A stretch of 64,000 nt of DNA from a virus, in the IMG/VR virus record IMGVR_UViG_3300010885_075474, positions 5,016 to 69,015 of that record. One strand, given 5' to 3'. A model generated the notes under the pieces. The model did no database searches. It was not told the DNA's origin and worked only from the letters and a program-made list of their open reading frames with translations. The position numbers were made by a program, and so were the translations under genes. Shown here piece after piece: positions 1 to 64,000 of the stretch (positions within the stretch are counted from its first letter, which is position 1; the number at the start of each line of letters is the position of its first letter).

Positions 1-23
1 TATTCCAAATAGTCCTTGTTTTA

Positions 24-55
24 TTTGGCAGCCCTGTAACTGCACTTTACCTTTG
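24..55 (+). promoter_or_regulatory. Bacteroidota sigmaABfr-type promoter with embedded palindromic operator
   Basis: TTTG(24-27)-N20-TACCTTTG(48-55); GCAG-N8-CTGC at 28-43. Confidence 0.8.
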
Positions 56-81
56 TTGTATCATTAATAAATCCAATTAAC

Positions 82-522
82 ATGGATGCAAAACAGTTTG
101 AAAATTATTTGGTCCAACACGACGCCTGTGTCCCAGCATACATTTGGGCTAAAGGAAAAAGTTTGGCCGAAGTATGGGAGCAATGCGAGCTAGGTGATTG
201 GATGCTTTGGCTGCTGCAAGTAGCAGATTGCGAAATCCGGCTATTAACGGCTTACAAAGCCGCATGCGCCGAATTCGCAAGGCCTTATATGAAAGACGCG
301 CGGAGCATTGCCGCGCTGGAAGCGGCGCATGCGTTTGGCCGCGGGGAAATATCTTCAGGCGATTTATCGGGCTCCGCCGCCGATTCCGCTGCCGCCGCCG
401 CTGCCGCTGATGCCGCCGCCTCGGCGGCGGCCCGCTTTCAAATACTCAAAAAATGCGCGAATGCAATTCGCGCAGTCGTTTCCACCGATAAAATTCACGA
501 AATCATAAGCAACAATGGATAA
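82..522 (+). CDS. Hypothetical phage protein with Ala-rich tract
   Basis: First ORF after promoter; WMLWLL motif, poly-Ala segment. Confidence 0.75.
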   Translation: MDAKQFENYLVQHDACVPAYIWAKGKSLAEVWEQCELGDWMLWLLQVADCEIRLLTAYKAACAEFARPYMKDARSIAALEAAHAFGRGEISSGDLSGSAADSAAAAAAADAAASAAARFQILKKCANAIRAVVSTDKIHEIISNNG

Positions 523-712
523 ATTTAAGGAATTCAATGCGAACTGGGTGTGCGAGGTGTACTTTCAAAAAGGTTATGACGGCAAGCCGCATTACATGTT
601 CATGGACCGTGACCGAATGATCACGATTTTCAAAAAAGCAATCAACCATTATTCTATATCCACCATCACCGCCAATAAGGTGAAAAAAGTGCTGGAAGAA
701 TGGAAAGCATGA
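515..712 (+). CDS. Hypothetical protein
   Basis: Overlaps both neighbours in operon. Confidence 0.65.
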   Translation: MDKFKEFNANWVCEVYFQKGYDGKPHYMFMDRDRMITIFKKAINHYSISTITANKVKKVLEEWKA

Positions 713-1056
713 TCTGGTTTGTTTATTCCGGCCAGTTGTACTCGGCCATCAAGACCCAGATGGATCTATCCGAAATTCAATTGCGCCTGCTGTTCGCAGT
801 GCATTATATGCACGAGCCAGCAACAGCGAATCGTATCACGCTAATGGTAAGCACCAGCAAGAACCAAGGCGAGAAACGCGCAATGGTGCGCGACGTGCTG
901 TCATCATTGCTTCAGCAAGGATTGCTCGCCACGGCAGATGGCCAGGGTACGGCATTGATTTATTTTGTCACGCCAAAGGGATTCGAAGCGATTGCTGAAG
1001 TTGCCCGGATCTGCCAAAGCACAATTCCGTTAATGTATCAAAAATTTTCAACATGA
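709..1056 (+). CDS. Winged-helix (MarR-like) DNA-binding protein
   Basis: LSSLLQQGLL...YFVTPKG winged-helix signature; ATGA overlap at 709. Confidence 0.55.
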   Translation: MIWFVYSGQLYSAIKTQMDLSEIQLRLLFAVHYMHEPATANRITLMVSTSKNQGEKRAMVRDVLSSLLQQGLLATADGQGTALIYFVTPKGFEAIAEVARICQSTIPLMYQKFST

Positions 1057-1394
1057 CAGACCTGGAACTATTAGATAAATATTGCGACACATGTGCCGAA
1101 TTTATCCAGCCGTTAATTTTCAGAGAGGTTCAGAGCAGAGGACTATTGAGGATCGTAGATCACTTGGGAACCAAGGATCCTAAAATGATGAAATCGCTGG
1201 TGAGAGGTCGGTTAGCAAGAATGGGGCGCTACATTGGTGATCCGGAGATTGAGCATATTGCTTCGATTGTGGATCGCCTGGAATATCTGCGCAATCAGTT
1301 GAACGCAATCAGCATGACCGATGCAGTGAAAGTAAATGCGCTGGCCGATGAAATGAATCAACTATCTTCCAACCTTTTAAATTGGTACAAATGA
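1053..1394 (+). CDS. Hypothetical protein
   Basis: ATGA-coupled ORF. Confidence 0.7.
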   Translation: MTDLELLDKYCDTCAEFIQPLIFREVQSRGLLRIVDHLGTKDPKMMKSLVRGRLARMGRYIGDPEIEHIASIVDRLEYLRNQLNAISMTDAVKVNALADEMNQLSSNLLNWYK

Positions 1395-1594
1395 CCAGAC
1401 TTGACATCCTGATTGAAGTGACAGCAGAACTTGATCGCTTCAAAGAAAGACTTCAAACCGCAACGGCTGAAGAAAAGCAGAAGCGACAATATTCAAGCAA
1501 AAAATACGCAGCGGCCAAACGCGCCGCATTCGACCTGAAAAACGTACTCACAAAACTCACTCAAGACACAAAATACCTATATGGAAACAAATGA
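1391..1594 (+). CDS. Hypothetical coiled-coil protein
   Basis: ATGA-coupled ORF. Confidence 0.65.
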   Translation: MTRLDILIEVTAELDRFKERLQTATAEEKQKRQYSSKKYAAAKRAAFDLKNVLTKLTQDTKYLYGNK

Positions 1595-2237
1595 TTTGAT
1601 CAATCTTTTAACAGAAGAAATTGGGTCTGCAATTGAAAACGGTTTAAGCGAAGATTCTGCTATCTTGAGATATCAAGGGGGCGTTTTGCTCACTGTAAAG
1701 CAAGCAAGACAAATTTTGAATTGCTTAAATGGCGATACCGCTAAGGCCATCCCAGTTGCTGAATTGCCGCAGCAAGTTCCAAATCCAGAACCCCCAGTTG
1801 TTTCTTTGCCCCATGCACCGCAATCCAAAACGGTTTTAGAGTGGCTTCATATGCTGCCAGAACCGTATCGTAGCAGAGCCATTGCAAATGCCAATGAAAA
1901 TAATGCTGAACTCAAAAGATTCACTTTGCAATATGCCATCCAAACCGCATTTGTTTGGGAAAACAGCCCTGAAGGCCACGATTATTGGAGTGAGGTGTGC
2001 GATATGGCTGAAAATGCAGGTTTTGATACGTCAAATATCCCTTGGCCAGATAAGGCTGCTTGGGGAAATGCGCCTGAATGGGTATTTGCCCGCGCGGTTG
2101 ATAGTAATGGATGTTGCTATTTTTATGGCGTCTTTAATGTGGGTAATGGATATATGGCTGATGACTTGCCTTGTGGTAAAATTACCGACATGACCGGCAT
2201 TGATTGGGAAAAATCTTTGGAATTTAAACCGCAATAA
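1581..2237 (+). CDS. Modular hypothetical protein with C-terminal 'APEW' phage domain
   Basis: AFVWENSPEGHDYW module; WGNAPEW...AVDSNG..YFY...DWEKSLE module. Confidence 0.75.
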   Translation: METNDLINLLTEEIGSAIENGLSEDSAILRYQGGVLLTVKQARQILNCLNGDTAKAIPVAELPQQVPNPEPPVVSLPHAPQSKTVLEWLHMLPEPYRSRAIANANENNAELKRFTLQYAIQTAFVWENSPEGHDYWSEVCDMAENAGFDTSNIPWPDKAAWGNAPEWVFARAVDSNGCCYFYGVFNVGNGYMADDLPCGKITDMTGIDWEKSLEFKPQ

Positions 2238-2238
2238 A

Positions 2239-2406
2239 ATGGAAGGCTGGACCAATCCTACCCTGCAATGCGTGAAAGGACAATGGCGCATCTATTCCGA
2301 CAGCGGGAAAGTATTTGTTCCCATCCAGGATGCCGTTCAGGAATTAATTGATGCCTGCCCTGGCGCCCAGGAGCAGCGCGATAACTGGAATAACGAACCG
2401 TTTTAA
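2239..2406 (+). CDS. Small hypothetical protein ending NNEPF
   Basis: ATG directly after upstream stop. Confidence 0.55.
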   Translation: MEGWTNPTLQCVKGQWRIYSDSGKVFVPIQDAVQELIDACPGAQEQRDNWNNEPF

Positions 2407-2408
2407 AT

Positions 2409-2711
2409 ATGGCAAACCAAGTTAGAGAACTAATGCTGGACATAGCAGCCTCTTTGTTTATATCTCCATGTAGCGAAGCCGATCTCTTGGAAAGAGATTT
2501 TCTTAAAAATCGCAATAAAGGAGGTATCCAAAGATTGATAATGATGCTTGAAAAAGAAGCAATTTACTACAAAGGAGAAATAATGCACATCAAATTGAAA
2601 TGGGCAAAAAAAAACCTGCGTGAGTACGAACTTGATTTAAGAAGCGAAAAGGAAAAGGAATTGGACGGATTGACAGATTTTGCAAAACAAGTATTAAAAC
2701 TAAAATTTTAA
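2409..2711 (+). CDS. Hypothetical protein
   Basis: Tightly packed ORF. Confidence 0.65.
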   Translation: MANQVRELMLDIAASLFISPCSEADLLERDFLKNRNKGGIQRLIMMLEKEAIYYKGEIMHIKLKWAKKNLREYELDLRSEKEKELDGLTDFAKQVLKLKF

Positions 2712-2713
2712 CC

Positions 2714-3220
2714 ATGCCACCAATGATATTCAAAACGCTTACATACAGTGGCCAATATATTGATTTTGGAGGTCTTAAATCGGGCATTTATCTCAATAAT
2801 TGGCCCTGGCTTTTTTCGCCTATTATTGAAATTGACCAGATAAAGCATAGGTTTTTGCTTCTTGGAGAATCAAATATGAGCGAATCACGAGCCGCTCAAT
2901 ATGAATTTTACGTGTGGAATCTGATGAAATGCCAACTCATCACGCTGGAAATGCAGTTTGTTGAAGGCAAAGATGGTACGCACAAAGTTGTAATGCACGA
3001 TGGCAAATTTGTTGACTTTTATTATTTGGCCAAAGAAATCAAATATTGCAAAGTTCCGCGCGTATGGCCAGCGGATCATAGTATTTTGAAATTGATTGAA
3101 ATATACGACATAATGGATGATCGCATTCCTATTCCAAATGGCGTACCAGGCTTAGCGCAGCAAAATCTAAAGGATTGCGAGATGAAACCGATCAAATTCA
3201 AAATTTTGGACCATGATTGA
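2714..3220 (+). CDS. Hypothetical protein
   Basis: Packed ORF; weak internal two-fold repeat (NLMKCQL / NLKDCEM). Confidence 0.65.
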   Translation: MPPMIFKTLTYSGQYIDFGGLKSGIYLNNWPWLFSPIIEIDQIKHRFLLLGESNMSESRAAQYEFYVWNLMKCQLITLEMQFVEGKDGTHKVVMHDGKFVDFYYLAKEIKYCKVPRVWPADHSILKLIEIYDIMDDRIPIPNGVPGLAQQNLKDCEMKPIKFKILDHD

Positions 3221-3521
3221 TACAGTAGAAATCACGCTTTCTTATGGCAAAAGCAAAGGAGGCGAAACATACGCCTATATTCGTCCTAAGTTCGCGTGCG
3301 ATAATAAATCATATCGCGTGAAATATGGGCAAGGAGATGTTTTAAAGTGTATTCGCGTGCATTTCAATGACGTAATAAAAAACCTCACTGAAATGCACAC
3401 CATCGGCGCCAAAGACGAAAAATCGGCGCTAAAGGAATATTGGCGCATTTGCGAAAAATCCAAGATCCGGCAAAAATTTGAAGTAACCAAAATTGATAAT
3501 TGGCGAAAGCCGCAACTTTAA
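3213..3521 (+). CDS. Hypothetical protein
   Basis: Overlapping operon ORF. Confidence 0.65.
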   Translation: MIDTVEITLSYGKSKGGETYAYIRPKFACDNKSYRVKYGQGDVLKCIRVHFNDVIKNLTEMHTIGAKDEKSALKEYWRICEKSKIRQKFEVTKIDNWRKPQL

Positions 3522-3527
3522 AAAACA

Positions 3528-3803
3528 ATGGAATACAAACAATCATCGCTGCTTCGCACAACGGCAGGCGACATCCGTCAATCACCCGCTTTTGTAGCAA
3601 GCGACGACGACGCAGTTACCGCTGCATTGGAGCTCATGAATCAAATTACAGACGAAAGCCAGCAAAACCTGTATATCCAAAATTTCATTCAAGCCATCGT
3701 ACGGACGCGACAGGCAAAGGTGCAAAAATTGGAGGAGGAAACGTTTTCGTTGATTGATCAAATGAAAAACCTTCGCGAAATTTTAACTAATTTCACTAAA
3801 TAA
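3528..3803 (+). CDS. Hypothetical coiled-coil protein
   Basis: A-rich initiation region, operon position. Confidence 0.65.
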   Translation: MEYKQSSLLRTTAGDIRQSPAFVASDDDAVTAALELMNQITDESQQNLYIQNFIQAIVRTRQAKVQKLEEETFSLIDQMKNLREILTNFTK

Positions 3804-3820
3804 TAGTAAACAATTCATTT

Positions 3821-3860
3821 GCCGGGCGCCATGCAATGCGTGTAACGCCCGGCATTTTTT
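3821..3860 (+). terminator. Intrinsic terminator
   Basis: GCCGGGCG...CGCCCGGC stem followed by ATTTTTT. Confidence 0.6.
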
Positions 3861-3867
3861 AATCAAC

Positions 3868-4086
3868 ATGACAGACAAAGAACTTATCGAAACCGCAAAA
3901 CAGGCAATGAAAGACCTTTGGGAACTTAACCAGGGCAGATTGCTTGAGCATGAGCAAACAGCGTATAATTGTTTGCGCCTTTTTTGTGAGCGATTAGAAC
4001 AAATTGAAAAATCGCATGAAATAACGGATAAGGAATACAAAAACCTTATGAAACAACTTTATCCAGAACCAAGGCGCAAAAAATGA
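3868..4086 (+). CDS. Hypothetical protein
   Basis: ORF in + strand cluster. Confidence 0.65.
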   Translation: MTDKELIETAKQAMKDLWELNQGRLLEHEQTAYNCLRLFCERLEQIEKSHEITDKEYKNLMKQLYPEPRRKK

Positions 4087-4325
4087 GCAAAACAATGGAA
4101 ACACCTGATTGGGGCAACGCGCCTGAATGGGCAAAATTCACCGCCATGGATATTAGCGATAAAGTGAATAAATTGCTTTTATGGTGCCAACCTATTTGTA
4201 CATCTTGCGAAAAGCATTTTGCTAATATGCCTCATAGTTGCCCAATGCAAGAAGAACTTTATGATGACGACAGTGTTTGCGATTGTTGCGACAATTGTAC
4301 GGGCGAATGCCGTGATTCAATCTAA
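4083..4325 (+). CDS. Cys-rich protein with truncated N-terminal APEW motif
   Basis: PDWGNAPEWAKFTAMD followed by CxxC and CDCCDNC. Confidence 0.6.
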   Translation: MSKTMETPDWGNAPEWAKFTAMDISDKVNKLLLWCQPICTSCEKHFANMPHSCPMQEELYDDDSVCDCCDNCTGECRDSI

Positions 4326-4337
4326 AAAATCAAACCA

Positions 4338-4850
4338 ATGAGAACTCTTAAAATAATTTGCGATTGCTGCCAAAAAGAAATTGAAGCGGAATCCGCATTC
4401 CCATTAGAACATTTTATGCACGTTTCCCCCAATTTTAATCGCATGAAAGGACATGGGAAACTAATTGATGGCGCCATGTATGCAACTTCTGGTAGAAAGG
4501 AGTCAAGGGATTTTTGCCTCCCATGCTATAACCGATTATTCGCTGCATTTTTTGATGCCATGGCTACTATTCAGAAAGAAACTGCCGCAGAAACGCCCCC
4601 GCCAGTTCAACCCGAGCCTAACTCATCGCGTCAGGTGCTTCGCGCCTTGTTGTCAAGGCTTAACGACGAAGACTCAATCACTATGGAACGTTCTTCTTTG
4701 ATAGGTTACCTTTTTGATGCCCAATCATGGCCATCAAAAAGGCCGTATCAAGTTATGGGAATTATTAACGATTGGGCAAATCGGAATAATCTTGTAATCT
4801 CGCAAGTTTTTGGCAATCCCAAAGACGTGATAATGATAAAGCGCAAATGA
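4338..4850 (+). CDS. Zinc-ribbon-containing hypothetical protein
   Basis: CDCC...DFCLPC. Confidence 0.65.
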   Translation: MRTLKIICDCCQKEIEAESAFPLEHFMHVSPNFNRMKGHGKLIDGAMYATSGRKESRDFCLPCYNRLFAAFFDAMATIQKETAAETPPPVQPEPNSSRQVLRALLSRLNDEDSITMERSSLIGYLFDAQSWPSKRPYQVMGIINDWANRNNLVISQVFGNPKDVIMIKRK

Positions 4851-4873
4851 AAACCATAAACATCCCAGTTTGA

Positions 4874-5128
4874 GTGATGCAAAAAGAAGTAAAAAGGCTT
4901 TTAGATGCCGCGATTAGATTAGAAGGCAAAATGAAGGCAACGTGTGGTGCAATAGCAGAAATTTTGCAGCCATATTTTGTGAATGAAATAAGCGTAGACT
5001 ATCAGCCGGGCGATGGGTTTTGTGTTATTTGGGAAGATGGTCAATATAAAGCGCCCAATAACGTGCCAGTTAGGGAGGTTTTAGAAAACATCAAAAAGGA
5101 TGAAACCTTCTATCTTTTTAACCAATAA
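4874..5128 (+). CDS. Hypothetical protein
   Basis: ORF in cluster. Confidence 0.6.
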   Translation: MMQKEVKRLLDAAIRLEGKMKATCGAIAEILQPYFVNEISVDYQPGDGFCVIWEDGQYKAPNNVPVREVLENIKKDETFYLFNQ

Positions 5129-5133
5129 ACCCA

Positions 5134-5355
5134 ATGAGCAGAATAATTCATATTCCAGACGGCACACTCAGTCTATCCGAAAGCAGAGCGACTTGCCCGC
5201 ATTGCAAATCTCACATTTCATTTGAGCATATTGAAAAACGATTTTGGAAACAAAGCAAAACGTTTATTCGTGTGAAATGTACATGTGGCAAGTACGTGGG
5301 CATAACGCAGGATTACCGGAGCGATTTTGTTGCTTTTGAACTTAAAAAACTATGA
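5134..5355 (+). CDS. Small zinc-finger protein
   Basis: CPHC...CTCG. Confidence 0.65.
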   Translation: MSRIIHIPDGTLSLSESRATCPHCKSHISFEHIEKRFWKQSKTFIRVKCTCGKYVGITQDYRSDFVAFELKKL

Positions 5356-6125
5356 AACGATTTATTGCATTTTCAGGAGGCGTTGAAAGTACAGCAATGT
5401 GTTTGCTATATGGGAAAGGCGCTACTGCTGTATTTACGGATACTGGCAGCGAACATGCCGAAATGTATAAACGTATTGATAAGGTAGAAAAGGCGCTGAT
5501 TGATTTTCATAGCGGCGACTTTAGTCTTATCCGACTTCGTGCCAGCGTGACAGCAAAAGGCGAGAAAGTAGACAGCCTTACCGCCTATGTAAACAGGATG
5601 CAATTTTTCCCGTCTGGAGCTGACCGTTTTTGTACTTCAAGATTCAAGATTCAACCTCTTGATCTATTTTTGAAAAGTATAGGAGAATGCGAATTGCTTA
5701 TTGGGTTAAATGCTGATGAAACAGATAGAGAGGGGAATCACGGACTTGTATCTCATGTAAATTATCGTTATCCCTTGCAGGAGAACGGATATACGCGCCA
5801 AGATTGCGTAGATCTTCTTGAAAAGCATGACCTGAAGCCGGATTTCCCTGCCTATATGCGGCGCGGAGGCTGCATATTTTGCCCTTTTAAGTCAAAAAAA
5901 GAGTATGCGGCAATGGTGCATCTTGTACCTGAAGAAATTGATTTAGTTCGGAAATTGGAAGAAAACGCACAAGACAAACGAGGCAAATATTATCGCATTC
6001 GTAGCAACATGCCAGCGATGCGAGAATTTATTGACCTTGAAAAAAACAATCTATTTGGAGATCTTGCACCGTATTACGATGCGAGCGAAGAACAATACTC
6101 CTGTGGTGTTTTTTGCCACCGCTAA
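5352..6125 (+). CDS. PAPS reductase / PP-loop adenine-nucleotide alpha-hydrolase family protein
   Basis: FSGGVES PP-loop, FTDTGSEH, RFCTSRFK..P, IG...DE..R, RGGCIFCPF, terminal SCGVFC. Confidence 0.85.
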   Translation: MKRFIAFSGGVESTAMCLLYGKGATAVFTDTGSEHAEMYKRIDKVEKALIDFHSGDFSLIRLRASVTAKGEKVDSLTAYVNRMQFFPSGADRFCTSRFKIQPLDLFLKSIGECELLIGLNADETDREGNHGLVSHVNYRYPLQENGYTRQDCVDLLEKHDLKPDFPAYMRRGGCIFCPFKSKKEYAAMVHLVPEEIDLVRKLEENAQDKRGKYYRIRSNMPAMREFIDLEKNNLFGDLAPYYDASEEQYSCGVFCHR

Positions 6126-6136
6126 AATAATGATTT

Positions 6137-6361
6137 ATGAAAAAGAAATTTTTGCAAGAAATTGACATCGAACTTGGAATGCGCCGCAAGGTGTGGGAAA
6201 AAATTTATGGCCAATCGGATAAATTCGTCAAGATTGCGCACCAAGAACGATACGACACTCTACTCGCCATGCGAAAACTCATTGAAGGTATGACGGATGC
6301 CGAAATAATTGCAAAAATGAACGGCACCAAGCCAGACGACGGCCAAAAATCATTGTTTTAA
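6137..6361 (+). CDS. Hypothetical protein
   Basis: ELGMRRKVW motif; last gene before convergence. Confidence 0.7.
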   Translation: MKKKFLQEIDIELGMRRKVWEKIYGQSDKFVKIAHQERYDTLLAMRKLIEGMTDAEIIAKMNGTKPDDGQKSLF

Positions 6362-6368
6362 AACTGCT

Positions 6369-6845
6369 TCATTCTTGGCTATAAACGTCGGGATGAAGCA
6401 GTTTTTTTAGTTTATGCACCACGTCATATTTAAACAACTGATCTGGTGTAATTCGATATAAAGTGATGCCATATTCGGCCAGCGCATTATACTTCTCCAT
6501 GTCCTTCAGGAAGCCTTCCGGACGCAAGTGGCGCCCCCGAATGTAAACGCCACCTTCTACCTCCAAAGCGATTTTTATGGTCTTAGGATACCCGTCAACC
6601 ACGCAAGAGCGCTCAAAGTAATAGTCAATCCGCCATTTCCGCTTTTTGTCTTTTGCAAATTGGTATTCAGGCACCGGTTTGGGAACGCCAACGCGCTCGC
6701 AATGATTTTGGAAACTAACATGCGTTTGTGCCGCCTTGGCTTTCGCCTGCTGCTGGCGTTCTTTGCGCCAGGCTATTTGCGGATTGGTTGGCTTAATTTT
6801 CTCCTCGCTCGCCGTTTCCTTTTTAAACCGCTTCTTGTCGGCCAT
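6369..6845 (-). CDS. PD-(D/E)XK endonuclease (very-short-patch/Holliday-junction-resolvase-like phage nuclease)
   Basis: EYQF...RKWRIDY...ALEVEGG...GRH...DMEKYN. Confidence 0.8.
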   Translation of the reverse strand: MADKKRFKKETASEEKIKPTNPQIAWRKERQQQAKAKAAQTHVSFQNHCERVGVPKPVPEYQFAKDKKRKWRIDYYFERSCVVDGYPKTIKIALEVEGGVYIRGRHLRPEGFLKDMEKYNALAEYGITLYRITPDQLFKYDVVHKLKKLLHPDVYSQE

Positions 6846-7272
6846 TGACTTCCGCTTTTTGGATACTTGTAACCATTTCATTTGCTATAAATTTTATCAG
6901 CTGGTAACAGCCAATATTTGAATAGAATGTTTTTCTCATTTTCGCATCCTCGTTGATGCTGTACTGAAGCGTTAACTCGTCAATTATTTTACCCCAAGCA
7001 ACCATGCTATCCCAAAACTCATCGGTTAACAGGTTGCGCATTTCTTCATTCAACCATTCCATACTTGGCGCCTTCTCCAGGCAGATATAGACGGTCGCAA
7101 TGGCCGATGCTGTTTCGCACATCGCATTCAGAAAATCAAACCGGCCAACTTTGGCCGCATGTTCGACCTGGCCGCGCATTTTTTCGATGATCGGCTTCAC
7201 GTCATCCAGGTCGTTTTTGAATGAAACGACTTGGAAAACCACATGACTATCTTTGGCGATTGGTGTAATCAT
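6823..7272 (-). CDS. Hypothetical protein
   Basis: ATGA-coupled to recombinase gene. Confidence 0.65.
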   Translation of the reverse strand: MITPIAKDSHVVFQVVSFKNDLDDVKPIIEKMRGQVEHAAKVGRFDFLNAMCETASAIATVYICLEKAPSMEWLNEEMRNLLTDEFWDSMVAWGKIIDELTLQYSINEDAKMRKTFYSNIGCYQLIKFIANEMVTSIQKAEVNGRQEAV

Positions 7273-7859
7273 AGGGATTTATAAAAATTTCCAATAGCTA
7301 ACCGATCAAGACCGATGTAGCGCATTGTGATGTTCACGCTTGAATGGTTTAATAACTTCTGCACCATCAATAGTGCATCCGTGGTGCGGCCCCAAGTAGC
7401 GTAGGCGTGGGCTCCAAACGACTTCCGGAATGTGTGGGTAGTCACGTCGGACGGCAAGCCTAATCGCTTCGCATTCTGCTTGAAAATGAAATTGGCGCCG
7501 CCCGTGGTAATGCCCTTGGTTTTATCCTTCACTGATGGCAGTAATGGCGTGTCCAGATATTGGATCCGAAGCCCGGCAAAGCATTGGAGCAATATTTCGG
7601 CAAAATTTTCGCCAATATAAATGCGCCGCGACTTGCTGGTTTTTTGCTCCTCGAATTCCACATATTCCCGGACAACCGGAGTCCTGCCGTCGCGCTTGAT
7701 AAAATGCTTCCATCTGCATTTCTGCCAATCAGAGCAGCGCAGGCCCGTAAATGACGATACGGCCACCATAAGCAGCAGCCGATAGTCTTTTTCTGATTGC
7801 AATTGCTGGATCACCCTGGATATTTCAGGCCAAGGCATCACCGGCGCTTCTTTGTTCAT
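7269..7859 (-). CDS. Tyrosine recombinase, catalytic domain only
   Basis: TGLRCSD, EQKT, HTFRKSF, LNHSS, TMRYIG (R-K-H-R-H-Y set). Confidence 0.92.
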   Translation of the reverse strand: MNKEAPVMPWPEISRVIQQLQSEKDYRLLLMVAVSSFTGLRCSDWQKCRWKHFIKRDGRTPVVREYVEFEEQKTSKSRRIYIGENFAEILLQCFAGLRIQYLDTPLLPSVKDKTKGITTGGANFIFKQNAKRLGLPSDVTTHTFRKSFGAHAYATWGRTTDALLMVQKLLNHSSVNITMRYIGLDRLAIGNFYKSL

Positions 7860-7860
7860 G

Positions 7861-8442
7861 CTATATTTTTTTGAAAACTAATTGAATTATTTCTGGATTT
7901 TCGGTCCATGAATCCTTTCCATGAAGCAATTCCCATTCGTCGGCATATGCTTCGAGCGGAGATCGCCGCCAATTGCCCTCAAACGTGCCAGGAAGCCCGT
8001 AGCGACCACTTTCTTCAACATAGCCCTCTTGCATCACATCCTCGTCTGTAATGTCATTCAGGCGCTTTAAAATCACATCCTCAATAAGAATCGTTGTGCG
8101 ACTCAAATTATTGGGCATGAAAAATGGATTTTTGTTGTACAACTTTGGAGTGAATGGATCGGCAAGGTCCACGGAATGGAAACCCTGGCGATCCCAATCG
8201 TATTTGTACACGCCACCGGTCGCCACAAACTCCCAGGCCAATTGCCGGTTTTTGAGGCGATCATGCTTTGGCCGCTTGTAATAGCCCATCTGGCAATAGC
8301 GCTCCCTCACTGGCAGGATCATGCCTGGTGTAAGTTTCTCGGAATTACGCGCCTTGTGGACCAGCCTGCATGTGGATGTCTGAAACCCCTGATGCACCAA
8401 CTCGGCGTTGATGGGGTTGAATATTATTGCGTGGTTCGGCAT
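7861..8442 (-). CDS. ASCH/PUA-like phage protein
   Basis: GMILPVRE...PFFMP...RLNDITDEDVMQEG...W..NP. Confidence 0.7.
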   Translation of the reverse strand: MPNHAIIFNPINAELVHQGFQTSTCRLVHKARNSEKLTPGMILPVRERYCQMGYYKRPKHDRLKNRQLAWEFVATGGVYKYDWDRQGFHSVDLADPFTPKLYNKNPFFMPNNLSRTTILIEDVILKRLNDITDEDVMQEGYVEESGRYGLPGTFEGNWRRSPLEAYADEWELLHGKDSWTENPEIIQLVFKKI

Positions 8443-8444
8443 GG

Positions 8445-8639
8445 CTATTCCTCGTTCATTTGCTCAATAGCATCCAGCGCAAGCCAAAAGGCCAGCGCAA
8501 TTGCAGATGCACCACCGACCACGCCGCCCCAGCGCGTAGTTTGGTCAAAGTTTTGCGCGGGATCCAGCGCGTAATTGATAATACCCCATCCTGCCAATGC
8601 CAGGATAAATGATAAAATTAATTTTGAAAATCCTTTCAT
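8445..8639 (-). CDS. Small two-TM membrane protein
   Basis: Two hydrophobic helices. Confidence 0.6.
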   Translation of the reverse strand: MKGFSKLILSFILALAGWGIINYALDPAQNFDQTTRWGGVVGGASAIALAFWLALDAIEQMNEE

Positions 8640-8657
8640 TTTTATTGATTTTAAATG

Positions 8658-10526
8658 TTAAAATGGAATGTCATCGTATGCCGATGGTATTTCGGCTTCA
8701 GTATCAGAAGCGGCCATTGCTTCTGGTTCAATATCCGGAGGCGCCTCGCCTTCGCCAAAGTCATAGGCAGGCATTTTGTTGCAATAAAGAATGCCATCCC
8801 GTCCAGCCGTCATGTTGAAAGCATCGAATTTCATGCCGCGAGCAAATTTTGGTGTCACTTCAATCATGGTATCGCTCACCGACTTGGAAGAAATACCATA
8901 GTCCATTTTTCTTTGAATCAGAGAACCCGTGTTGCCGCGAATTTTGCCATCCGATTTATTCTCGTGAATTACCACAACAATCGTATAGCCCTGCGACAAC
9001 CAGCGATTTAAATGCTTTTCAAAGAATATATTGTTCTCTTTGATGTCGTTCGTGTCGTAAACAAAGTCTGCAATACCGTCAATGATTATGGTATTCGGCT
9101 TATATTCGTCCAAAATCAGATCCATCTTCCTGATTCTATCCCCGGGCAAATCCTTTTTCATGGACACGGCCAGGTAGTCGTCAGTATTTCCAAGACCTGA
9201 TTGAATGCAGATATTTCTTTGCGTCCGGTAAAAATAAAATTCCGGTTGCTCGGTATCCACAAACAGCACTTTCCCAATATCATTCCATTCAAATGGCAGA
9301 TCATCCGTGCCGCGAATTTTAACGCCGTGCTTTCGCCGCCGACCATCCGCCACCATGGCGCCCAGCAAGGTCGTTTTCCTTGATTTTTCAATACCCGAAA
9401 AAACGATCAGAGCCCCCTTGAATCCAACGCCCCACCGCTCCGAATTGTACGGCCCCCGCTTTTGCTTGATGAATAGATTGTATTCAGTGTTCGGCTTTTT
9501 ATTGATGTCAAAAGCGCTCGCCTTAATCTGCTCCCATTCGCTCAATTTCTGATCGCGTAATTCGCTTTCAGAGAGGACTTGATCACTCGGCTTATCAGAA
9601 TATCCGGCAGCCGCTAAAGCCCGCGCAGCAGCCTTGTAATCGCCCCTATGCTTCAATATGCTGTACACGCTAAAAAACCTGTAACCGCGACCTGAATCAA
9701 ATTGGCCAATGGATGTGCTGAAGCAGTAGAACAACTTCATTCCCTTGTGCAAGGTAGCATCCACCTTGGTCTTATTTTTTGCGCCAGGTCGATTGAAAAA
9801 AACATGCGTTGCCGTGTTTCTGATCGCCCGGAATCCTTCAGCCTCGAGCATGCTCACTATCTCGGACACACCTATTTCCTCGTTGTATACATCACCAGGT
9901 CGGCGCCCATCTTGGAACGTGACAGTATGCTGATTGTCGGCCATCTCCACATAGGTATTGAAAGCCATGGCAATCATCCAAATCAGATCCCGGTCATACT
10001 CGCTGATGATCGGAGCATCCATCACCGTATGTGCCACTTTTTTGTAGCCCTCACTCGGATAACAAAGTCCAATGCCGCCCTGGCCCCTTGTTTCAATGAT
10101 CGTTCCGTATTCTCGGCCCGTTTCAAATTGCTGGGCATCGTCATAGGCCTTTTTGGCCAAAGCAATATTTGCCCGCTTACAAGTAGGATCTACCCGATAC
10201 CAGTAATGGAAGCCGCCAGATGGCGTTGTTTCCTTCACCAAGGAATCATATAGCGCAGGATCTAATTCTTGGCGCAATGCAGCATCAAATTCCTGCACCA
10301 CCGTCCTGTCTGGATCGTTTTTGATATCCACGTCAATCAACTCCCATTCCCCGCAGATAACGGCCACATTTGGCGCTCCATTAAACGCAGCATCATATTC
10401 CTCGTCGGAAACGCCCTTGTCGCGCCATCTCGTCCATTCGACACCCTTTGGCGGCATCTTTTCTCGAGTAGCAGGAACAAGCGGAACACCTACAAAGCGG
10501 GCTTCGTCCTTAAACGACATCGGCAT
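8658..10526 (-). CDS. Bifunctional primase-polymerase fused to RecA-like AAA helicase
   Basis: LIDVDIK, TTPSGGFHYWY, IETRGQGG; Walker A GIEKSRKT, VDTEQ, IIIDGIAD, VIHENK, RGNTGS. Confidence 0.88.
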   Translation of the reverse strand: MPMSFKDEARFVGVPLVPATREKMPPKGVEWTRWRDKGVSDEEYDAAFNGAPNVAVICGEWELIDVDIKNDPDRTVVQEFDAALRQELDPALYDSLVKETTPSGGFHYWYRVDPTCKRANIALAKKAYDDAQQFETGREYGTIIETRGQGGIGLCYPSEGYKKVAHTVMDAPIISEYDRDLIWMIAMAFNTYVEMADNQHTVTFQDGRRPGDVYNEEIGVSEIVSMLEAEGFRAIRNTATHVFFNRPGAKNKTKVDATLHKGMKLFYCFSTSIGQFDSGRGYRFFSVYSILKHRGDYKAAARALAAAGYSDKPSDQVLSESELRDQKLSEWEQIKASAFDINKKPNTEYNLFIKQKRGPYNSERWGVGFKGALIVFSGIEKSRKTTLLGAMVADGRRRKHGVKIRGTDDLPFEWNDIGKVLFVDTEQPEFYFYRTQRNICIQSGLGNTDDYLAVSMKKDLPGDRIRKMDLILDEYKPNTIIIDGIADFVYDTNDIKENNIFFEKHLNRWLSQGYTIVVVIHENKSDGKIRGNTGSLIQRKMDYGISSKSVSDTMIEVTPKFARGMKFDAFNMTAGRDGILYCNKMPAYDFGEGEAPPDIEPEAMAASDTEAEIPSAYDDIPF

Positions 10527-11163
10527 AATTCTTCTTGCACCAGATATAGAATGAATCAGCGCCGTAAACGGCAGTATGGTACACATGATCTGGATCTTTC
10601 TGAAATTCCGGACCCGCCTTGATGTACTTCATGAATTCAATATGCTTCGCAAAATCTTTGCCCACCAAACATGCCTCGCTCCAATAGCCAACAGCATTCC
10701 CGTCGTATCCCAAGCGAGTACCATGCTGATTCAACCCGGTCGCCCGCCGCACGGGATCGCCGGTGCGCATGTAGTTCTTGTCAATATCCCGATTGACCAA
10801 AATTTCCGCACATTGCACGAGTGCCGGATGATTCGTGTCATGCTTGTGGTATCCCACTTTCCAGCCTTTTTGCTGGCCCAGGATAATCCGGCCCACACCA
10901 CCCCGCTTTGCGGCTTCTGGAGAATGCGTGGGTGCAATACCGGGCTCGGTAGTTGCCACCTGGGCAAAGAGAATAATCGGGTAATTCTCCTTGAAAGTAA
11001 TCAGATATCGCATGTCGTTCCATCGATCAGGCGCATCGTTGTTCGGAGTGCCATCAAAATTGGCGCCTTCCAGGTATACGATATTGAGCGCATTGTCGGT
11101 GCGAAACACAACGTCTCCACGACTTTCCATGTAGGTGATTAAGCGCAAGGCAAGTTCATTCAT
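10510..11163 (-). CDS. Putative peptidoglycan hydrolase / endolysin-like protein
   Basis: ATTEPG, WKVGYH..HPALVQ, VNRD.DK, GLNQH, WSEAC His/Cys motifs. Confidence 0.55.
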   Translation of the reverse strand: MNELALRLITYMESRGDVVFRTDNALNIVYLEGANFDGTPNNDAPDRWNDMRYLITFKENYPIILFAQVATTEPGIAPTHSPEAAKRGGVGRIILGQQKGWKVGYHKHDTNHPALVQCAEILVNRDIDKNYMRTGDPVRRATGLNQHGTRLGYDGNAVGYWSEACLVGKDFAKHIEFMKYIKAGPEFQKDPDHVYHTAVYGADSFYIWCKKNYADVV

Positions 11164-11692
11164 TTTTGAAGTATTTTGATGTGATAAAATCCGTGTTGTC
11201 ATTAAGCCAATCTTCATCGGCAACAATAATCAAATCAAACTGGCCTACCCGCACATAGGCAAATACCTGGTCCATTTTTACCGTCCTTTCCACCAAAACA
11301 CAATCATGCCCCAGTTTTTTCCGGAACTCGTAGGCCATTTCAGCAGCCGGTTTGGAGATGAAATAATCCATCCGCAATTCCCACTGATCGCAAAGGGAAT
11401 AGCATTTAAACTCGGCAGGCAACTTGTCAAACAGTCGCAACTCCTCGGCATCCATGAAACTGCGATTGCCCTCGCGATGTTCGTTAAAAAGATCAAGCCA
11501 AAATTTGTTGCGTTCTGGCTTTTGCGTGAGCATATACACAAAACGGGTAATATGCCAAAAGCCCTCAAAAAACCGAGCGTTTTTGTATTCTTGCTTGTAA
11601 TATTCAAAAAGCGCATTGGAATCCTGCTTGGTATCCCATGTTTTTTTGATGTTTCGGATTACCCGAGTCATGTAGTGCGATAGTTTACCCAT
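11156..11692 (-). CDS. Hypothetical protein, possible degenerate ADP-ribosyltransferase-like fold
   Basis: LFDKLPAEFKCY...VERTVKMDQVFAY spacing. Confidence 0.45.
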   Translation of the reverse strand: MGKLSHYMTRVIRNIKKTWDTKQDSNALFEYYKQEYKNARFFEGFWHITRFVYMLTQKPERNKFWLDLFNEHREGNRSFMDAEELRLFDKLPAEFKCYSLCDQWELRMDYFISKPAAEMAYEFRKKLGHDCVLVERTVKMDQVFAYVRVGQFDLIIVADEDWLNDNTDFITSKYFKNE

Positions 11693-12431
11693 TTTTGAAT
11701 TCTGCTTTGATGTAATTTATGATGGTTTTGTACTGCGAGCGCAGCAAGTGATTGGAGCAAAAGATGATATGCCAATCTCGGAAGCGAATTTTTGCGCCTT
11801 CAGGACTCATAACCTGGCGTCTTGTTTTGAAATCGCCTTCGCATTCCGTCCATTCCTGCAACTCGGATTCGCTCAATACGGCATGCGTCCATTCCTCCGG
11901 GTTATTGCCGGTGATGGTTTTAAACCAATCCAGATATTTTTTGTAAAACGCGGATATTTGCCCCCCCTTATTCGCTGCAAAATATTGCATGGTCCAGCGG
12001 CCCTGATTGATATATGTGGTAAGATGTGGCCACGGCTCGAGAAACATGCCATGATTGCGATTGCCTGAATTGAGTGCGGCATTGATGGCTATTTGCAACT
12101 GCCTGCGCTCCTCTATTTGCCGCTCTAAATTCGGCAGTAGTTCAGCAACAATAACGCTGAAATTTTTGTGTTTCTTTTTGAAGTTCGCCCATTCAAATTC
12201 CGACCCCTTCTTTTTCCCAGGATAGGCTTTCGCGAAAACGCGGAATTTCTCAAAATGATGGTCCGACGTCTGGATAAAATATGCAGTGCCATCAAATGAC
12301 ACTTCGCCGTTCAGTACAAGAGCATCCAGATCGGCAACATCAAATCCGGGCACCGTTTGAAAATACAAAAGATTCAATCGGCCCTGCGATTCAAGCAAAT
12401 AAATTATTCCGAATTGGCGAATGTTCTTCAT
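11685..12431 (-). CDS. Phage replication initiator / replisome organiser-like protein
   Basis: F..F..AYPGKK and PHLTTYINQGRW motifs; first gene of the replication operon. Confidence 0.6.
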   Translation of the reverse strand: MKNIRQFGIIYLLESQGRLNLLYFQTVPGFDVADLDALVLNGEVSFDGTAYFIQTSDHHFEKFRVFAKAYPGKKKGSEFEWANFKKKHKNFSVIVAELLPNLERQIEERRQLQIAINAALNSGNRNHGMFLEPWPHLTTYINQGRWTMQYFAANKGGQISAFYKKYLDWFKTITGNNPEEWTHAVLSESELQEWTECEGDFKTRRQVMSPEGAKIRFRDWHIIFCSNHLLRSQYKTIINYIKAEFKNG

Positions 12432-12436
12432 AACGC

Positions 12437-12468
12437 CAAAGGTAGTCCTAAGACTACACTATTTCAAA
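12437..12468 (-). promoter_or_regulatory. Promoter of replication operon with operator GTAG-N8-CTAC
   Basis: Minus strand TTTG-N20-TACCTTTG; palindrome GTAGTC-CTAA-GACTAC at 12442-12457. Confidence 0.8.
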
Positions 12469-12497
12469 GAGATATTTAATATATTTTTAAAATTAAT

Positions 12498-12809
12498 CTA
12501 TACGGCGTATGAGTAATAAATAGTGGCGCTTGATACTGCGCTAAAAACAGATTTTGCATGTGCTGGTATGGTCAGCCGATCCCCGCGATACATCGTTCTT
12601 TTTTGACCGGCATACATAACCGTGACCGAGCCATCCTCAATGTAGTATTTTTTTGGTTGCTCCGATTCGTCCTCACAAGACTCCCCGGGCTGCAAATGCT
12701 TTTCAAATATGCCTTTTTCGGCATTATAAACATCCGGTTGCTTGCCGGTAATATCTTGAACAAGCGATAAAAATTCGCTCATTGCTTTATCCATTGATTC
12801 GTCGCTCAT
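12498..12809 (-). CDS. Cupin-fold small protein
   Basis: YYIEDGSVTV...GDRLTIPA. Confidence 0.6.
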   Translation of the reverse strand: MSDESMDKAMSEFLSLVQDITGKQPDVYNAEKGIFEKHLQPGESCEDESEQPKKYYIEDGSVTVMYAGQKRTMYRGDRLTIPAHAKSVFSAVSSATIYYSYAV

Positions 12810-13183
12810 TTCATTAACGTAGTTATGACGGATTTTAAATCATCACCACTGCGCTGTACGGCAGCAATGACCCTGTTTTCAGTTTCTTTAATTTGATCGG
12901 GCGTTTTATCAGCCAAGTCAGTAAGCGCGTCTTTCATTGCGGTTAATACAGCAACGTTGTTTTGGATTACAGTTACAGTGTTTTGCGACAACGTTTCGTA
13001 TTTTTCAATCATGTTGTTATACGTCTTGTTGTGGTCACGCCAAAGGTACACAATGCCACCGGCAAGTGCAAGCATTATAACAATAAGTAATGCTACAAGA
13101 AAGCCAAAAACACTGTCTGGATTAAGACCGAATGCGTGGTCCAGCACTTTTTGCGCTGGTTCAATCGCTTGAAGAAAAATCAT
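12806..13183 (-). CDS. Single-TM coiled-coil protein (holin/spanin-like)
   Basis: N-terminal TM helix followed by coiled coil. Confidence 0.55.
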   Translation of the reverse strand: MIFLQAIEPAQKVLDHAFGLNPDSVFGFLVALLIVIMLALAGGIVYLWRDHNKTYNNMIEKYETLSQNTVTVIQNNVAVLTAMKDALTDLADKTPDQIKETENRVIAAVQRSGDDLKSVITTLMK

Positions 13184-13189
13184 AGCGTG

Positions 13190-16100
13190 TTATTTATTAT
13201 AATCTTTGAATAAAGCCTGGATATTTCGGCCAGTTATGATTGCTCGAATTTCGTCTTTAGAAAAGTTGTTTTTTTCAAGAAGCGCAATTGCTTCAGCCTT
13301 TGAAAGCCCTGCTTTTTGTGCTGAATCAAGTGCAAATTTAGCCTCTTTTAACACTTCATTGTACTCCTTGTTGGCATCCTCGTACAAACTTTTCAGTTTT
13401 TCGACATCTTTTTTATATTTCCAGCGGTCGTCAGTAAATATTTCGCGGCTATATTCTTTTTGCTGCTTCAATTCTTTGAATTTGCTGGATACTGCCTGCT
13501 CCATATTTCGGCGCTCGGTCTGCATACCCGCAAGTCCAAGTAGCACATCCTGCAATTGTTTCGGAGGACGATCACCAACCCCTTCTTGCGCAATTGCGCT
13601 GTACACGTCTAATCCAAACTTGATGATACCTGGTTGCAAATTGGATCCAATAAATTGCCCAAGTCTATACCAATCGCCAAGCCACCCTTTTCGCTCGTTG
13701 TAGATATTATCTTTGTTTCGGTCTGATTTATTGTTAATCACCTGGTCTATGGTATTGGCAGTAAGTTCAGGCGACAAAAATGGTTCAACAAAGGAATAAG
13801 CCGCGGATGCCATATCCTGGGCAAATGAATTATTCGATTTGGTTGCAAGTTGAATGATAGGCTTTTTCAAAAATGAGTATGGATCGGTATATGACAGATT
13901 GATAAATGCCATTTCCTTTCCATCCAGTTTTTGCCAGATCAAACTCGCTCGTTTCTGCCAGTCAAACATAAAATATCGGGCAGCATCCTCCTCCTCTTTT
14001 GTCACCCCGGCAAACCATTTGCCTAAAGCAGTTAAACCAACGCCCATCAATCCCTGGGCAATACCCATTCCAATTAAGCGGCGCACACCAATATGGCGCA
14101 AACGAGGATCCTTCAACTCCTGGCGTGTAATAGCTAATTGATTGTATGTTACCCGGAACATTTCAGCGGGAAACGCTACAAACGTGCCGACAAAAGGAAA
14201 TAATTGTATGTTTTTTACAATTTTAGGCACCTTGGAGTAGGTTGGCAGCATAGCAATCGTCAATTCAGCGGCGCGTTCTTCAACAGCCGTTTGCTCGGAT
14301 TTTGACAAATTATCGAAAGAATTGCCATATAGCGCCTTAGCATACCGAGCCTTTTCCGTTTCAAAAGCCAATACCCGGAAAAAATCATCTTCAGCGCCAT
14401 ACAATGCTTCCGCTCCCTTTTTTACAGCGTTGAGGCCGCCACCCAGATACTTTTCAGTCCAAGCATCAACCGCATCGGCATTCATGGCATCCATCAAACT
14501 GTTGATAGAACCAATATTGGCGCCGTTCCCCAGCAATCGAAGTTCAGTCAATCGCTCAAAATAGGCCGCTTGGTCAGCGGGTAGTTTCTTACCAAACGCT
14601 TCTACAAACGACTTAAATGCCTTAGATCCATGTCGGATATCATAAGCATTGTTTACGGCAAACCAAAGGTTGGAAACAAAGTTGCGCACATGCGTAACAG
14701 GCGACAATATGGTTTTGCCATACTTCACACTGGCAGATAACTGCGTGTAGGCCCGCCAGAACGGATCTTGCATTCCTTTCCCCTGGTAGTATTCCTCAAA
14801 CACCTCTTTGATCTCCGGAGTCGTATAGAGGCCGTTCAGCGGATCCAGAGTGCGATTACCTTCAGAAGAAATTTGAGCAACGGCATCGCCAGTAGGTTGC
14901 TTGAAAAACAAGTTGCCCATTTGCGATTCTCGCAGATCTGTTAAGAACAATTGATTTTCCAAAGCATTCACCGCCCGATAGAGCGATTTTGCAAAATTCA
15001 GGCGAGGATCGTGATATTCGCCCATTAATTCGCGAATTTCTGGCGCAATATCTTTTCGCTGCCGGAATGAATTCAAGTCCTTGGACCCTAATTTTCCCCG
15101 CGACAGCATGCTCACCGGAGAATCGTCGGTGTATAGGATGCTATTTAGTTCAGCCTCAATATTATTAAGAGTGTGGGTGAGCACATCAATCTTCGCCTGA
15201 TTATTTTCAACCACCTTTGACTGCTTTTGATACAATTCCGCAATGGCTTTCCTGGCGCCCACAATCTTTTTGACAGCAATTGGCAACCCCACTATGTCTG
15301 CATTGGTGAGCGCATCTACAACAGCAAAATCCTCAATTTCCATGTCCCGCGCTGCTTTCGCACGTTTTTTGAAATCGGCCAATCTTTGTTGCCAACTTAC
15401 AAGCGAATTGTCAAGCGACTTGTTTGGAACACCTTTGTTTGCCACAAACGCTGCTTGTTTCGCCAAGATGTCATTGATTTTATCCTGGGCGTCGGATATT
15501 TTTTGATCCAGATTCGCAATTGCATCAGCAATTTTGTCTTTTTGCGCCTGAATCTGATCGTCTATTTCATCAAGCCGCATAATCTGATCTTGCTCAATCT
15601 GCTTAATCTGATCTTCAGCCTGTTTTTGCAGGAAATCGCGAGCCTCTTGTAAGACGCGAGGATCTAAACTGTCCTTGTATTTTTCCCAGTCCTTGGTATC
15701 ATGCACTTTATAAGATCTATATAGGTATGTGCCAATTGCTCCCTTGTGCTGATTCAAAAAGTCGCGTATGGCATCTACTTCTTCAGCAGTGCGCTCAAAT
15801 GGCAATTTACCCAGCGCTTTTGTCAGGTCAACTCCTTGGTAGTTTTCGAGGTCGGCAGCATCCACGTCTATTCCGGCATTCTGCAAAACCGTGACAATCA
15901 TTTCACCGCCCGCAATCCCCGATTGCAGCAAGTCCAAAGAAACACTGTCTTGCAATTCTCGGATTTTCCGCAAAGCATCTCCCACCGCTGGAGGCAACAC
16001 GGTCCAATCGCCCGTTCCCCGCAGCACATTGTCAACCATGCGCCAGTGCGTATCGTTCAGATCCTTGCCATAGGCTTCTTTCATGGCAGATTCAAGTTCC

Positions 16101-19100
16101 CGGATATACTGCTCGCCTCGGTATATTTTTGCAGCAGCCCGGCCAATACGGCGCTCGTTTGCGGCATATAGGTCAATAGTCATAAGCCCTCGCGTCGTCA
16201 GGTTCTTTTGCCACCACTTCGCGAATCGCTTATTGTAACGATCCATGAATTTCCTCACCTTGCTTCGAGCATCCAGCATTTCGCCCTTGTCAATTCGCAG
16301 GGTGCCATAGCCCATTCTCAAAGCCATTGCTTCAACAGCCCGTTTCAAATCTGATTCATCCAGCCCTAAGTCGGATGCTGCCTGGGCAATCTTAGCATCC
16401 ATATTTTTCAGACCCTCTTTTTTCAGCTGATCTTTTAAAATATTCTTTGCGCTAATCATCCGGGCATGATAACTGGCCGTAACTTGTGGCGCCGCAGCAA
16501 AACGAGGTTTTTGATTCGTCATAACAGCCTGTTCCACATTACCTACCGGATCGCTGCTTTTTGCCATGGGCATCGCAGTCACATTCGATTCTACCTGTGC
16601 AGCGCCGCGCAAAATCATGGACGCCATCACCGTAGATATGCCGTTTTGATATTGCAATGGCAGGATAATCTCGCCATCGCGAATTTCCATATTTGACTGA
16701 TCCATGAATCGAACTGTGTGGTTTTTCAATTCCGGATACTGCGCAAAAAAATCGGGTGCATCAAATATTTCGCCGACAGTATAGGAAGATTCAGGAAACC
16801 TTTCTTGGCGCACATAAGTGCGTTGAATAGGCCGAAACTTCCATTCGCCCACGTCATTTTGATACCATCCGGTTGCGGCATATATTTTTTCATCGGGCAT
16901 CCCCGCTTCCTGCATGGATTTAGCTGCTTCAAAATTTGCCGCCATCACATTGCGACCAATATCCTCGGTGGCAGAAATTGGCGCATTCGTGCCAGTACGC
17001 CGGGCTTCCGCATTCCGGGCCTCAATCTCGCCGGGCGCTGAAGCGTATTCAATAATGCTCGCTTCCTGATCCTGTTTTAGTGCGGAATTAATTTCGTCCG
17101 TGCTTAATACTGCGAGATTTTTGAAGTCTTGCAATTCGCCAATATCGTCAAGCAATTCCTCTACTTCCGGATGTTCCTCGAAATATTTTGCCATGCTTTC
17201 GGGGCTGCCATTCATTTCCATAGAAACGATATTCGACAGCGCCGCGTCTACTTCCGGAGAAATCTTGCGGCCAACACCGGTGTTTGCGCCCTGATCAAAG
17301 CCTTCGATATTTTGAACGGCATGCTGGATCTCGTGAACCATAATGTTGTTCAACTTCTCTACATCGCCAAGGTCGGCGCTGGATACCTCTATCTGCTTGC
17401 CATCAAACGAGCCTTGGCCCGGATTGAGGGAATCGTTTACGACAACCTGAATATTTTTCAATTCAGGATAAGCCTTGTACAGACGAGGCGCATCAAATAT
17501 GTCGGATAGTGACCACGGGCCACCTTGCAGCAAATTTCCTGCATTCACATTCCCATACGGAATTTCAGAACGCCATTTGCCATCCCGACCGCGCTCCCAT
17601 CCGGTTGCAGCCCATATTTCGTCGGGCGTGGCGCCGTCCTGCTCCATCTTATCGGCAATCATTTTATCTTCCATCCGACCCGCCCTGGCAGCACCTCTTT
17701 CGCCTATGATCTGAAATTTGGCCATCTCGCCTATTTCGTCTTTCATTTGGCGTACATCCTCGGACGTTTCCTTCAGCAAGGTTTTGCCCCCGGTAAGCAA
17801 CACCGCCTGCCGGTTCACATACTGCTCCAAAGTCATATCCTGGGGATTGAAGCCAATTGCCCGCTGAATGCTTGACCACATATCGCTTAACCATCGCTTA
17901 AATTTCACCAATACAGTGCTGTTGGTGATAAAGGCGCCTTTTTCCCCGATTGCTTGGGCCAATGCTTCTTCCGCTTTTTCTTCCTCGCTCAAATGCGCAT
18001 ATGCCGGGTTCTCCAAAACGTCGGTGAAATAATTGGATTGCTTCACCAGGTCAATCCCTTTCGCGTACAGCGTGGGCTGATTTTTGCGCATCCAAGAATT
18101 CCAGATATGGCCAAATTCATGCACCGGCGTATCTGGCCGGGCCACGCGAGGATCAATATACACCTTGCCATTGCGCTCAAATCCCATCACCTGGCCCATC
18201 GCTTCAGTGTTTGGAATCTCGCCAGACGCCACCATTTCGTCTTTAACGGCATCAATTTCTTCCGTATTGGTTACGACAGTCACGTTTGGAAATGCCCGCC
18301 TGATGCGCTCAAATACCCGCCTGGTAGCTTTATCCATCTCGTTCTTGCTCATGCCGTGCAGCGCCTTGGCAGCATCCAATTGTTCCTGGAATGTGGCAGC
18401 CTTTTTAAATCGGGCCCGATTGCGGTATCGGCGTAATGTGGCAGCGGCCCGGGTGAGTAAGCCGCCCACCTCGCCATCTACTTTTTCATTCCGGACGTCT
18501 TGGGCATGGTCCAATCCATCGGCCCGGCGCTCGGATAATGCGGCGTCCAGTTCGATTTTCTTATCGGCAGCCATGGTCCAGGTTTGGCTGATTGGATCGT
18601 AGATTGCGCCTGCTTCGCGCAAGGCATCTGCATAGTGCCCGGCATCGCTTACTACAAACGATCCATCCGGCAGCACCGTCACGGTAGGACGGTTCAGTTT
18701 GTCGTTTGTTTTGGGCAATGACTCGGGTAATACCTTGTCTTTGGGTTCATCGCGCAGTTTCTCGCGCAATGACATCGCTTTGTCATAAGCCGCCTGCGTT
18801 TCAACATCGCGATCTCCTTGAAGATAGTTGAGCGATTTTGTGTAAGTCAAATTGTCAATTATTCCAGACCGCACCATTTCAGCCAAGTATTCAGGCGTCA
18901 ATTCATCTGGCAATGGCGCTTCCTGCATTTCCTCGTCTATCTTGTTGGATAGATCGGTAAGTTCTGCCGTGCCGGTGGCATTTTGAACTTGTTGCTCTAA
19001 ACTCGCGACATCCGACGCTGGAGCAGCAACTGATTGTTCTTTGGATAGTAGGGATTCTACTGCTTTTACAAGTTCGGGATTGCTACCATCTGCTTTTGCT

Positions 19101-22100
19101 TTGTGATAGGCATCAGATATTTGCTCACTTGCATTTCTACCTCCAGAACCATTATCATTTTCTGGAATAAGCCTATCAATAGCCCAAAAAAACGATTCTT
19201 TACCAGAGTTAAGCAACTCAACATATTTGTCGTCTAATGCTTTAGCCGTACTTTCTACGTCCTTTAATGCAGGGTTATCTACTGTGCCGCCTAAACTCGC
19301 GACATCCGACGCTGAAGCAGCCGTTTCGCTTCCCTCAATTTGAGTAGCAGATCCCGCTCCTGCTCCGTCTGCGGCTTGGTTTTCTCCTTGCCCTTGGACT
19401 TCAGGCTTATTGCTGCCAGTTTGCTCGCCAATTTGTTGTCGTATTTCATTGATTTTATCATGCGCCTGTGGCGTCATTTGTTGAAAATGAGGAATTTGGT
19501 TGCTAAATGGATCCCAGGCATCGTAATCCCGGATGAAAGCATCGGCATCAAAGTTTTCGCCTTCTCCATAAGGAGCGAGTGCTTTCTCAATAGATGAAAT
19601 GTCGGCAGATGAAAGTTGATCCAGGCTTTCCTGCTGCTTTTCCACTTCCTGCGCAACTTGCTCCGGCGTATGCTCCGGCCCGGCCCAGCGTTCAGCCGCA
19701 TCCTGGTTTTGAGCAGCCATGCTATTTTTCATGTGCTGAATCGGCCCCTTTGGATTGCTGCGTATGAAGTCCAGTATTTCGTTCTTCATATCAATTGCAG
19801 CGCTCGTACTCATAACGTCCGTACCGGCCACTTGGTCCTTATTGCCTGAATTCATTTGCGTCCAAATCTGCTCGGCCAAATCCTCAATAGATGCCCCATT
19901 CTTCGCTGAATAGTGCATGCGCACGGACGGATCCTGCATTTCGGCAGGGATGTCGGCGCTCAAAGCCGCCGAACTAATCCGAGTACCCGCAGCAAAAGCA
20001 TCCGCAATATGATCCTGCGTTGTTTGCGGATTAAACGAGCGTTTAATATTTTTCGTCGCAGAACCACCGCGTCGATTATCGGAAATAAATTCGTTGATAA
20101 GATTGTTTGCTACCCGATGGAATGACTCGTCAGCATTGGCTTCTTTGAAATTTGGATCAGCCAGGTTTTCCGCCACATAATCTCGGAATGCGGCATGATC
20201 CGATGGCGTCATTTCATCGCGCATCGTTTTGGTGACAGACGACAACGCAACATTTACCGTGTCGTCCACCAAGGATTCCTGATGCTTCTGTTGCGTTTCA
20301 ATGCTCGCCGATTGCTCCCGCTGAAGCCGGTTCAATTCGTTTTCGGCGGCCATCCGCTCATCGCCGATAGTTGTATCTACAACTTTCTTTTGCTGCTCTA
20401 TTTGAGCAGACAAATCAGTTGTTTCTGGCGTGTAGGCTTGTGCCACATCCGCAAACATGGTGCGTGAATCGGGCGCCACCTCGTTGATATTTGGTGTGCC
20501 TTCGCGCTCGGCAAGCGGAACAACGCGGCGCTCGCCCACAAAATCCTGCTTGGTCGTGGGACTTACAAATATTTCCTCGGCTTTCAGTTCTTTTTGCGGC
20601 GCTGCTTCTGGCGCTGCTTCAACAACAGGCGTTTCTTGCTGCACCACTTCAGCGGGCGCCATGATAGCCTGGATCTCCTCGTCGGCAGCCTTGTTTTCGT
20701 CTTTAAGGATTTTTTGCTGCGCCGTAGATGGAGAATCGCCGTAAGCCACTTGATTCGCCATTTTTTTCCATTCAAGCAGCGCCACCTTCGCCTTGTTTTC
20801 TTCAGACATATCTGATGGCAGCCGGTTATATATGTCGGACATTTGATTAACCCTGGTCATGCCTTTTGCCACATCTTCTTCGTTCAATGCTCCGTTTTCC
20901 TGCAATACCGAAAACGCCTTTTGCATGGCTTCCGGAATTTGAACGGCAGCCAGCATGGCAGATTGCGTGAAATCATTCACGCCCCGGCGCATAGCATCGC
21001 CGCCACCGACAAGAGCAGTGGTAAGCGTGGTGAGCAAAAATGTTTCAGCAGCATCTTCAGGGCTGATATCAGTGTCAAGATGCGAGCCATACACGCCATT
21101 GAAAACTGCATTGCTGGCAATATCGCCAAACATCTGCGAGTATTCCTCTTTCAACTCGCCTTTTACTTCATGCAAAACGGGCTTAAATGCAACCTTTGCC
21201 AAATCATAGCCCGACATTTTGCCTGCTAATGCTTTTGCTTCTTTCAGACCCACCGCTTTTGCCGCAGCAAACTTGGGCCCTACGCTTTCAATGTCACCCA
21301 TGTAGGCTTCAAGAACGCTGTTCAGCGCTGTTTTTGTCAAAGCAAATTGAGATGCCTGGGTATCATCCAGGTTTAGATCGCGTTGTGCTTCTTCATAGTT
21401 TTGGCGATGCTGCAAAGAAAATGCTGAAGCCGCAGCGCCCAATTTTGTGCCGCCGCCCAACCAGCGCATGACATAAAGATCGGCCACCACGTCGGCCAAT
21501 TTAAACCCCGCATTGTACACGCCAGTAAACCGGTTTTTCGCGTTTTTTGCCGCCCCGGAATCCACGAAATCTTTGATCTGATCCGTGGTCATTTTAATTA
21601 AACTACCATCCTTATACGCCTTGATTGGATTGCCTTTTTGGTCAACAACAACGTCCAAATCTTTATATGGCGCCGATTTTTCCCAAATAGGCCGTTCGTA
21701 TTTATCGGGCATCGGGAAGTTTACGTTCTCGAATTCCAGCAACTGATCGGCCCAGTCACCTAAAGCATTCGCAATCATACTGCCTGGCTGCACTTTTGGG
21801 CCAGGAATGGCGCCAATCAAAGTACGCGGAATAGAAGCAATACCGCCCACAACCTGGGCAATTTTCCGAGTAGACCAGTTCCATGCCGATCCGGCAATCG
21901 TGTTGTCAATGGCTTTTTTATTCGTTTCCATTTCCGCAAGCCGCTGCGCATATTCCGGATTGCTTTTCGCATATCCATCAAATTGCTGTTTTGCTTTTTG
22001 CGCAAGTTGGAGACCGCCCACATAATGCTTATATGATGGATCTTCAACTATTTGATTGAAGCGGTACTTCAAACCGTCAACATCCATCTCGCTCAAATTC

Positions 22101-22870
22101 GCAGGAGGATTTTCGATGGTTTGGCCCGCTTTAACCAGAAATTCAGACCAATCAGGCCCAAACTTTTGCTCTAATTTAACTGAAGCATTATATGCTTGAT
22201 TTTGGGCAATAGTTGAGGTTTTGCCCAGCACATCCAGATCAAACGTGCCTTGTCGCAATGCAGACTTGCTTGCGTTTATTTCTTTTTGAGCAAAGTTTTG
22301 ATGCTTTTTGCGCATAAATTCTTTACCCACCTGAAGCGGATCTTCCGCCCCGGTAAATTCTGTGGGTGCCTCAATTGGCTTAGGGATAATGTTTTGGCTT
22401 GTAGATTCAGCCGATATGCCGCCCATACCTTGTTTCATAAGATCGGCTTCAGTCAGCCCTGGCACTTCAGTAGTGGGCTGCTGGGCAGTCATTTGCCCAT
22501 CCGGAACGCCAAGGTCTTTTGCGTTTTGCTGGAAATCTTGCGCACCAATAGAATTTTCAAAAAAATCAGATGTAGAATTCCCCGTTGCAGTAGGGGCATC
22601 TGCATTTTCTTTTTGGGTAGATAAAGAGGGCGATTGCCCAACTTGTTGCTCGCTTCCACCAGGTTCTTTTTTTTTTAGATCGTTAATGTTTGTGACAAAC
22701 TCATTTAAAGACATGTCGGCAGCGCCATGCTTTTTCAATACGCTATAAAGGCGCTCAGCACCACCTTGGGCAAATACGGAATTCCTGAAGTTCTCGTAGT
22801 TTACATTTTCGCCTTGCAACAGGTCGTTTTCCAGCATTTGCTGGTGTAAGTCTTTAATTGGATCGCCCAT
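13190..22870 (-). CDS. Giant ejection / large polyvalent protein (two LPD23-like domains, two zincin HExxH motifs)
   Basis: 3226 aa; ATGWERGRDGKWRSEI and ATGWYQNDVGEWKF; HEFGH; HEIQHAVQ..EGF; GEIEARN. Confidence 0.85.
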   Translation of the reverse strand: MGDPIKDLHQQMLENDLLQGENVNYENFRNSVFAQGGAERLYSVLKKHGAADMSLNEFVTNINDLKKKEPGGSEQQVGQSPSLSTQKENADAPTATGNSTSDFFENSIGAQDFQQNAKDLGVPDGQMTAQQPTTEVPGLTEADLMKQGMGGISAESTSQNIIPKPIEAPTEFTGAEDPLQVGKEFMRKKHQNFAQKEINASKSALRQGTFDLDVLGKTSTIAQNQAYNASVKLEQKFGPDWSEFLVKAGQTIENPPANLSEMDVDGLKYRFNQIVEDPSYKHYVGGLQLAQKAKQQFDGYAKSNPEYAQRLAEMETNKKAIDNTIAGSAWNWSTRKIAQVVGGIASIPRTLIGAIPGPKVQPGSMIANALGDWADQLLEFENVNFPMPDKYERPIWEKSAPYKDLDVVVDQKGNPIKAYKDGSLIKMTTDQIKDFVDSGAAKNAKNRFTGVYNAGFKLADVVADLYVMRWLGGGTKLGAAASAFSLQHRQNYEEAQRDLNLDDTQASQFALTKTALNSVLEAYMGDIESVGPKFAAAKAVGLKEAKALAGKMSGYDLAKVAFKPVLHEVKGELKEEYSQMFGDIASNAVFNGVYGSHLDTDISPEDAAETFLLTTLTTALVGGGDAMRRGVNDFTQSAMLAAVQIPEAMQKAFSVLQENGALNEEDVAKGMTRVNQMSDIYNRLPSDMSEENKAKVALLEWKKMANQVAYGDSPSTAQQKILKDENKAADEEIQAIMAPAEVVQQETPVVEAAPEAAPQKELKAEEIFVSPTTKQDFVGERRVVPLAEREGTPNINEVAPDSRTMFADVAQAYTPETTDLSAQIEQQKKVVDTTIGDERMAAENELNRLQREQSASIETQQKHQESLVDDTVNVALSSVTKTMRDEMTPSDHAAFRDYVAENLADPNFKEANADESFHRVANNLINEFISDNRRGGSATKNIKRSFNPQTTQDHIADAFAAGTRISSAALSADIPAEMQDPSVRMHYSAKNGASIEDLAEQIWTQMNSGNKDQVAGTDVMSTSAAIDMKNEILDFIRSNPKGPIQHMKNSMAAQNQDAAERWAGPEHTPEQVAQEVEKQQESLDQLSSADISSIEKALAPYGEGENFDADAFIRDYDAWDPFSNQIPHFQQMTPQAHDKINEIRQQIGEQTGSNKPEVQGQGENQAADGAGAGSATQIEGSETAASASDVASLGGTVDNPALKDVESTAKALDDKYVELLNSGKESFFWAIDRLIPENDNGSGGRNASEQISDAYHKAKADGSNPELVKAVESLLSKEQSVAAPASDVASLEQQVQNATGTAELTDLSNKIDEEMQEAPLPDELTPEYLAEMVRSGIIDNLTYTKSLNYLQGDRDVETQAAYDKAMSLREKLRDEPKDKVLPESLPKTNDKLNRPTVTVLPDGSFVVSDAGHYADALREAGAIYDPISQTWTMAADKKIELDAALSERRADGLDHAQDVRNEKVDGEVGGLLTRAAATLRRYRNRARFKKAATFQEQLDAAKALHGMSKNEMDKATRRVFERIRRAFPNVTVVTNTEEIDAVKDEMVASGEIPNTEAMGQVMGFERNGKVYIDPRVARPDTPVHEFGHIWNSWMRKNQPTLYAKGIDLVKQSNYFTDVLENPAYAHLSEEEKAEEALAQAIGEKGAFITNSTVLVKFKRWLSDMWSSIQRAIGFNPQDMTLEQYVNRQAVLLTGGKTLLKETSEDVRQMKDEIGEMAKFQIIGERGAARAGRMEDKMIADKMEQDGATPDEIWAATGWERGRDGKWRSEIPYGNVNAGNLLQGGPWSLSDIFDAPRLYKAYPELKNIQVVVNDSLNPGQGSFDGKQIEVSSADLGDVEKLNNIMVHEIQHAVQNIEGFDQGANTGVGRKISPEVDAALSNIVSMEMNGSPESMAKYFEEHPEVEELLDDIGELQDFKNLAVLSTDEINSALKQDQEASIIEYASAPGEIEARNAEARRTGTNAPISATEDIGRNVMAANFEAAKSMQEAGMPDEKIYAATGWYQNDVGEWKFRPIQRTYVRQERFPESSYTVGEIFDAPDFFAQYPELKNHTVRFMDQSNMEIRDGEIILPLQYQNGISTVMASMILRGAAQVESNVTAMPMAKSSDPVGNVEQAVMTNQKPRFAAAPQVTASYHARMISAKNILKDQLKKEGLKNMDAKIAQAASDLGLDESDLKRAVEAMALRMGYGTLRIDKGEMLDARSKVRKFMDRYNKRFAKWWQKNLTTRGLMTIDLYAANERRIGRAAAKIYRGEQYIRELESAMKEAYGKDLNDTHWRMVDNVLRGTGDWTVLPPAVGDALRKIRELQDSVSLDLLQSGIAGGEMIVTVLQNAGIDVDAADLENYQGVDLTKALGKLPFERTAEEVDAIRDFLNQHKGAIGTYLYRSYKVHDTKDWEKYKDSLDPRVLQEARDFLQKQAEDQIKQIEQDQIMRLDEIDDQIQAQKDKIADAIANLDQKISDAQDKINDILAKQAAFVANKGVPNKSLDNSLVSWQQRLADFKKRAKAARDMEIEDFAVVDALTNADIVGLPIAVKKIVGARKAIAELYQKQSKVVENNQAKIDVLTHTLNNIEAELNSILYTDDSPVSMLSRGKLGSKDLNSFRQRKDIAPEIRELMGEYHDPRLNFAKSLYRAVNALENQLFLTDLRESQMGNLFFKQPTGDAVAQISSEGNRTLDPLNGLYTTPEIKEVFEEYYQGKGMQDPFWRAYTQLSASVKYGKTILSPVTHVRNFVSNLWFAVNNAYDIRHGSKAFKSFVEAFGKKLPADQAAYFERLTELRLLGNGANIGSINSLMDAMNADAVDAWTEKYLGGGLNAVKKGAEALYGAEDDFFRVLAFETEKARYAKALYGNSFDNLSKSEQTAVEERAAELTIAMLPTYSKVPKIVKNIQLFPFVGTFVAFPAEMFRVTYNQLAITRQELKDPRLRHIGVRRLIGMGIAQGLMGVGLTALGKWFAGVTKEEEDAARYFMFDWQKRASLIWQKLDGKEMAFINLSYTDPYSFLKKPIIQLATKSNNSFAQDMASAAYSFVEPFLSPELTANTIDQVINNKSDRNKDNIYNERKGWLGDWYRLGQFIGSNLQPGIIKFGLDVYSAIAQEGVGDRPPKQLQDVLLGLAGMQTERRNMEQAVSSKFKELKQQKEYSREIFTDDRWKYKKDVEKLKSLYEDANKEYNEVLKEAKFALDSAQKAGLSKAEAIALLEKNNFSKDEIRAIITGRNIQALFKDYNK
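18997..19321. repeat. 31-bp direct repeat pair (1 mismatch) 294 bp apart
   Basis: CTAAACTCGCGACATCCGACGCTG(G/A)AGCAGC at 18997-19027 and 19291-19321. Confidence 0.9.
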
Positions 22871-24519
22871 TAGAATTTATCGTTTGATTGAACTTGCGTT
22901 TTCTTTTGTTTGCCTTTTTGAGATCCGCCCAATATCCCCTTCAAAGAAATTGGTTTTCGCTGCTCCAACGGACCGCGATAAGCCGCTTTCATTTCATCGT
23001 AGGCGCGGTCGTGCATTTTCAATAAAGCATTTTCAGTTCGGTCGGTAATTGGAATCCGCAAAATATCTTCCGTTCCCACCTGCTCAATATTAATCTGATC
23101 TTCAGGAACGCCATCCACCATCACCTTCTCCTTGATCTTCTGCAAATTCTCTTTGCCCTCAGCCTTAATAACTAATTCATTTATAGGGGTGCCAACGTCC
23201 TTGTAGGTTCCGTCTGGCTGCTTCTCAATTTTGGTGCCCAGTTGAGTAGGCTTAACTTCCGCTGAAACGACTTGCATGCCAGGGAATATATCTTTTGCAG
23301 TAAGCAGATAGCCTGCCGCTTCCACGTTTTTATCAGGGTTTGGATCCTTGATATTTGCCAGCCATTGCATTCCAGATGCCTTTTTATCCTCATCTCCGGC
23401 AGCGCTTGGCAATATCTTGTACTCATTTTGCGTAGCAACCATTCCGCGCATCCGCTTGGCCAAATCAGGAATCGCAATCGCTTTGTAATCCGTTTCATTC
23501 ATCCCGGTCGGCCATGGCAGCAACTTGGAATATTCCTGGAGCGCTGTCGGATTCGTGAGCATCACGGTCGCCCGCTCCATTGAATTTTTCTCAAATTCCT
23601 TTTCATCCACTTTCTTTGAAGCGGCCTTGGTGCCTTGATATTCGTTGTACGGCACCTTCAATTCCTTAACCCCATCATCAATCCACTCGGCCAATTTAAA
23701 TGGCTTCCCAGGCTTCTCATGCAATTTTACCTGGTCATATTGCAACACCTCAATATCGCTTTTACCAAGTGCTTGCGCCCTGGAATGCAGATCGGCCCGC
23801 TCATTTGGCGGCATGATTGCAAGTGCGCTCATTAATGATGGCATTAACTTTTGCTGATTCGCAGGATTGCGCATCGTTTCGTCCACAATATCCCATCGAT
23901 CATTGTCGTTGAGCGGAACCTCACCGCGACGGCCATTCACTTCGCCCATCAATTTGCCATAGAAATCCTGAATGTCGGCAGTAGGCCGGGCCTTGATAAG
24001 CGGAGGCGGCAATACGCCCTGTTTAGCCACAACGCGAGGATCCATGTCAAAATAATCCTTTTGCGCCTTAACGGACGCCAAGTCGTACGCATCTGCATCC
24101 GATCCATTGATGTCTGCCTGCACTTTGGTCGCAAGTTCCTTCATTTGCTTGGATGTATTGGCGATGCCCTGAATCTCCATTTGCTGCTTCCGCCATGCCT
24201 GCGCTTCAGGCGTCACGTCACGCCATGGATTTTGGCCTTTTGCCATCATTTGGGCGCCTTTTTCCACCCAGTCATTCATCATAGGCTGAATGATCTCCTC
24301 ATGCTTGAACCAGCGCTCGGGATTGAACTTGGTCAGTGCATCCCTGGCAGCGTCGGCTTCTGCTTTCCTTGCTTTGAGCGCTTCCTGCTTCGCCAGTTGT
24401 TGCCGGTTCGCAAAAAGGCTGAATTCCTCGGAATTGGTGCCCGTAGGCAACACCGTAGCAAGCCCCGTTCCCTGGCGCTGATTATGGACGTATCCCGCGT
24501 TTGAACCTACTTCTATCAT
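22870..24519 (-). CDS. Putative ejection (cargo) protein
   Basis: Position between pilot protein and giant protein; helical, Q/A-rich. Confidence 0.7.
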   Translation of the reverse strand: MIEVGSNAGYVHNQRQGTGLATVLPTGTNSEEFSLFANRQQLAKQEALKARKAEADAARDALTKFNPERWFKHEEIIQPMMNDWVEKGAQMMAKGQNPWRDVTPEAQAWRKQQMEIQGIANTSKQMKELATKVQADINGSDADAYDLASVKAQKDYFDMDPRVVAKQGVLPPPLIKARPTADIQDFYGKLMGEVNGRRGEVPLNDNDRWDIVDETMRNPANQQKLMPSLMSALAIMPPNERADLHSRAQALGKSDIEVLQYDQVKLHEKPGKPFKLAEWIDDGVKELKVPYNEYQGTKAASKKVDEKEFEKNSMERATVMLTNPTALQEYSKLLPWPTGMNETDYKAIAIPDLAKRMRGMVATQNEYKILPSAAGDEDKKASGMQWLANIKDPNPDKNVEAAGYLLTAKDIFPGMQVVSAEVKPTQLGTKIEKQPDGTYKDVGTPINELVIKAEGKENLQKIKEKVMVDGVPEDQINIEQVGTEDILRIPITDRTENALLKMHDRAYDEMKAAYRGPLEQRKPISLKGILGGSQKGKQKKTQVQSNDKF

Positions 24520-25304
24520 TGTGGCCGATTAAAATACTGATTAACGTTGCCCGGGCCATATGCGTTGTACATATTGGTGAGCATTTGATAATACTGGGAT
24601 TGCAGCGCTTTTGAAGCCGCAGCCCCGGCCAAATTGCCTGCGTTGATACCCGCCTGTGAAAGGCCCGCTCCTTTGTATGCGCCGTATCCCGCATTATTGA
24701 TCGCGTTGGCGCCCACAATTCCACCGCCTGCAACATTACCCATGCCGCCAATTGTGCCGCCAAGGATATTGGAGCCAATAGAAGCAAGCCCGGAAAGGCC
24801 ATTTGCAATATTGGTTTGACCGGCGCCCACTTGCTCCCGACCCTCATTGTATTTTTGGGCATATGGCGCGAACTTATTAAGTTGCCATTGCTGGTCCTTG
24901 TATTTCGCCAGCACATCCATCATATTGACCAGTTCACCCATATCTGCGCGTTGCTGCCGGGCCTGTTCGGCCCCTACTTGCATCGCTGCATTATTGCTGT
25001 TTCCCTGGATCGTTGAAATGGCGTCCATAGGGTTGCCGGAGTCGTATGCCATCTGAATAGCATTCGCCTGATTGGCGCCAATCCGATTTTCCAGCGCTCC
25101 CTGCCCAGCAAAACGAGGATCGGCATAATTGCTTTTCGTCAGCGTCAGAGCGCTGTTTATCTCGCCAGGAATGTTGTATTCAGGGCGCTGCAATCCGGCC
25201 AGCGTTTTTTTGCCCGCTCGTTGCTGCCGGATACCTGTCACCAGGTTGTATATGTCGGGGATCGCTTGGAGTCCGCCCATCAATCCTAATGTAATTGGAT
25301 CCAT
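24516..25304 (-). CDS. Putative DNA-pilot / ejection protein
   Basis: MDPITLGL start; Gly/Ala/Gln-rich with hydrophobic ends. Confidence 0.7.
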   Translation of the reverse strand: MDPITLGLMGGLQAIPDIYNLVTGIRQQRAGKKTLAGLQRPEYNIPGEINSALTLTKSNYADPRFAGQGALENRIGANQANAIQMAYDSGNPMDAISTIQGNSNNAAMQVGAEQARQQRADMGELVNMMDVLAKYKDQQWQLNKFAPYAQKYNEGREQVGAGQTNIANGLSGLASIGSNILGGTIGGMGNVAGGGIVGANAINNAGYGAYKGAGLSQAGINAGNLAGAAASKALQSQYYQMLTNMYNAYGPGNVNQYFNRPQ

Positions 25305-25315
25305 CGTTTTTTTTG

Positions 25316-25323
25316 CAAAATTA
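25316..25323 (-). promoter_or_regulatory. Possible -7 box for the ejection-protein genes
   Basis: TAATTTTG just upstream of the ATG at 25304; no clear -33 box. Confidence 0.4.
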
Positions 25324-25329
25324 TGAATT

Positions 25330-28300
25330 TTATGGATTGGTTTTGCCTGAATAACTGAAATAAGCATCCACCGACCGCAAAATAGTCAAAAGGCTCCCAT
25401 CCACCGCAGTCAACTGGATGATCATTACCTGGCCCCGCAACTTCCGACCTTCCAGCAAAGCAGTGGTCTGGCGCAATGTCGGGTTGGTAATATTCAAGAA
25501 CCGGGCGCTCGTGTCGTTCATGTCGCGCAGGAATTCCGCCCAATAATGGCCCTCGTAAGGCTTAAAATGATTGGCCTTCAGTCTTGATATCTGCCCGATT
25601 GCATAGTCGTAGTTAAATGGCACCTTGATTACCGGCGCAGACCATTTCTGATCCGACAGCACCCGCATGGTGTGCCACATCTTATTTGCCCGATAGTCCC
25701 GGTTGAAAGGGAATGTCACGCTTGGTTGATACTGGGTACCGAACCAATTTGAATAGGTTCCTGATTGGAAGAAAAGATACACCCCGTTCCCTTTCCCGGC
25801 CATCAAGTCGTTCCCAATTCGAGCATAGTAATCGGGCTGAAAGCGATAGCGTGATACCCAGCGGTTTTTTATCTCGTCAAATCCAATTGTATCACTCGGC
25901 ACCGATTCGCCAACTCCAATAAACGTGAGCAGATACATTGCATGCTTTCGATCATATCCGGCCACCACAAAGTCGCCTATAACAGCCTGGCGCTCTACTC
26001 CTTTTTGCCGGAAATATTTCACCATCTTGTAAGTGATCGGTTCGACGCCATTTGTCGCATAGCGCCAAACAACGCCCTGAAATTTATCCCACCCATATAC
26101 ATACCCGTTTTCCGCAATCACGGATTCAGGATTGGACGTGCCATATGGCATGATGCTTTCATCTGCAATCTCCAATACTTTGCTACTTCGACCAACAGAA
26201 TTGTCGCCATTCAGTGTCAACAGCCGGTTCCGGTTGATATAAACAGGCTGAATTTTATACCGGCATACGGCGAGCAACACGTTGTTGGCAAATCCGAGCC
26301 AAGTGATGCAGCCCCATTTTCGGTTAATATCCTGGTAGTCAGTGCCTCGGAAAGAGGAAAGCCCATTGATCAGGCTTGATTGAAGATATTTGCCGGAAAA
26401 CCGGATGCGATTGTAAAAGAAAATCTGCGCATTGTCGGGCGCCAAAACGAACGGTCTGCCGATGTCCTGGCATTTGATCGTACCGTCCATGTTGGTCCTG
26501 GGCACCGGATGCTCGGTTGCAATTGATGCAGTACCGGTAAAAGCGTCGTATCGGAAAAACGTGTCGCCATTCACAATGTATCCCTCAGCAGGATCGGTAG
26601 CCGTTTGGTTCTGAATAGGCCCGGCATGATAGCGGTTTATTTGCCCTGGATTCAAAATTTCGTAGCAATCTTCGCCACCCTCGTAATAAATTTCATCGCT
26701 TCCCAGTTCTGGCTGATAATATTCAGCAAGGAAATTTGCCTTGATCTCGAGAGTACCAAAGATATTGGGGATCACCGCATAAATCTTGTTGCCATCCACA
26801 TACTTGCCCACAACGGGTGCCTCGTAATATTCAGTCGCCGTAGTCAGCGCAACGCCCTGGTCGTTCAGGATCAGCCGCACCCGGTCGCCAGGTTCCGGCG
26901 TGTAGGAATATTGCCCATTTTCTTGATAGAACGGGAAGTAATATGCCGTCGAAGTGTTGGGCACAGGAGGAACGTATAATTCCAGGAAGATGTGCGTAGC
27001 ATCACCATTGGCAAATGACGTGATGATCGGATTCTCAATCTGGCTCGGAATCTTCGCCCAGATTACCGACACAATGGACCATTGCACATAATATTTTTCG
27101 ATGGCATTTTTCGTGCGCACAAATCGGTAATGCGTAGCCCATTCAGGCGGTTTAGATTTGATCGCCCATCGAACGCGCCATGGAACGATGCCATTTGGCG
27201 CAGGATGAAACGGAATTGCCACTTTGGCCGCTTGGGTAACGCCGCATGTACGATTGCCCCTGTCCTCATACACGATGCCAAAATCGTACACGCCGCCACC
27301 TTTCAAGAAGCGAAAATTGAATGCAACGCCACCAATAAAGGTGAAAATGAAAGTCGGGCATATCGTGTCGCCTGGAGTAGAAATGTCAATGCTGATCGGC
27401 TTAGGATTTACCGCAGGGTAGTATTGATAACAAATGTCGTTCAGGTAGAGCGCATAAACTTTATCACCAGTTCTAACTGGTGTTTCGGGATATGCCCAAG
27501 GCAAGTATGCAAGTATGGTGCCGCTTCCGGTTGATCCAGTGATCGCAAACCGAGTAGTTCTGGAATAAACCATAATTACACCACCCAAAGGCGCATTTGT
27601 TATATCAGTAGCCTTTACGCGAACAAGTGATCTACGATCAGACAAATGTGTACTCCGATTCATAACAATCAAAGTAGCCACATCGGATCCAACAAGACCA
27701 CCTCCGGTAAATGTTACGGCAGTCAAAGTATCGTTGTACATGCCAAGATAATCTCCCTTATAACCGTCAACCGTTGCTGTTGATGAATTATTAGAAAAGA
27801 ATTTCAATAACCACGGCGGAATTGCTGGATCATAATAATCAATAATAAAACTGAAATAACCATTATGATCTGTCAACACACCTAAGTATTTCAATACATC
27901 GCCAAGGCCAACTAATTGGCGCTCCACATTGAGTGCTCCAATTCTCGTTTCTTTATTTGTATTTCCTGCATTGTTATCCAGCAAATAACCTTCCAGCAAA
28001 GTGACAGACGCATTTGTTCCGCCTGCACTTCCGGGCCTTTTCGACCAGTGCTGATTGCGTATTTTTATAACGCCTGGCGGATTCTCAGTCACCAAGTCGT
28101 AGGTTGTGCCAACAAATGTGGTGAGGTCAACCTCAAATTCCTGCACAAGCGGAACGTAAACAATTGGTACATCGGCAACCCCATATACCGTGACGGGAGA
28201 TGGAGGCGCAACAACGCATTGCGTCATTGGCGATGATGTGCGCTGCCATTCATACCCATTCGACATGTCATAGCGAGGCGACAAATCCGCATTGAAAGAG

Positions 28301-29934
28301 CATTTAAACGACGCGACCCGCAAAAGGTATTTGCCCCGGGGCACGGACTTGATCGTAAACCGACCGTCGCCGCCGCCCGCCGCCGGATTGTTTGAAATGC
28401 CGAAGTATGGCGTACCGGCCAGATAAACAACAATCCCGTCCAGCGGATAAAATTCGTAGTCCGGTTTTGCCGATGGATAACTTGCATCATTGATAATCTG
28501 TACAATGCCGGTAATATCAATCAGGCATTCGTCAGAAAATCCTTCAGGCGTGAAATCCACGTTCACACAATCCGGGCAATCATAACCTTCCAATGTGGCG
28601 CCCATAAATGTGATAGCACCGCCTGCTTCGTCAGCACTCGCCTCTATGGTGCCGGTCATAACCGGTATGTGGTCGTATGGCTTCAATGCCTGTACATCCG
28701 CAGCCGTGTTTTCATCGGATGCAATGGTTGAATATAATTTGTCGTTCCGGAAAATGATATATTGCGATTGGATGCCCAAATCGCAAATCGGGAATCGATC
28801 AATCAATTGAAAATTTTCAATGTTGGTATTTCGGAAGCCCACTTCAACCGCCTTAATCATGGTCAGCCATGATGGATCACTCAATCGGTCATCCGTGAAA
28901 TCCACTTTGATCGCATTCAGACCATCAAGCGTGACGCCATCTATGCCTATATTCAGCGCAACATTCGATACTGGCGACCATGCTGATCGCTCATTGTTGT
29001 AGTAGATGTATCGAACAATGAATTGAGGGCATAGATTAATGACATTGTTGCCCTTATAGGATGGATCCGCAATGTAGGTTGCCTTGGGAGCGCAATGCGC
29101 TGGCTGCTTCAGCATATCAATATGCTGGATTTCTAAATTAATCGGATAGTTGTTGATCCCTACCAAAAGAATATCGCCCGCATAAGCCACCAAATTCAAC
29201 CGAATTGATACTGAAAAAACGGTTAATCCGAGTTTACAGCCATCGCATTCGGTAACGCCTACATATATTCCAAAGGCAGAAGTTATTTGACCTGCGAGCC
29301 AATTAAGCCCCGCTTTTGGATCGTTATGGTATGTACCGTCTGATGTGATAATATATGTTGGCCCGTACGGTGTACCATCTAATTGTTGGCGCTGAAATGT
29401 ATAGGTATTGCCATTGGCAAATTGCCCCTCGCCCGCCACACCGGCATATATTTCGTAGGTAAACGGCTTAACTGAATTAGCCCTGGATATATCCAAGCAA
29501 AATGGAGGATTGCCCAAAATGCCACTTGCCGCAGTTGTTGTGTCGGTCCAGTAAAGCAAAGTGCCATCCACAACGTATGAATGGGTGATCTTCCTGGCAA
29601 CAGAAAAATTCAGCACAGAGCCCTTTGCAAGTAGATACAAAGTTTTGTTAATGCTGTTGTATCTTAAAATCTGATGATTGCCATTTGAATTGTAGAAAAA
29701 AAATATGGCTGATGCGTTTTGCTTGTCCTCGCAAGTTCCCACGCAAATATTGGTTCCTGATGGCATCGTGTAGGCAATAGCCGATGTTCCCTTACCAAAT
29801 GTGATTGTTCCTACATTCTCGCCATACCCATTGTAAATATCCTGGGCATCAATGTAGTCGTCAAGAGAAACAATAGTGGGATCAGAATCTTGGTCCAACC
29901 CACCAGAAAAGAGTCGTCCGTCAATTTGTTGCAT
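25330..29934 (-). CDS. Tail stabilisation / muzzle protein (P22 gp10-like, crAss type)
   Basis: FSGGLDQD..., LLYWTD, YDFGIVYED..NR, YGTSNPES, W.SRY.F.P, EG..LRG. Confidence 0.8.
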   Translation of the reverse strand: MQQIDGRLFSGGLDQDSDPTIVSLDDYIDAQDIYNGYGENVGTITFGKGTSAIAYTMPSGTNICVGTCEDKQNASAIFFFYNSNGNHQILRYNSINKTLYLLAKGSVLNFSVARKITHSYVVDGTLLYWTDTTTAASGILGNPPFCLDISRANSVKPFTYEIYAGVAGEGQFANGNTYTFQRQQLDGTPYGPTYIITSDGTYHNDPKAGLNWLAGQITSAFGIYVGVTECDGCKLGLTVFSVSIRLNLVAYAGDILLVGINNYPINLEIQHIDMLKQPAHCAPKATYIADPSYKGNNVINLCPQFIVRYIYYNNERSAWSPVSNVALNIGIDGVTLDGLNAIKVDFTDDRLSDPSWLTMIKAVEVGFRNTNIENFQLIDRFPICDLGIQSQYIIFRNDKLYSTIASDENTAADVQALKPYDHIPVMTGTIEASADEAGGAITFMGATLEGYDCPDCVNVDFTPEGFSDECLIDITGIVQIINDASYPSAKPDYEFYPLDGIVVYLAGTPYFGISNNPAAGGGDGRFTIKSVPRGKYLLRVASFKCSFNADLSPRYDMSNGYEWQRTSSPMTQCVVAPPSPVTVYGVADVPIVYVPLVQEFEVDLTTFVGTTYDLVTENPPGVIKIRNQHWSKRPGSAGGTNASVTLLEGYLLDNNAGNTNKETRIGALNVERQLVGLGDVLKYLGVLTDHNGYFSFIIDYYDPAIPPWLLKFFSNNSSTATVDGYKGDYLGMYNDTLTAVTFTGGGLVGSDVATLIVMNRSTHLSDRRSLVRVKATDITNAPLGGVIMVYSRTTRFAITGSTGSGTILAYLPWAYPETPVRTGDKVYALYLNDICYQYYPAVNPKPISIDISTPGDTICPTFIFTFIGGVAFNFRFLKGGGVYDFGIVYEDRGNRTCGVTQAAKVAIPFHPAPNGIVPWRVRWAIKSKPPEWATHYRFVRTKNAIEKYYVQWSIVSVIWAKIPSQIENPIITSFANGDATHIFLELYVPPVPNTSTAYYFPFYQENGQYSYTPEPGDRVRLILNDQGVALTTATEYYEAPVVGKYVDGNKIYAVIPNIFGTLEIKANFLAEYYQPELGSDEIYYEGGEDCYEILNPGQINRYHAGPIQNQTATDPAEGYIVNGDTFFRYDAFTGTASIATEHPVPRTNMDGTIKCQDIGRPFVLAPDNAQIFFYNRIRFSGKYLQSSLINGLSSFRGTDYQDINRKWGCITWLGFANNVLLAVCRYKIQPVYINRNRLLTLNGDNSVGRSSKVLEIADESIMPYGTSNPESVIAENGYVYGWDKFQGVVWRYATNGVEPITYKMVKYFRQKGVERQAVIGDFVVAGYDRKHAMYLLTFIGVGESVPSDTIGFDEIKNRWVSRYRFQPDYYARIGNDLMAGKGNGVYLFFQSGTYSNWFGTQYQPSVTFPFNRDYRANKMWHTMRVLSDQKWSAPVIKVPFNYDYAIGQISRLKANHFKPYEGHYWAEFLRDMNDTSARFLNITNPTLRQTTALLEGRKLRGQVMIIQLTAVDGSLLTILRSVDAYFSYSGKTNP

Positions 29935-29941
29935 GATGGCG

Positions 29942-30676
29942 TTATTTTACGCCCGATTGTTGTCCACGCAAGAACGGGCGAATGAAATCTTCTAAAGTTT
30001 TGCGCACATACAGGCTTTTGAGCCTTTTGTACTCTATGTTGAACATCTGAAACATGGACTGAGCCATGCGAGGATTGGTCGCTAAGTTGTAGTGATACAA
30101 AGATCGCGCATTTATGCAAGCCGCGGCTTCTTGCGGAATCCTTTTGTATCGATCATCGCTCGAGTCTTTGTATTCGATGATGATATCGTCGCCGATTTTC
30201 ACGAAACCATTGCTGCCAAGTTCCACTGTACCGCTTTCTAAATCATAACGGTAGGTTCCGGCCCGCATTGGATCATTGGTCGTGCAATATAATTCACCGT
30301 AATAGTTTCCAAGATACCAGACATTGTAAAAGGCAATTGGCTCGGGATTTTGCGCAATGGATTCTGGTTCGCAGTCCTTGATCTCGTTGTAGACTTCCCT
30401 GCGAATATTGCTGTCGTGGTAAAGCAGGATTATTTTGCCGTTCTGATCAATGGCGCCAACTTTCGTGACAATCCCCGCCGATTTGGGCAGGGTGATGACC
30501 AAGTTTTGCGGAACTTCAAATACTTCCGTTTTAACAATCGGCAATAAATTGTTGAAAACGTCATCCACCGCCTGCTTTACGGCACGGATAACGCGGGGGT
30601 AGGAGCGCATGTTGTCGTCGCCCAATTGTACGCAAATATTTGCGGTAATTGCATCAATAGTCGTAAAGCGCTCCAT
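29942..30676 (-). CDS. Tail ring / tubular protein
   Basis: ITLP...VTKVG, IIIEY motifs; position upstream of muzzle. Confidence 0.65.
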   Translation of the reverse strand: MERFTTIDAITANICVQLGDDNMRSYPRVIRAVKQAVDDVFNNLLPIVKTEVFEVPQNLVITLPKSAGIVTKVGAIDQNGKIILLYHDSNIRREVYNEIKDCEPESIAQNPEPIAFYNVWYLGNYYGELYCTTNDPMRAGTYRYDLESGTVELGSNGFVKIGDDIIIEYKDSSDDRYKRIPQEAAACINARSLYHYNLATNPRMAQSMFQMFNIEYKRLKSLYVRKTLEDFIRPFLRGQQSGVK

Positions 30677-30682
30677 AGGTTA

Positions 30683-31345
30683 TTATGAATTTGGTTGCTC
30701 GTTAATATCCTTGGTATTGGCCAAGTCGTCTGCCGGAATAGAACGCTGGCCCTGGAAGTGCTGTTTCGCCATGTCAATCGCTTTGGCAACGATTGAATCT
30801 TCATAAGGAAGTTCAGTGTCGTTATCCAGTGTGCTTGGCGCCTGGGCGATCAAGCAGCGCACAGCGCATACCGGTTCGGAAATATTCAGGATATACAGAG
30901 CCGGGCCAGATGATTGATATTCCACGTAGAAATACGGATAGCCGCCCATCAAATATTCCACGCCCAGCATCGAAAAGCGCGAGCGCATACGGATGTACGG
31001 GCTTTTTCCTTTTTCCGGAAACACGGATTGGATTGCCCAGTCGTTGTCCAGCGCTAACACCTTTGGCAGTTGTAATTTATACAGCCCGCTGTCGGCATCC
31101 TTTGTAGGTACTCCAACAAACGGGCTGTATATGGATGATGTTACACCATAATTTGGTAGCACCGCAGCAGATCCGGAATAGTTCCGTTCCGCCGCGATGC
31201 CGTCAAAAACACCGGATTTTACGGCTGTTGCCATGGCAACATCGAAATATGCTTCGATGTCCACCCGCTTTACGTTCGCATCTTGGGATAGTTTGCCACC
31301 CAGAACGTAAAGGAGAATCAAGTCTATGGCATTTGCCTTGGTCAT
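30683..31345 (-). CDS. Tail ring protein
   Basis: Size and position among ring genes. Confidence 0.6.
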   Translation of the reverse strand: MTKANAIDLILLYVLGGKLSQDANVKRVDIEAYFDVAMATAVKSGVFDGIAAERNYSGSAAVLPNYGVTSSIYSPFVGVPTKDADSGLYKLQLPKVLALDNDWAIQSVFPEKGKSPYIRMRSRFSMLGVEYLMGGYPYFYVEYQSSGPALYILNISEPVCAVRCLIAQAPSTLDNDTELPYEDSIVAKAIDMAKQHFQGQRSIPADDLANTKDINEQPNS

Positions 31346-31420
31346 ATCACTGGCGTTTTGATGTAGCGTTTTTCTTCCGGAAAAGATTCTTTACTTTGAA
31401 GATTAATTTCGGAAGCAATT

Positions 31421-31945
31421 TCAATTTTTTTTTTCGTCCAAGCTTGGATCCAGTTCGGTAGCCCCTTGTTCAGGATAAGGCACATTTGGATCTTCAACAG
31501 CGCTTTTTGCAACCGCAGCGGCTACATCATTGGAACTGCCAAGAACTGGCTTACCAACAATGCTGTAAATGCTTTGGCTCCAAAACGACACCGAACTGAA
31601 TATGAATGTCAATAGCGTGCCTACCAGCGGCATTCCCTTGATAGTGGCAAATATTACCGTCACGCCGATACCAATACCAATGGCCTTCAATGGGGCATCA
31701 AGTTTTAGTTTTCGGAACGCAGGAAATAAATTTGCCAAGTAATGCGCAAGGACTGTCAGGATACCAATGATGGCGGCCATCCCTTCCTTGGAGTAGTACC
31801 AAGTAAGATCACCGTCCTTTGGGAACTGGATCGTCGGAAGCGTCACAGTGTTGTTCAGCGTGTCAATGACGACCTGGCAGAACATGTCCGTGACAAAAAG
31901 CAGCATAATGGCTGCGAGCAGGAATAATTTTAAATTGTGTTTCAC
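31421..31945 (-). CDS. Membrane protein: signal peptide plus three TM helices (holin-like)
   Basis: GTG start; ...VTDMFC|Q cleavage; three hydrophobic segments; ends at an A10 run. Confidence 0.65.
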   Translation of the reverse strand: MKHNLKLFLLAAIMLLFVTDMFCQVVIDTLNNTVTLPTIQFPKDGDLTWYYSKEGMAAIIGILTVLAHYLANLFPAFRKLKLDAPLKAIGIGIGVTVIFATIKGMPLVGTLLTFIFSSVSFWSQSIYSIVGKPVLGSSNDVAAAVAKSAVEDPNVPYPEQGATELDPSLDEKKN

Positions 31946-31952
31946 GATGTTT

Positions 31953-32648
31953 TTATGAATTTGTGATGATTTGACGATTGAATGCGGATTTTTGAGCCGC
32001 AAATTGCAATACCTCGTTGTCTGCATTGGATACCCCATACTGCAACATGATGAGGTCAATGAGATTGGTCTGGTCGTGATCGCGCCATTCGTAATTCGTA
32101 GTTGTCGCAGGATCGTAGTTTTCCTGATCGTTTGTCAGGTCAATCGTAACGCCTCGAACTGCATAAGCCGGATATCGCAAATACTCGAGCAAAACGGTCG
32201 GCGAGAGTGTTTTTGGATACAATTGCACCTGGCCACCAGTGAGCGTCCAGTACAAATTGCCTTTTGCAAGACTCGGCCCGCGTACAGAATTAATCAGCGT
32301 ATCGGCTTCTTCAACTTTCTCCAAATAATCAACTTTCTCCAGCGTAACAGTAGGGCCGTCGCCACAATCACCATTTTCCACCTTGTTCCACCATAACCGC
32401 AAGCGGCGACCATAATCCGCGGGCAATGTGACTCGCCCGTTTGTGATCGGAAGTTGCGCCGTAGCCGTAAATTGAAACAAGTCATCCGGCACCGCACCAC
32501 CATCCTCAAACTTTTGCGATCTGAAATCCCATAATACTTGCTCGGCTATCTTTGAACGACGATTGAATTCATCGTTTGTCACATAGCCAGACTTGTCCTT
32601 TGCGATCAAGTCCGATACAAGCAAATATACATCGTTAATCAGGATCAT
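31953..32648 (-). CDS. Tail ring / head-tail adaptor protein
   Basis: VY..V..L..KD.SGYVT..EFN and YLRYP motifs. Confidence 0.75.
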   Translation of the reverse strand: MILINDVYLLVSDLIAKDKSGYVTNDEFNRRSKIAEQVLWDFRSQKFEDGGAVPDDLFQFTATAQLPITNGRVTLPADYGRRLRLWWNKVENGDCGDGPTVTLEKVDYLEKVEEADTLINSVRGPSLAKGNLYWTLTGGQVQLYPKTLSPTVLLEYLRYPAYAVRGVTIDLTNDQENYDPATTTNYEWRDHDQTNLIDLIMLQYGVSNADNEVLQFAAQKSAFNRQIITNS

Positions 32649-34336
32649 GTCGTCGGCACGAAAGGTTTAGGATCATCCGCGCAATCGGAGCAGCCGCAGC
32701 CGCAATCAGAAAGAACGGATTTTGCTTTGTTCAAATACAACTGATAGTTCGTCACATTCCCGCAACTCAAAGACATTGAAGCCAAGTTCACCATAGCCGC
32801 AGCATAAGTGAAATTGCCCTGCTCGGCAGCCGTCAAACGCGACCAACCGCCGTTTCCGCATGCTTTGGCCTCCAAGTCAGTAAAGTATGTAGCCAAGCAT
32901 TGCAGCGTCGCACAGATCGAACTGTCGCACGTCACGGCGTAGTTGATAAAGTTGATTACACCCGCAACGGATTTAAAAGTATTGTTCGCATAAGATGTGA
33001 TAGTGTTGTATTCGTAACTCACTTTTTCACTTATGCCATAATCAACATTCGTCCATTCAACAATTAATGACAAAGTTGCTGAAGATGTAAATACTGGATC
33101 CCGGCCATCAATAAGAGGAGGGGCAATTCGCAAATCACGATAAGTGCGCACAAGGTAATCGGGCGCCTGGCTGTATTTGCTATTGTCCGTTACTGTTATT
33201 TCCCCGGTAACACAAGACAATGTTTCAGAAAAAGACAAATGGGTATTCGCCGTGTTTTGAGGAGTATTGTGTGGACAGAAGTTATAGGTGCCTGTCAGTA
33301 TTTTCGTTTCTGTTCCAGCCGAAGCGCCAATTGTTTTTTTCCACAATTCAACAATGTAGTTTCCAGACAAATACTTTCCATTGCTATCAAGCGGAATATC
33401 AATTGCGCTGTACTCAACAGGGCCAGGATATACAAATGAGTAATTTCCAGGTCCAGAAAAAGGAGGCACAACATTAACAACGGTTCCCGTTGGATCGGTG
33501 ATTTTCACATAGATTTCATAGCCAACACCTGGATATGGATAACCTGATCCATGAGAGGTCGTAAACGTGATTTTACCTTTGTCGCTTGAATTTGGATCCG
33601 TAACAAATTGAATTATGTTTGCAATTACACTGTCGCAAGTAATTGGGTATTGTACAAGATATGCCGCTCCGCCATTACTCTTGATCCTTGTGTCTGAATC
33701 AAGAGATGCCACAACAATGTTGTAGTCATAACCTACGTTTTGCGTAACCTCATAAGGCACTTGATTAAAATGCGGCGTGATTGATATTGATGGCCAATTC
33801 CCTACAAATGGACGACCATCAATAGGAGGCGGGGTAATAAACATAGCCGCAGATGTTTTCACCAACCCTTGTCCTGAATAATCAGTTGTATCTGAAGCAG
33901 TCAACACATTAGTGCTGCAATTCAAGTTTATTACATAAGTAATTTTTGAATTTGCCGTTCCACCCGCAGGCCGCGTATTGTCAGCTGTAAAATTGTAGTT
34001 TTCATCACATATTTTTACAGGCGCTGGAATGCTGTCATTTACAAGCCTTTTCCATATTTCAATACGGTAAACTCCATTTAAATATGTTGTAGGCGACGCA
34101 ACAGGTATTAAACATGCGCTGTAATAAGCAAGCGTAGTTCCTGTAACGCTATAATTACCTGGTCCAGAAAAAGATGGAGGCGTAACAATAACATTACCAA
34201 GAGGATCTGTAATTTTTACATACATTTCCCAATAATCCGGCGCAATAGATGGGTTTTGCCGAGATTCTAAAATAATGTACTGCTTGTCTGCCCTGTCTGG
34301 AGAAACTACAAAGCGGCATGTTGTCGTTAAGGCCAT
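32645..34336 (-). CDS. Structural protein with tandem-duplicated beta domain and Cys-rich C-terminus
   Basis: YVKITDP.G....PP.FSGPGNYS twice; PP.IDGR twice; CGCGCSDC tail. Confidence 0.7.
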   Translation of the reverse strand: MALTTTCRFVVSPDRADKQYIILESRQNPSIAPDYWEMYVKITDPLGNVIVTPPSFSGPGNYSVTGTTLAYYSACLIPVASPTTYLNGVYRIEIWKRLVNDSIPAPVKICDENYNFTADNTRPAGGTANSKITYVINLNCSTNVLTASDTTDYSGQGLVKTSAAMFITPPPIDGRPFVGNWPSISITPHFNQVPYEVTQNVGYDYNIVVASLDSDTRIKSNGGAAYLVQYPITCDSVIANIIQFVTDPNSSDKGKITFTTSHGSGYPYPGVGYEIYVKITDPTGTVVNVVPPFSGPGNYSFVYPGPVEYSAIDIPLDSNGKYLSGNYIVELWKKTIGASAGTETKILTGTYNFCPHNTPQNTANTHLSFSETLSCVTGEITVTDNSKYSQAPDYLVRTYRDLRIAPPLIDGRDPVFTSSATLSLIVEWTNVDYGISEKVSYEYNTITSYANNTFKSVAGVINFINYAVTCDSSICATLQCLATYFTDLEAKACGNGGWSRLTAAEQGNFTYAAAMVNLASMSLSCGNVTNYQLYLNKAKSVLSDCGCGCSDCADDPKPFVPTT

Positions 34337-34339
34337 GGT

Positions 34340-35596
34340 TTAATTTTTGATGAGATCGCCCCCTTTTTGGACGTACTCGGCTTTTATTTGGATCGCTTCA
34401 ATCATGTGCTTTTTGATGGGCACAAAGGCAGGCGCTTTCATCGCTTTGATAAAGTCGTCCTTCCAAGATGCGGTATCTGAAGCCTGATACAAAACGCGAT
34501 CTGTTTCTTTGCCGGATTTATCCAGCATTTTCACTTCAAGCGTGTCGCGATTGAACACAATTACGTCGAAATGGAGCGCCATTGTCACCAGTTTTTCGTT
34601 CGACAACTTCATAAGGGCTTTTTCTCCTAAATCTCGAACGCTTTCAACTTCAGGCACCGCTGGCATTTCAATATCTGCCATCTTTTCAAACGAAATGGCG
34701 CCCGCCAATTTGCTTGCCAAGTTAGCATAATTTTGCTGGAAATGCAAGAACAACTGCGCATCACCGTCTTGCTGCGACGCAGAAATCAATTCGCCACCGC
34801 CGTTCGCTTCATTCCAGTAGTAAGCCACACCACCATTAGGCAGCGTTTTGGCAACAATGATCTGGCGATCAAGTGCAACCATAATTTGGCCCCGAAGATT
34901 GGATGAAGCATCGCGCCAAGATTCAATGAATCTTCCGCCATCACGAGCCAGCAAGTTGTTCAGGTGCAAGCGCAATTCGTCTGGCAGCGCTCCGGTTGGG
35001 ATCATTGCAATTTGCCCGTCAGCGCCCCGATAAACCATGCCACGGCATTTGATCTCCAATTGCTGGGGATCCATCCGCATGATCTCGTTCATCACTTCAG
35101 ATTGCATTTTCACATACGCAATCCGGCGCTCGCTTTCAAGTTGGCGGTCGTAAATGTGGTAAAGAGGCTGCTTGTCGTTCTTGTATGCGGGGCTATCCGC
35201 ATTCAGCGGATGCAGCAAAAAGTATACATACAGGTCGGATTCTTCCTGCTTGTTGAGCAGCAAAACTTCTCCTTTGAATTTCTCAATTCGAGTCGGAGTG
35301 TAATTGTAGGTGCCATTTGGCAATGTGGTACGATTGGTTGCGTACCGCAATGTCAAAGAGCATTGAATGTTTGGCTTGCTGATGTTGATTGAACACTCCG
35401 TTTGCAGGAGTGTCAGCGTAGGAAAATTGCGATTTCCCGCCACATCAACATTGATGCGCGATGGGTGAACGTGAAATTCAATCACGTCACTTTTTGAAAG
35501 GCCCAATTTTTCGATCAATTCAGTTCCCTGGATTGGATCGTCTTTGTAGGTGCTGGTGCCTGATTCTGTTTGAATTGATCCGGTTGCGTAAAGCAT
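34340..35596 (-). CDS. Capsid-adjacent hypothetical protein
   Basis: 418-aa ORF directly after capsid gene; YFLLHPLN motif. Confidence 0.7.
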   Translation of the reverse strand: MLYATGSIQTESGTSTYKDDPIQGTELIEKLGLSKSDVIEFHVHPSRINVDVAGNRNFPTLTLLQTECSINISKPNIQCSLTLRYATNRTTLPNGTYNYTPTRIEKFKGEVLLLNKQEESDLYVYFLLHPLNADSPAYKNDKQPLYHIYDRQLESERRIAYVKMQSEVMNEIMRMDPQQLEIKCRGMVYRGADGQIAMIPTGALPDELRLHLNNLLARDGGRFIESWRDASSNLRGQIMVALDRQIIVAKTLPNGGVAYYWNEANGGGELISASQQDGDAQLFLHFQQNYANLASKLAGAISFEKMADIEMPAVPEVESVRDLGEKALMKLSNEKLVTMALHFDVIVFNRDTLEVKMLDKSGKETDRVLYQASDTASWKDDFIKAMKAPAFVPIKKHMIEAIQIKAEYVQKGGDLIKN

Positions 35597-35627
35597 CTTT
35601 TATTTTTGGTGTTTTTGATTTAAAGGA

Positions 35628-35653
35628 GGGCGACACCCGGATAGGTGCCGCCC
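35628..35653 (-). terminator. Stem-loop downstream of the capsid gene
   Basis: GGGCGGCACC-N6-GGTGTCGCCC on minus strand; weak U tract. Confidence 0.5.
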
Positions 35654-35688
35654 GTTCTATGGCAAAACAATGGGTATCGTCGGTTCGA

Positions 35689-37215
35689 CTAACCTGGAAT
35701 CTGGTACACAACCTTGTTGGGGCATGCGCCGTGGAATGCCAGTTCAGACACCATGCCGCAGCGGTAGATGTCGTATTCGTTCACTGCAACCGGAGTATAA
35801 CCTCCGTTTCCAGCAGCACCGGCACCACCGAAGTGAGCCAAAACTGCTTTACGGCTGTATGGGCCGAGTTGCTTCCATTCATAGCCAATATAAGCGCGTT
35901 GGCGACCGGTAGTGCGGTCGGTAACATTGCTTAATGGAGCGATGATTGACCAGTTCGTTGCGTTGTAGCCAGAAGCACCGGCACCAACAGCTTTGGAGAA
36001 TTCGTTCAGTTTTTTGAAATAGAACGAAATGCCGCCAATGTGGGCGCCCATGAAACCGAGCCACGCCATGAAGTCCTTCGCATTCGCTGGATCCCAGTCA
36101 GGGAAAGTGATGTCGGCTTTAGACATCATGCCCTGGAACATGGCGGGAGCGATGTTGTTTGCGAAAAACGCTTGAAGCGCCTGCTCGCGAGCAATCCAGA
36201 TACCATAGCCATCCCATGAAATCGCTTCCTGGGCGCCAGTTGCCTGTTGCTCGAAGATGTTTGCAATAACATAGAAGTCGGCAGTGGTGTAGGAGCCCAC
36301 GGTATAAGTGTCGGTGTTGGCAGATGTGGATACCCAGTTGATGAAGCCCTGAGTACCACGAACCGGTACATCATAGCCCACCTGGGTGCCAGTGTCAGTT
36401 ACGTTGGAAATTTGCTGGCCCCACAGAAGCGCACCGGAACGAGCCAAATCAAAACGCTTCATCATGTCCATTTCAATTTCCATGAACACAGAGCCGTCTA
36501 CGTTCTGCTTAAATTGAACGAACGTTTGGTTGGTCAATTCAGAGCCGGTAGAGGCACAGGCTTCTTTCGCGATCTGGAAAGTGTTGGTCCATTTGTACAC
36601 ACGAGGGAGTACGCCAGGAGGCAGGCCAGAACCTTCAGCATAAGCGTTGTCGCTGATGAAGTAGGAATTACCGGCAGTGATGGAGGGCTGGATATCAACA
36701 GTCACGGCCAGAGGAGAAAGCGTCAATCGATGCGGGTTCACCGTGGTGTTCTTCGCTTTGATGTAGGCTTTTTTCCCGTCCGGGAAGTAAATCATTTGGC
36801 CCACACGAGGGTAGGATGCTTGCGCAGCAACACCACCAACAGTGATGGACGGGTTGTACATGCTGGCAGCGGTCAGGGAAACAATCACATCCACACCGGC
36901 GCCACCACCTGAAATGATTGCTTGAATGCCCACCAAGGACTCAATCCAATCTTTTTCATAGTGACCGGTTGTGGGCGCAGAAACGCCACGGTTGAAATCT
37001 GGTCCCATCGCGTCAAGCATTTGCAGGAACGTAGGCGGCTGGCCATGGCGTTCAAACAAAAGACGCATGATGGAAAATGGATCGTAGTCATACAAGGATG
37101 ATACGACAGGTTGCGCGGCTACACCACCGCCAACGGTTGAAAGGTTATTATTGGGTGCGCCGCTTGGAAAAAGGCCAGGGGCCATCTGAACGTCACCAGG
37201 GGATACGAATGGCAT
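35689..37215 (-). CDS. Major capsid protein
   Basis: 508 aa after portal and scaffold; GSELTN, GTQGFI motifs; codon usage typical of high expression. Confidence 0.8.
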   Translation of the reverse strand: MPFVSPGDVQMAPGLFPSGAPNNNLSTVGGGVAAQPVVSSLYDYDPFSIMRLLFERHGQPPTFLQMLDAMGPDFNRGVSAPTTGHYEKDWIESLVGIQAIISGGGAGVDVIVSLTAASMYNPSITVGGVAAQASYPRVGQMIYFPDGKKAYIKAKNTTVNPHRLTLSPLAVTVDIQPSITAGNSYFISDNAYAEGSGLPPGVLPRVYKWTNTFQIAKEACASTGSELTNQTFVQFKQNVDGSVFMEIEMDMMKRFDLARSGALLWGQQISNVTDTGTQVGYDVPVRGTQGFINWVSTSANTDTYTVGSYTTADFYVIANIFEQQATGAQEAISWDGYGIWIAREQALQAFFANNIAPAMFQGMMSKADITFPDWDPANAKDFMAWLGFMGAHIGGISFYFKKLNEFSKAVGAGASGYNATNWSIIAPLSNVTDRTTGRQRAYIGYEWKQLGPYSRKAVLAHFGGAGAAGNGGYTPVAVNEYDIYRCGMVSELAFHGACPNKVVYQIPG

Positions 37216-37236
37216 TTGTTTTTTAGTTTTGCCCCT

Positions 37237-38277
37237 TTATCTCCCGCCATACATTTGCTGAATGTCGGCTCGTGTCAATACTTTTGGTCCGGCCTTCACA
37301 GTTTGACCTTGGTTATTTTGCGCGGCGAGGTCAGGCACCACAGGCATTTTGCCCATGTTTTTTGCCTGCATCTTCGCGGCCAGGTCACTGTAAATATCGC
37401 TTACCATTTTGTTGAGTCGATCCTCTTGTGTGGCGTTCGATAAAAGGAAGTTATACAGGTTTTGCGCAGCCGCCCGCCCTTCTGGTGTTGCCGGATAAGC
37501 GCTCGGATTCTGTTGAATCTGCGCAACCACAGCCGCCTTAACGTTGGCCACAATATCCGCAGGAGGAACATAATCGAACGTGTATTCGGGCCGTCCGGAT
37601 TGGGGATCGGCAGGCGCCTTGAATGGCACCACAGCAGGCAACGTTGCAATCTCGTTTGCATGCTGGGCAATCGTCTGTTGCGTTCGGATCGCTTCAGTAG
37701 GATCCACGACAACGGGTTTGGGCTCGTAACTTACTTTGCGGGTTTGCAAGTCCTGCAAAGCATTGTATCGGGCCTGTTGCAGTTTCGCTTGGCTTGCGGG
37801 TGACAGCGAGTTAAAATCGGTGCCGGGCGCAAATCCGTACTGCTCCTCCATGATTGCATCAATCTGATCGGGCGTGTAGCCCGCAGGATCGAATTGCAAT
37901 TGCATGCGAATCGCTTCTGCATGCGAGAGTTGGTTTAGATCAATTTTTGAAAGCCGAACATACGTTTCGAAGTCGTCAGCCTTGGCGCCAGACAGCGCCA
38001 GTTCGTTCAATTTCTCAATCAAAGGACTCGCAAAGCGATTTTGCTCCAACCCCTGGAGTTTCGCTTGCAGTTCTACCGATTGTTCCCGAGAACGAATCAA
38101 ATCTTGAATTTCGGTATAACTGTTCAATGCACCGCCAGATACTTCGGCAAGTGCTTTGTTCAGATCAGGTTCCGCAATACCGGCAACCAAAACTGGGCTT
38201 ACTGGATCGGTCCCCACCCCGGGGCTTCCAACAGGCATTTGTGGCGCTGGATTTTGTGGATTTTGTTGTTCAATCAT
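37237..38277 (-). CDS. Putative scaffolding protein
   Basis: Helical Q/P/A-rich protein between portal and capsid. Confidence 0.6.
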   Translation of the reverse strand: MIEQQNPQNPAPQMPVGSPGVGTDPVSPVLVAGIAEPDLNKALAEVSGGALNSYTEIQDLIRSREQSVELQAKLQGLEQNRFASPLIEKLNELALSGAKADDFETYVRLSKIDLNQLSHAEAIRMQLQFDPAGYTPDQIDAIMEEQYGFAPGTDFNSLSPASQAKLQQARYNALQDLQTRKVSYEPKPVVVDPTEAIRTQQTIAQHANEIATLPAVVPFKAPADPQSGRPEYTFDYVPPADIVANVKAAVVAQIQQNPSAYPATPEGRAAAQNLYNFLLSNATQEDRLNKMVSDIYSDLAAKMQAKNMGKMPVVPDLAAQNNQGQTVKAGPKVLTRADIQQMYGGR

Positions 38278-38297
38278 TGTCCGGATGTTTTGTTTTG

Positions 38298-38305
38298 CAA
38301 AAGTA
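38298..38305 (-). promoter_or_regulatory. Possible -7 box for scaffold/capsid genes
   Basis: TACTTTTG about 20 nt upstream of the ATG. Confidence 0.45.
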
Positions 38306-38313
38306 ATGATTTA

Positions 38314-40740
38314 TTAAGATATTGGTAAAGTTTCCGGTTTTTCGCCTTCCGCTTCTTCTTCTTCTTCCGCGTCCATTTGTAACTTGGCTTTCAGCGTTAT
38401 AAGTTCCACGTTTCGCTGATGCTGCTTTTGAGCATTTTCGTCATCTACCTTGCCTTGGAGAACAATCAGTTTGCCCTTGGCTTCCGCTTTCATGGCCTCG
38501 CCTTGGGCTTTTGCCTGCTCCATCGCTACGCCCGCTTGTGCTTGCGCCTGGGATTGCGTGACCATGGCTTCTTGCTGTTGTTGCGCCTGCAATTGCTGGT
38601 TTTTTTGAACGGCCCGGGCCAGATAGAATTGCGCCATTTCCATTTGATCTTGGTCAATCATATTGGCTACAACCAAGTAATCCGCCTCAGTAATCAATTG
38701 GTTCTGGCGATTTTGAAGCAATGAATTCATAATTTGCTGCTTCAGATTGTCGTTTGCCAGCGGCTTAATCACCACGTCATAATCATGCACCGAGTATTCA
38801 GGCAAAAGCCGGATCTGCTTCACCACGTTACTGCCAGGCATAATGCGCGTGAATTCCAATTCGCCATGCGCAGACACAATCTGATATCGGCGAGCGATCT
38901 GCAAACAGATTTGTTGATACAACGATGTGGCCGCGGTATAAAGACCGGACAGCGCCCGGTTGCTTGATGCTTCAAAGTTTTGAGCAACCCCATTCAGCAC
39001 ATTCGCCGCCTGGGCAGACCCGTCGCTCATTTCATTGGTTCCTGATACCATGCGCAGGCTGTTCAGGTTCATTTCAATTTCAGCCTGAATAGTCTGCATA
39101 AATTGCAGGGTAGTATTAGGGAGTTCCATGATCGGCGCTCCTTTGTTTGCTGCACCTGGATCATAATCACCTCGATCTGCATAGATTAAATAGCCTCGGA
39201 TCGCATAAATATCCAGCAAATCCGGCAACGTCACATTCATGCCGCCCAAGTCCAAGGCATCTTCCATAGATGCAATATTGATCGCAATATTTGGAGGAGG
39301 AGGCATTTTCGACATAACACTACGACGCCGCAAAATTGCCAATTGGAGATCGTCAATAATCGCCACGGCACTGTCGGTAATGGATGGGTTATTCAGCGCA
39401 TAAATCTGCACCGGTAAAAGCGCTTTCATGGCGCCCGGGCTGCCATCGCGCACCGTAATCACATCGCGGCCCGCAGCATACACATAATTCGTGCCCACAA
39501 TCCATTTTGCAGTGTATACATATTGGATCGGATAATCTCGTACAACTTTTCCCATGTTGAGATTGCGCTTGTTGAGAGTCGAACCTCGCTCCACGCGATC
39601 AAACAAGCGCCCGCCATTGGATCCAATACCAACCACATAGCGCTCCACATCCAACCCGATCACATAAAAGGTCATCACTTGGATCCGGCTATTGTCATAT
39701 GGGCCACCATTTCGGTATCTGGTTTGAAATAAATCCCGTTGCCCGACAGATTGGTAAGTATCCTGATATTTCATTCCTGAATTTCCACCGTAGCCAGCAT
39801 AGGTGTTGGCAATTTCCTGAAGCGTTCTTTCGTCGAAGCCGGATTCGGCCCGGATGCCCGCAATGGTCATGTCTTTTACAAACGCCACAAAATCTGAATC
39901 TCGGCAATCTGCATACATGGAGGAGCGGAAAATTAATCGCGCAGGATCAACATACTCAATAATCTGTCTGCCGGTTCCGTAGTCGTGATAAATATGCGTG
40001 GCAGCAATGGCGCCATCTACCAAGTCCTCGCATATCTGGCGCTTAATGACGGGATCGTAACGCGATAAATCAAACGAGTTTTTCAGCGCCTCGGTCAATT
40101 CAATTTCCGCTTGCAGGGAATATCCGCCCAATTTTTCGATGACATCAATATCATCTGGCGAAAACATCTCGGCGTTTTGGGAGATATTGGTGGGCGCCAT
40201 TCCTGATTCAGCAAAAAATTGCTGCGCTTTTGGATCGGCTGCAAGACGGTCGCGCAGATAGTTCTGCTTCTTTTTATTGATCGCAAGGCCATCCACTGCC
40301 GTTACCTGGGGCTGGAATCGTAGGCTCATAATCCGGTCAATGATGCGCTCCCGGAATGCAGACCAAATCCGCACATTGTCATAGGATATATTCAGGAGAG
40401 ATTTTGCATTGTCGGCACTTGGAACGGCACCCCATTTGCCGGGATCGGCGCTATATTGAAAATCAAGTATTTCTCTATACTTGTCAACAGGCTGCATACC
40501 GCGGGCGTAGGCTCGGAGGAGCGCAAGCGGGCGAGAGTTTGCCGCATAATACCCATTTGGGCCAATGACGGTTTGGCCTGCCGAGTACAGTCCGTAAATG
40601 TACCTGGCCCATAACAGCATTTGCTGATTGTACTCGGCTTCATCTTCAGGAAAGATTGCCGATGGCGTGTCAATTTTACCCTTCTCCATTTGGGTTTTAA
40701 AATTGTCCACTCCAAAAGCCTTATTGTATTGCTCCTCCAT
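38314..40740 (-). CDS. Portal protein
   Basis: LRAYARGMQP..KY, EYVDPA, SG.NE..DG, Gln-rich C-terminal barrel; follows terminase. Confidence 0.88.
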   Translation of the reverse strand: MEEQYNKAFGVDNFKTQMEKGKIDTPSAIFPEDEAEYNQQMLLWARYIYGLYSAGQTVIGPNGYYAANSRPLALLRAYARGMQPVDKYREILDFQYSADPGKWGAVPSADNAKSLLNISYDNVRIWSAFRERIIDRIMSLRFQPQVTAVDGLAINKKKQNYLRDRLAADPKAQQFFAESGMAPTNISQNAEMFSPDDIDVIEKLGGYSLQAEIELTEALKNSFDLSRYDPVIKRQICEDLVDGAIAATHIYHDYGTGRQIIEYVDPARLIFRSSMYADCRDSDFVAFVKDMTIAGIRAESGFDERTLQEIANTYAGYGGNSGMKYQDTYQSVGQRDLFQTRYRNGGPYDNSRIQVMTFYVIGLDVERYVVGIGSNGGRLFDRVERGSTLNKRNLNMGKVVRDYPIQYVYTAKWIVGTNYVYAAGRDVITVRDGSPGAMKALLPVQIYALNNPSITDSAVAIIDDLQLAILRRRSVMSKMPPPPNIAINIASMEDALDLGGMNVTLPDLLDIYAIRGYLIYADRGDYDPGAANKGAPIMELPNTTLQFMQTIQAEIEMNLNSLRMVSGTNEMSDGSAQAANVLNGVAQNFEASSNRALSGLYTAATSLYQQICLQIARRYQIVSAHGELEFTRIMPGSNVVKQIRLLPEYSVHDYDVVIKPLANDNLKQQIMNSLLQNRQNQLITEADYLVVANMIDQDQMEMAQFYLARAVQKNQQLQAQQQQEAMVTQSQAQAQAGVAMEQAKAQGEAMKAEAKGKLIVLQGKVDDENAQKQHQRNVELITLKAKLQMDAEEEEEAEGEKPETLPIS

Positions 40741-42784
40741 ACTGTTTCATTCTAAATGGCGACATGAATTTTCTTGAATTACGCCGTTTTTGTTTTTCCG
40801 TTTTGATAAACATGGATTGCGCATAAAGCAGCGCCCATCCATAGGCAACAGTTAAATCTCGCTTTCCCCGGTTTTGCGGAGTGCCCGTAAACTGCTTGTG
40901 GTCCTCCAAGAGATCCAGATGCGTTTGCGCTGCTACTTTGATGGCCACTGCCGATTTAAGTTCCCGCACATAGGCAGTGATCGCTTCAGACGACGCTGGT
41001 GCGCCATAATCCACCGCTCTTACTTGCTTGTGAATTGAAACCTTCATATTTGGATTAAACGCGAGGTATTTGTGATAGGACTTATGCTCGCAGTAAGTTA
41101 TAAGACCTGGTTTTGCTTTCTCGATCAGCATATCCACTCCGTAGTAGATTGCAGTCATCAAACAATCCTCATAAAAATCATAGGGATTATCAGGTCGGTA
41201 TCGGTATGTCAAACAGCACCGGTCCGTAATCATTTTTTCGCGAATCGGATTCGGCCCCCAAGCATCGGCAGCCGGATCTTCAACCGTTGGATCAAACATG
41301 CGATGAATTGCCATCGCCCCATAAGAGCCACCGCCATCTGGCTTATAATCGTCTACCGGATCCACGCCCATCGCAAATTTACCCTTATTTCCTGGTGATG
41401 CGTAACCATTCAGAAAATCTCGGTTATTCGGAATATCAGGATGCCCGGATATTGACCAGCGGCCATTATCGCTTGGTCGCCATTCCACGTCCGAGCCAAA
41501 GCCATTTTTCCACACTAAATTCCCGCGCACGGGCTTATTCAGATACGAGATACCGAGCATATTATTGCGCTGCAATTTGCCAATTTGCTCATCAAGCAAA
41601 TGCGGCAATAACACACAATCTCGATCAGGCACCGCCAAGGCATCTTCTACACTGGCCGGAAACTTCCGCTTATACGATACTATCTCGGAGGCCAGGCCCG
41701 CACGGCGCATTTGAGCAATCGTTTCTTCGCGCCGTTTTGTTTCTTCTTCTACCCTATGGCGCCCAAACTGATCCACCGGAGCCGTCAGCCAATAGCCGCG
41801 AAAAACGCGCAGCAATCCGCTTATGGTCTGGTTGTTTTTATTTAGGCTTAACGGATTGGACGCATCCCATAATTTGCGCATTTCGTCAATCGATTCGCCC
41901 TCGTCCATATCTTCGACGGTCGTTGTCAATGCTGCTTTCCCTATGATCCGGCGCCCATTCTCGAGCGATAAACAAAGTTTTACGACCGGCCACTGTTCCG
42001 ACCATCTCATTTTGGATGCCCGTATTTTACTCGGTTCGTCACCGTGAAAAAAACGGAGGCGCTTACCATCGTAAGCGCCGAACAGGGTAGGCTTGAAATC
42101 AATCCTGCTCCTCAATTCCTGAATTTGCTCCAAGTGCGTGTTTTCCGCAGTCGTGGAGCGATATCTAAAGATTAACTCCTCTTTAGGCATGTCGGTGCCC
42201 GTAGATTTTGGCCGAAAGAAATAGACCATATCACGGTTCGACATCACTACTCGGTCAAAGTTTTCCTGGGCGTCTACATCGGATTTATTCATCATCCCGA
42301 ACCACGATGAGCGGTATCTTGTAATAAGATCCCATCCGTAGCAGAGCGTTTTTTCCGTATCGCCAATACGGCGGGGCTTCACATCGAATATTCCATAATA
42401 GTTCGGATCGTTTTCAACATGATCCAATATTTGAAAGTATTCAATCGCTTCATAGCGGAAATCGGGATAATCACCGGATTCAGCCCGCCAATAGTTAAAA
42501 AACAAATACGCGCAGCCCGTAAAATAAACCGGTTCCCCGCCAATCAGCATCCACACGCCATTCCAGCGCCGATGCCATTCTCGCCGAATGAATTCTTCTT
42601 CTTTTTTCGGCTCCCACTTTGCAAGATCCTTTGGAACATCAATACGTCGGAATATCTGTTGCGATTTTGGCAGATCGTAATTCATCATTTCGCTTCGCGG
42701 AGGCATATCCGGCAAACGAATTGGAATTTCAACCCCTTTTATTTCACAAAAGTTATTCTTAGTAAACGTCTTGATGTATTCCAT
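40721..42784 (-). CDS. terL: Terminase large subunit
   Basis: KPRRIGDT (Walker A), FHGDE (Walker B), RKFP...EDA, MGVDP, RDLTVA nuclease motifs. Confidence 0.92.
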   Translation of the reverse strand: MEYIKTFTKNNFCEIKGVEIPIRLPDMPPRSEMMNYDLPKSQQIFRRIDVPKDLAKWEPKKEEEFIRREWHRRWNGVWMLIGGEPVYFTGCAYLFFNYWRAESGDYPDFRYEAIEYFQILDHVENDPNYYGIFDVKPRRIGDTEKTLCYGWDLITRYRSSWFGMMNKSDVDAQENFDRVVMSNRDMVYFFRPKSTGTDMPKEELIFRYRSTTAENTHLEQIQELRSRIDFKPTLFGAYDGKRLRFFHGDEPSKIRASKMRWSEQWPVVKLCLSLENGRRIIGKAALTTTVEDMDEGESIDEMRKLWDASNPLSLNKNNQTISGLLRVFRGYWLTAPVDQFGRHRVEEETKRREETIAQMRRAGLASEIVSYKRKFPASVEDALAVPDRDCVLLPHLLDEQIGKLQRNNMLGISYLNKPVRGNLVWKNGFGSDVEWRPSDNGRWSISGHPDIPNNRDFLNGYASPGNKGKFAMGVDPVDDYKPDGGGSYGAMAIHRMFDPTVEDPAADAWGPNPIREKMITDRCCLTYRYRPDNPYDFYEDCLMTAIYYGVDMLIEKAKPGLITYCEHKSYHKYLAFNPNMKVSIHKQVRAVDYGAPASSEAITAYVRELKSAVAIKVAAQTHLDLLEDHKQFTGTPQNRGKRDLTVAYGWALLYAQSMFIKTEKQKRRNSRKFMSPFRMKQYGGAIQ

Positions 42785-42853
42785 GCAATTTTCACTCGCT
42801 TGCGTTTAGCCCAAAACAGGACTATATTTATCCAAAATAGGATCGCTGTCATT

Positions 42854-44455
42854 CTACTGCCGAAGTATTGTTGCGTTTGTTATCACAATTCCATTTGCGG
42901 CAAGGGCGGTGCCAAATTGAGCAAAAAGAGCAAGCGTTTTTGTTGTTGTGGTATTTATACCTGTATTATCTGAAAGCACTGGGTTTGAAAATGGAAACCA
43001 CCCACCAAAAAACACGGGATCTACTAAAGCCGTTTGCATTTGTGCAAACCCTTGCGCTCGCATTGTTCCAGAGGCACCCGCTGCACTAACTCTTATTGAA
43101 AAGTTTGCTGTAAATGTTCGAAATGCGCCGCCAGAAATTGGGCGCAAACCCGCTGTTGCTGAATAAATCGTATCGGTTCCGTAAACCAATCCTACTCGAA
43201 GATTGCCAGGCGTAGTTGCATCCGTTTGAATATAACCTTCAGCCATGATTCGCAGCGTTTGTCCAGAAGACAACGAGTTGGCGGGAATTGAAACACTTGT
43301 TAATGTTGACACTGCCGTTGTGTTGTTAATCGTTGTGTTGGATGTTGCACTAAGCAAAGTTTGGTCAAAAGGGTAGTAAGTAGCGCCTGTTCCAGATCCT
43401 TCAAATTTATTCAAGTCTGTATTATGGCGAATTACGCCCGCTGCTGCTGTGGGGCGCTGCGCCGATGTTCCCGTGGGCAATCTTATTGCACCAGTTCCCG
43501 CCACATCAAGGCGATATAAAGGGTTTGTATTGCCTATCCCTAAGTTCCCCGCCTTATTCAATCTCATCCGTTCGGCTGCCGTTGCTGTGCCGTCGGAGGT
43601 CCAGAACGATATATTTCCTGAATAAAATGTGCTTGCTGTTGAGTCGCCCCGAAATTGGATTGTTGCCGCTTCTCTAAAAGCAGAACTGTAAAACGCTTGC
43701 GCATGCAATGCACCTAAATAATCGTAAGTGGTTGTACAATTACCACTTAAAACGCTTGCGCCACCTCTTGAACATATAATAGACCCCCCCTCTACAACGT
43801 TGGATGCTACATTATTACCACTTCGTAGGTATAATGCTCCTGCAGAGGTAGTTGCTTGCAAACCTGCATATCCGCCATTGTTCCCAGACGTATATGTGTT
43901 TAGATTAAACCATGCATTTGTGTTGTCATAAGTAAAATTTCCGCTATTAGAAAGCGAATTGACTCCCGAAAAATAAGGTATTCGATTCGTTGCTCCAGAA
44001 AAAGGGAATGACGGCGCCCATGCTGATCCAGTCCATCCTAAGTAGTTTCCAGCACTTGCGCCTGCCTGGCTAATTTTTGACATCCACACGGATCCATTTG
44101 CAAGACGTGTGGATGTAATCGCTGAAACAGCCAAACGGGAACTGTCAATCGTCGCAGCGGCAATTTTTGAATTTGTCACTGCATTTGCGTTGATCGTCCA
44201 TGACAATCCGCCGCCCGAAACAGTCACGTCCGTGTAGTTGCCGTCCGTAACCGATCCGGATTGGTCGGTTCCCCAAACAACGGACGTGTCGCCCGACATC
44301 TTTATAACTTGGCCATTCGTACCAGGTGCCAGATATTTTACAAATCCGTTTCGATAAAACATCGCAAACGGCTTGGTTGGTTGAAGCCGAGGATTTCCCG
44401 TTTGGGAAAAACAGAAAATCGGAAGAAAAAGGAGGAAAAAGAGGATTTTTTTCAT
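42854..44455 (-). CDS. Tail-fibre-like protein with N-terminal signal peptide
   Basis: MKKILFFLLFLPIFCFS|Q; AVTNSKIA repeats; ERMRL...GNLGIG...RLDV. Confidence 0.75.
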   Translation of the reverse strand: MKKILFFLLFLPIFCFSQTGNPRLQPTKPFAMFYRNGFVKYLAPGTNGQVIKMSGDTSVVWGTDQSGSVTDGNYTDVTVSGGGLSWTINANAVTNSKIAAATIDSSRLAVSAITSTRLANGSVWMSKISQAGASAGNYLGWTGSAWAPSFPFSGATNRIPYFSGVNSLSNSGNFTYDNTNAWFNLNTYTSGNNGGYAGLQATTSAGALYLRSGNNVASNVVEGGSIICSRGGASVLSGNCTTTYDYLGALHAQAFYSSAFREAATIQFRGDSTASTFYSGNISFWTSDGTATAAERMRLNKAGNLGIGNTNPLYRLDVAGTGAIRLPTGTSAQRPTAAAGVIRHNTDLNKFEGSGTGATYYPFDQTLLSATSNTTINNTTAVSTLTSVSIPANSLSSGQTLRIMAEGYIQTDATTPGNLRVGLVYGTDTIYSATAGLRPISGGAFRTFTANFSIRVSAAGASGTMRAQGFAQMQTALVDPVFFGGWFPFSNPVLSDNTGINTTTTKTLALFAQFGTALAANGIVITNATILRQ

Positions 44456-47400
44456 AATGCAAGGTTGTATTTTAGGGCAAAGTAGGATTTCATTGCAGAA
44501 ATTTGCGATGCCGTTAAGATTCGATTATAAATAACCACTTCGCATATTTCGCCAACAAAGCTGAAATTGCCCGTGTTAGTTCGTCCAATAAAAAAGTTAC
44601 TGGTGTTGGTTGTGGATAGCGTATTGCTTTGAGTATTGGCTGCATATGGGCCCAGCGGACCAACGTACGCCCGGGCTCGAAGTGCCGCAGTTGCATTCTC
44701 GGGATCCGTCGTAAACGCGAGCATCCCAAAATTACTTTCGGTATACCCATTTAGCGAATTTGAATTTGAAACGACTAAATTACTGCCATTAGAAATTAAA
44801 TTCGCTACAACTCCATTCCCAGGATTACGCTGGTAATACATCCCGTATCCTCGTTGCGCACTACCAACCGTGCCACCAATAATGCCGGATAGCGTACCGT
44901 TTACAAGAATAGAATCAGCCATTTTCACGATAACAAATACCGTGGCGCTATCCTTTTGCAATACAGACATATCGGAGCTATTCCGAACAGCCCATTTTGC
45001 CGTGGTCGTATCAGCCAGCGTAGTCGAAAACTTGAACGATGGTCTGAAATTGAGCGCTACTTTCTTCCAAGTTGGACCTCGGTTGACCAATGGAGCAGTA
45101 AAATTCCGATTATTCCCAGACCAGTCGTGCAGCGTATCCACTTGTTGCCCATTTGTGAATTTCGTTTCTTTTCCGGCATCAAGCCATACGTAAGGACTCA
45201 AACTTAGTGGGTACTCTAATGCCGCCTTGTAGTTTGCCGGGCACTGAAATAACAGTAGCGTGTCATTTCGCAAGGATCCTGCTGATGAATATGACCCCCA
45301 AATGGTATCCAATTCAACCACATCACCAAGAAGATTCTGGCAATACATCTGACTGTTAAGGGCAACCGTCTTGCTTGATATTGTTGGCGACTCTATGCGA
45401 AACGATACATTCTTACCTGTTTGCCAACCTAACAATTTCTGCAATACCGTGGTATTGGTCGTCGCCTTCTTAATGACAAAACTGGTGTAGTTAAAATTCA
45501 TTGCTATGGTATCATACCCGGTCGCAACAAATCGTGAATAGTCGTAATTAGGGATGATGTTTGATCGCCCTGTAATGCTTGCCCATATTCGGCGCCCTAA
45601 ATTAACTTGTGATTGCGCATCAATGTGCGAACTATCTGATACAACCACGGCATCGCTGTTGTACACGCAATTTGTCCAATCAAGACCATCGGTATTCAAT
45701 TGATTGTACAAATAATTGGCAGTCTGACCATCCGGAATTTCGCCAGGCCAAATCGTTTCGCCCGAAACTAATCCGGTTTTGATCTGCACAGCCAGCACCC
45801 TGGTACTTTTTTGCCATTTAGATAAATTCCGAAATTGATTCATTACCGTAAACCAATCTTGGGTATATTGGCGCTGGGTGCGCCCCGTCCATCCGTCTGT
45901 CTCGCCTTGATACCAGACGAGAACATCAATTCGAGGAATTCCGGATGCAAATACTCGCGCGCTGATTGTATCCCATTGTGTACCTGTCGGCGAAATCCAG
46001 TTTGCTATGGCTCGCCCACCCAAAGCAGCGTAAACAACGCGGGTTAAGCGACCGTCTTGTTCTGCTTGCTGGCCAATCGTGGTGCCCCACCAAGCAGTTT
46101 TGGTCGTAAGGCCATTCATCCAATACCAGTTCGTTTTGAAAGGACGGGCCCAACTTTCTATTGTTGGATTCCAAATGCACTGAAATTTCGACGGAACCGT
46201 GTCGGCTGGATTGCTTGTCGGGCCACACCGAGGCGTAGCATTACTTTGTCCGGTTATAACAATGTATACGGGTTGTTGCGCCGAAAACGTGCCTTGAATT
46301 CGGTCGTAATAACCGATTTTCTTCCAAACACCATACACATATTGGTAGGTATTATATATTCCAGTGCCATCATTTTCGGATAAATTGACCCAGGTCCGTA
46401 GCGTATCTGCGCCAGTCGGTGTTGCAGCCTTAATTATCCAACCAGAATTTCCAACACCACCCGCTGCCGATGCAGGAACCCAAGCGCTGCCATTCCATTG
46501 AGGCACCTGGTTGGGCGCAGCGCCACTTTGGCCAAGTTTCGACAACGTGATACCACCCGCCAAATCGCTGTTATTGATTGATAGCGGCTTGATCTTGGTG
46601 CTGTCTATGGAATTTACCGCAATTTTAATGCCGGTTACAGCATTTGAAGCAATTCGCGTTGCAGTAATCGCGCTGGCAGCCAGTTTAGAACTATCCGACA
46701 CAGCGCCCGCCGCCAAATTCCGGGCCCAAACCTGGCCGGTAGCGATATTGGTAGCCTGAATTGCATTCGCGCCAACTTTGGTACTATCCGATACGGAGCC
46801 CGCTGCCAATTTTGTGCTTGATACAGCACCAACGGCAATAGTTGTGGCCAATGACCCTGCCGCTTTAGTGACATCACCAGTCAATGCAGTCGTAGAAGCA
46901 ACTTTCAAAGTACCGGTAACATTACTGCCCGAAAGATCAATTGGATTGGCAGTAATAACTTGGCTTGATCGGCTCAAATAATTTTCGCCCGCCAAACTTA
47001 CATCCCCGGTATTCGTGCCGGATACAGTGGCGTTACCAGGCACGTCCAATGTTTTACCACCACCACTTAGCATCAAGCTTGCACCGGATGTGCTGATTGT
47101 TGCTCCATTCACCGAAGTGGGCGTAATGGCGCCCAGTGAGATCGTAAGCATTGGCGTACTCGTTGGCGTAGCAACTGTTCCGGTTATTCCGTTGGCGTTG
47201 TTGAAACCAAATGAAGTAACGGTGCCTGTTCCGCCACCGCCGCCACTACCCGGGCAATCGTCAGCCAAAGCCGCTACCGCAGCATATGTTTGATTGGTGA
47301 CAATGTTGATCGCAGGAGGCGTTTTATAGGCAATTACCGCCTTGCCTGCCAAGTTTGGGGTGATACTTCCGATCAATACGCGATTCACGACCAGCGGAAC

Positions 47401-47673
47401 CGTGGTGTTATTACCGTTTACCGTTTCGACAGCGCTCACGGCAAACAGTTTGTTGCAAGATCGCCGTACAATTGTATCGGGTTTTTCGGTGCAAAAGTAA
47501 TTGATCAGCGGATTACCATACTGAACAATCGCGGATCCATCTGCTGCCGTCCGAACCAAGCGGATTTCGTCAACATTAAAGCCCCGCGCTCCCGTGCTGG
47601 TATTGAGCGAAATGACCTGCGCATTGAGCGCAAAAGCCAAAACGGAAAAAAGGAAAATAAGTGCTTGTTTCAT
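44452..47673 (-). CDS. Tail-fibre/spike-like protein with signal peptide, SGNH (SASA) O-acetylesterase and LamG-like C-terminus
   Basis: MKQALIFLFSVLAFALNA|Q; 10-aa repeats; GQSNA, WYQGETD, DSSH; WLDA...GEICEVVIYNR. Confidence 0.8.
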   Translation of the reverse strand: MKQALIFLFSVLAFALNAQVISLNTSTGARGFNVDEIRLVRTAADGSAIVQYGNPLINYFCTEKPDTIVRRSCNKLFAVSAVETVNGNNTTVPLVVNRVLIGSITPNLAGKAVIAYKTPPAINIVTNQTYAAVAALADDCPGSGGGGGTGTVTSFGFNNANGITGTVATPTSTPMLTISLGAITPTSVNGATISTSGASLMLSGGGKTLDVPGNATVSGTNTGDVSLAGENYLSRSSQVITANPIDLSGSNVTGTLKVASTTALTGDVTKAAGSLATTIAVGAVSSTKLAAGSVSDSTKVGANAIQATNIATGQVWARNLAAGAVSDSSKLAASAITATRIASNAVTGIKIAVNSIDSTKIKPLSINNSDLAGGITLSKLGQSGAAPNQVPQWNGSAWVPASAAGGVGNSGWIIKAATPTGADTLRTWVNLSENDGTGIYNTYQYVYGVWKKIGYYDRIQGTFSAQQPVYIVITGQSNATPRCGPTSNPADTVPSKFQCIWNPTIESWARPFKTNWYWMNGLTTKTAWWGTTIGQQAEQDGRLTRVVYAALGGRAIANWISPTGTQWDTISARVFASGIPRIDVLVWYQGETDGWTGRTQRQYTQDWFTVMNQFRNLSKWQKSTRVLAVQIKTGLVSGETIWPGEIPDGQTANYLYNQLNTDGLDWTNCVYNSDAVVVSDSSHIDAQSQVNLGRRIWASITGRSNIIPNYDYSRFVATGYDTIAMNFNYTSFVIKKATTNTTVLQKLLGWQTGKNVSFRIESPTISSKTVALNSQMYCQNLLGDVVELDTIWGSYSSAGSLRNDTLLLFQCPANYKAALEYPLSLSPYVWLDAGKETKFTNGQQVDTLHDWSGNNRNFTAPLVNRGPTWKKVALNFRPSFKFSTTLADTTTAKWAVRNSSDMSVLQKDSATVFVIVKMADSILVNGTLSGIIGGTVGSAQRGYGMYYQRNPGNGVVANLISNGSNLVVSNSNSLNGYTESNFGMLAFTTDPENATAALRARAYVGPLGPYAANTQSNTLSTTNTSNFFIGRTNTGNFSFVGEICEVVIYNRILTASQISAMKSYFALKYNLAL

Positions 47674-48344
47674 TGATTTTTTTTGTTTGCATTGAAATCC
47701 CTGGCCATTTTTTCCGCCCATCCGCCCCTTTCTTCGCTTGCAGTCGCCGCTTCCAGCGCTGCCTGGGCCGTCCGAGAGTGCGGGAATAGCCTTGTTTCAT
47801 AATCCTGCACTTTGGCAGTCAATTTCTCAATAGTTTCAATGGCTTTTTGCTTGCCAATCATGTGCTTTTCAGGATCCGCCACGTCATCTAATCGCATTTG
47901 CAAGTAGGTCTGCATCTCCTGCATTCCCACCTTCAGCGAAATCCAAGTTGTAAACACGTCGTTGTTCTCAGTCTGCATGTACTCCATGATGATTTTGGAG
48001 TACCACCAATGATTTTTGACAATCATTTCCCGCAACCGATCCTTCGCAGGAATGCCCACCATCTCGGCGCACAATTCGATTCTGCGATCATAGTTCTCCT
48101 CGTCATAAAACGGCGAATCCCGAGAGCAAAATAGAATGACAAAATTCACCATTCTATTCAAGTCCGAAAGCGATGGCGGCTTTTCCCCCATCGCTTCAAA
48201 TATATCCTTCGGCACCTTATACAGCCCAGGACGCTTCAGTAACTTTGTGTAAAAATCAAAAGTGTGCTTACCATCTGGAACTGCAAACGGATTAAATTCA
48301 AGCGCATCAAAAGCGCTGTAATCGGTTCCCTCAATTTTTTTCAT
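47670..48344 (-). CDS. Hypothetical protein (possible terminase small subunit)
   Basis: Helical; DSPF motif and coiled coil; the small-subunit call rests on position only. Confidence 0.5.
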   Translation of the reverse strand: MKKIEGTDYSAFDALEFNPFAVPDGKHTFDFYTKLLKRPGLYKVPKDIFEAMGEKPPSLSDLNRMVNFVILFCSRDSPFYDEENYDRRIELCAEMVGIPAKDRLREMIVKNHWWYSKIIMEYMQTENNDVFTTWISLKVGMQEMQTYLQMRLDDVADPEKHMIGKQKAIETIEKLTAKVQDYETRLFPHSRTAQAALEAATASEERGGWAEKMARDFNANKKNQ

Positions 48345-48345
48345 A

Positions 48346-49107
48346 CTACAAGATTACATCTTCGGTCATGGCGTAGGCATTTATAAAATGACGGAATGTG
48401 GCGTAGAGCGGGCGAGCGCGATTTTTCCCCCAAGCCTGATGCTCGTCGTACTCAATCCTGGCCGCTGCACCCTTCGTCAAAAAGACTCGTTTCGACAACA
48501 AAGTTATATCAAAATCTTTACTTTCCGGAAAAAGCAGATAGTTTTTGACCAAACAACCCTCTTTTTTCACAATTCCTTTCCTTTCGTCAACACCAAACTC
48601 ATTGGCCTTCCCTTCAAAATAATCACCCCGCTCGTCGTCGTCCATTTCCAAAAACACAGCGCCGTTGAGCGGATATATTTCTTCGCCATCAATGCGGGCA
48701 ATCAGATTGTCATACTTTACAATCATATACCCATCAAACACCAAATGCTTTTGCGACAGCCCCACATGCTTAATCAAAACCTGGTCTCCATCCTGAATTT
48801 CAATCGGCACATCAAAATATGTTGTCCGTTGTGTCAACCTGGACGTATATTTCTGGTCGGTAGGGCCAAAATCCCGCGCATTCATATACGGATGAATCAA
48901 ATCACCCAGATAATAATTGCTTTTGGGAGCCTTAACCACTTTCGCTACCCTGCTTTTGAACAGATCCGCCTCCTCGTAATTCCGGGAAACAACAATGCCC
49001 GACCTGGTATCATGCACCAGATCGCTGCCAAGTTCAATCAGCACATATCCGGGCGCTACGCTAAACCGCAATATGTCGATAAATGGAGAGTTTGTTGCTT
49101 CTGACAT
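48346..49107 (-). CDS. Tandem double GroES-like co-chaperonin
   Basis: YVLIE...TRSGIVV...AKVV...GDQVL...VKYDNLIA, then PLNGAVFLE...GIV. Confidence 0.7.
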   Translation of the reverse strand: MSEATNSPFIDILRFSVAPGYVLIELGSDLVHDTRSGIVVSRNYEEADLFKSRVAKVVKAPKSNYYLGDLIHPYMNARDFGPTDQKYTSRLTQRTTYFDVPIEIQDGDQVLIKHVGLSQKHLVFDGYMIVKYDNLIARIDGEEIYPLNGAVFLEMDDDERGDYFEGKANEFGVDERKGIVKKEGCLVKNYLLFPESKDFDITLLSKRVFLTKGAAARIEYDEHQAWGKNRARPLYATFRHFINAYAMTEDVIL

Positions 49108-49606
49108 AGTTTTTCAATATTTTTCCATACTTTTTATTCGTCGCATACCCGCAGCGCTGCAATCCATCCGCCCACTTCTCCCAATCCAGCCCATATTTCT
49201 CCCGCATCCAGGAATATCGCCGGTGCATCAAAACCAAGGCGTAGTCATAAAACGATTTTTCCTCGCTTTCATACACCACAAACTTGTCGTTCGGCAAATC
49301 GTCGGCATATTCCACAAAAGGATCTGGGCCCAGCGCCTTCACGCCGAACATATTATGATAAACGCTGGATAATTCAGATCGCCCGCAATCGCTTTCAATC
49401 GCCGCCTGCGCGAGACAAATCTCCAGCGGAATTCCATACCGCTGCTCAATCAAATTTGCCATCCTGGCATGCTTCATGAAGAATTCAGCCTTTTCGCCAT
49501 ATACGCATGGTACTGAAATATCAATCCGCTTTAATTCATGCGCCATTGGCGCCTCAATGTTGCTGGAAAATGCCAGCAAAAATAGTGCAATGAAAAAACC
49601 TTTCAT
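49061..49606 (-). CDS. GH73 glucosaminidase/muramidase with N-terminal signal (secreted endolysin)
   Basis: AQAAIES..G.S, HNMFGVK, GYATNKKY; hydrophobic N-terminus. Confidence 0.88.
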   Translation of the reverse strand: MKGFFIALFLLAFSSNIEAPMAHELKRIDISVPCVYGEKAEFFMKHARMANLIEQRYGIPLEICLAQAAIESDCGRSELSSVYHNMFGVKALGPDPFVEYADDLPNDKFVVYESEEKSFYDYALVLMHRRYSWMREKYGLDWEKWADGLQRCGYATNKKYGKILKNYVRSNKLSIYRHIAV

Positions 49607-49665
49607 CTGCTTTTGTTTTGGTGAAAAAATAAGCCGGGCAAGCATCGCTCACCCGGCCCCATTCC

Positions 49666-50406
49666 CTACTTCGCCCAAGGCAGTTTGGCGATTTTCGCTC
49701 CGCCAGAGCTGTACTCATACACCGGCGTCTGGTTGTACTCCGGCGCAATTCCCTTTTTGACTTCTTCAAGCAATTTCATCCAAGTCGTAACGCCCGCTTC
49801 CTTCACTGCAACTTTGAAAGCCTGCGTAAATACGCCGCCGCCTTCATTTTCATAACTTACTTGCGCATCCGTGCAAGCAGACAGCCCGCAATAGGCAATC
49901 CGCCCCGGGATCGGGTAGGTAGTCGGCTTCACCTTCACACTCTTTGGCAATACCAGGCACCGAACTGCATGATACCCGCCACCCAACGGATGACCGGCCA
50001 TGCGGCTGTTGCTTTGGCTGAAACAAGTGTCGGAGATCGTGATAATATTCACCTGGGCCTTGAACTTCCGCCATTCCACCGGCAATTCATAATCCCAAAG
50101 GATCTGATCGTGCATACACCGGCATGTTGCCCGTCCACTTTGCGTGTCTTGGTAGGAGCCATGCCCGCTATGATACCACAGCAGCGTATCTCCAGGCTTC
50201 ATAATGCTTGCAAACCGGCGCAAGTTGTTTATCACTTCACCCCGGGTGCAGTTTTCGTTGAATAACTCGACATACTCACAGCCGCTTTCGTAGCACAAGA
50301 TGTCCTTGACACCCAGCGCATCCTTCACGCAGCCGCGCAAATCGTTTCCAGGCCCATAATAATTGGCATCGTACTTGTCGGATGCCGTGTTGAGAACGTA
50401 TAGCAT
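49666..50406 (-). CDS. Metacaspase (peptidase C14)
   Basis: LRGCVKDA, YHSGHG, ISDTCFS, SAC..Q.SYE, GVFT, QTP. Confidence 0.9.
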   Translation of the reverse strand: MLYVLNTASDKYDANYYGPGNDLRGCVKDALGVKDILCYESGCEYVELFNENCTRGEVINNLRRFASIMKPGDTLLWYHSGHGSYQDTQSGRATCRCMHDQILWDYELPVEWRKFKAQVNIITISDTCFSQSNSRMAGHPLGGGYHAVRCLVLPKSVKVKPTTYPIPGRIAYCGLSACTDAQVSYENEGGGVFTQAFKVAVKEAGVTTWMKLLEEVKKGIAPEYNQTPVYEYSSGGAKIAKLPWAK

Positions 50407-50410
50407 AAAA

Positions 50411-51142
50411 TCAGATTTTAATGACACCACCATTGCGATGCCACGAATTTCGCGCTTCATCGCTAAAAGAAAGCAATTTGCCCCGAACTTTCCACACATA
50501 TTTCGTATTTTCCATGATTTTCGGGCCGTATGTGGCGCGAACATAGGACGAATAGGCATTATGCGGATTATCAAAAAACGGCGCCCCTTTCATATAATTC
50601 TTCCAATACACCCGGCCATCAACAACTTGCGACTCCAATCCTTCGATCACCGCAATATCATCCGGCCAAGGAAACCACTCCACCAATTCAATATTCAGCA
50701 GTTGCACCATGAAACGAGCATATTCCACCCGCTTATGCGAGCCAATCATGCTTTTTAGATGATTTCGCTTCATATTATTCCGAACCGCTTCCGACAAATC
50801 CGCCAGATACCCGATTTTGCCATCCCTGGACTTATAAACCATCTCCAGCGCAGGCAAATAATCACCAGGCGAACCATAATGACTCGGCTGCCGAGCCTCA
50901 TAACGCCCATACAGATACACATCAAAGCACAAACGCCCTGAATCCATCGTATTTTGCCGCAATTCGATATGCTCTTTCGGAATTTTCCCAAACAATCGAT
51001 TGAATTCATTCAGCGCAATAGGCCGAAACGTGGTGAATTCGCCCGCTTGCTGATGCAAACGAACTTGCCGGTTCGCAAGCGACCAATATACTGCCCGCTC
51101 TTTATACGGGAATATCAAATTTGCACGACTTAAGCCTGCCAT
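50411..51142 (-). CDS. Hypothetical protein
   Basis: 243-aa ORF in operon. Confidence 0.65.
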   Translation of the reverse strand: MAGLSRANLIFPYKERAVYWSLANRQVRLHQQAGEFTTFRPIALNEFNRLFGKIPKEHIELRQNTMDSGRLCFDVYLYGRYEARQPSHYGSPGDYLPALEMVYKSRDGKIGYLADLSEAVRNNMKRNHLKSMIGSHKRVEYARFMVQLLNIELVEWFPWPDDIAVIEGLESQVVDGRVYWKNYMKGAPFFDNPHNAYSSYVRATYGPKIMENTKYVWKVRGKLLSFSDEARNSWHRNGGVIKI

Positions 51143-51357
51143 AGTTCAACATTTACTGGTTGATAATTTGGATCCCTCACTTCTGGCGCTCCCGCAGCAG
51201 GATACACAACGCAAACGCAGTCATGATACCCGCAACACGCATACGCGCCAGACTCCATGACTTCAGAGCCGATCGAAGCGATCTTCGCCTCCAGATCGGC
51301 GATCTTCTTTTCGGTCTGCATCCAGCGAAACCGATTCGCCATTCTTCCTTTTTTCAT
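51130..51357 (-). CDS. Cys-rich small protein (may begin at 51436 if an A6 run is frameshifted)
   Basis: CCGYHDCVC; upstream ORF MACEVCHQKKCKC in the adjacent frame. Confidence 0.5.
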   Translation of the reverse strand: MKKGRMANRFRWMQTEKKIADLEAKIASIGSEVMESGAYACCGYHDCVCVVYPAAGAPEVRDPNYQPVNVELWQA

Positions 51358-51438
51358 TGTACTCCTTCATGATTTCAGTTAAGCGCACCAATTCAGCGCA
51401 CTTGCACTTTTTTTGATGACAAACCTCGCAAGCCATTG

Positions 51439-52359
51439 CTATTTTGCCCTTTTAATGATCGATTTTTTCCAATTTTTTACCACCACCTTCTCCGGATACT
51501 CATAAACCTTACCCTGCTTCGCAAAAAAGCCATCATTTTTATACACAAACGGCGGATAGTCGTAGAAAAAGCCATCGCCATCCTCATCAACCGCAAAAAA
51601 ATCATGCCCATCCGGAATGCCCTTAAACAATTCTTCCGCCCGCAACTTCTCAAACTTAATCTTCCGAACCCCAGTACGAGGCAGCAAAAAACTCACCTCA
51701 AAGCCGCCAAAAGCAATATCCGCGTCACCGGAATACTTCGCACCCACCTTCCGAGACCCGCCTTCCGCAGCATCCCAAAACTGCACTTCTTCATGAAACT
51801 CCGGCTCCTTCTCAAAGAAATACCCCCTTCCATCCGGATTCACCGCAAAAAACTCACACCACACCGGCGCATGCTCGAAAAACTTTTCCGCATCAATTTT
51901 GCTGCAATCTACAACGCCATTTTCCATCAAACTTTCCAAATACAAATAAAAGAACATCCGATCCCGATCATCCGCCAATTTCTCATTCTCAATCACCATG
52001 CGCTTCGCTTCCAGCACCACAGGATGCTTCTCAATTGCTTCCAGATCGCTTTTCTCGCTTTCTTCAGGCGATACCCACCCCGCAACATCACGGACCAGCA
52101 CAAAGCGATACAGCGCGTCCTTCCCTTCTTCATCCTGCAATACAAGCGGCTCGCTATTCAACCGCTCATACACAATAACCGACCCCGCAACAAGCCCCTC
52201 AAATTGCTCACCCAGCACTCCCACCTTCACCACTTCAGCCGCAGAAATCTCCCGCGCATACTCCGATACATCAAACACATCATCTCGCTTTGCCTCAATA
52301 GGCTTAACCAGCAAACGCCCTGGCGTTAAGAAAATCGAACTCAATTTCACTCTTGCCAT
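51439..52359 (-). CDS. GroES-like domain fused to two APEW-type phage domains
   Basis: GRLLVKP...AEVVKVG...GSVIVY...VRDVAGWV, then two AP.W/IP..FFAV..DG..FF repeats. Confidence 0.7.
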   Translation of the reverse strand: MARVKLSSIFLTPGRLLVKPIEAKRDDVFDVSEYAREISAAEVVKVGVLGEQFEGLVAGSVIVYERLNSEPLVLQDEEGKDALYRFVLVRDVAGWVSPEESEKSDLEAIEKHPVVLEAKRMVIENEKLADDRDRMFFYLYLESLMENGVVDCSKIDAEKFFEHAPVWCEFFAVNPDGRGYFFEKEPEFHEEVQFWDAAEGGSRKVGAKYSGDADIAFGGFEVSFLLPRTGVRKIKFEKLRAEELFKGIPDGHDFFAVDEDGDGFFYDYPPFVYKNDGFFAKQGKVYEYPEKVVVKNWKKSIIKRAK

Positions 52360-52362
52360 GGC

Positions 52363-53969
52363 CTACGAATTTGGAAGAACAACTTTGCGCGTTTCGATCC
52401 ATTCCGCCGCTTCTTCCGCCGCATTATAAACCGCCGCCTTGATCGCACTCAAACTATCCAAAACGCCAATCTCAATCGCATCGCACAACTCAAACTGACT
52501 CGAATCGCCATCCTCGGCCAGCACTTTGAGCATCCGCTCATCCAGCAACACCGACGACAACTCACCCTCATTCTGCGCAACAATCCCGCAGCAATCCTCA
52601 ATAACACCGCTATCAACCCCGCCATTTTCAAGCAAACGACGGAACACAGCAAACGACACATCGTCCAACCCCGACAACTCATCATGCTCCCCTTCTCCCA
52701 GGCTCATACCCGCCCGAGCAATGCTCAATCCCGCACCCGGCAACACCCCTTCCTTCAAAGCCGCAAAAGAAGCCATATACGCATCCTCCACAACCTCCTT
52801 CAGCCAGTTCGTCGCACCCGTCGTGATGATCGGCACCTTGATTATCCCAATCCGCTGCTCCATATTCGCCAAACGACCCTTCAACTTCGCCCGCTTCTCC
52901 TCATTATCCGCACCATCCAACATCACCCGAATCACATCCTTATGCGCAGCCAAATCGCCAACACCCTCCTTCCCAATAAACACCGACCCCTTCATATCAA
53001 CAATGACCTTCGCCGCTTCACCAAAATCCCCCACGCCCTTGAAATCCGCCAACATCGCTCCATCCCGCTTCACCAAATTCTTACCCCCAACAACCGCCCG
53101 CAAATCGCTCAATACCGCAGCATCTTCAGCCCGCACACAATACACCGGCAGCACAGGACCACCACCAGCCCGAACCCGCTTTACCAACGTGCCAAGCGCA
53201 CTTCCTTCCAAATTCAAACTCACAACCACCAACGGCCTTCCGTCCTTCTCAAACTCCATCACCCAGGCCTGCATCATAGGCGCCACATCCTTCCAATCCT
53301 TCGCCTCGTCAATAATCAGCACATAAGGATTCTCAATAGACGACTTTCCAAACTTGCCCCCAATAAAACTTTCATGCATGGACCACCCTTCAGCAAAAAA
53401 CCCTCCAGGCGCCGCGCACTCAATGCCGATACACTGTCATCAAACTCCACCTCAACCGTGCCATCCACCCCAATATCAAATACCAACTTCGCCACCATCT
53501 CCCCAATAACAGGATCATTGTTACCCGCAAGCGTGGCTACCTTCGCCAACAAATCATAACCATAGGCATCATTCGTTACCTTGATCGCCATAGCATCCAA
53601 CGCATCCAGCATACGCGCCGCAACCCAACGAATCCGACTCCCCATCCCACGATGGCTCCCCGCCATGGCATTCAAACCCCAGCGATAAAACGCACCCAAC
53701 AAAATAGTGAACGTCGTCGTCGCATCGCCCGCAGCCCGCCGCACAACAGCAGCCCGCTGCCGAACCCGCGTAACCAGATTGTTCGCCATGTCGTCCTGCA
53801 CAGGCTGATAATGCTCCAGCACTTTCATGCCATCCCGGAACGCAACCGGCGCCGTGCCATCAAATAAATGCACATTCGCCCCGTAAGGACCGGCAGTGCT
53901 GCCTACCAAATCAACTATCTTGTCCATCCCGACAAGATACTGATCCTCAATTTCGATGATTTTATTCAT
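52363..53969 (-). CDS. groEL: Divergent GroEL-like chaperonin split by a -1 frameshift near 53380-53403
   Basis: STAGPYGANV, RDG, AGDATTT, EG(F)...FI...ENPYVLI, VEDA...A.KEGVLPGAG, GVLD, collinear across two overlapping ORFs. Confidence 0.85.
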
Positions 53970-54073
53970 GATGCTTTTGATTTAAATTTCAATACACACT
54001 TAGCAACTCGGCAACTTCCTTAACCGGAACAGACGACACGCCAGCATACCGCAAAAGAGATTACCTTTTTCCA

Positions 54074-54289
54074 TTATTTAGATTTATTTAGTGACTCCTT
54101 GATCAACCCAATGCTCGCCTCACACTTATCCCAACACTTCGCACACAACAAATGGCTGCCCATCTTGCCGCCCACAGCGTTGCCCGCGCCATCATAGCGC
54201 TTCCCATCCTCATTTACCCAATTCCCCTTCACCACGCCAACATAGCGCTCAATCTCACCACCACATAAATCGCAAACAAATATTACCAT
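54074..54289 (-). CDS. Small zinc-ribbon protein
   Basis: CDLCG...LCAKC. Confidence 0.6.
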   Translation of the reverse strand: MVIFVCDLCGGEIERYVGVVKGNWVNEDGKRYDGAGNAVGGKMGSHLLCAKCWDKCEASIGLIKESLNKSK

Positions 54290-54667
54290 CACAATATGAT
54301 TTAAAAGTTGAAAGATCGCGCATGATTTCACCCCTAAGCCATTCTCCCCCACAACCCGCATAATCAGCCGCCCAGCAAATTAAAAGCCCGCAGAACGGCT
54401 CACACCGCACCACGGGTCATCCCAGTGCCTATCGCTCGAAAAGCATTCCCACAGCAAATACCGCTATGCCGCCCACAACGTTGCCCGCAAAAAACATCGC
54501 AACAGACAACACTATGGAAACGTAATGGCGCCCGCAGAAATGGGCCATTTTTGAGGCATTTTTGGCTGATTTTACGTCGCTCACATTTTTTCGCTTTTTT
54601 TGTTATCGCCAATATCGGCAGTCACGCTGATTCATAATCATTATCAGCAAATAACTAAAGGATAATG

Positions 54668-54700
54668 CAAAGGTAAAAGCATTTCGATTTTTTCCGCTAA
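54668..54700 (-). promoter_or_regulatory. Probable promoter for the leftward late block
   Basis: TACCTTTG at 54675-54668; imperfect -33 box (TTAG) 21 nt upstream. Confidence 0.5.
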
Positions 54701-55259
54701 TCCAAAGCATTTATTTTCAATAATATTTTCGTTGTCTGTCTGGAGGTATATATGGGGCCGGGGGAGTCGCCCGCCGAAATCCGAAAACGCATTTCAAAAT
54801 GCCCCCAGGGGTGCAAAAATTTTTCGGGCTACTTTTTGGCCTGTTTTTGCCTTAATAACAGCACATACGCGCGTTTTGTGGGTACTTTCAAAAATGGTAT
54901 CTTTCGCAGTATTTTGCGCTATGTTATTGATTCCCATCTAATTGCATTGCATTTCAAAACCAGCGCAAAGAAAAACGAACGCAAAAAAACACCAGGATTT
55001 TTTTTTGTCGATCGATCTAAACCAGCGCCAGCGCCCACCTGCTTTATTTGTATGTACCATTGCGCACACAAATAAACAGATGTATATACAAGTATTGCGG
55101 GCATCGTAATACCTGCCTAATCTATTCGCTTTTACAATCGTGTAGAATGTTTGCGCCTGCACATTGATACGTTGTGTTTAATTGATGCGAGCAACGGAAT
55201 AGGCTAAATGTCGCTTAATAGTCATATTTGCACATTAGCAAAAAATAGTTAAATAAATG

Positions 55260-55291
55260 TTTGATGCAGCCCTAAGACTGCACTATCTTTG
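55260..55291 (+). promoter_or_regulatory. Promoter with operator TGCAG-N8-CTGCA
   Basis: TTTG-N20-TATCTTTG. Confidence 0.8.
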
Positions 55292-55338
55292 CCCTATCAA
55301 ACAGCGAAGCGATGTTGCAGCGCTTTAAAATTTCTAAA

Positions 55339-55554
55339 ATGAAACGTTTTCTTTTTATCTACATGACTACCATTGTTTGTTCTATTGTAACCCTGATTTG
55401 TGCCGGCCTTTTTGGGTTCTGCCTTTCCCGCCTTGCAGTACCAGGACACGACGAACACCTATTTTTGCTGGCGTCTGCCGTGAGTATAGGCACGTTTTCA
55501 ATTATGCTAACATTCACTGTAGCCGAATTCGAGATGGCAGAGGACGAGCATTAA
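55339..55554 (+). CDS. Two-TM membrane protein
   Basis: First gene after promoter; two hydrophobic helices. Confidence 0.6.
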   Translation: MKRFLFIYMTTIVCSIVTLICAGLFGFCLSRLAVPGHDEHLFLLASAVSIGTFSIMLTFTVAEFEMAEDEH

Positions 55555-55597
55555 ACCGAATTACAAATTTTTTTTCACTAATTCAAATTTTTAACTC

Positions 55598-55876
55598 ATG
55601 ATCAAGATAGCAAAAACACAAACCATAATTTTATCTAAAAATTCGCAGTCAGCAATAAAGGCAATAGCCAAAAAAGCCTTTTTATGTATTGCGAAAAACG
55701 AGGATAAAGAACGCCTCATGTTCAATGAAACCATATTTGCCGTAGACCTTCAAAGCGCCAGTATTTCAAAACTTGCAAAATTTGCGCGTTCGCAGTATTT
55801 AACAGACGTCACCCATTGCATTTTTCAAGTTTGTCCAAGCGGTACTGTTTTCACATATTCAATTGATAAAAATTAA
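55598..55876 (+). CDS. Hypothetical protein
   Basis: AT-rich initiation region. Confidence 0.6.
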   Translation: MIKIAKTQTIILSKNSQSAIKAIAKKAFLCIAKNEDKERLMFNETIFAVDLQSASISKLAKFARSQYLTDVTHCIFQVCPSGTVFTYSIDKN

Positions 55877-55888
55877 AATCTTTTTAAA

Positions 55889-56347
55889 ATGGTTGATTTT
55901 TCACAAGTTGCAGAAATTACACTTTCTTATTCGGCTAAGGTCAAAGCCGCAGACCGGCCCCGCATCAGTATGTCTTCAGACATCGCGCGTTTTTTTCGCG
56001 GGGTGTTTCCAGCGGAAGAAATAGAACTAAGAGAATTTTTTTATGTAGCGTTTCTTAGTAAAGCAAACGCCGTTATGGGCTATTTACAATTAAGCGCCGG
56101 AGGTGCGAGCGGTACGGTGGTAGATATTAAACTGTTATTGGGCGCAGCATTGAAAGCGCAAGCGCAAGCAATTATTTTATGTCACAATCACCCGTCAGGA
56201 AATCTGAAACCGTCACAAGCGGATAGAGATATCACGCGCCGAATTTTAGAAGCCGGCAAAATATTAGATTTATCTGTTTTGGACCATGTGATTTTGGCGC
56301 CTGACGGAACTTATTTAAGTTTTGCCGACGAAGGTTTTTTGTACTAA
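55889..56347 (+). CDS. RadC-like JAB domain protein
   Basis: REFF, GG..GTVVD, HNHPSGNLKPS.AD, LDHVI. Confidence 0.92.
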   Translation: MVDFSQVAEITLSYSAKVKAADRPRISMSSDIARFFRGVFPAEEIELREFFYVAFLSKANAVMGYLQLSAGGASGTVVDIKLLLGAALKAQAQAIILCHNHPSGNLKPSQADRDITRRILEAGKILDLSVLDHVILAPDGTYLSFADEGFLY

Positions 56348-56378
56348 CTTTTTTTTTCAAACTTTCAATTTCTTAAAA

Positions 56379-57188
56379 ATGAAACAAATTTTAATTAACA
56401 TTTATCAGGCCAGCGAACTAACGCCCGAAGCATTGGAGCGCGCCAAAAACGAGATGTTGCAAGAGTGGGCATATCCTTGGTATGATGAAGGCAAAAAAAT
56501 TTTGCAGATCATTGAAAACGCTCTTAACTTTTCTTATTTTCGTTGGAGCGTAGATGATTGCGAATGGTCGTATCATTTCACCATGCCGGAGGAAATATCT
56601 GAATTGACAGGACAAAAGGCAGCCTAAGCAATTAAACGCGCATTGTCTGGAATTACAGACGAATCAATCGAATTTTTCAAAGGTTCAGGGTTTTGTTTTG
56701 ATTATTCTTTTTTAGAGCCTGTTAAAACCTTTTTAGAGAATCCAGACGCTCGAACGGTTTACGATGTTGTAGACGATGGTTTAGAAGCTTTTTTTAAGGC
56801 GCAAAGCGCAGACATAGCGTATTATGAAACAGACGAAGCATTTAAGGAGACGAGCGAGGCGAACGAATGGAAGTATTTTCAGGATGGAGAATTTTACAGT
56901 GGTAGAAAATATGGAGCAGTGGAGGAAGCGAAGCCGGACGAACCCGAAGCAAGCAAAATTCCTGTTTTAGAAATAAACGAAACATGGCTGCATGGAAAGT
57001 ATTTAAACGGCAAAGCGGAGATAAATACTTACCTGCCTTTCGTTTCTTTTGGTGAATATTTTTTACAAGGCGATGAAGCAGACCAAGCAATAAAAGAAAT
57101 TTATGGTATTTGGTCAATTCAGGACGTAACCCAGGAAGAAGCATTGTTGCAATGGGCCAATATTTGGGGGCTAGACATTCCAGAATAA
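56379..57188 (+). pseudogene. Acidic phage protein interrupted by an in-frame TAA (56625-56627)
   Basis: ...KAA*AIKRALSGITDE reads in one frame; the downstream part has only a weak TTG start. Confidence 0.6.
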
Positions 57189-57224
57189 ACCAAATCATTT
57201 TCCACTTTTTAAATTTTTAACAGC

Positions 57225-57902
57225 ATGAAAAATATTAGTAAGTGTGCAGCCGCCCGGAAATTACAGCAATGCGGTTTTATTGTGGAGCCGACCCCCTGTT
57301 ATTTTAATGGGATCTACATAGGCACGGGATTTTCCTATTATTTGCATAATGGCGGTTTATGCAGCGTTTCGAGTAGCGAACGCCACTACATTAGCACGAT
57401 ACGCCCGGGCAGATTCAAGACCAAGGACATTTTAAACGAGATAGGCCCAGGTATTGCGCAAATGTTTGGCATAGAAGACAAAGCGGTAGTATGGGAGAAG
57501 TTAGAGCGATGGGGAAAAGGTCCGTTTTTGTTTTTGGAGAAGTTAGAGCGCTTTTTAATCAATCCGCTAAATGAGCGGGCATATGAGGACGCTAAAGAGA
57601 TTATACAGCGTTACAGCAACCCGCACGCAGTTTTAACGGATATCTTAGATTCGGAAAGAATGTTGGGAAACGGATGGACGGCAAAGGAGGATAACAGTTT
57701 TTTGTACTTGGACTATTCCAATTTTCCGGAAAAGCGGTACAGGATTAAAAAGCGGGAATTTGCAGCATTTTTGCATAATTGCTATTTTGATACGGAACGC
57801 GGAATATATTCCCAGGATAAAAAGCGATGGTTTTACCACAAACACGGGGAATTTTCCCGCAATCATTTTATATTCAATTCACACAAACAAACGTCATTTT
57901 AA
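57225..57902 (+). CDS. Hypothetical protein
   Basis: Leading-region ORF. Confidence 0.65.
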   Translation: MKNISKCAAARKLQQCGFIVEPTPCYFNGIYIGTGFSYYLHNGGLCSVSSSERHYISTIRPGRFKTKDILNEIGPGIAQMFGIEDKAVVWEKLERWGKGPFLFLEKLERFLINPLNERAYEDAKEIIQRYSNPHAVLTDILDSERMLGNGWTAKEDNSFLYLDYSNFPEKRYRIKKREFAAFLHNCYFDTERGIYSQDKKRWFYHKHGEFSRNHFIFNSHKQTSF

Positions 57903-57903
57903 A

Positions 57904-58332
57904 ATGCAACACAATCAACAATTGCAGCAACTTGCCAACGAAAGCGGGCTTATTCAATGGGAACAAGTACCGCCGAAAGAGAAGGAGCGCACCGGCAAAA
58001 GACCATTGGCAAATTTTTATTGCCAATACAGCGCCGTAATCTTGCAGGAAAACCGGCCCCAAATGCAAGAGCGCATCTGTTTGCGCATTTTTCAAACCCC
58101 GGCCCGCTGCCATGCCGTTTTATGGGTGAAGGGCATCGGTGATATATCCGGCACCGTTACCGTTCAAGGCATCCAGACGGAACACGAAGCGGTAAGACAG
58201 GCGTTTAGCGCCGCCGGTTTTAATTTCTACACACCTGGACATTGCGCCTACGATACGCATACTATTTTGCAATCGTTCATTCAAAAGTATTTCCCAGAAA
58301 ATCAGTGGATTATTATACGCGCCCTTGCTTAA
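57904..58332 (+). CDS. Hypothetical protein
   Basis: ATG right after upstream stop. Confidence 0.65.
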   Translation: MQHNQQLQQLANESGLIQWEQVPPKEKERTGKRPLANFYCQYSAVILQENRPQMQERICLRIFQTPARCHAVLWVKGIGDISGTVTVQGIQTEHEAVRQAFSAAGFNFYTPGHCAYDTHTILQSFIQKYFPENQWIIIRALA

Positions 58333-58361
58333 CCTTTTTTTTCACAATCTAAATTTTTTTC

Positions 58362-59246
58362 ATGAAACACGCAATTGATATAAACAACAAAACAACAAAC
58401 TGCCGTATCAAGATCCGTTTAGACGACGAATGCAAGAACGGGCACCCAGATTTTTCAATAACTGCCGATTTTTGGAAGCCGGGAAGATCAAGAACCGACC
58501 GATATTTTAGCATGGGAGGTTGTTGCCATGATGAAATTTTAAAAATTCGCCCGGACTTAAAGCCTTTCATTGATTTGCATCTTTGCGACTTCAAAGGCGC
58601 GCCGATGCATTGCATCGCAAACGGGTGGTATAATGCAGTTAAAGCGGAGTATCACAACGAAAATGCAGGCCCGGACGCGCTGGCATCATATTTTAACATT
58701 GATATTGAAACCGCCACGATTTTATGCGCAGCGGAAGACAAAGAACATTTTCATTATTTAATTGAAAAACTGATGTTGCCCCAAGAATGGCAAGAAATCG
58801 CAACCGAAGTTATTAAGGTATTGGAGCAATGGACGGGCGAAATATTTGATGGTTCTATTTATCAAAAATCGCATTTTGAGCCATTGCCCCCGGAAGCCAA
58901 AGAAAAGATTAAGCAGCGCATTAAAGCGGGCTATTATGACCCGGCAAAAGTGGAGCAAAGGAAGAAGGAAAAAAACGTCACAGATTATGCCGCTAAAATT
59001 GCAGCGATCAAAGCGAACGCGCAAAAAGAAGTAGATAATATCAGAAAGAAGGAAAGTATTGAACTCGCTATGTGCGAGCTATTTCCCGACATCAAAAACA
59101 ATTTTATTTATTACAATCATTCTAATGAAATTGGTTTTGAATTTTTGACATACGGCGCAAAATACAGCCCGGAGGATCGAAAAAAAGCGCTTTCTGTTTT
59201 GGACGCAATTACACCAGGCATCAAAGAACACATAAAAACAAAATAA
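58362..59246 (+). CDS. Leading-region protein with putative metal-binding motifs
   Basis: DDECKNGH.DFSIT, GGCCHDEI, LHLCD..GAPMH...NGWY. Confidence 0.75.
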   Translation: MKHAIDINNKTTNCRIKIRLDDECKNGHPDFSITADFWKPGRSRTDRYFSMGGCCHDEILKIRPDLKPFIDLHLCDFKGAPMHCIANGWYNAVKAEYHNENAGPDALASYFNIDIETATILCAAEDKEHFHYLIEKLMLPQEWQEIATEVIKVLEQWTGEIFDGSIYQKSHFEPLPPEAKEKIKQRIKAGYYDPAKVEQRKKEKNVTDYAAKIAAIKANAQKEVDNIRKKESIELAMCELFPDIKNNFIYYNHSNEIGFEFLTYGAKYSPEDRKKALSVLDAITPGIKEHIKTK

Positions 59247-59319
59247 ATGATGAAACAAGTGCTTTATATTCTTTTATTTCTGCTTTTCTGCTTTTTTAGC
59301 AGATAGGCCAGGACGCGCA

Positions 59320-59353
59320 GCGCTGCCGATGCAAACCGGCAGCGCCTTTTTTT
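59320..59353 (+). terminator. Intrinsic terminator
   Basis: GCGCTGCCG-N8-CGGCAGCGC then CTTTTTTT. Confidence 0.7.
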
Positions 59354-59372
59354 CACACTTCAAATTTTTAAC

Positions 59373-59621
59373 ATGCCCACATTTTATAGAATTGACTTTT
59401 GGCACAAATCCGGCAACGGTTCAAAAACTTTCTTTGAAAAAACCGAGGAAGCCGCAAGGGCGCACGTTTTAAACATGGAGCCAATACGAAGCGAACAAAC
59501 GGAAGGCATAGAACATACATCTGTGCATTTATTTTGGTCTGATACATGCGACATGCAAGGATGGGAAATGTCAGACAAAGACGAATATACTCCGCAGAAT
59601 TACGCAACCCCTGATTTTTAA
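59373..59621 (+). CDS. Hypothetical protein
   Basis: ORF with typical AT-rich leader. Confidence 0.6.
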   Translation: MPTFYRIDFWHKSGNGSKTFFEKTEEAARAHVLNMEPIRSEQTEGIEHTSVHLFWSDTCDMQGWEMSDKDEYTPQNYATPDF

Positions 59622-59642
59622 ACATTTAAAATCTAAATCACA

Positions 59643-59909
59643 ATGGAAAAATACACGGTTTTCACCCTAACCGCCTTTTTTACGGGCATTTTACAGTTTT
59701 CAGACGAAAATAAGATTGTAAGAAATTTAGAAGAAACTGAATTACCCGCGCATGAATGGAAGTGTAATGATTATTGCCACGAAAACGATATTTTGACCGC
59801 TAAATATATTGCAGCGCTCGAAATAGGCCCAGGAAACGGAGCCACGTTTGTACACCAGCCCGAACCGGGCGACTTCAAAAACTATCTACACATACAGCGG
59901 AATTTTTAA
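59643..59909 (+). CDS. Hypothetical protein
   Basis: ORF in operon. Confidence 0.6.
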   Translation: MEKYTVFTLTAFFTGILQFSDENKIVRNLEETELPAHEWKCNDYCHENDILTAKYIAALEIGPGNGATFVHQPEPGDFKNYLHIQRNF

Positions 59910-59912
59910 ACG

Positions 59913-60455
59913 ATGAAAGTAACCGAAATTGCAGCCCATGTAAAGCAATGCGACCCGCAGCGCCTTACATGGGCATTCTTTATTGATAGCGCCGAATTTT
60001 GCGCCATCGACACGCACCAAGGTAAAACCGTTTTACTCAAATGGTCAAAATTTGATAAATGTTTTTATTGCGATTTATGCCCCAGCGCAAAGGAACCGAA
60101 TTTGTTTATCAAGTACCCACCAGGCCAGCGGGTAAAGAAGTTAACGCCCGCCAAAATTTCCGACCTGATAAACCGGGCAATATTGATAGACGAAGCCTAC
60201 CAGCAAGCAAGAGGAGAGCGGGCCCAGGCATACGAAACAAAGCGGGCAGAACTCGAAAAATTAGGGATCTACCCAGATCAAAGCCAGGTTTTTACCGCAG
60301 AAAAAGCCGGATTAATTTACACGGGCTTTTTTTTGCCATCCGGAGAATTCCAAGAAAAGGTAAAATTAGCGCCTGATTTTTCGCATAGTGCGGAAAATTG
60401 GCATCGTATTGTTAACGGCATATATGTTAAGGGCGCCGACTCCGGGCCCGAATAG
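59913..60455 (+). CDS. Hypothetical protein
   Basis: ORF in operon. Confidence 0.65.
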   Translation: MKVTEIAAHVKQCDPQRLTWAFFIDSAEFCAIDTHQGKTVLLKWSKFDKCFYCDLCPSAKEPNLFIKYPPGQRVKKLTPAKISDLINRAILIDEAYQQARGERAQAYETKRAELEKLGIYPDQSQVFTAEKAGLIYTGFFLPSGEFQEKVKLAPDFSHSAENWHRIVNGIYVKGADSGPE

Positions 60456-60460
60456 GCGCG

Positions 60461-60590
60461 TGTCGGTACGGAACGAATAGTTTGGAAATAGAATGTCGGT
60501 ACGGAACGAACAAAGCCATGCCGACCTGGAATTGCGGGCGACAACTATGTCGCTCGCAATTTTCTTTTGTGCCTTGTCGGTACGGAACGA
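60461..60590 (+). repeat. Three exact 16-bp direct repeats TGTCGGTACGGAACGA
   Basis: 60461-60476, 60494-60509, 60575-60590. Confidence 0.9.
60531..60568 (+). terminator. Hairpin/terminator between repeats 2 and 3
   Basis: ATTGCGGGCGACA-ACTA-TGTCGCTCGCAAT then TTTCTTTT. Confidence 0.7.
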
Positions 60591-60747
60591 GCATTTTTAA
60601 AATTGGTTCTAAAAACGGGCAGTATGGGCGCATATTGGTTCGGGCGCCTGTAATGTGGGTAGCGCCGAGAATTAATCCCTGAATATCAGCGCATTGGAAT
60701 ATCTAAATATAAATAAGAATTTTTTTCTTAAATAAGTACGTGTTTAA

Positions 60748-60779
60748 TTTGGTAGTTTCAGAACTGCACTTTATCTTTG
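60748..60779 (+). promoter_or_regulatory. Promoter with operator GTAG-N8-CTGC
   Basis: TTTG-N20-TATCTTTG. Confidence 0.8.
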
Positions 60780-60800
60780 TACCATCATAAAAAAAACAAC

Positions 60801-61079
60801 ATGAAAGATTTTTTTAAAACTATTACAGAGCAAATTACGGTGCCCTCAATAGCAAACTATGGAGAGATAGGCACTTACTATTTTGTTGTTCTCGTTTTTG
60901 AAAACGGCGAGTTTCGCGTGATCGGGAGTTTCCTGTATCGTATATTTCGCGAAGGATTATACACCACAGACGATCTGATTAACTTTGGCAAAGAGTGCGA
61001 GTTGTATCGAGTCGGAAAGCGCGCCCAAATGCCCTGCTGGTGCTACAAGGAGAAAGGACTCACATTTGAAGATAAGTAA
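60801..61079 (+). CDS. Hypothetical protein
   Basis: First ORF after promoter. Confidence 0.6.
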   Translation: MKDFFKTITEQITVPSIANYGEIGTYYFVVLVFENGEFRVIGSFLYRIFREGLYTTDDLINFGKECELYRVGKRAQMPCWCYKEKGLTFEDK

Positions 61080-61303
61080 TGGCAGGCGAACGATATGTTG
61101 GTTTATTGGTCGAATCAAGCAGTGTGCATTACGCGCACCGAGAATTCAGCCACACCGAGATAAGGAAAGGGCGCGAGGTCAATATGTACCATTGTTGGTG
61201 CAATGATCCGGATGAAGTGAAGCCTGCGTTCTCCGACAACCTGGAGATAAAAAAGGTGAAACAGTTCGATCGCTGGATTCGTGACAATCCAGAGGATCTC
61301 TAA
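61079..61303 (+). CDS. Hypothetical protein
   Basis: TAATG-coupled ORF. Confidence 0.6.
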   Translation: MAGERYVGLLVESSSVHYAHREFSHTEIRKGREVNMYHCWCNDPDEVKPAFSDNLEIKKVKQFDRWIRDNPEDL

Positions 61304-61556
61304 GATATAAACTTAGGAGGGATTAGACGGGCTATCAAGCGGTCCGTAACGAATCCATAAAGGAGATGGCATGGTCGCCGAAGCGTTTTGCAGTGTTTTT
61401 TCGCAGACGACCCAATCCGCTCTTTGAGTTGGCGCCTCCGTTTAATCATGTTACGCCAATGGATTCGATGTTTGGGCGGCCCCTGCCAGAATGGGGCTTA
61501 TTTGGAATAACCGGCATGATGCCGTATTCATATTTTTTTATCTAAACTTCATTTCA

Positions 61557-62138
61557 ATGAAAAACATCGGTTTTATTTTCGCACTCCTGCTTTGTGCAGC
61601 ATTTTGCCGGGCGCAGAATCCGTTCCATCCAGTAGTTCCGAAGCCTATTGATCAAAAGCCCGTAATGGGCATCATGGATGATCTCACTCCCCGCGGAGAT
61701 GCCGGGATTGGCTACTTGATGAATCCCCTGCGATTCGACTCCGTTGCGCCTACCTATGATCGCGGCATCGTGTATGCGGTCAAATGGCCAAATACGGGCG
61801 CCCAAGCGATTGTCTTCAATCCAAGTGCAGAACAAGGTTTTATTTTCGTGCCGCACGCCAAAGAAGGCGTCATTTTTAAAGCGGGCAATGCCAATTTTAA
61901 GGCCCAGATCGGAGATGGCTATTTGGCGGAATTTTCCGGCAAAGCAATCACCAATCGCCCTTATGACACCATGAAGTTGATGGAAGGGATAGCGCTATTC
62001 TATTGGAAAGAAAGCCTGGTCGCCATGTGGGATCCAGAATCGGAACAGATCAGCGTGTTTGACAACCGATACCCTGATGGGTATTTCATTTACTGCAACT
62101 GGCTTACCCAACCATCAGTTTATGGAAACGCCAATTAG
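61557..62138 (+). CDS. Secreted protein with signal peptide
   Basis: MKNIGFIFALLLCAAFCRA|Q. Confidence 0.7.
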   Translation: MKNIGFIFALLLCAAFCRAQNPFHPVVPKPIDQKPVMGIMDDLTPRGDAGIGYLMNPLRFDSVAPTYDRGIVYAVKWPNTGAQAIVFNPSAEQGFIFVPHAKEGVIFKAGNANFKAQIGDGYLAEFSGKAITNRPYDTMKLMEGIALFYWKESLVAMWDPESEQISVFDNRYPDGYFIYCNWLTQPSVYGNAN

Positions 62139-62496
62139 GATCTGGTATGTTCGAGCAAAGAGCCGTCTCCAAGTCTTGCTGTATTTGCGAGGCTTAGAGG
62201 TGGCCTGCCTCGAGCGGGAGGATCAGCGCGAAAAATATGCGCTGGAAATTGACTACGCAGTGACCGAAATCAAAAAATGGCTTCAAGAAGTCATGGAAAC
62301 GGGCACGGAGGAGGAAGTCAAGAATCTGGACAGCCAGGGCGCCATTTGGCCTGAAAAAAAGAAGGTCATTTGGAATTCCGATAAGCAAATCATTAATTCC
62401 GGGAATCTGAATTTGCCCGGTACGTCAATTGTTAACCTGGCCCCTGATATAGAGGCCCAAAACTACATCGCCATCACATATGGAAAACGAATTTGA
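62122..62496 (+). CDS. Hypothetical protein
   Basis: Overlapping operon ORF. Confidence 0.6.
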   Translation: METPIRIWYVRAKSRLQVLLYLRGLEVACLEREDQREKYALEIDYAVTEIKKWLQEVMETGTEEEVKNLDSQGAIWPEKKKVIWNSDKQIINSGNLNLPGTSIVNLAPDIEAQNYIAITYGKRI

Positions 62497-63424
62497 TTAC
62501 GGCCAGACCGGAGCGGTCGAAGGACAAGCCGTCATTTGGATATACACCAAAGCCAAGGACGGTAAATTCCAGATCGGAAAAGACGGCCCTGAAGCATCCA
62601 CGTTTAAAGGTCGGTTGACCAATTTTAAAGTACGCTGGATTGCGGAACCAGGCCATGAGGACATCCCGCCGCACTGGGAATATATCTTGTATTTAAAGGC
62701 CATGGATAAGACGGAGGGCGTCGTGAAAGATTATGCCATGACGTTTTCATCCCACTGGCGCAATCCGGCAACCAGCAACATGCTGAACGGCCTGGCTGGC
62801 ATGATCGAAAAAAATCCAGCTTGGACGGGCGGGATTGAGATCGGCATCTGGATATCGAAGCCAAAAAATTCCACGCGGGGGCTCTTGAATTGCAAATTGC
62901 GCGACCTGGCAGGCGCAGACTTTCCCAATAAGTTTCCTTGGGATGAAACAAGCAAATCATTCGTTGGTGTTCCCAAGATCCAGAGCGAAGGAGTCTATGA
63001 TGCGCCCAGTTTTTCCGCAGTGAACGACTTCTACAAAAATGTGGCAGACCAGATTGCTATGTTTTTCGGGAATGAAGCCGGTTCTAAATCCGGGCCATCG
63101 CAATCCTCGCAAGCCACGCCACCCCCATCCGCTCCGGCCCCCGCAGCACCGCAGCAAGCAGGCCAAATTGATAAGGCCATTGCCTTTTTCAAAAAGTCGT
63201 GCGAAAACGTCGATCCAAGCGGAATTATCGAAGCCGGTAAAAACACGCTCACCCTGGCGCTCAAAAAACCAGAAAAGGATCGATTGAGCCCATCCGAAAT
63301 GCTGGATCTCACCCGCAAGATGGTTGGCATCGGCATCTCCATGGGCATGCCTGCCGGAACCTGGGAAATTAAAGATGGCGCCGCCTTGTGGGTGCCGAAG
63401 ATTGATGACGACCTGCCGTTTTAA
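62480..63424 (+). CDS. Putative single-stranded DNA-binding protein
   Basis: Beta-rich N-domain, P/A/Q/S linker, C-terminal DDDLPF. Confidence 0.6.
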   Translation: MENEFDYGQTGAVEGQAVIWIYTKAKDGKFQIGKDGPEASTFKGRLTNFKVRWIAEPGHEDIPPHWEYILYLKAMDKTEGVVKDYAMTFSSHWRNPATSNMLNGLAGMIEKNPAWTGGIEIGIWISKPKNSTRGLLNCKLRDLAGADFPNKFPWDETSKSFVGVPKIQSEGVYDAPSFSAVNDFYKNVADQIAMFFGNEAGSKSGPSQSSQATPPPSAPAPAAPQQAGQIDKAIAFFKKSCENVDPSGIIEAGKNTLTLALKKPEKDRLSPSEMLDLTRKMVGIGISMGMPAGTWEIKDGAALWVPKIDDDLPF

Positions 63425-63427
63425 ATT

Positions 63428-63643
63428 ATGGAGCAGACGACGAAAGAAACAATTACCGACCTGGAATTTGAAAACCTGGCCGAACTGTCAAAGCGTGTTC
63501 GCACGTTGGCAAAGGACCGAGGTTTGAACACGAACGATCTGGCTAAAATGTTCGGCTATAAAAATTACCGCTCTATGCGAGCGAGTAATCCCTGGATGAC
63601 AAAGCGATTGCCCATTGCGATTTTGATCCTGTCTGAAAAATGA
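63428..63643 (+). CDS. Small HTH (XRE/Cro-like) regulator
   Basis: LAKDRGLNTNDLAKMFG. Confidence 0.55.
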   Translation: MEQTTKETITDLEFENLAELSKRVRTLAKDRGLNTNDLAKMFGYKNYRSMRASNPWMTKRLPIAILILSEK

Positions 63644-64000
63644 TAAAACTAAGGCCATATCAGCAGCCCTGTGTAGACGCTATCCTGGAATATTTCAAAG
63701 GCGATCACCAAAAGGCCAAATTAGCAGTCGCACCCACGGCAGCCGGTAAGTCTATTATCATTGCAAATGTGGCATCGCAATTAGACGGGAACGTTCTTTG
63801 TTTTCAGCCGACAGCGGAGTTGCTGGACCAGAACTTTGAGAAATACCGATTGTATGCGAATGACGCCGCCATCTTTTCTGCTTCGCGAAATCAGCGGAAT
63901 ATCGCTCGCGTCACGTTCGCCACCTTGGGCACCGCAAAATCACATCCGGAGATTTTCAAGCAGTACAAGTATCTGATCGTTGATGAGGCGCATCTCTATC
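63640..64000 (+). CDS. SF2 DEAD/DEAH-box helicase, truncated by the window end
   Basis: LRPYQ, PTAAGKS, LIVDEAH (absent from the ORF track because it has no stop). Confidence 0.9.
   Translation, partial: MIKLRPYQQPCVDAILEYFKGDHQKAKLAVAPTAAGKSIIIANVASQLDGNVLCFQPTAELLDQNFEKYRLYANDAAIFSASRNQRNIARVTFATLGTAKSHPEIFKQYKYLIVDEAHLY

Follow-up and report, generated by a model that had tools for sequence, protein, structure and literature searches.

The tail assembly chaperones gpG and gpGT of lambda-like phages are produced by a -1 programmed frameshift at a slippery heptamer such as G GGA AAG. Large polyvalent proteins (Pfam LPD families) occur on phages and conjugative elements. A stretch of 9 A or T is enough for bacterial RNA polymerase to slip with high efficiency. 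In Thermus thermophilus dnaX, slippage on a 9-base A/T run yields tau and gamma in a ratio of about 1:1, and genes with a reversed dnaX arrangement have been put forward as candidates (PMC5009743, cited here from excerpts, as are PMC4256274 and PMC4363877). Runs of A or T in genes of structural or secretion machines, namely Shigella spa13 and mxiE and Citrobacter tssM, likewise lead to products that differ at the C-terminus (PMC5009743, PMC4256274), and homopolymer stuttering in Ebola GP (A7), paramyxovirus P/V and potyvirus P3N-PIPO (GA6) gives two proteins with a shared N-terminus (PMC5009743).

Here we analyse a candidate slippage site in a giant phage gene, located in a stretch of 64,000 nucleotides which as a whole is called the window. 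Like dnaX, this gene is predicted to give a full-length and a shorter protein with a common N-terminal part, the switch being an A run of at least 9 within Lys codons, and for both, fused and reversed arrangements have been described or proposed among homologues (PMC5009743 for dnaX). The two genes are unrelated, one coding for a clamp-loader subunit and the other for a virion protein, and slippage is known in dnaX whereas it is predicted from sequence in the giant gene. While the short form of dnaX has about two thirds of the length of the long one, that of the giant gene would have about 3%, and while both alternative frames stop immediately in Thermus dnaX, the -1 frame of the giant family is open for 14-110 codons. 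E. coli dnaX, which uses a -1 frameshift at A AAA AAG, is matched by Cellulophaga phage relatives of the giant gene with A AAA AAG in register; it has a downstream stem-loop, whereas none of that kind was found in the giant family.

With gpG/gpGT the proposal shares a phage structural module, two proteins with a common N-terminal part and a ratio set by recoding. There, however, the frameshift product is the longer and rarer one and arises at a heptamer in tail genes of siphoviruses and myoviruses, whereas here a short product would arise at a run of at least 9 in the gene of a podovirus-type giant internal or ejected protein, and the two systems have no sequence or fold relation. The genes spa13, mxiE and tssM belong to cellular injectisomes and T6SS, unlike the phage giant gene; spa13 resembles a second site in the window, with a run just ahead of the stop and extensions reaching the next gene. 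The RNA viruses use their own RNA-dependent polymerases on runs of 6-7, whereas the present case is a dsDNA phage with runs of 9-11. Among large polyvalent proteins, with which the giant protein shares LPD23, HExxH-type columns and the size and build of a multi-domain virion protein of more than 3000 aa, no description of a recoding site was found in the literature searched, nor was one found there of the A9-A11 site of the giant gene; frameshift lists in supplements may exist.

The giant protein and its N-terminal domain

The giant virion (polyvalent) protein is encoded in frame 0 on the minus strand (13190..22870, an ORF of 3226 aa). The phage contig, 69 kb long, also codes for a portal protein, a large terminase and virion proteins. 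The giant protein matches PF18838 (LPD23) in Pfam with E=8.4e-19 and 67.6 bits (cut-off 27), and phrog_22602, 'virion structural protein', in PHROG with E=4.2e-44. Having an LPD domain, several domains and more than 2000 aa, and being encoded on a phage, it belongs to the large polyvalent proteins. HExxH-type columns are invariant in the protein alignment of the family (H1584, E1585, H1588). The nearest named relatives are Cellulophaga phages of the Pachyviridae (Baltivirus), and the homologue of the C-terminal part is gp123 of Cellulophaga phage phi18:3, annotated as a virion protein detected by MS/MS. In the window there is also a match to crAss_MUZ_C, the Crassvirales hallmark muzzle protein, which at 26.3 bits lies marginally below the cut-off of 27.

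The N-terminal domain, which would be common to both predicted products, comprises codons 1-64 (22679..22870, minus strand). An AlphaFold2 model of residues 1-68 consists of five helices (mean pLDDT 84.2), and by eye the domain apparently contains two repeats of about 28 aa. A Foldseek comparison of this fold with the PDB gave no match at E<=0.001.

An A10 run at the domain border

Behind the domain the minus strand reads GAT CTA AAA AAA AAA GAA CCT, with the ten A's at 22676..22667, in codons 65-69 (L65 K66 K67 K68 E69); the first A is nt 195 of the gene, the third base of codon 65. Re-reading of the sequence agreed with the sequence-only reading, a model's earlier reading of the letters, which had placed an A10 at 22667-22676 within CTA AAA AAA AAA GAA and a low-complexity linker in frame 0 downstream of it; the translation there is EPGGSEQQVGQSPSLSTQKENADAPTATGNSTSD. 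The slippery A-AAA-AAG that it had named is present in letters but not in register with frame 0, where the heptamer is A AAA AAA. An assembly error in the window was rejected since Logan contigs cover the run with 0 differences and 0 gaps (from a DNA run, the only one listed as holding this DNA and with no RNA run beside it, whose contigs may derive from the same data as the window), and a terminator or promoter element was dismissed because the run lies on the sense strand, invariably in frame within Lys codons.

After insertion of one A into the mRNA, or after a -1 ribosomal slip, translation would enter a -1 frame tail of 33 codons plus TGA (22566..22667, minus strand), which begins at 22667, reads RTWWKRATSWAIALFIYPKRKCRCPYCNGEFYI (RTWWK...EFYI) and ends with the TGA at 22568-22566, where this frame had been said to close. 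The proposed isoform size of about 100 aa also holds, as 68 + 33 gives 101 aa. The +1 frame, which would be entered after the loss of one A or the gain of two, has a tail of 58 codons plus TGA (22489..22665, minus strand; stop at 22491-22489).

In the window, sense-strand runs of at least A10 were seen twice against 0.36 expected (P=0.0245, codon-preserving shuffles of 54 ORFs), and the probability of a run of at least 10, given the peptide DLKKKE and the codon usage of the gene, is 0.054. The -1 tail is at the 88th percentile of the giant gene's own -1 tails, an equally long or longer one being found at about 12% of the positions of the gene; its openness has P=0.003-0.036 against codon shuffles and 0.26-0.40 against synonymous resampling. 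The window by itself is thus unremarkable and no more than suggestive of recoding at the A10, and the weight of the case rests on the homologues.

Conservation of the run in relatives

A profile-free scan of 1.84 billion proteins gave 25 hits, the window's own protein and P0004-P0027, to which P0002 and P0003 were added from another search. From these 26 non-self proteins, P0022 and P0026 were left out because they match other protein regions and not the family. The 24 family homologues left are known by protein sequence alone: blastn and tblastn of the N-terminal region against phages, related-locus searches of viral contigs (single protein, A1, A2 and P0006) and related-locus searches of metagenome and genome contigs (query A2) found none of their DNA. 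All 24 share the N-terminal architecture, and at the border between domain and linker 22 have KKK and 2 have EKKN. In the 22 the KKK is located at residue 55-82, and it occurs only 1-3 times per protein of about 3000 aa. In an alignment of 22 proteins, K66 and K67 are the sole invariant columns among the first 237 residues.

DNA was available from 18 IMG/VR loci in which the N-domain stands at the start of the giant ORF. As the sequence-only reading had expected of homologues, every one of them keeps the run, unbroken by AAG: it is A9 in 2, A10 in 13 and A11 in 3, and all of its Lys codons are AAA. It occurs in three registers (GTA AAA AAA AAA GAG, TAT AAA AAA AAA AAT and GAA AAA AAA AAC) and in all lineages at codon 37-92. 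Elsewhere in these genes AAA makes up 15% (L011, L012, L020), 23% (L007) or 42-79% (the others) of the Lys codons. L008 has A10 and its close relative L014 has A11, the difference being a T-to-A change.

For statistics, the 18 loci and the window were collapsed to 14 lineages by omitting the close copies L009, L010, L012, L014 and L020; L007 and L011 are 82% identical and all other lineage pairs at most 44%. The probability of a run at least as long as observed, given the peptide and the gene's own codon usage, is 0.0006-0.45 per lineage and combines to a Fisher p=8.5e-6 over the 14 lineages, whose common ancestry makes this and the other combined p-values overstate their independence. In 728 kb from 40 loci (L001 was dropped, being the same contig as L002) there are 17 sense-strand runs of at least A10, 16 of them at the border between N-domain and linker, and no run of at least T10. 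Of 5 whole records, 3 contain no A10/T10 run besides this site; another has a second, intergenic run, and the fifth has none at all since its site is an A9. At the 5' end of the giant gene in 22 loci lacking the N-domain, no run of at least A9 was found.

These data bear on a reading in which KKK matters as a protein motif, for example as a protease site or docking patch, and the AAA codons and flanking A's are due to chance or codon bias, with no recoding. The peptide is indeed conserved in 22/24 homologues, and the window genome favours both AAA (62%) and A-runs (25 of at least A7 on the sense strand, against 15.4 expected). However, EKKN can replace KKK, and L029 encodes it as GAA AAA AAA AAC, again an A10 in another register; AAA is used 3/3 at the site in genes where it accounts for 15-23% of Lys codons elsewhere; and a flanking A lengthens the run past 9 in 16/18 loci. 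The open -1 frame and the splitting of ORFs precisely at the run in three isolates (see below) also speak against this reading, which we disfavour as highly improbable. Judged from the loci at hand, nucleotide conservation of the run exceeds what peptide and codon usage demand.

The -1 frame downstream of the run

Across the 14 lineages the -1 tails have 14-110 codons and lie at percentiles 0.67-1.0 of each gene's own -1 tails. Their openness exceeds that of local codon shuffles (Fisher p 4e-11; 2e-7 to 2e-10 in a second computation) and of synonymous resampling (Fisher p 1e-4 to 4e-7), whereas across the family the +1 frame is hardly, if at all, more open than expected (Fisher p 0.013-0.82). 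Within subfamilies the length of the -1 ORF is constant: 5 loci share one of 52 codons, and 3 loci one of 44. Closure of the homologous -1 frames at random, which had been named beforehand as evidence against an isoform, was therefore not found, and against these nulls the -1 frame that slippage would reach is kept open across the family.

The sequence of the tail is another matter. Only a basic, aromatic and Gly-rich character recurs; the tails cannot be aligned between lineages, and the basic and aromatic make-up is partly automatic because frame 0 is acidic and rich in Ser, Thr and Gly. The CxCPYC motif to which the sequence-only reading had drawn attention is missing in the other 13 lineages, and Cys makes up 2% of all -1 tails, so that a conserved Cys motif was ruled out. 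The helix and the membrane binding proposed in the same reading are likewise unsupported, and a part in stoichiometry or targeting is a hypothesis. Residue changes between close pairs number 13 in the -1 frame vs 13 in frame 0, 7 vs 4 and 6 vs 4, and conservation of the tail sequence is no greater than that of frame 0. Hence, of the proposed recoding site, which would lead to a short isoform with the shared N-domain, run and openness are conserved and the tail sequence is not. L007 and L011, with -1 tails of 52 codons each, have nucleotide identities of about 30-63% in the N-domain, 83-90% from the run to the -1 stop and 33-57% right after it. The high identity past the run could be due to recombination at a module border; in phi13:2 the N-domain is swapped and the downstream sequence is identical.

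The same two products could come from the ribosome with a faithful polymerase, either by -1 programmed frameshifting (tandem slip on A AAA AAA) or by sliding on the poly-A of the lysine codons. This heptamer is in register in every lineage regardless of the phase of the run, the small ORF of the Cellulophaga phages has the classical A AAA AAG in register with a -1 shift leading into the giant frame, and E. coli ribosomes slide on iterated AAA codons (PMC4363877). The frame that is specifically open is also the -1 frame, but openness cannot discriminate between the two kinds of slippage since an mRNA with one A inserted is read in that same frame. On the other hand, a heptamer requires just 7 bases, yet all of the runs have at least 9, and their most frequent length of 10 matches the RNA:DNA hybrid of 9-10 bp (PMC5009743). 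In addition, 80-nt downstream folds of the 14 lineages, compared with mononucleotide shuffles, had no shared structure (z -2.2 to +1.8; -0.25 in the window), so that no consistent downstream stimulator is seen, which fits a mechanism that does without one. None of these observations tells slippage of the polymerase from that of the ribosome; we regard a purely ribosomal origin as rather unlikely, and slippage at the A10 would probably occur by realignment of the RNA polymerase.

Split and fused arrangements among relatives

In the Cellulophaga phages phi18:3, phi19:3 and phi13:2, a small ORF consists of N-domain, KKK and 34 aa, and its sole junction with the giant ORF is an A9 run (TTA AAA AAA AAG ACG). 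The giant frame opens 5 codons upstream of this A9 and reads KKKDVSES..., and the MS/MS notes in the records concern the giant ORF only. Another arrangement is found in the metagenome proteins P0037 and P0039, in which the reading frame of the N-domain runs on into a basic, aromatic tail. The tail of P0037 matches the -1 tail of L029; for P0039 the -1 type is judged solely by the character of the tail. Homopolymer errors of sequencing or assembly could account for the A9 in the three Cellulophaga records and for the run lengths deduced for P0037 and P0039, and the Cellulophaga phage genomes were reportedly obtained by pyrosequencing.

Taken at face value, these states might reflect phase variation of the DNA, in which replication slippage creates A9, A10 and A11 subpopulations that toggle the giant gene on and off, or between fused and split, and assemblies sample the states. 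Three states are seen or deduced, in frame (the 18 IMG/VR loci and the window), with one A fewer (the three Cellulophaga phages) and with a -1-type tail (P0037, P0039), and the close relatives L008 and L014 differ in in-frame run length. Nevertheless, the in-frame state is the one found in each of the 18 IMG/VR loci and in the window, no length variant is present in the Logan contigs of one run, a source that loses rare variants, and phase variation alone leaves the specific openness of the -1 frame unexplained. Moreover, viable isolates in the split state still have the giant protein in their virions according to the MS/MS note of the record, so that the giant protein would in any case have to come from slippage during expression or from internal initiation. 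This explanation seems improbable to us.

Alternatively, the run might act solely as an attenuator: slippage or stalling on poly-A or poly-Lys would keep down the output of a very costly protein, and what is truncated would be functionless waste. The early position of the run in all lineages would be the cheapest place to abort, the tail sequence is unconserved, and iterated AAA codons reduce protein output (PMC4363877). Waste, however, gives no cause for a -1 frame that is open beyond local nulls or constant in length within subfamilies, and an attenuator has no need to sit precisely at a domain border. As the split Cellulophaga state requires the run for making the giant protein and not for lowering it, we hold pure attenuation to be very improbable.

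A second A10 run in the window

A second A10 (31425..31434, minus strand; GAC GAA AAA AAA AAT TGA) is located two codons ahead of the stop of a membrane-protein-like ORF and is covered by Logan contigs with no differences. This hydrophobic ORF (31421..31906, minus strand) encodes 161 aa, or 174 aa from an upstream GTG, and had no hit in PHROG. The alternative frames extend past the run (31342..31424, minus strand): the -1 tail has 25 aa, LKLLPKLIFKVKNLFRKKNATSKRQ, with its stop at 31349-31347, and the +1 tail has 26 aa, EIASEINLQSKESFPEEKRYIKTPVI (IEIAS...), with a TGA (31344-31342) that overlaps the ATG of the next gene (31345-31343). The protein of the window and 3/3 full-length homologues end in E-K-K-N-stop, though the preceding 8-10 residues vary. 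These homologues are known by protein sequence alone; searches of metagenome contigs (P0044) and viral contigs (A5) gave none of their DNA, and no match to the membrane protein was found in 5 related IMG/VR records. An A9 at L002:1427 was dropped as a homologous site because the stretch has stops in all frames.

Proposed mechanism and significance

On balance we favour, with reasonable though not strong confidence, the reading that the A10, placed where an N-domain of about 64 aa meets the linker in a giant virion protein, is a conserved site of programmed slippage, by which one gene most likely gives a short protein of about 100 residues in addition to the giant one. The giant gene is assumed to be a late gene and, like other late genes of such phages, to be transcribed by the host RNA polymerase. 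During transcription, the RNA:DNA hybrid would realign on the homopolymer, and some mRNAs would gain one A; runs of about 9 or more A/T inside coding sequence are of the kind on which this happens (PMC5009743), and the A10 of the window is one. Ordinary translation of the longer mRNA would leave frame 0 after KKK, read the 33 codons of the -1 frame and stop, yielding a protein of about 101 aa made up of the N-domain and a basic, aromatic tail, while the 3226-aa protein would come from unslipped mRNA. The ribosome may contribute as well, since its slipping by -1 on the in-register A AAA AAA would also lead to the protein of about 101 aa. As both products share the N-domain, the short form may, by analogy, compete or co-assemble with the giant one at the same partner, which would fix their ratio.

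A broader idea, which we put forward tentatively and consider doubtful as a whole, is that a whole clade of podophages of aquatic bacteria, both cultivated and uncultivated, uses an A9-A11 recoding switch in at least two genes, those of the giant polyvalent protein and of the EKKN-stop membrane protein. Run length would toggle between a fused state (A10) and two split ones, shorter by one A in the Cellulophaga phages and longer by one A in P0037 and P0039, and polymerase slippage would buffer every state so that neither protein is ever missing. The short product, N-domain plus basic, aromatic tail, would in that case represent a new kind of factor that helps in the dosage or assembly of a protein of about 350 kDa as it is packaged into the capsid.

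Because the family includes the cultivable Cellulophaga phages phi18:3, phi19:3 and phi13:2, slippage can be tested directly. If confirmed, it would be a widespread case of recoding in phage structural genes that annotation had missed, and a conserved A9-A11 inside KKK or EKKN would offer gene callers a cheap screening signature. The 'hypothetical' ORF of 87-103 aa and the TTG-start giant ORF of Baltivirus would become one recoded gene and their annotation would be corrected, and there would be an added case of an alternative frame that is held open and not closed. For the biology of these phages, the site would provide a handle on how giant internal (polyvalent) proteins are dosed and loaded.

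The A10 run of the giant gene in its genomic context

The phage genome behind the window is a single contig of 69,015 bases, of which the window takes 64 kb with a GC content of 46%. Its minus strand encodes a portal, a large terminase, virion proteins, a muzzle-like protein and the giant protein of 3226 aa (13190..22870), which matches LPD23 (E=8.4e-19) and, in its C-terminal part, phrog_22602 'virion structural protein'. HExxH-type columns (H1584, E1585, G1587 and H1588, within residues ~1581-1590) are invariant across 22 homologues, and the LPD23 domain falls at residues 1730-1771; the giant product is a polyvalent virion protein that may contain a metallopeptidase module.

The A10 run lies at 22676..22667 on the minus strand (gene nt 195-204), where CTA AAA AAA AAA GAA encodes L65-K-K-K-E69. 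Beyond it, frame 0 continues as a linker rich in Ser/Pro/Thr/Gly/Glu, the -1 frame gives a tail of 33 codons (RTWWK...EFYI) ending at a TGA at 22568-22566, and the +1 frame stays open for 58 codons. The A-AAA-AAG heptamer that a sequence-only reading had taken as the slippery signal turned out to be out of register with frame 0, the in-register heptamer being A AAA AAA. The run was reproduced with 0 differences in Logan contigs of the one public run found to contain this DNA, which may be the window's own source. In the 54 ORFs of the window, 2 sense-strand runs of A10 or longer were seen versus 0.36 expected from synonymous-codon shuffles (P=0.0245). Given the peptide DLKKKE and the codon usage of the giant gene, the probability of a run of at least 10 was 0.054, and the -1 tail fell at the 88th percentile among the gene's own -1 tails. 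Taken alone, this site is only mildly remarkable. The window genome leans generally towards A-runs; in the same ORFs and shuffles, sense-strand runs of A7 or longer numbered 25 against 15.4 expected (P=0.0035), and KK was encoded by AAAAAA in 36 of 74 cases.

The run is conserved among homologues as a nucleotide feature

A word-indexed protein search returned two relatives, P0002 (69% identity) and P0003 (30%), and a full scan of 1.84 billion protein representatives gave 25 hits. The N-terminal architecture is common to 24 non-self proteins. In 22 of them an exact KKK, at residue 55-82, marks the border between the ~60-aa N-terminal domain (N-domain) and the linker; the remaining two have EKKN instead. 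These 22 homologues contain only one to three KKK per ~3000-aa protein. Within the first 237 residues of a 22-protein alignment, no columns other than K66 and K67 are invariant. Two further proteins, P0022 and P0026, were excluded from the family because their matches fall elsewhere in the protein.

A profile search of IMG/VR yielded 40 loci, in 18 of which the giant ORF starts with the N-domain. All 18 carry the A-run, at codon 37-92, with a length of A9 in L019 and L028, A11 in L002, L014 and L030, and A10 in the other 13. The Lys codons at the site are all AAA, a codon that makes up 15% of Lys codons elsewhere in the same genes of L011, L012 and L020, 23% in L007 and 42-79% otherwise. Since the run is found in all three codon phases (for example GTA AAA AAA AAA GAG, TAT AAA AAA AAA AAT and CAA AAA AAA AAA GAC), it is the nucleotides that are kept and not a codon pattern; E-K-K-N at the site is encoded by GAA AAA AAA AAC. 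When close copies were collapsed into 14 lineages (L007 and L011 being 82% identical and other pairs at most 44%), the probability of a run at least as long as observed, given peptide and codon usage, was 0.0006-0.45 per lineage, and 8.5e-6 when combined by Fisher's method. In one locus (L004:3011-3300) a second KKK follows 11 residues past the first (VKKKSTTVSPSVQKKKPTSS), and a run of A8 or longer is present at the first only.

The 728 kb of loci contain 17 sense-strand runs of at least A10, 16 of them being the giant-gene site, and no run of T10 or longer. The only one off this site in the 40 loci is an intergenic A10 (L008:1724-1733), which, like an A9 at L014:1725-1733, belongs to an A/T-rich stretch directly upstream of an ATG. 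The giant-gene site is the sole A10/T10 in three of five whole records; of the other two, one lacks any A10/T10, its site being A9, and one has a second, intergenic run. The other 22 loci lack the N-domain, 6 of them being open at the 5' end and 16 having different N-termini; the N-domain profile had no match in them, and no run of A9 or longer was present at the 5' end of the giant gene.

The -1 frame after the run is kept open

In the 14 lineages the -1 tails measure 33, 21, 36, 52, 44, 52, 18, 25, 32, 14, 26, 110, 29 and 35 codons, at percentiles of 0.67-1.0 among the -1 tails of their own genes. The -1 frame was more open than in local shuffles of frame-0 codons (Fisher p 2e-7 to 2e-10 with local windows set at 30, 45 and 60 codons; 4e-11 when at least 80 codons were taken) and than under synonymous-codon resampling (p 1e-4 to 4e-7); the corresponding values for the +1 frame were 0.013-0.82. 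For the window's own site, P was 0.003-0.036 by shuffling and 0.26-0.40 by synonymous resampling.

No alignment of the tails across lineages was possible. Their common make-up is basic (20% R+K, net charge +2 to +10), aromatic (19% F/Y/W, compared with 12% in the -1 frame overall) and Gly-rich, and Cys accounts for 2%. Part of this composition is a direct consequence of frame 0 being acidic and Ser/Thr-rich. In close pairs the -1 peptide differs as much as frame 0 or more, and members of a subfamily have tails of the same length (52 codons in five loci, 44 in three). Nucleotide identity between L007 and L011 is ~30-63% in the N-domain, rises to 83-90% between the run and the -1 stop and falls to 33-57% directly after that stop, a profile that fits dual coding and that could alternatively have arisen by recombination at a module border.

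Split ORFs in Cellulophaga phages

A tblastn search with the C-terminal 706 aa of the giant protein matched the Cellulophaga phages phi18:3, phi19:3 and phi13:2 (Pachyviridae, Baltivirus), as well as a Pseudoalteromonas phage, a Pelagibacter phage and the unclassified phage record MW574966.1. All three Cellulophaga records have, upstream of the giant ORF, a small ORF of 87-103 aa made of N-domain, KKK and a 34-aa tail (regions L042:13310-13640, L044:4056-4380 and L045:4119-4400, respectively), annotated as 'hypothetical' or 'structural'. The N-domain profile matches the small ORFs of phi18:3 and phi19:3 (E about 1e-3); in phi13:2 the N-domain is unrelated, and the run and downstream sequence are the same as in the others. 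At the end of the N-domain, TTA AAA AAA AAG ACG is the sole run of A9 or longer in each stretch. The giant frame opens five codons ahead of it and reads KKKDVSESTSQ..., the usual continuation in homologues. Its annotated start is TTG, and in phi18:3 its product is annotated as a virion protein detected by MS/MS. A AAA AAG is in register in the small ORF, from which a -1 shift or one added A leads into the giant frame. The two ORFs resemble parts of a single recoded gene that meet at the A9 run; alternatively, the A9 may be a homopolymer undercounted by one base in the records.

A search for small proteins aligning to the N-domain found six. In P0037 an L029-type N-domain continues, in frame, into a tail closely resembling the -1 tail of L029, and in P0039 an L019-type N-domain is followed by a basic, aromatic tail. 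The other four comprise two frame-0 fragments, one protein with QKKS and one that stops short of the site. The split states (Cellulophaga, P0037, P0039) may reflect either genuine differences in run length or homopolymer errors in the sequences.

Other homopolymers in the window

The only other A10 in the window (31434..31425, minus strand; GAC GAA AAA AAA AAT TGA) sits in the last codons of a hydrophobic 161-aa ORF, two codons ahead of the stop (…DEKKN-TGA, 31421-31434). EKKN-stop follows variable residues in the window protein and in all three full-length homologues (62-71% identical). Both alternative frames reach the start of the next gene (-1, 25 aa; +1, 26 aa), the +1 stop overlapping its ATG, and this run is possibly another slippage site yielding C-terminal extensions. 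An A9 in a 100-aa ORF (2606-2614, plus strand; GCA AAA AAA AAC, A-K-K-N) shares the K-K-N pattern of the other sites, and T9 runs occur at 54998-55006 and 56349-56357.

Proposed mechanism and role of the run

Tracts of 9 A/T allow efficient slippage by bacterial RNA polymerase, which is used by Thermus dnaX (PMC5009743, excerpt). One A added in the mRNA would cause the -1 frame to be read, exactly the frame kept open. The main rival is -1 ribosomal slippage at the run, which would lead into the same frame. With a minimum of 9 and a mode of 10, run length fits an RNA:DNA hybrid better than a 7-base ribosomal site, and no consistent RNA structure was detected in the 80 nt downstream of the run (z -2.2 to +1.8). 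Because run length suits the hybrid, the polymerase slips on 9 A/T, an added A reads the open frame and no consistent structure is found, we favour transcriptional realignment as the probable mechanism. The predicted model of the N-domain has five helices (pLDDT 84.2) and gave no PDB match at E<=0.001. No description of the site was found in the main article texts searched.

Judged from the sequence comparisons, the A-run is a real, strongly conserved feature and a new candidate for the established class of programmed slippage sites. By analogy with dnaX and gpG/gpGT, whose products share a domain in a ratio-setting role, sharing of the N-domain between the proposed short product and the giant virion protein would set the ratio of the two.

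Follow-up and report, generated by a model that had tools for sequence, protein, structure and literature searches.

Why should two fibre-type proteins of a tailed phage begin with a signal for secretion? This question is raised by a pair of genes in the 64,000-nucleotide stretch of viral DNA analysed in this work (the window; positions 5,016 to 69,015 of IMG/VR record IMGVR_UViG_3300010885_075474). In the textbook account, tailed phages are assembled wholly in the cytoplasm, and no tailed-phage part is known to arise outside it. Both proteins of the pair, P0001 and P0002, carry a secretion signal of the host type, and therefore the host-recognition gear of this virus probably matures outside the cytoplasm. 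The reading that fits best makes both proteins receptor-binding appendages, each a trimer, of a Bacteroidota podophage: P0001 would be an esterase-bearing fibre and P0002 a lectin-tipped one. The pair and its neighbours are arranged as follows:

47670..48344, minus strand: 224-aa gene, whose stop overlaps the P0001 start
44452..47673, minus strand: P0001, 1073 aa (open reading frame and translation)
42854..44455, minus strand: P0002, 533 aa (open reading frame and translation)
40721..42784, minus strand: large terminase (terL), directly 3' of the cassette (tblastn)

Both reading frames of the pair were found exactly where the first-pass annotation had placed them, on the minus strand and upstream of terL, the start of which is 69 nt downstream of the P0002 stop. 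The terL gene matched annotated terL genes of Cellulophaga, Flavobacterium and Maribacter phages at 25-28% identity in tblastn searches. The ATG of P0001 and that of P0002 each overlap the preceding stop as ATGA, which fits the translational coupling that had been proposed for them. For the 224-aa gene, as for most virion ORFs near the cassette, searches of Pfam and PHROGs matched nothing.

The two leaders, MKQALIFLFSVLAFALNA in P0001 and MKKILFFLLFLPIFCFS in P0002, are 17-18 residues long, are of the Sec/signal peptidase I type and are each followed by Gln, so that the cleavable-type signals claimed for both proteins were recovered:

47620..47673, minus strand: P0001 leader, residues 1-18; predicted signal peptidase I site after A18, Gln19 at +1
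44405..44455, minus strand: P0002 leader, residues 1-17; predicted signal peptidase I site after S17, Gln18 at +1

Both N-termini were classed as Sec/signal peptidase I substrates with Gln at +1 by rules that look for a basic n-region ahead of a hydrophobic core (about 7-15 residues), for residues at -3 and -1 that are small and neutral, and for the Gln itself. In the P0001 leader the basic residue is K2, the uncharged run covers 13 residues and L/A stand at -3/-1; the P0002 leader has K2 and K3, a 14-residue uncharged run and C/S at these positions. Leader-like N-termini are found in only 5 of the 51 listed genes of the window, namely P0001, P0002, the genes at 31421-31945 and 61557-62138, and the endolysin gene; this rarity, and the retention of the leader form in homologues, speak against a chance origin. 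A leader followed by Gln, with pyroglutamate predicted, is also what PMC5837995 and PMC10653852 describe for cellular exported proteins of Bacteroidota under the Q-rule, which links Sec/signal peptidase I substrates having Gln at +1 with glutaminyl cyclase.

When the P0002 family was aligned (n = 4), the leader positions conserved throughout were just M1 and F14, and the invariant block (Q18, G20-R23 and T27-P29, identical in 4/4 aligned homologues) begins at Q18. Because the next Met of P0002, M32, sits inside this block, a true start downstream of the hydrophobic segment, which the first-pass annotation had named as a way to overturn its proposal, is ruled out for P0002. The leaders of P0001 and of its relative P0015 differ by swaps among uncharged, mostly hydrophobic residues, and the leader form is present in every complete close homologue. 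In these alignments, the leader sequence drifts while its form and the Gln at +1 are conserved, with strict conservation from the predicted cleavage site onward. Export of P0001 and P0002 through Sec, as proposed earlier, is thus well supported by sequence and comparison, that is, by the conserved leader form, the +1 Gln and the conservation boundary.

As for the destination of the proteins, a lipoprotein route through signal peptidase II was rejected: a lipobox requires a terminal Cys preceded by a small residue, the P0001 leader is without Cys, and C15 of the P0002 leader is preceded by I-F. The T9SS route was also rejected, for its C-terminal sorting domain was not found; NCBIfam, a library with T9SS sorting-domain models, yielded 0 families at E <= 0.1 when searched with P0001, P0002 and four homologues. 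Since neither a T9SS domain nor a lipobox was found, the predicted destination is the periplasm, and the earlier suggestion that the proteins act at the cell surface found no support.

The bodies that follow the leaders are those of fibres and enzymes. P0001 starts with the leader and a lineage-specific N-terminal module; a Gly-rich linker and a repeat shaft lead to the SASA esterase, after which come an unassigned beta-rich domain and a LamG-like domain. The following parts were delimited:

47224..47619, minus strand: N-terminal module of mature P0001, residues 19-150; candidate virion-docking domain
45586..46260, minus strand: SASA-type carbohydrate esterase domain, residues 472-696 (Pfam PF03629)
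44497..44874, minus strand: concanavalin-A-like/LamG domain, residues 934-1059 (Pfam PF13385, Laminin_G_3)

The SASA match (E 4.6e-14, 53 bits against a cut-off of 24.8) includes the motifs GQSN at 475 and DSSH at 680, which presumably carry the catalytic Ser and Asp/His and which are conserved in 3/3 homologues, and the Laminin_G_3 match is marginal (29.7 bits against a cut-off of 27.6). Esterase and LamG-like tips had been described for the pair; Pfam placed both in P0001, whereas P0002 has neither. Residues 466-725 of P0001 share 29% identity with a tail-fibre region in 35 Salmonella phage records. The esterase-bearing Salmonella podophages are Vi-capsule deacetylating phages, and their fibres are presumably ordinary tail proteins assembled in the cytoplasm. 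As in P0001, the tail fibres or spikes of Salmonella podophages ('tail fiber protein', e.g. PP856720.1) hold a SASA/SGNH-type esterase inside a receptor-binding protein. The N-terminal module gave scores of at most 0.80 in an ESM Atlas search, which are uninformative. The shafts of P0001 (residues 306-383) and P0002 are both matched by phrog_26466, and the self-identity of the two shafts is maximal at lag 10 (0.18 and 0.16), in agreement with the 10-aa repeats noted before. Furthermore, mature P0001 contains 13 copies of the motif D[ST][AILVMT], the Bacteroidota O-glycosylation sequon, where 3.6 are expected, a count equalled in 0 of 2000 shuffles, and the motif is likewise in excess in two P0001 homologues. 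The excess is absent from P0002 (2 against 1.6 expected), and gp085-087 of Cellulophaga phage phi18:3 have fewer copies than expected (1 each, with about 3 expected).

P0002 consists of the leader, a conserved N-terminus, a repeat shaft, an ERMR..GNLGIG neck and a predicted trimeric jelly-roll tip; the neck motif that had been pointed out, ERMRLNKAGNLGIG, was located at residues 295-308.

42857..43372, minus strand: P0002 tip domain, residues 362-533; predicted jelly-roll, TNF-like or lectin-like

The AF2 monomer of P0002 had block pLDDT values of 64-89 over residues 361-533 and a mean of 57, being poor outside the tip. The best Foldseek match of the tip was 5ly8 (E 4.8e-5), and with VIA 121 residues were aligned to 2wq4_B (Z 8.5, rmsd 3.0), a borderline result in that a Z of about 8 can stem from a common fold arrangement. 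When residues 280-533 were modelled as three copies, the homotrimer score was 0.97, compared with 0.01 for the best of three controls, with a contact agreement of at least 97% between runs and a partner pLDDT of at least 95; of proteins solved as one-chain pairs, 20 of 30 reach the mark used for this score, and of those solved as single chains, 1 of 23. Part of this pass may reflect likeness, since trimeric lectins of similar fold are solved. Trimer modelling, which had been recommended as a check, gave a P0002 tip that is predicted to be homotrimeric.

The leader-bearing gene pair is also mobile. It was found, with its order kept, in two further viral contexts (L009/L012 and L013), which besides the pair have no gene in common with the window and in both of which P0001 has homologues. 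The homologues in L009 and L013 have unrelated sequence in place of the N-terminal module of P0001, and in L013 an Amidase_2 gene lies immediately 3' of the cassette. P0015, which is 73% identical to P0001 over residues 1-260, has the same leader and N-terminal module but bears a different C-terminal enzyme and tip, namely a GDSL esterase and a P0002-type tip. This exchange is modularity of the kind seen in RBPs, in which a conserved N-terminal module is joined to swappable C-terminal enzyme and binding domains. The P0002 tip is common to P0006-8, P0015, P0079, P0081, P0083 and P0092 and is borne by five different N-termini, and the complete proteins that share it all have a leader and Gln (6/6). 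Among the 12 matches to P0002, half have a leader and Gln (P0003, P0004, P0005, P0007, P0008 and P0013), five signal-less ones share generic shaft motifs only (7-24% of the query covered), and P0006, on a contig of 6 kb, begins within a sialidase domain. Signal-less fibres are found in closer structural relatives (elemoviruses, Maribacter Panino and MW202828) and in crAss001. A search for close relatives based on terL returned just loci that are 28-30% identical (L017-L020); these are uninformative on leaders, because the upstream fibre genes are absent and there is only one signal-less, 971-aa fibre-like gene downstream. In IMG/VR, a search with P0002 alone gave zero relatives, and a search with the alignment gave L009 and a weak match, L010.

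Leaders of this kind are not confined to uncultured viruses. In Cellulophaga phages phi18:3 (gp085-087; Pachyviridae, NC_021794.1) and phi10:1 (gp091-094; Assiduviridae, NC_021802.1), leaders of 15-20 residues are followed by Gln in 7/7 proteins, all of which GenBank annotates with 'experimental MS/MS proteomics analysis', a note that is silent on whether the virion copies retain the leaders. As in the cassette, these proteins have fibre, pectate-lyase or enzyme bodies, their genes adjoin lysis genes, and their N-terminal modules are re-used with different C-termini, like those of P0001 and P0015; in addition, phi18:3 and the window are syntenic in the module that holds terL, portal and capsid. 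They differ in having lyases instead of an esterase and a LamG domain and in lacking detectable sequence similarity to P0001 and P0002, no BLASTP comparison of these two with the fibre genes of phi18:3, Panino, elemovirus and MW202828 having fallen below E 0.08, and the analogy therefore rests on position and architecture. The seven proteins with the MS/MS note indirectly suggest that such proteins join virions at lysis, but exported sugar-binding proteins could also co-purify with virions on debris or vesicles. The notes reportedly derive from a 2013 paper on Cellulophaga phage proteomics. In the literature searched, we found neither a discussion of the phi18:3 and phi10:1 leaders nor any account of tailed-phage fibres with signal peptides. 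The body of phi18:3 gp087 shares 30-32% identity with tail proteins of phi14:2 and phi4:1 that carry an MS annotation and begin without a signal, and therefore the same role is filled by versions with and without a leader.

Signal sequences on other phage proteins offer partial parallels. Filamentous-phage g3p resembles the cassette proteins as a virion protein for host recognition, and its pre-protein bears a Sec signal sequence (PMC8310372); inoviruses differ in being extruded through the envelope, which is why their coat proteins are all membrane-inserted, whereas the virus of the window, with its terminase, portal and capsid, should be assembled in the cytoplasm. T4 antiholin RI, described as a Sec-routed lysis protein in PMC8385771, and secreted endolysins are late phage proteins with cleavable signal peptides, as here, but they are lysis regulators or enzymes and neither structural nor host-recognition parts.

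The window has a leader-bearing lysis enzyme of its own:

49061..49645, minus strand: endolysin, Glucosaminidase family (Pfam PF01832, E 1.6e-24)

It has an N-terminal leader, without Gln at +1, which indicates that the phage routes a lysis enzyme, too, through Sec. The 'secreted muramidase' that had been grouped with the fibres does bear a leader, but as a Glucosaminidase-family protein it counts among the ordinary Sec-type endolysins and need not share one system with them.

For P0001 and P0002, we consider the chances evenly balanced that Sec export is followed by maturation in the periplasm and by docking onto particles at lysis. Late in infection, the unfolded pre-proteins would pass the inner membrane via SecYEG, signal peptidase I would cleave them after A18 (P0001) and S17 (P0002), and host glutaminyl cyclase would cyclise the exposed Gln, following the Bacteroidota Q-rule. 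The fibres would fold and trimerise in the periplasm, where the P0001 family might be O-glycosylated, while heads and tails would be assembled in the cytoplasm. Holin and the leader-bearing endolysin would then break the envelope and mix the compartments, which would let the fibres attach to the particles. P0001 would probably dock via its lineage-specific N-terminal module, and P0002 may ride on a conserved part of P0001, because its own N-terminus is kept across unrelated viruses.

A less probable account, though one with a real chance of being right, is that the two proteins are exported but act off the virion, modifying and binding sugars as factors that are soluble or associated with the envelope and are freed at lysis. 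On the dying cell and its debris, such factors might mask receptors or strip them off; they might also loosen capsule or matrix for the escape of progeny, or exclude superinfecting phages. The cassette adjoins lysis genes both in the window and in L013, as do the leader-bearing blocks of phi18:3, phi10:1 and Ingeline, and P0001 has retained its esterase motifs. The leader and the first ~40-50 mature residues of phi18:3 gp087 are conserved among phages from a total of four virus families; like the conservation of the P0002 N-terminus in unrelated viruses, this would be odd for a lineage-specific virion anchor and fits a host-directed role better. Moreover, PMC10367356 reports five Q-rule genes of unknown function in P. 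gingivalis prophages, for whose products modification of the host envelope is proposed; these are the only such phage genes noted so far in the literature searched, and they differ from the cassette in not being virion fibres. However, leader-bearing analogues are annotated as structural by MS/MS in two cultured phages, and long repeat shafts, a predicted trimeric tip and swap-in N-terminal modules (P0001 against P0015) are typical of virion RBPs. In addition, no outer-membrane sorting signal was found, which would put the surface out of reach before lysis, and no further fibre gene was recognised in the window. The earlier remark that no signal-less fibre gene is evident there holds within the reach of Pfam and PHROGs, which leave two signal-less ORFs of the virion module (563 aa and 418 aa) unassigned; a PDB sequence search with the 563-aa one matched nothing. 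The record is possibly incomplete (CheckV 63%), and a signal-less fibre could therefore lie outside it.

We regard it as unlikely that the hydrophobic N-termini stay uncleaved and serve as an inner-membrane tether, a tail-buried plug or a membrane-active tip of fibres that mature in the cytoplasm, although this would agree with tailed-phage parts being otherwise all cytoplasmic products. The 27 leaders that were tabulated are 15-23 residues long, with uncharged runs of 11-17 residues, and are therefore too short for membrane anchors or a stable transmembrane helix. In 26 of them A, S or C stands at -1, the sole exception being a mis-parsed row, and of the 28 leader-bearing proteins entered for the table 27 have Gln at +1, phi19:3 gp090 having a leader without it. 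These residues match substrates of signal peptidase I and glutaminyl cyclase and would have no rationale in an anchor, and the conservation begins only at the Gln.

It is less probable still that the cassette is a host-derived adhesin or enzyme cassette whose genes are passengers without a role in the phage cycle. A scan of a genome collection did return one weak match, a chromosomal Saprospiraceae protein that has a leader and Gln and shares the W.G..W / PG..GQVLKM motif, and 17 of 64 matches to the P0001 N-terminal region have a leader and Gln by eye, some of which may be bacterial. However, the ATGA coupling sets the pair within a late operon beside terL, the pair is found in three viral contexts, and its modules are common to phage-type shafts (phrog_26466). 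That the leaders are artefacts of mis-called starts or chance hydrophobic N-termini has a negligible chance of being true, since nothing was found in its favour apart from an alternative in-frame ATG upstream of P0001, at 47721, which would merely extend the basic n-region and still yield a leader, while both starts overlap the preceding stops, downstream starts would remove residues invariant in homologues, and the leader form kept in every complete close homologue already contradicts it.

The broader proposition, to which we would give somewhat less than an even chance, is that many tailed phages of Bacteroidota combine heads and tails made in the cytoplasm with fibres or spikes that are exported through Sec, capped with pyroglutamate, sometimes O-glycosylated in the periplasm, and attached at lysis. 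Docking of this kind would be independent of lineage-specific cytoplasmic assembly, and therefore leader-bearing fibre cassettes could move among unrelated viruses of one host group. If periplasmic maturation and docking at lysis are correct, tailed phages would have a second assembly compartment, their fibres could acquire host periplasmic modifications (such as pyroglutamate, disulfides and O-glycans), and the mobility of fibre cassettes among unrelated phages of one host phylum would be explained. Recombinant fibres or depolymerases of Bacteroidota phages that are made without export may misfold, and a leader with Gln on fibre genes can serve as a marker of the host phylum for uncultured phages. 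The cultured Cellulophaga systems allow a direct test of the export idea.

The virion module of the window includes a further leader-bearing gene:

31421..31945, minus strand: 174-aa protein, virion module; GTG start 7 nt after the preceding stop

Its product had no PHROG match, and its leader, with Gln at +1, is followed by long hydrophobic segments.

The two fibre-type proteins, P0001 and P0002, are encoded in a late operon with the following order.

Late-operon genes of the window, in listed order
47670-48344, minus strand, gene for a 224-aa protein
44452-47673, minus strand, P0001 (1073 aa)
42854-44455, minus strand, P0002 (533 aa)
40721-42784, minus strand, terL, after a 69-nt gap
38314-40740, minus strand, portal
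35689-37215, minus strand, capsid-type protein (phrog_13704)

Both P0001 and P0002 start at an ATGA that overlaps the preceding stop, and terL lies 69 nt beyond P0002, in agreement with the first-pass annotation, which had described two coupled genes just upstream of terL. That annotation had also assigned a Sec-type leader followed by Gln to both proteins, a claim upheld by rule-based reading of the leader anatomy, the conservation boundary, the homologues and P0015, a 1319-aa protein on a 69.7-kb contig. The leaders, of 18 residues in P0001 and 17 in P0002, have a Lys-containing n-region, then an uncharged core of 13-14 residues and A or S at position -1, followed by Gln at +1. In an alignment of P0002 with its three full-length relatives, invariance inside the leader was confined to M1 and F14, and an invariant block (Q18, G20-R23, T27-P29) opened exactly at the predicted cleavage site. 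Leader plus Gln was present in 6 of 12 database homologues of P0002; five signal-less homologues matched only through generic shaft motifs (7-24% of the query), the remaining one, P0006, comes from a short contig and begins within a sialidase domain, and the complete proteins with the P0002 tip all bear leader plus Gln (6/6). P0015 is 73% identical to residues 1-260 of P0001, and the only leader differences are exchanges of one uncharged residue, mostly hydrophobic, for another. The 27 tabulated leaders all measure 15-23 residues, of which 11-17 form an uncharged run; judged from sequence, this length fits a signal peptide and not a transmembrane anchor. These four lines (leader alignment, homologues, P0015 and length) argue that the P0001 and P0002 leaders are real signal peptides. 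Neither a T9SS sorting domain nor a lipobox was found in P0001 or P0002, and therefore the periplasm is their predicted destination.

The bodies of both proteins are fibre-like, as had been proposed from 10-aa repeats and esterase and LamG-like tips: both shafts have a periodicity of ~10 residues and match phrog_26466, and P0001 contains the enzyme and LamG domains, namely a SASA esterase (residues 472-696; Pfam, E 4.6e-14) and Laminin_G_3 (residues 934-1059; 29.7 bits, cut-off 27.6). The motifs GQSN at 475 and DSSH at 680, which we take to be the catalytic motifs of the esterase, are retained in 3/3 homologues, and 35 Salmonella phage records contain tail-fibre regions with 29% identity to the esterase region. 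P0002 matched no family in the Pfam search, and its AF2 model, built on 16 sequences, was poor overall (mean pLDDT 57) with a usable tip (block mean pLDDT 64-89 over residues 361-533). Foldseek related this tip to the phage Dit carbohydrate-binding module 5ly8 (E 4.8e-5), Bdellovibrio fibre tips and lectins, and VIA-align to TNF-like trimeric lectins (2wq4_B, Z 8.5, rmsd 3.0, 121 aligned), a match that the tool's note rates as borderline. Trimer prediction, which the first-pass annotation had proposed as a check, gave an intertwined homotrimer for three copies of P0002 residues 280-533, with a score of 0.97 against 0.01 for the best of 3 controls; for comparison, 20 of 30 solved one-chain pairs and 1 of 23 solved single-chain proteins also reached this mark. 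Agreement between the runs covers at least 97% of contacts, and partner pLDDT is at least 95; memory of similar solved trimers may contribute to the score.

We infer export, cleavage and attachment of these fibres, and we give even chances to a route that runs from Sec export through Gln cyclisation and periplasmic maturation to docking on particles at lysis. The pre-proteins would be exported through Sec, SPase I would cut off their leaders, and the +1 Gln of the mature fibres would be cyclised under the Q-rule, as described in PMC5837995 and PMC10653852. The fibres would then fold and trimerise in the periplasm, and lysis would mix the compartments and let them dock on particles built in the cytoplasm. 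It is classical knowledge from T4 that fibres are able to join finished particles in extracts. Furthermore, mature P0001 contains 13 copies of D[ST][AILVMT], presumably the Bacteroidota O-glycosylation sequon, against 3.6 expected (0 of 2000 shuffles reached 13); two P0001 homologues have 11 and 12, and the motif is found in all three P0001-type proteins at eight alignment columns. This count hints at periplasmic adaptation of P0001. The excess is not a general rule, because none was seen in P0002 (2 vs 1.6 expected) or in the fibre-region proteins of Cellulophaga phage phi18:3 (1 each vs ~3 expected).

Leader plus Gln was also found in cultured phages: in all three of phi18:3 gp085, gp086 and gp087, whose genes lie upstream of the lysis cassette and whose GenBank label is structural or tail proteins 'based on experimental MS/MS proteomics analysis', in the four complete fibre-region genes of phi46:3 (4/4), in 4 of 6 in phi19:3 (of the other two, one has a leader lacking Gln and one has none), in gp091-095 of phi10:1 (Assiduviridae; 5/5, four with MS/MS notes) and in gp31-34 of Ingeline (Duneviridae; 4/4). 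The leader and first 40-50 mature residues of gp087 recur at 59-89% identity in three more phage families; this N-terminal module (locus L004, 6376-6570, and hits H56-H77) occurs in the other-family Cellulophaga phages Nekkels, phi10:1, phi19:1 and Ingeline, and by this comparison is a module that tracks host genus rather than phage lineage. No leaders were found on the fibres of crAss001 (gp21-26, among 15 proteins inspected) or of an elemovirus, Panino and MW202828 (57 CDS checked), where three small membrane proteins were flagged, none with Gln at +1. Tail proteins of phi14:2 and phi4:1, MS-annotated and with classical, signal-less N-termini, are 30-32% identical to the body of gp087, and because of this resemblance leader-bearing and leaderless versions of the body appear to have the same virion role.

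The main rival explanation is export without virion attachment, the proteins serving as release-phase or receptor-modifying enzymes. It is favoured by N-termini conserved across unrelated viruses and by a cassette that repeatedly adjoins lysis genes; a third point in its favour is that sugar-binding proteins, once exported, might be carried along with the virions in samples taken for MS. We consider this rival unlikely but deserving of attention. An uncleaved anchor is improbable, passenger genes are more improbable still and an artefact is barely credible, each being a worse fit to the data.

A P0001/P0002-type pair in the same order, both with leader plus Gln, was found in two more contexts: a phage with unrelated terminase (phrog_2) and portal (L009/L012), and locus L013, where the pair lies among small membrane proteins directly upstream of an Amidase_2 endolysin. 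Apart from the pair itself, neither context showed a match to the window (E < 1e-3). In the P0001-type proteins, identity of 55-60% sets in near residue 247 (L009) or 379 (L013), and the N-terminal modules are unrelated; the P0002-type proteins are conserved from the first mature residue, and P0015 combines the P0001 N-module with a GDSL esterase and a P0002-type tip. As far as sequence indicates, such shuffling among P0001, P0002 and P0015 is what receptor-binding proteins typically show. It points to docking of P0001 via its own N-module, and P0002 may ride on P0001. In the L009 phage, a third leader-plus-Gln protein (1538-2470) directly follows the terminase gene. A chromosomal protein of a Saprospiraceae MAG (L011, 6912-8834) also has leader plus Gln, with long Ser/Thr-rich tandem repeats. 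The fibre motif W.G..W / PG..GQVLKM is common to it and P0002, a possible sign of exchange between phage fibres and surface proteins of the host.

In the literature searched, no description of signal peptides on tailed-phage fibres was found; the nearest precedent is in PMC10367356, where five P. gingivalis prophage genes of unknown function are noted as following the Q-rule.

The window represents bases 5016-69015 of a linear viral record of 69,015 nt (CheckV completeness estimate 63%). Its nearest terL relatives, at 25-28% identity, come from the Pachyviridae Cellulophaga phages phi18:3, phi13:2, phi46:3 and phi19:3, Flavobacterium elemoviruses, Maribacter phage Panino and one uncultured podovirus, which have in common the gene order GroES-like, terL, portal, capsid, ~1500-aa and giant virion protein; the window also encodes GroEL, a 1534-aa protein (phrog_14478) and a 3226-aa protein. 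The GroEL lies in two overlapping ORFs (52363-53969, minus strand), with positions 20-180 of the phrog_5725 profile in ORF 53316-53969 and 216-532 in ORF 52363-53379, which suggests a frameshift, sequencing error or programmed slippage. A 302-aa caspase-domain protein (Peptidase_C14, E 3.1e-17; 49666-50574, minus strand) adjoins the leader-bearing endolysin. In the plus-strand gene block, 61557-62138 (plus strand) encodes a fourth leader-plus-Gln protein, ~193 aa from an internal ATG, with no match in Pfam or PHROG. The virion module contains a signal-less 563-aa protein (32645-34336, minus strand) with two ~250-aa internal repeats and 16 Cys, including a Cys-rich C-terminus; it had no match in Pfam, PHROG or the PDB-sequence search and is a possible head decoration or unrecognised appendage. 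The same module includes the small signal-bearing membrane-type protein first noted at 31421 (31421-31945, minus strand). Its GTG start codon lies 7 nt beyond the preceding stop, and its leader, which has Gln at +1, is followed by long hydrophobic segments; it has no family match and, because of these segments, may be holin-like or membrane-inserting.
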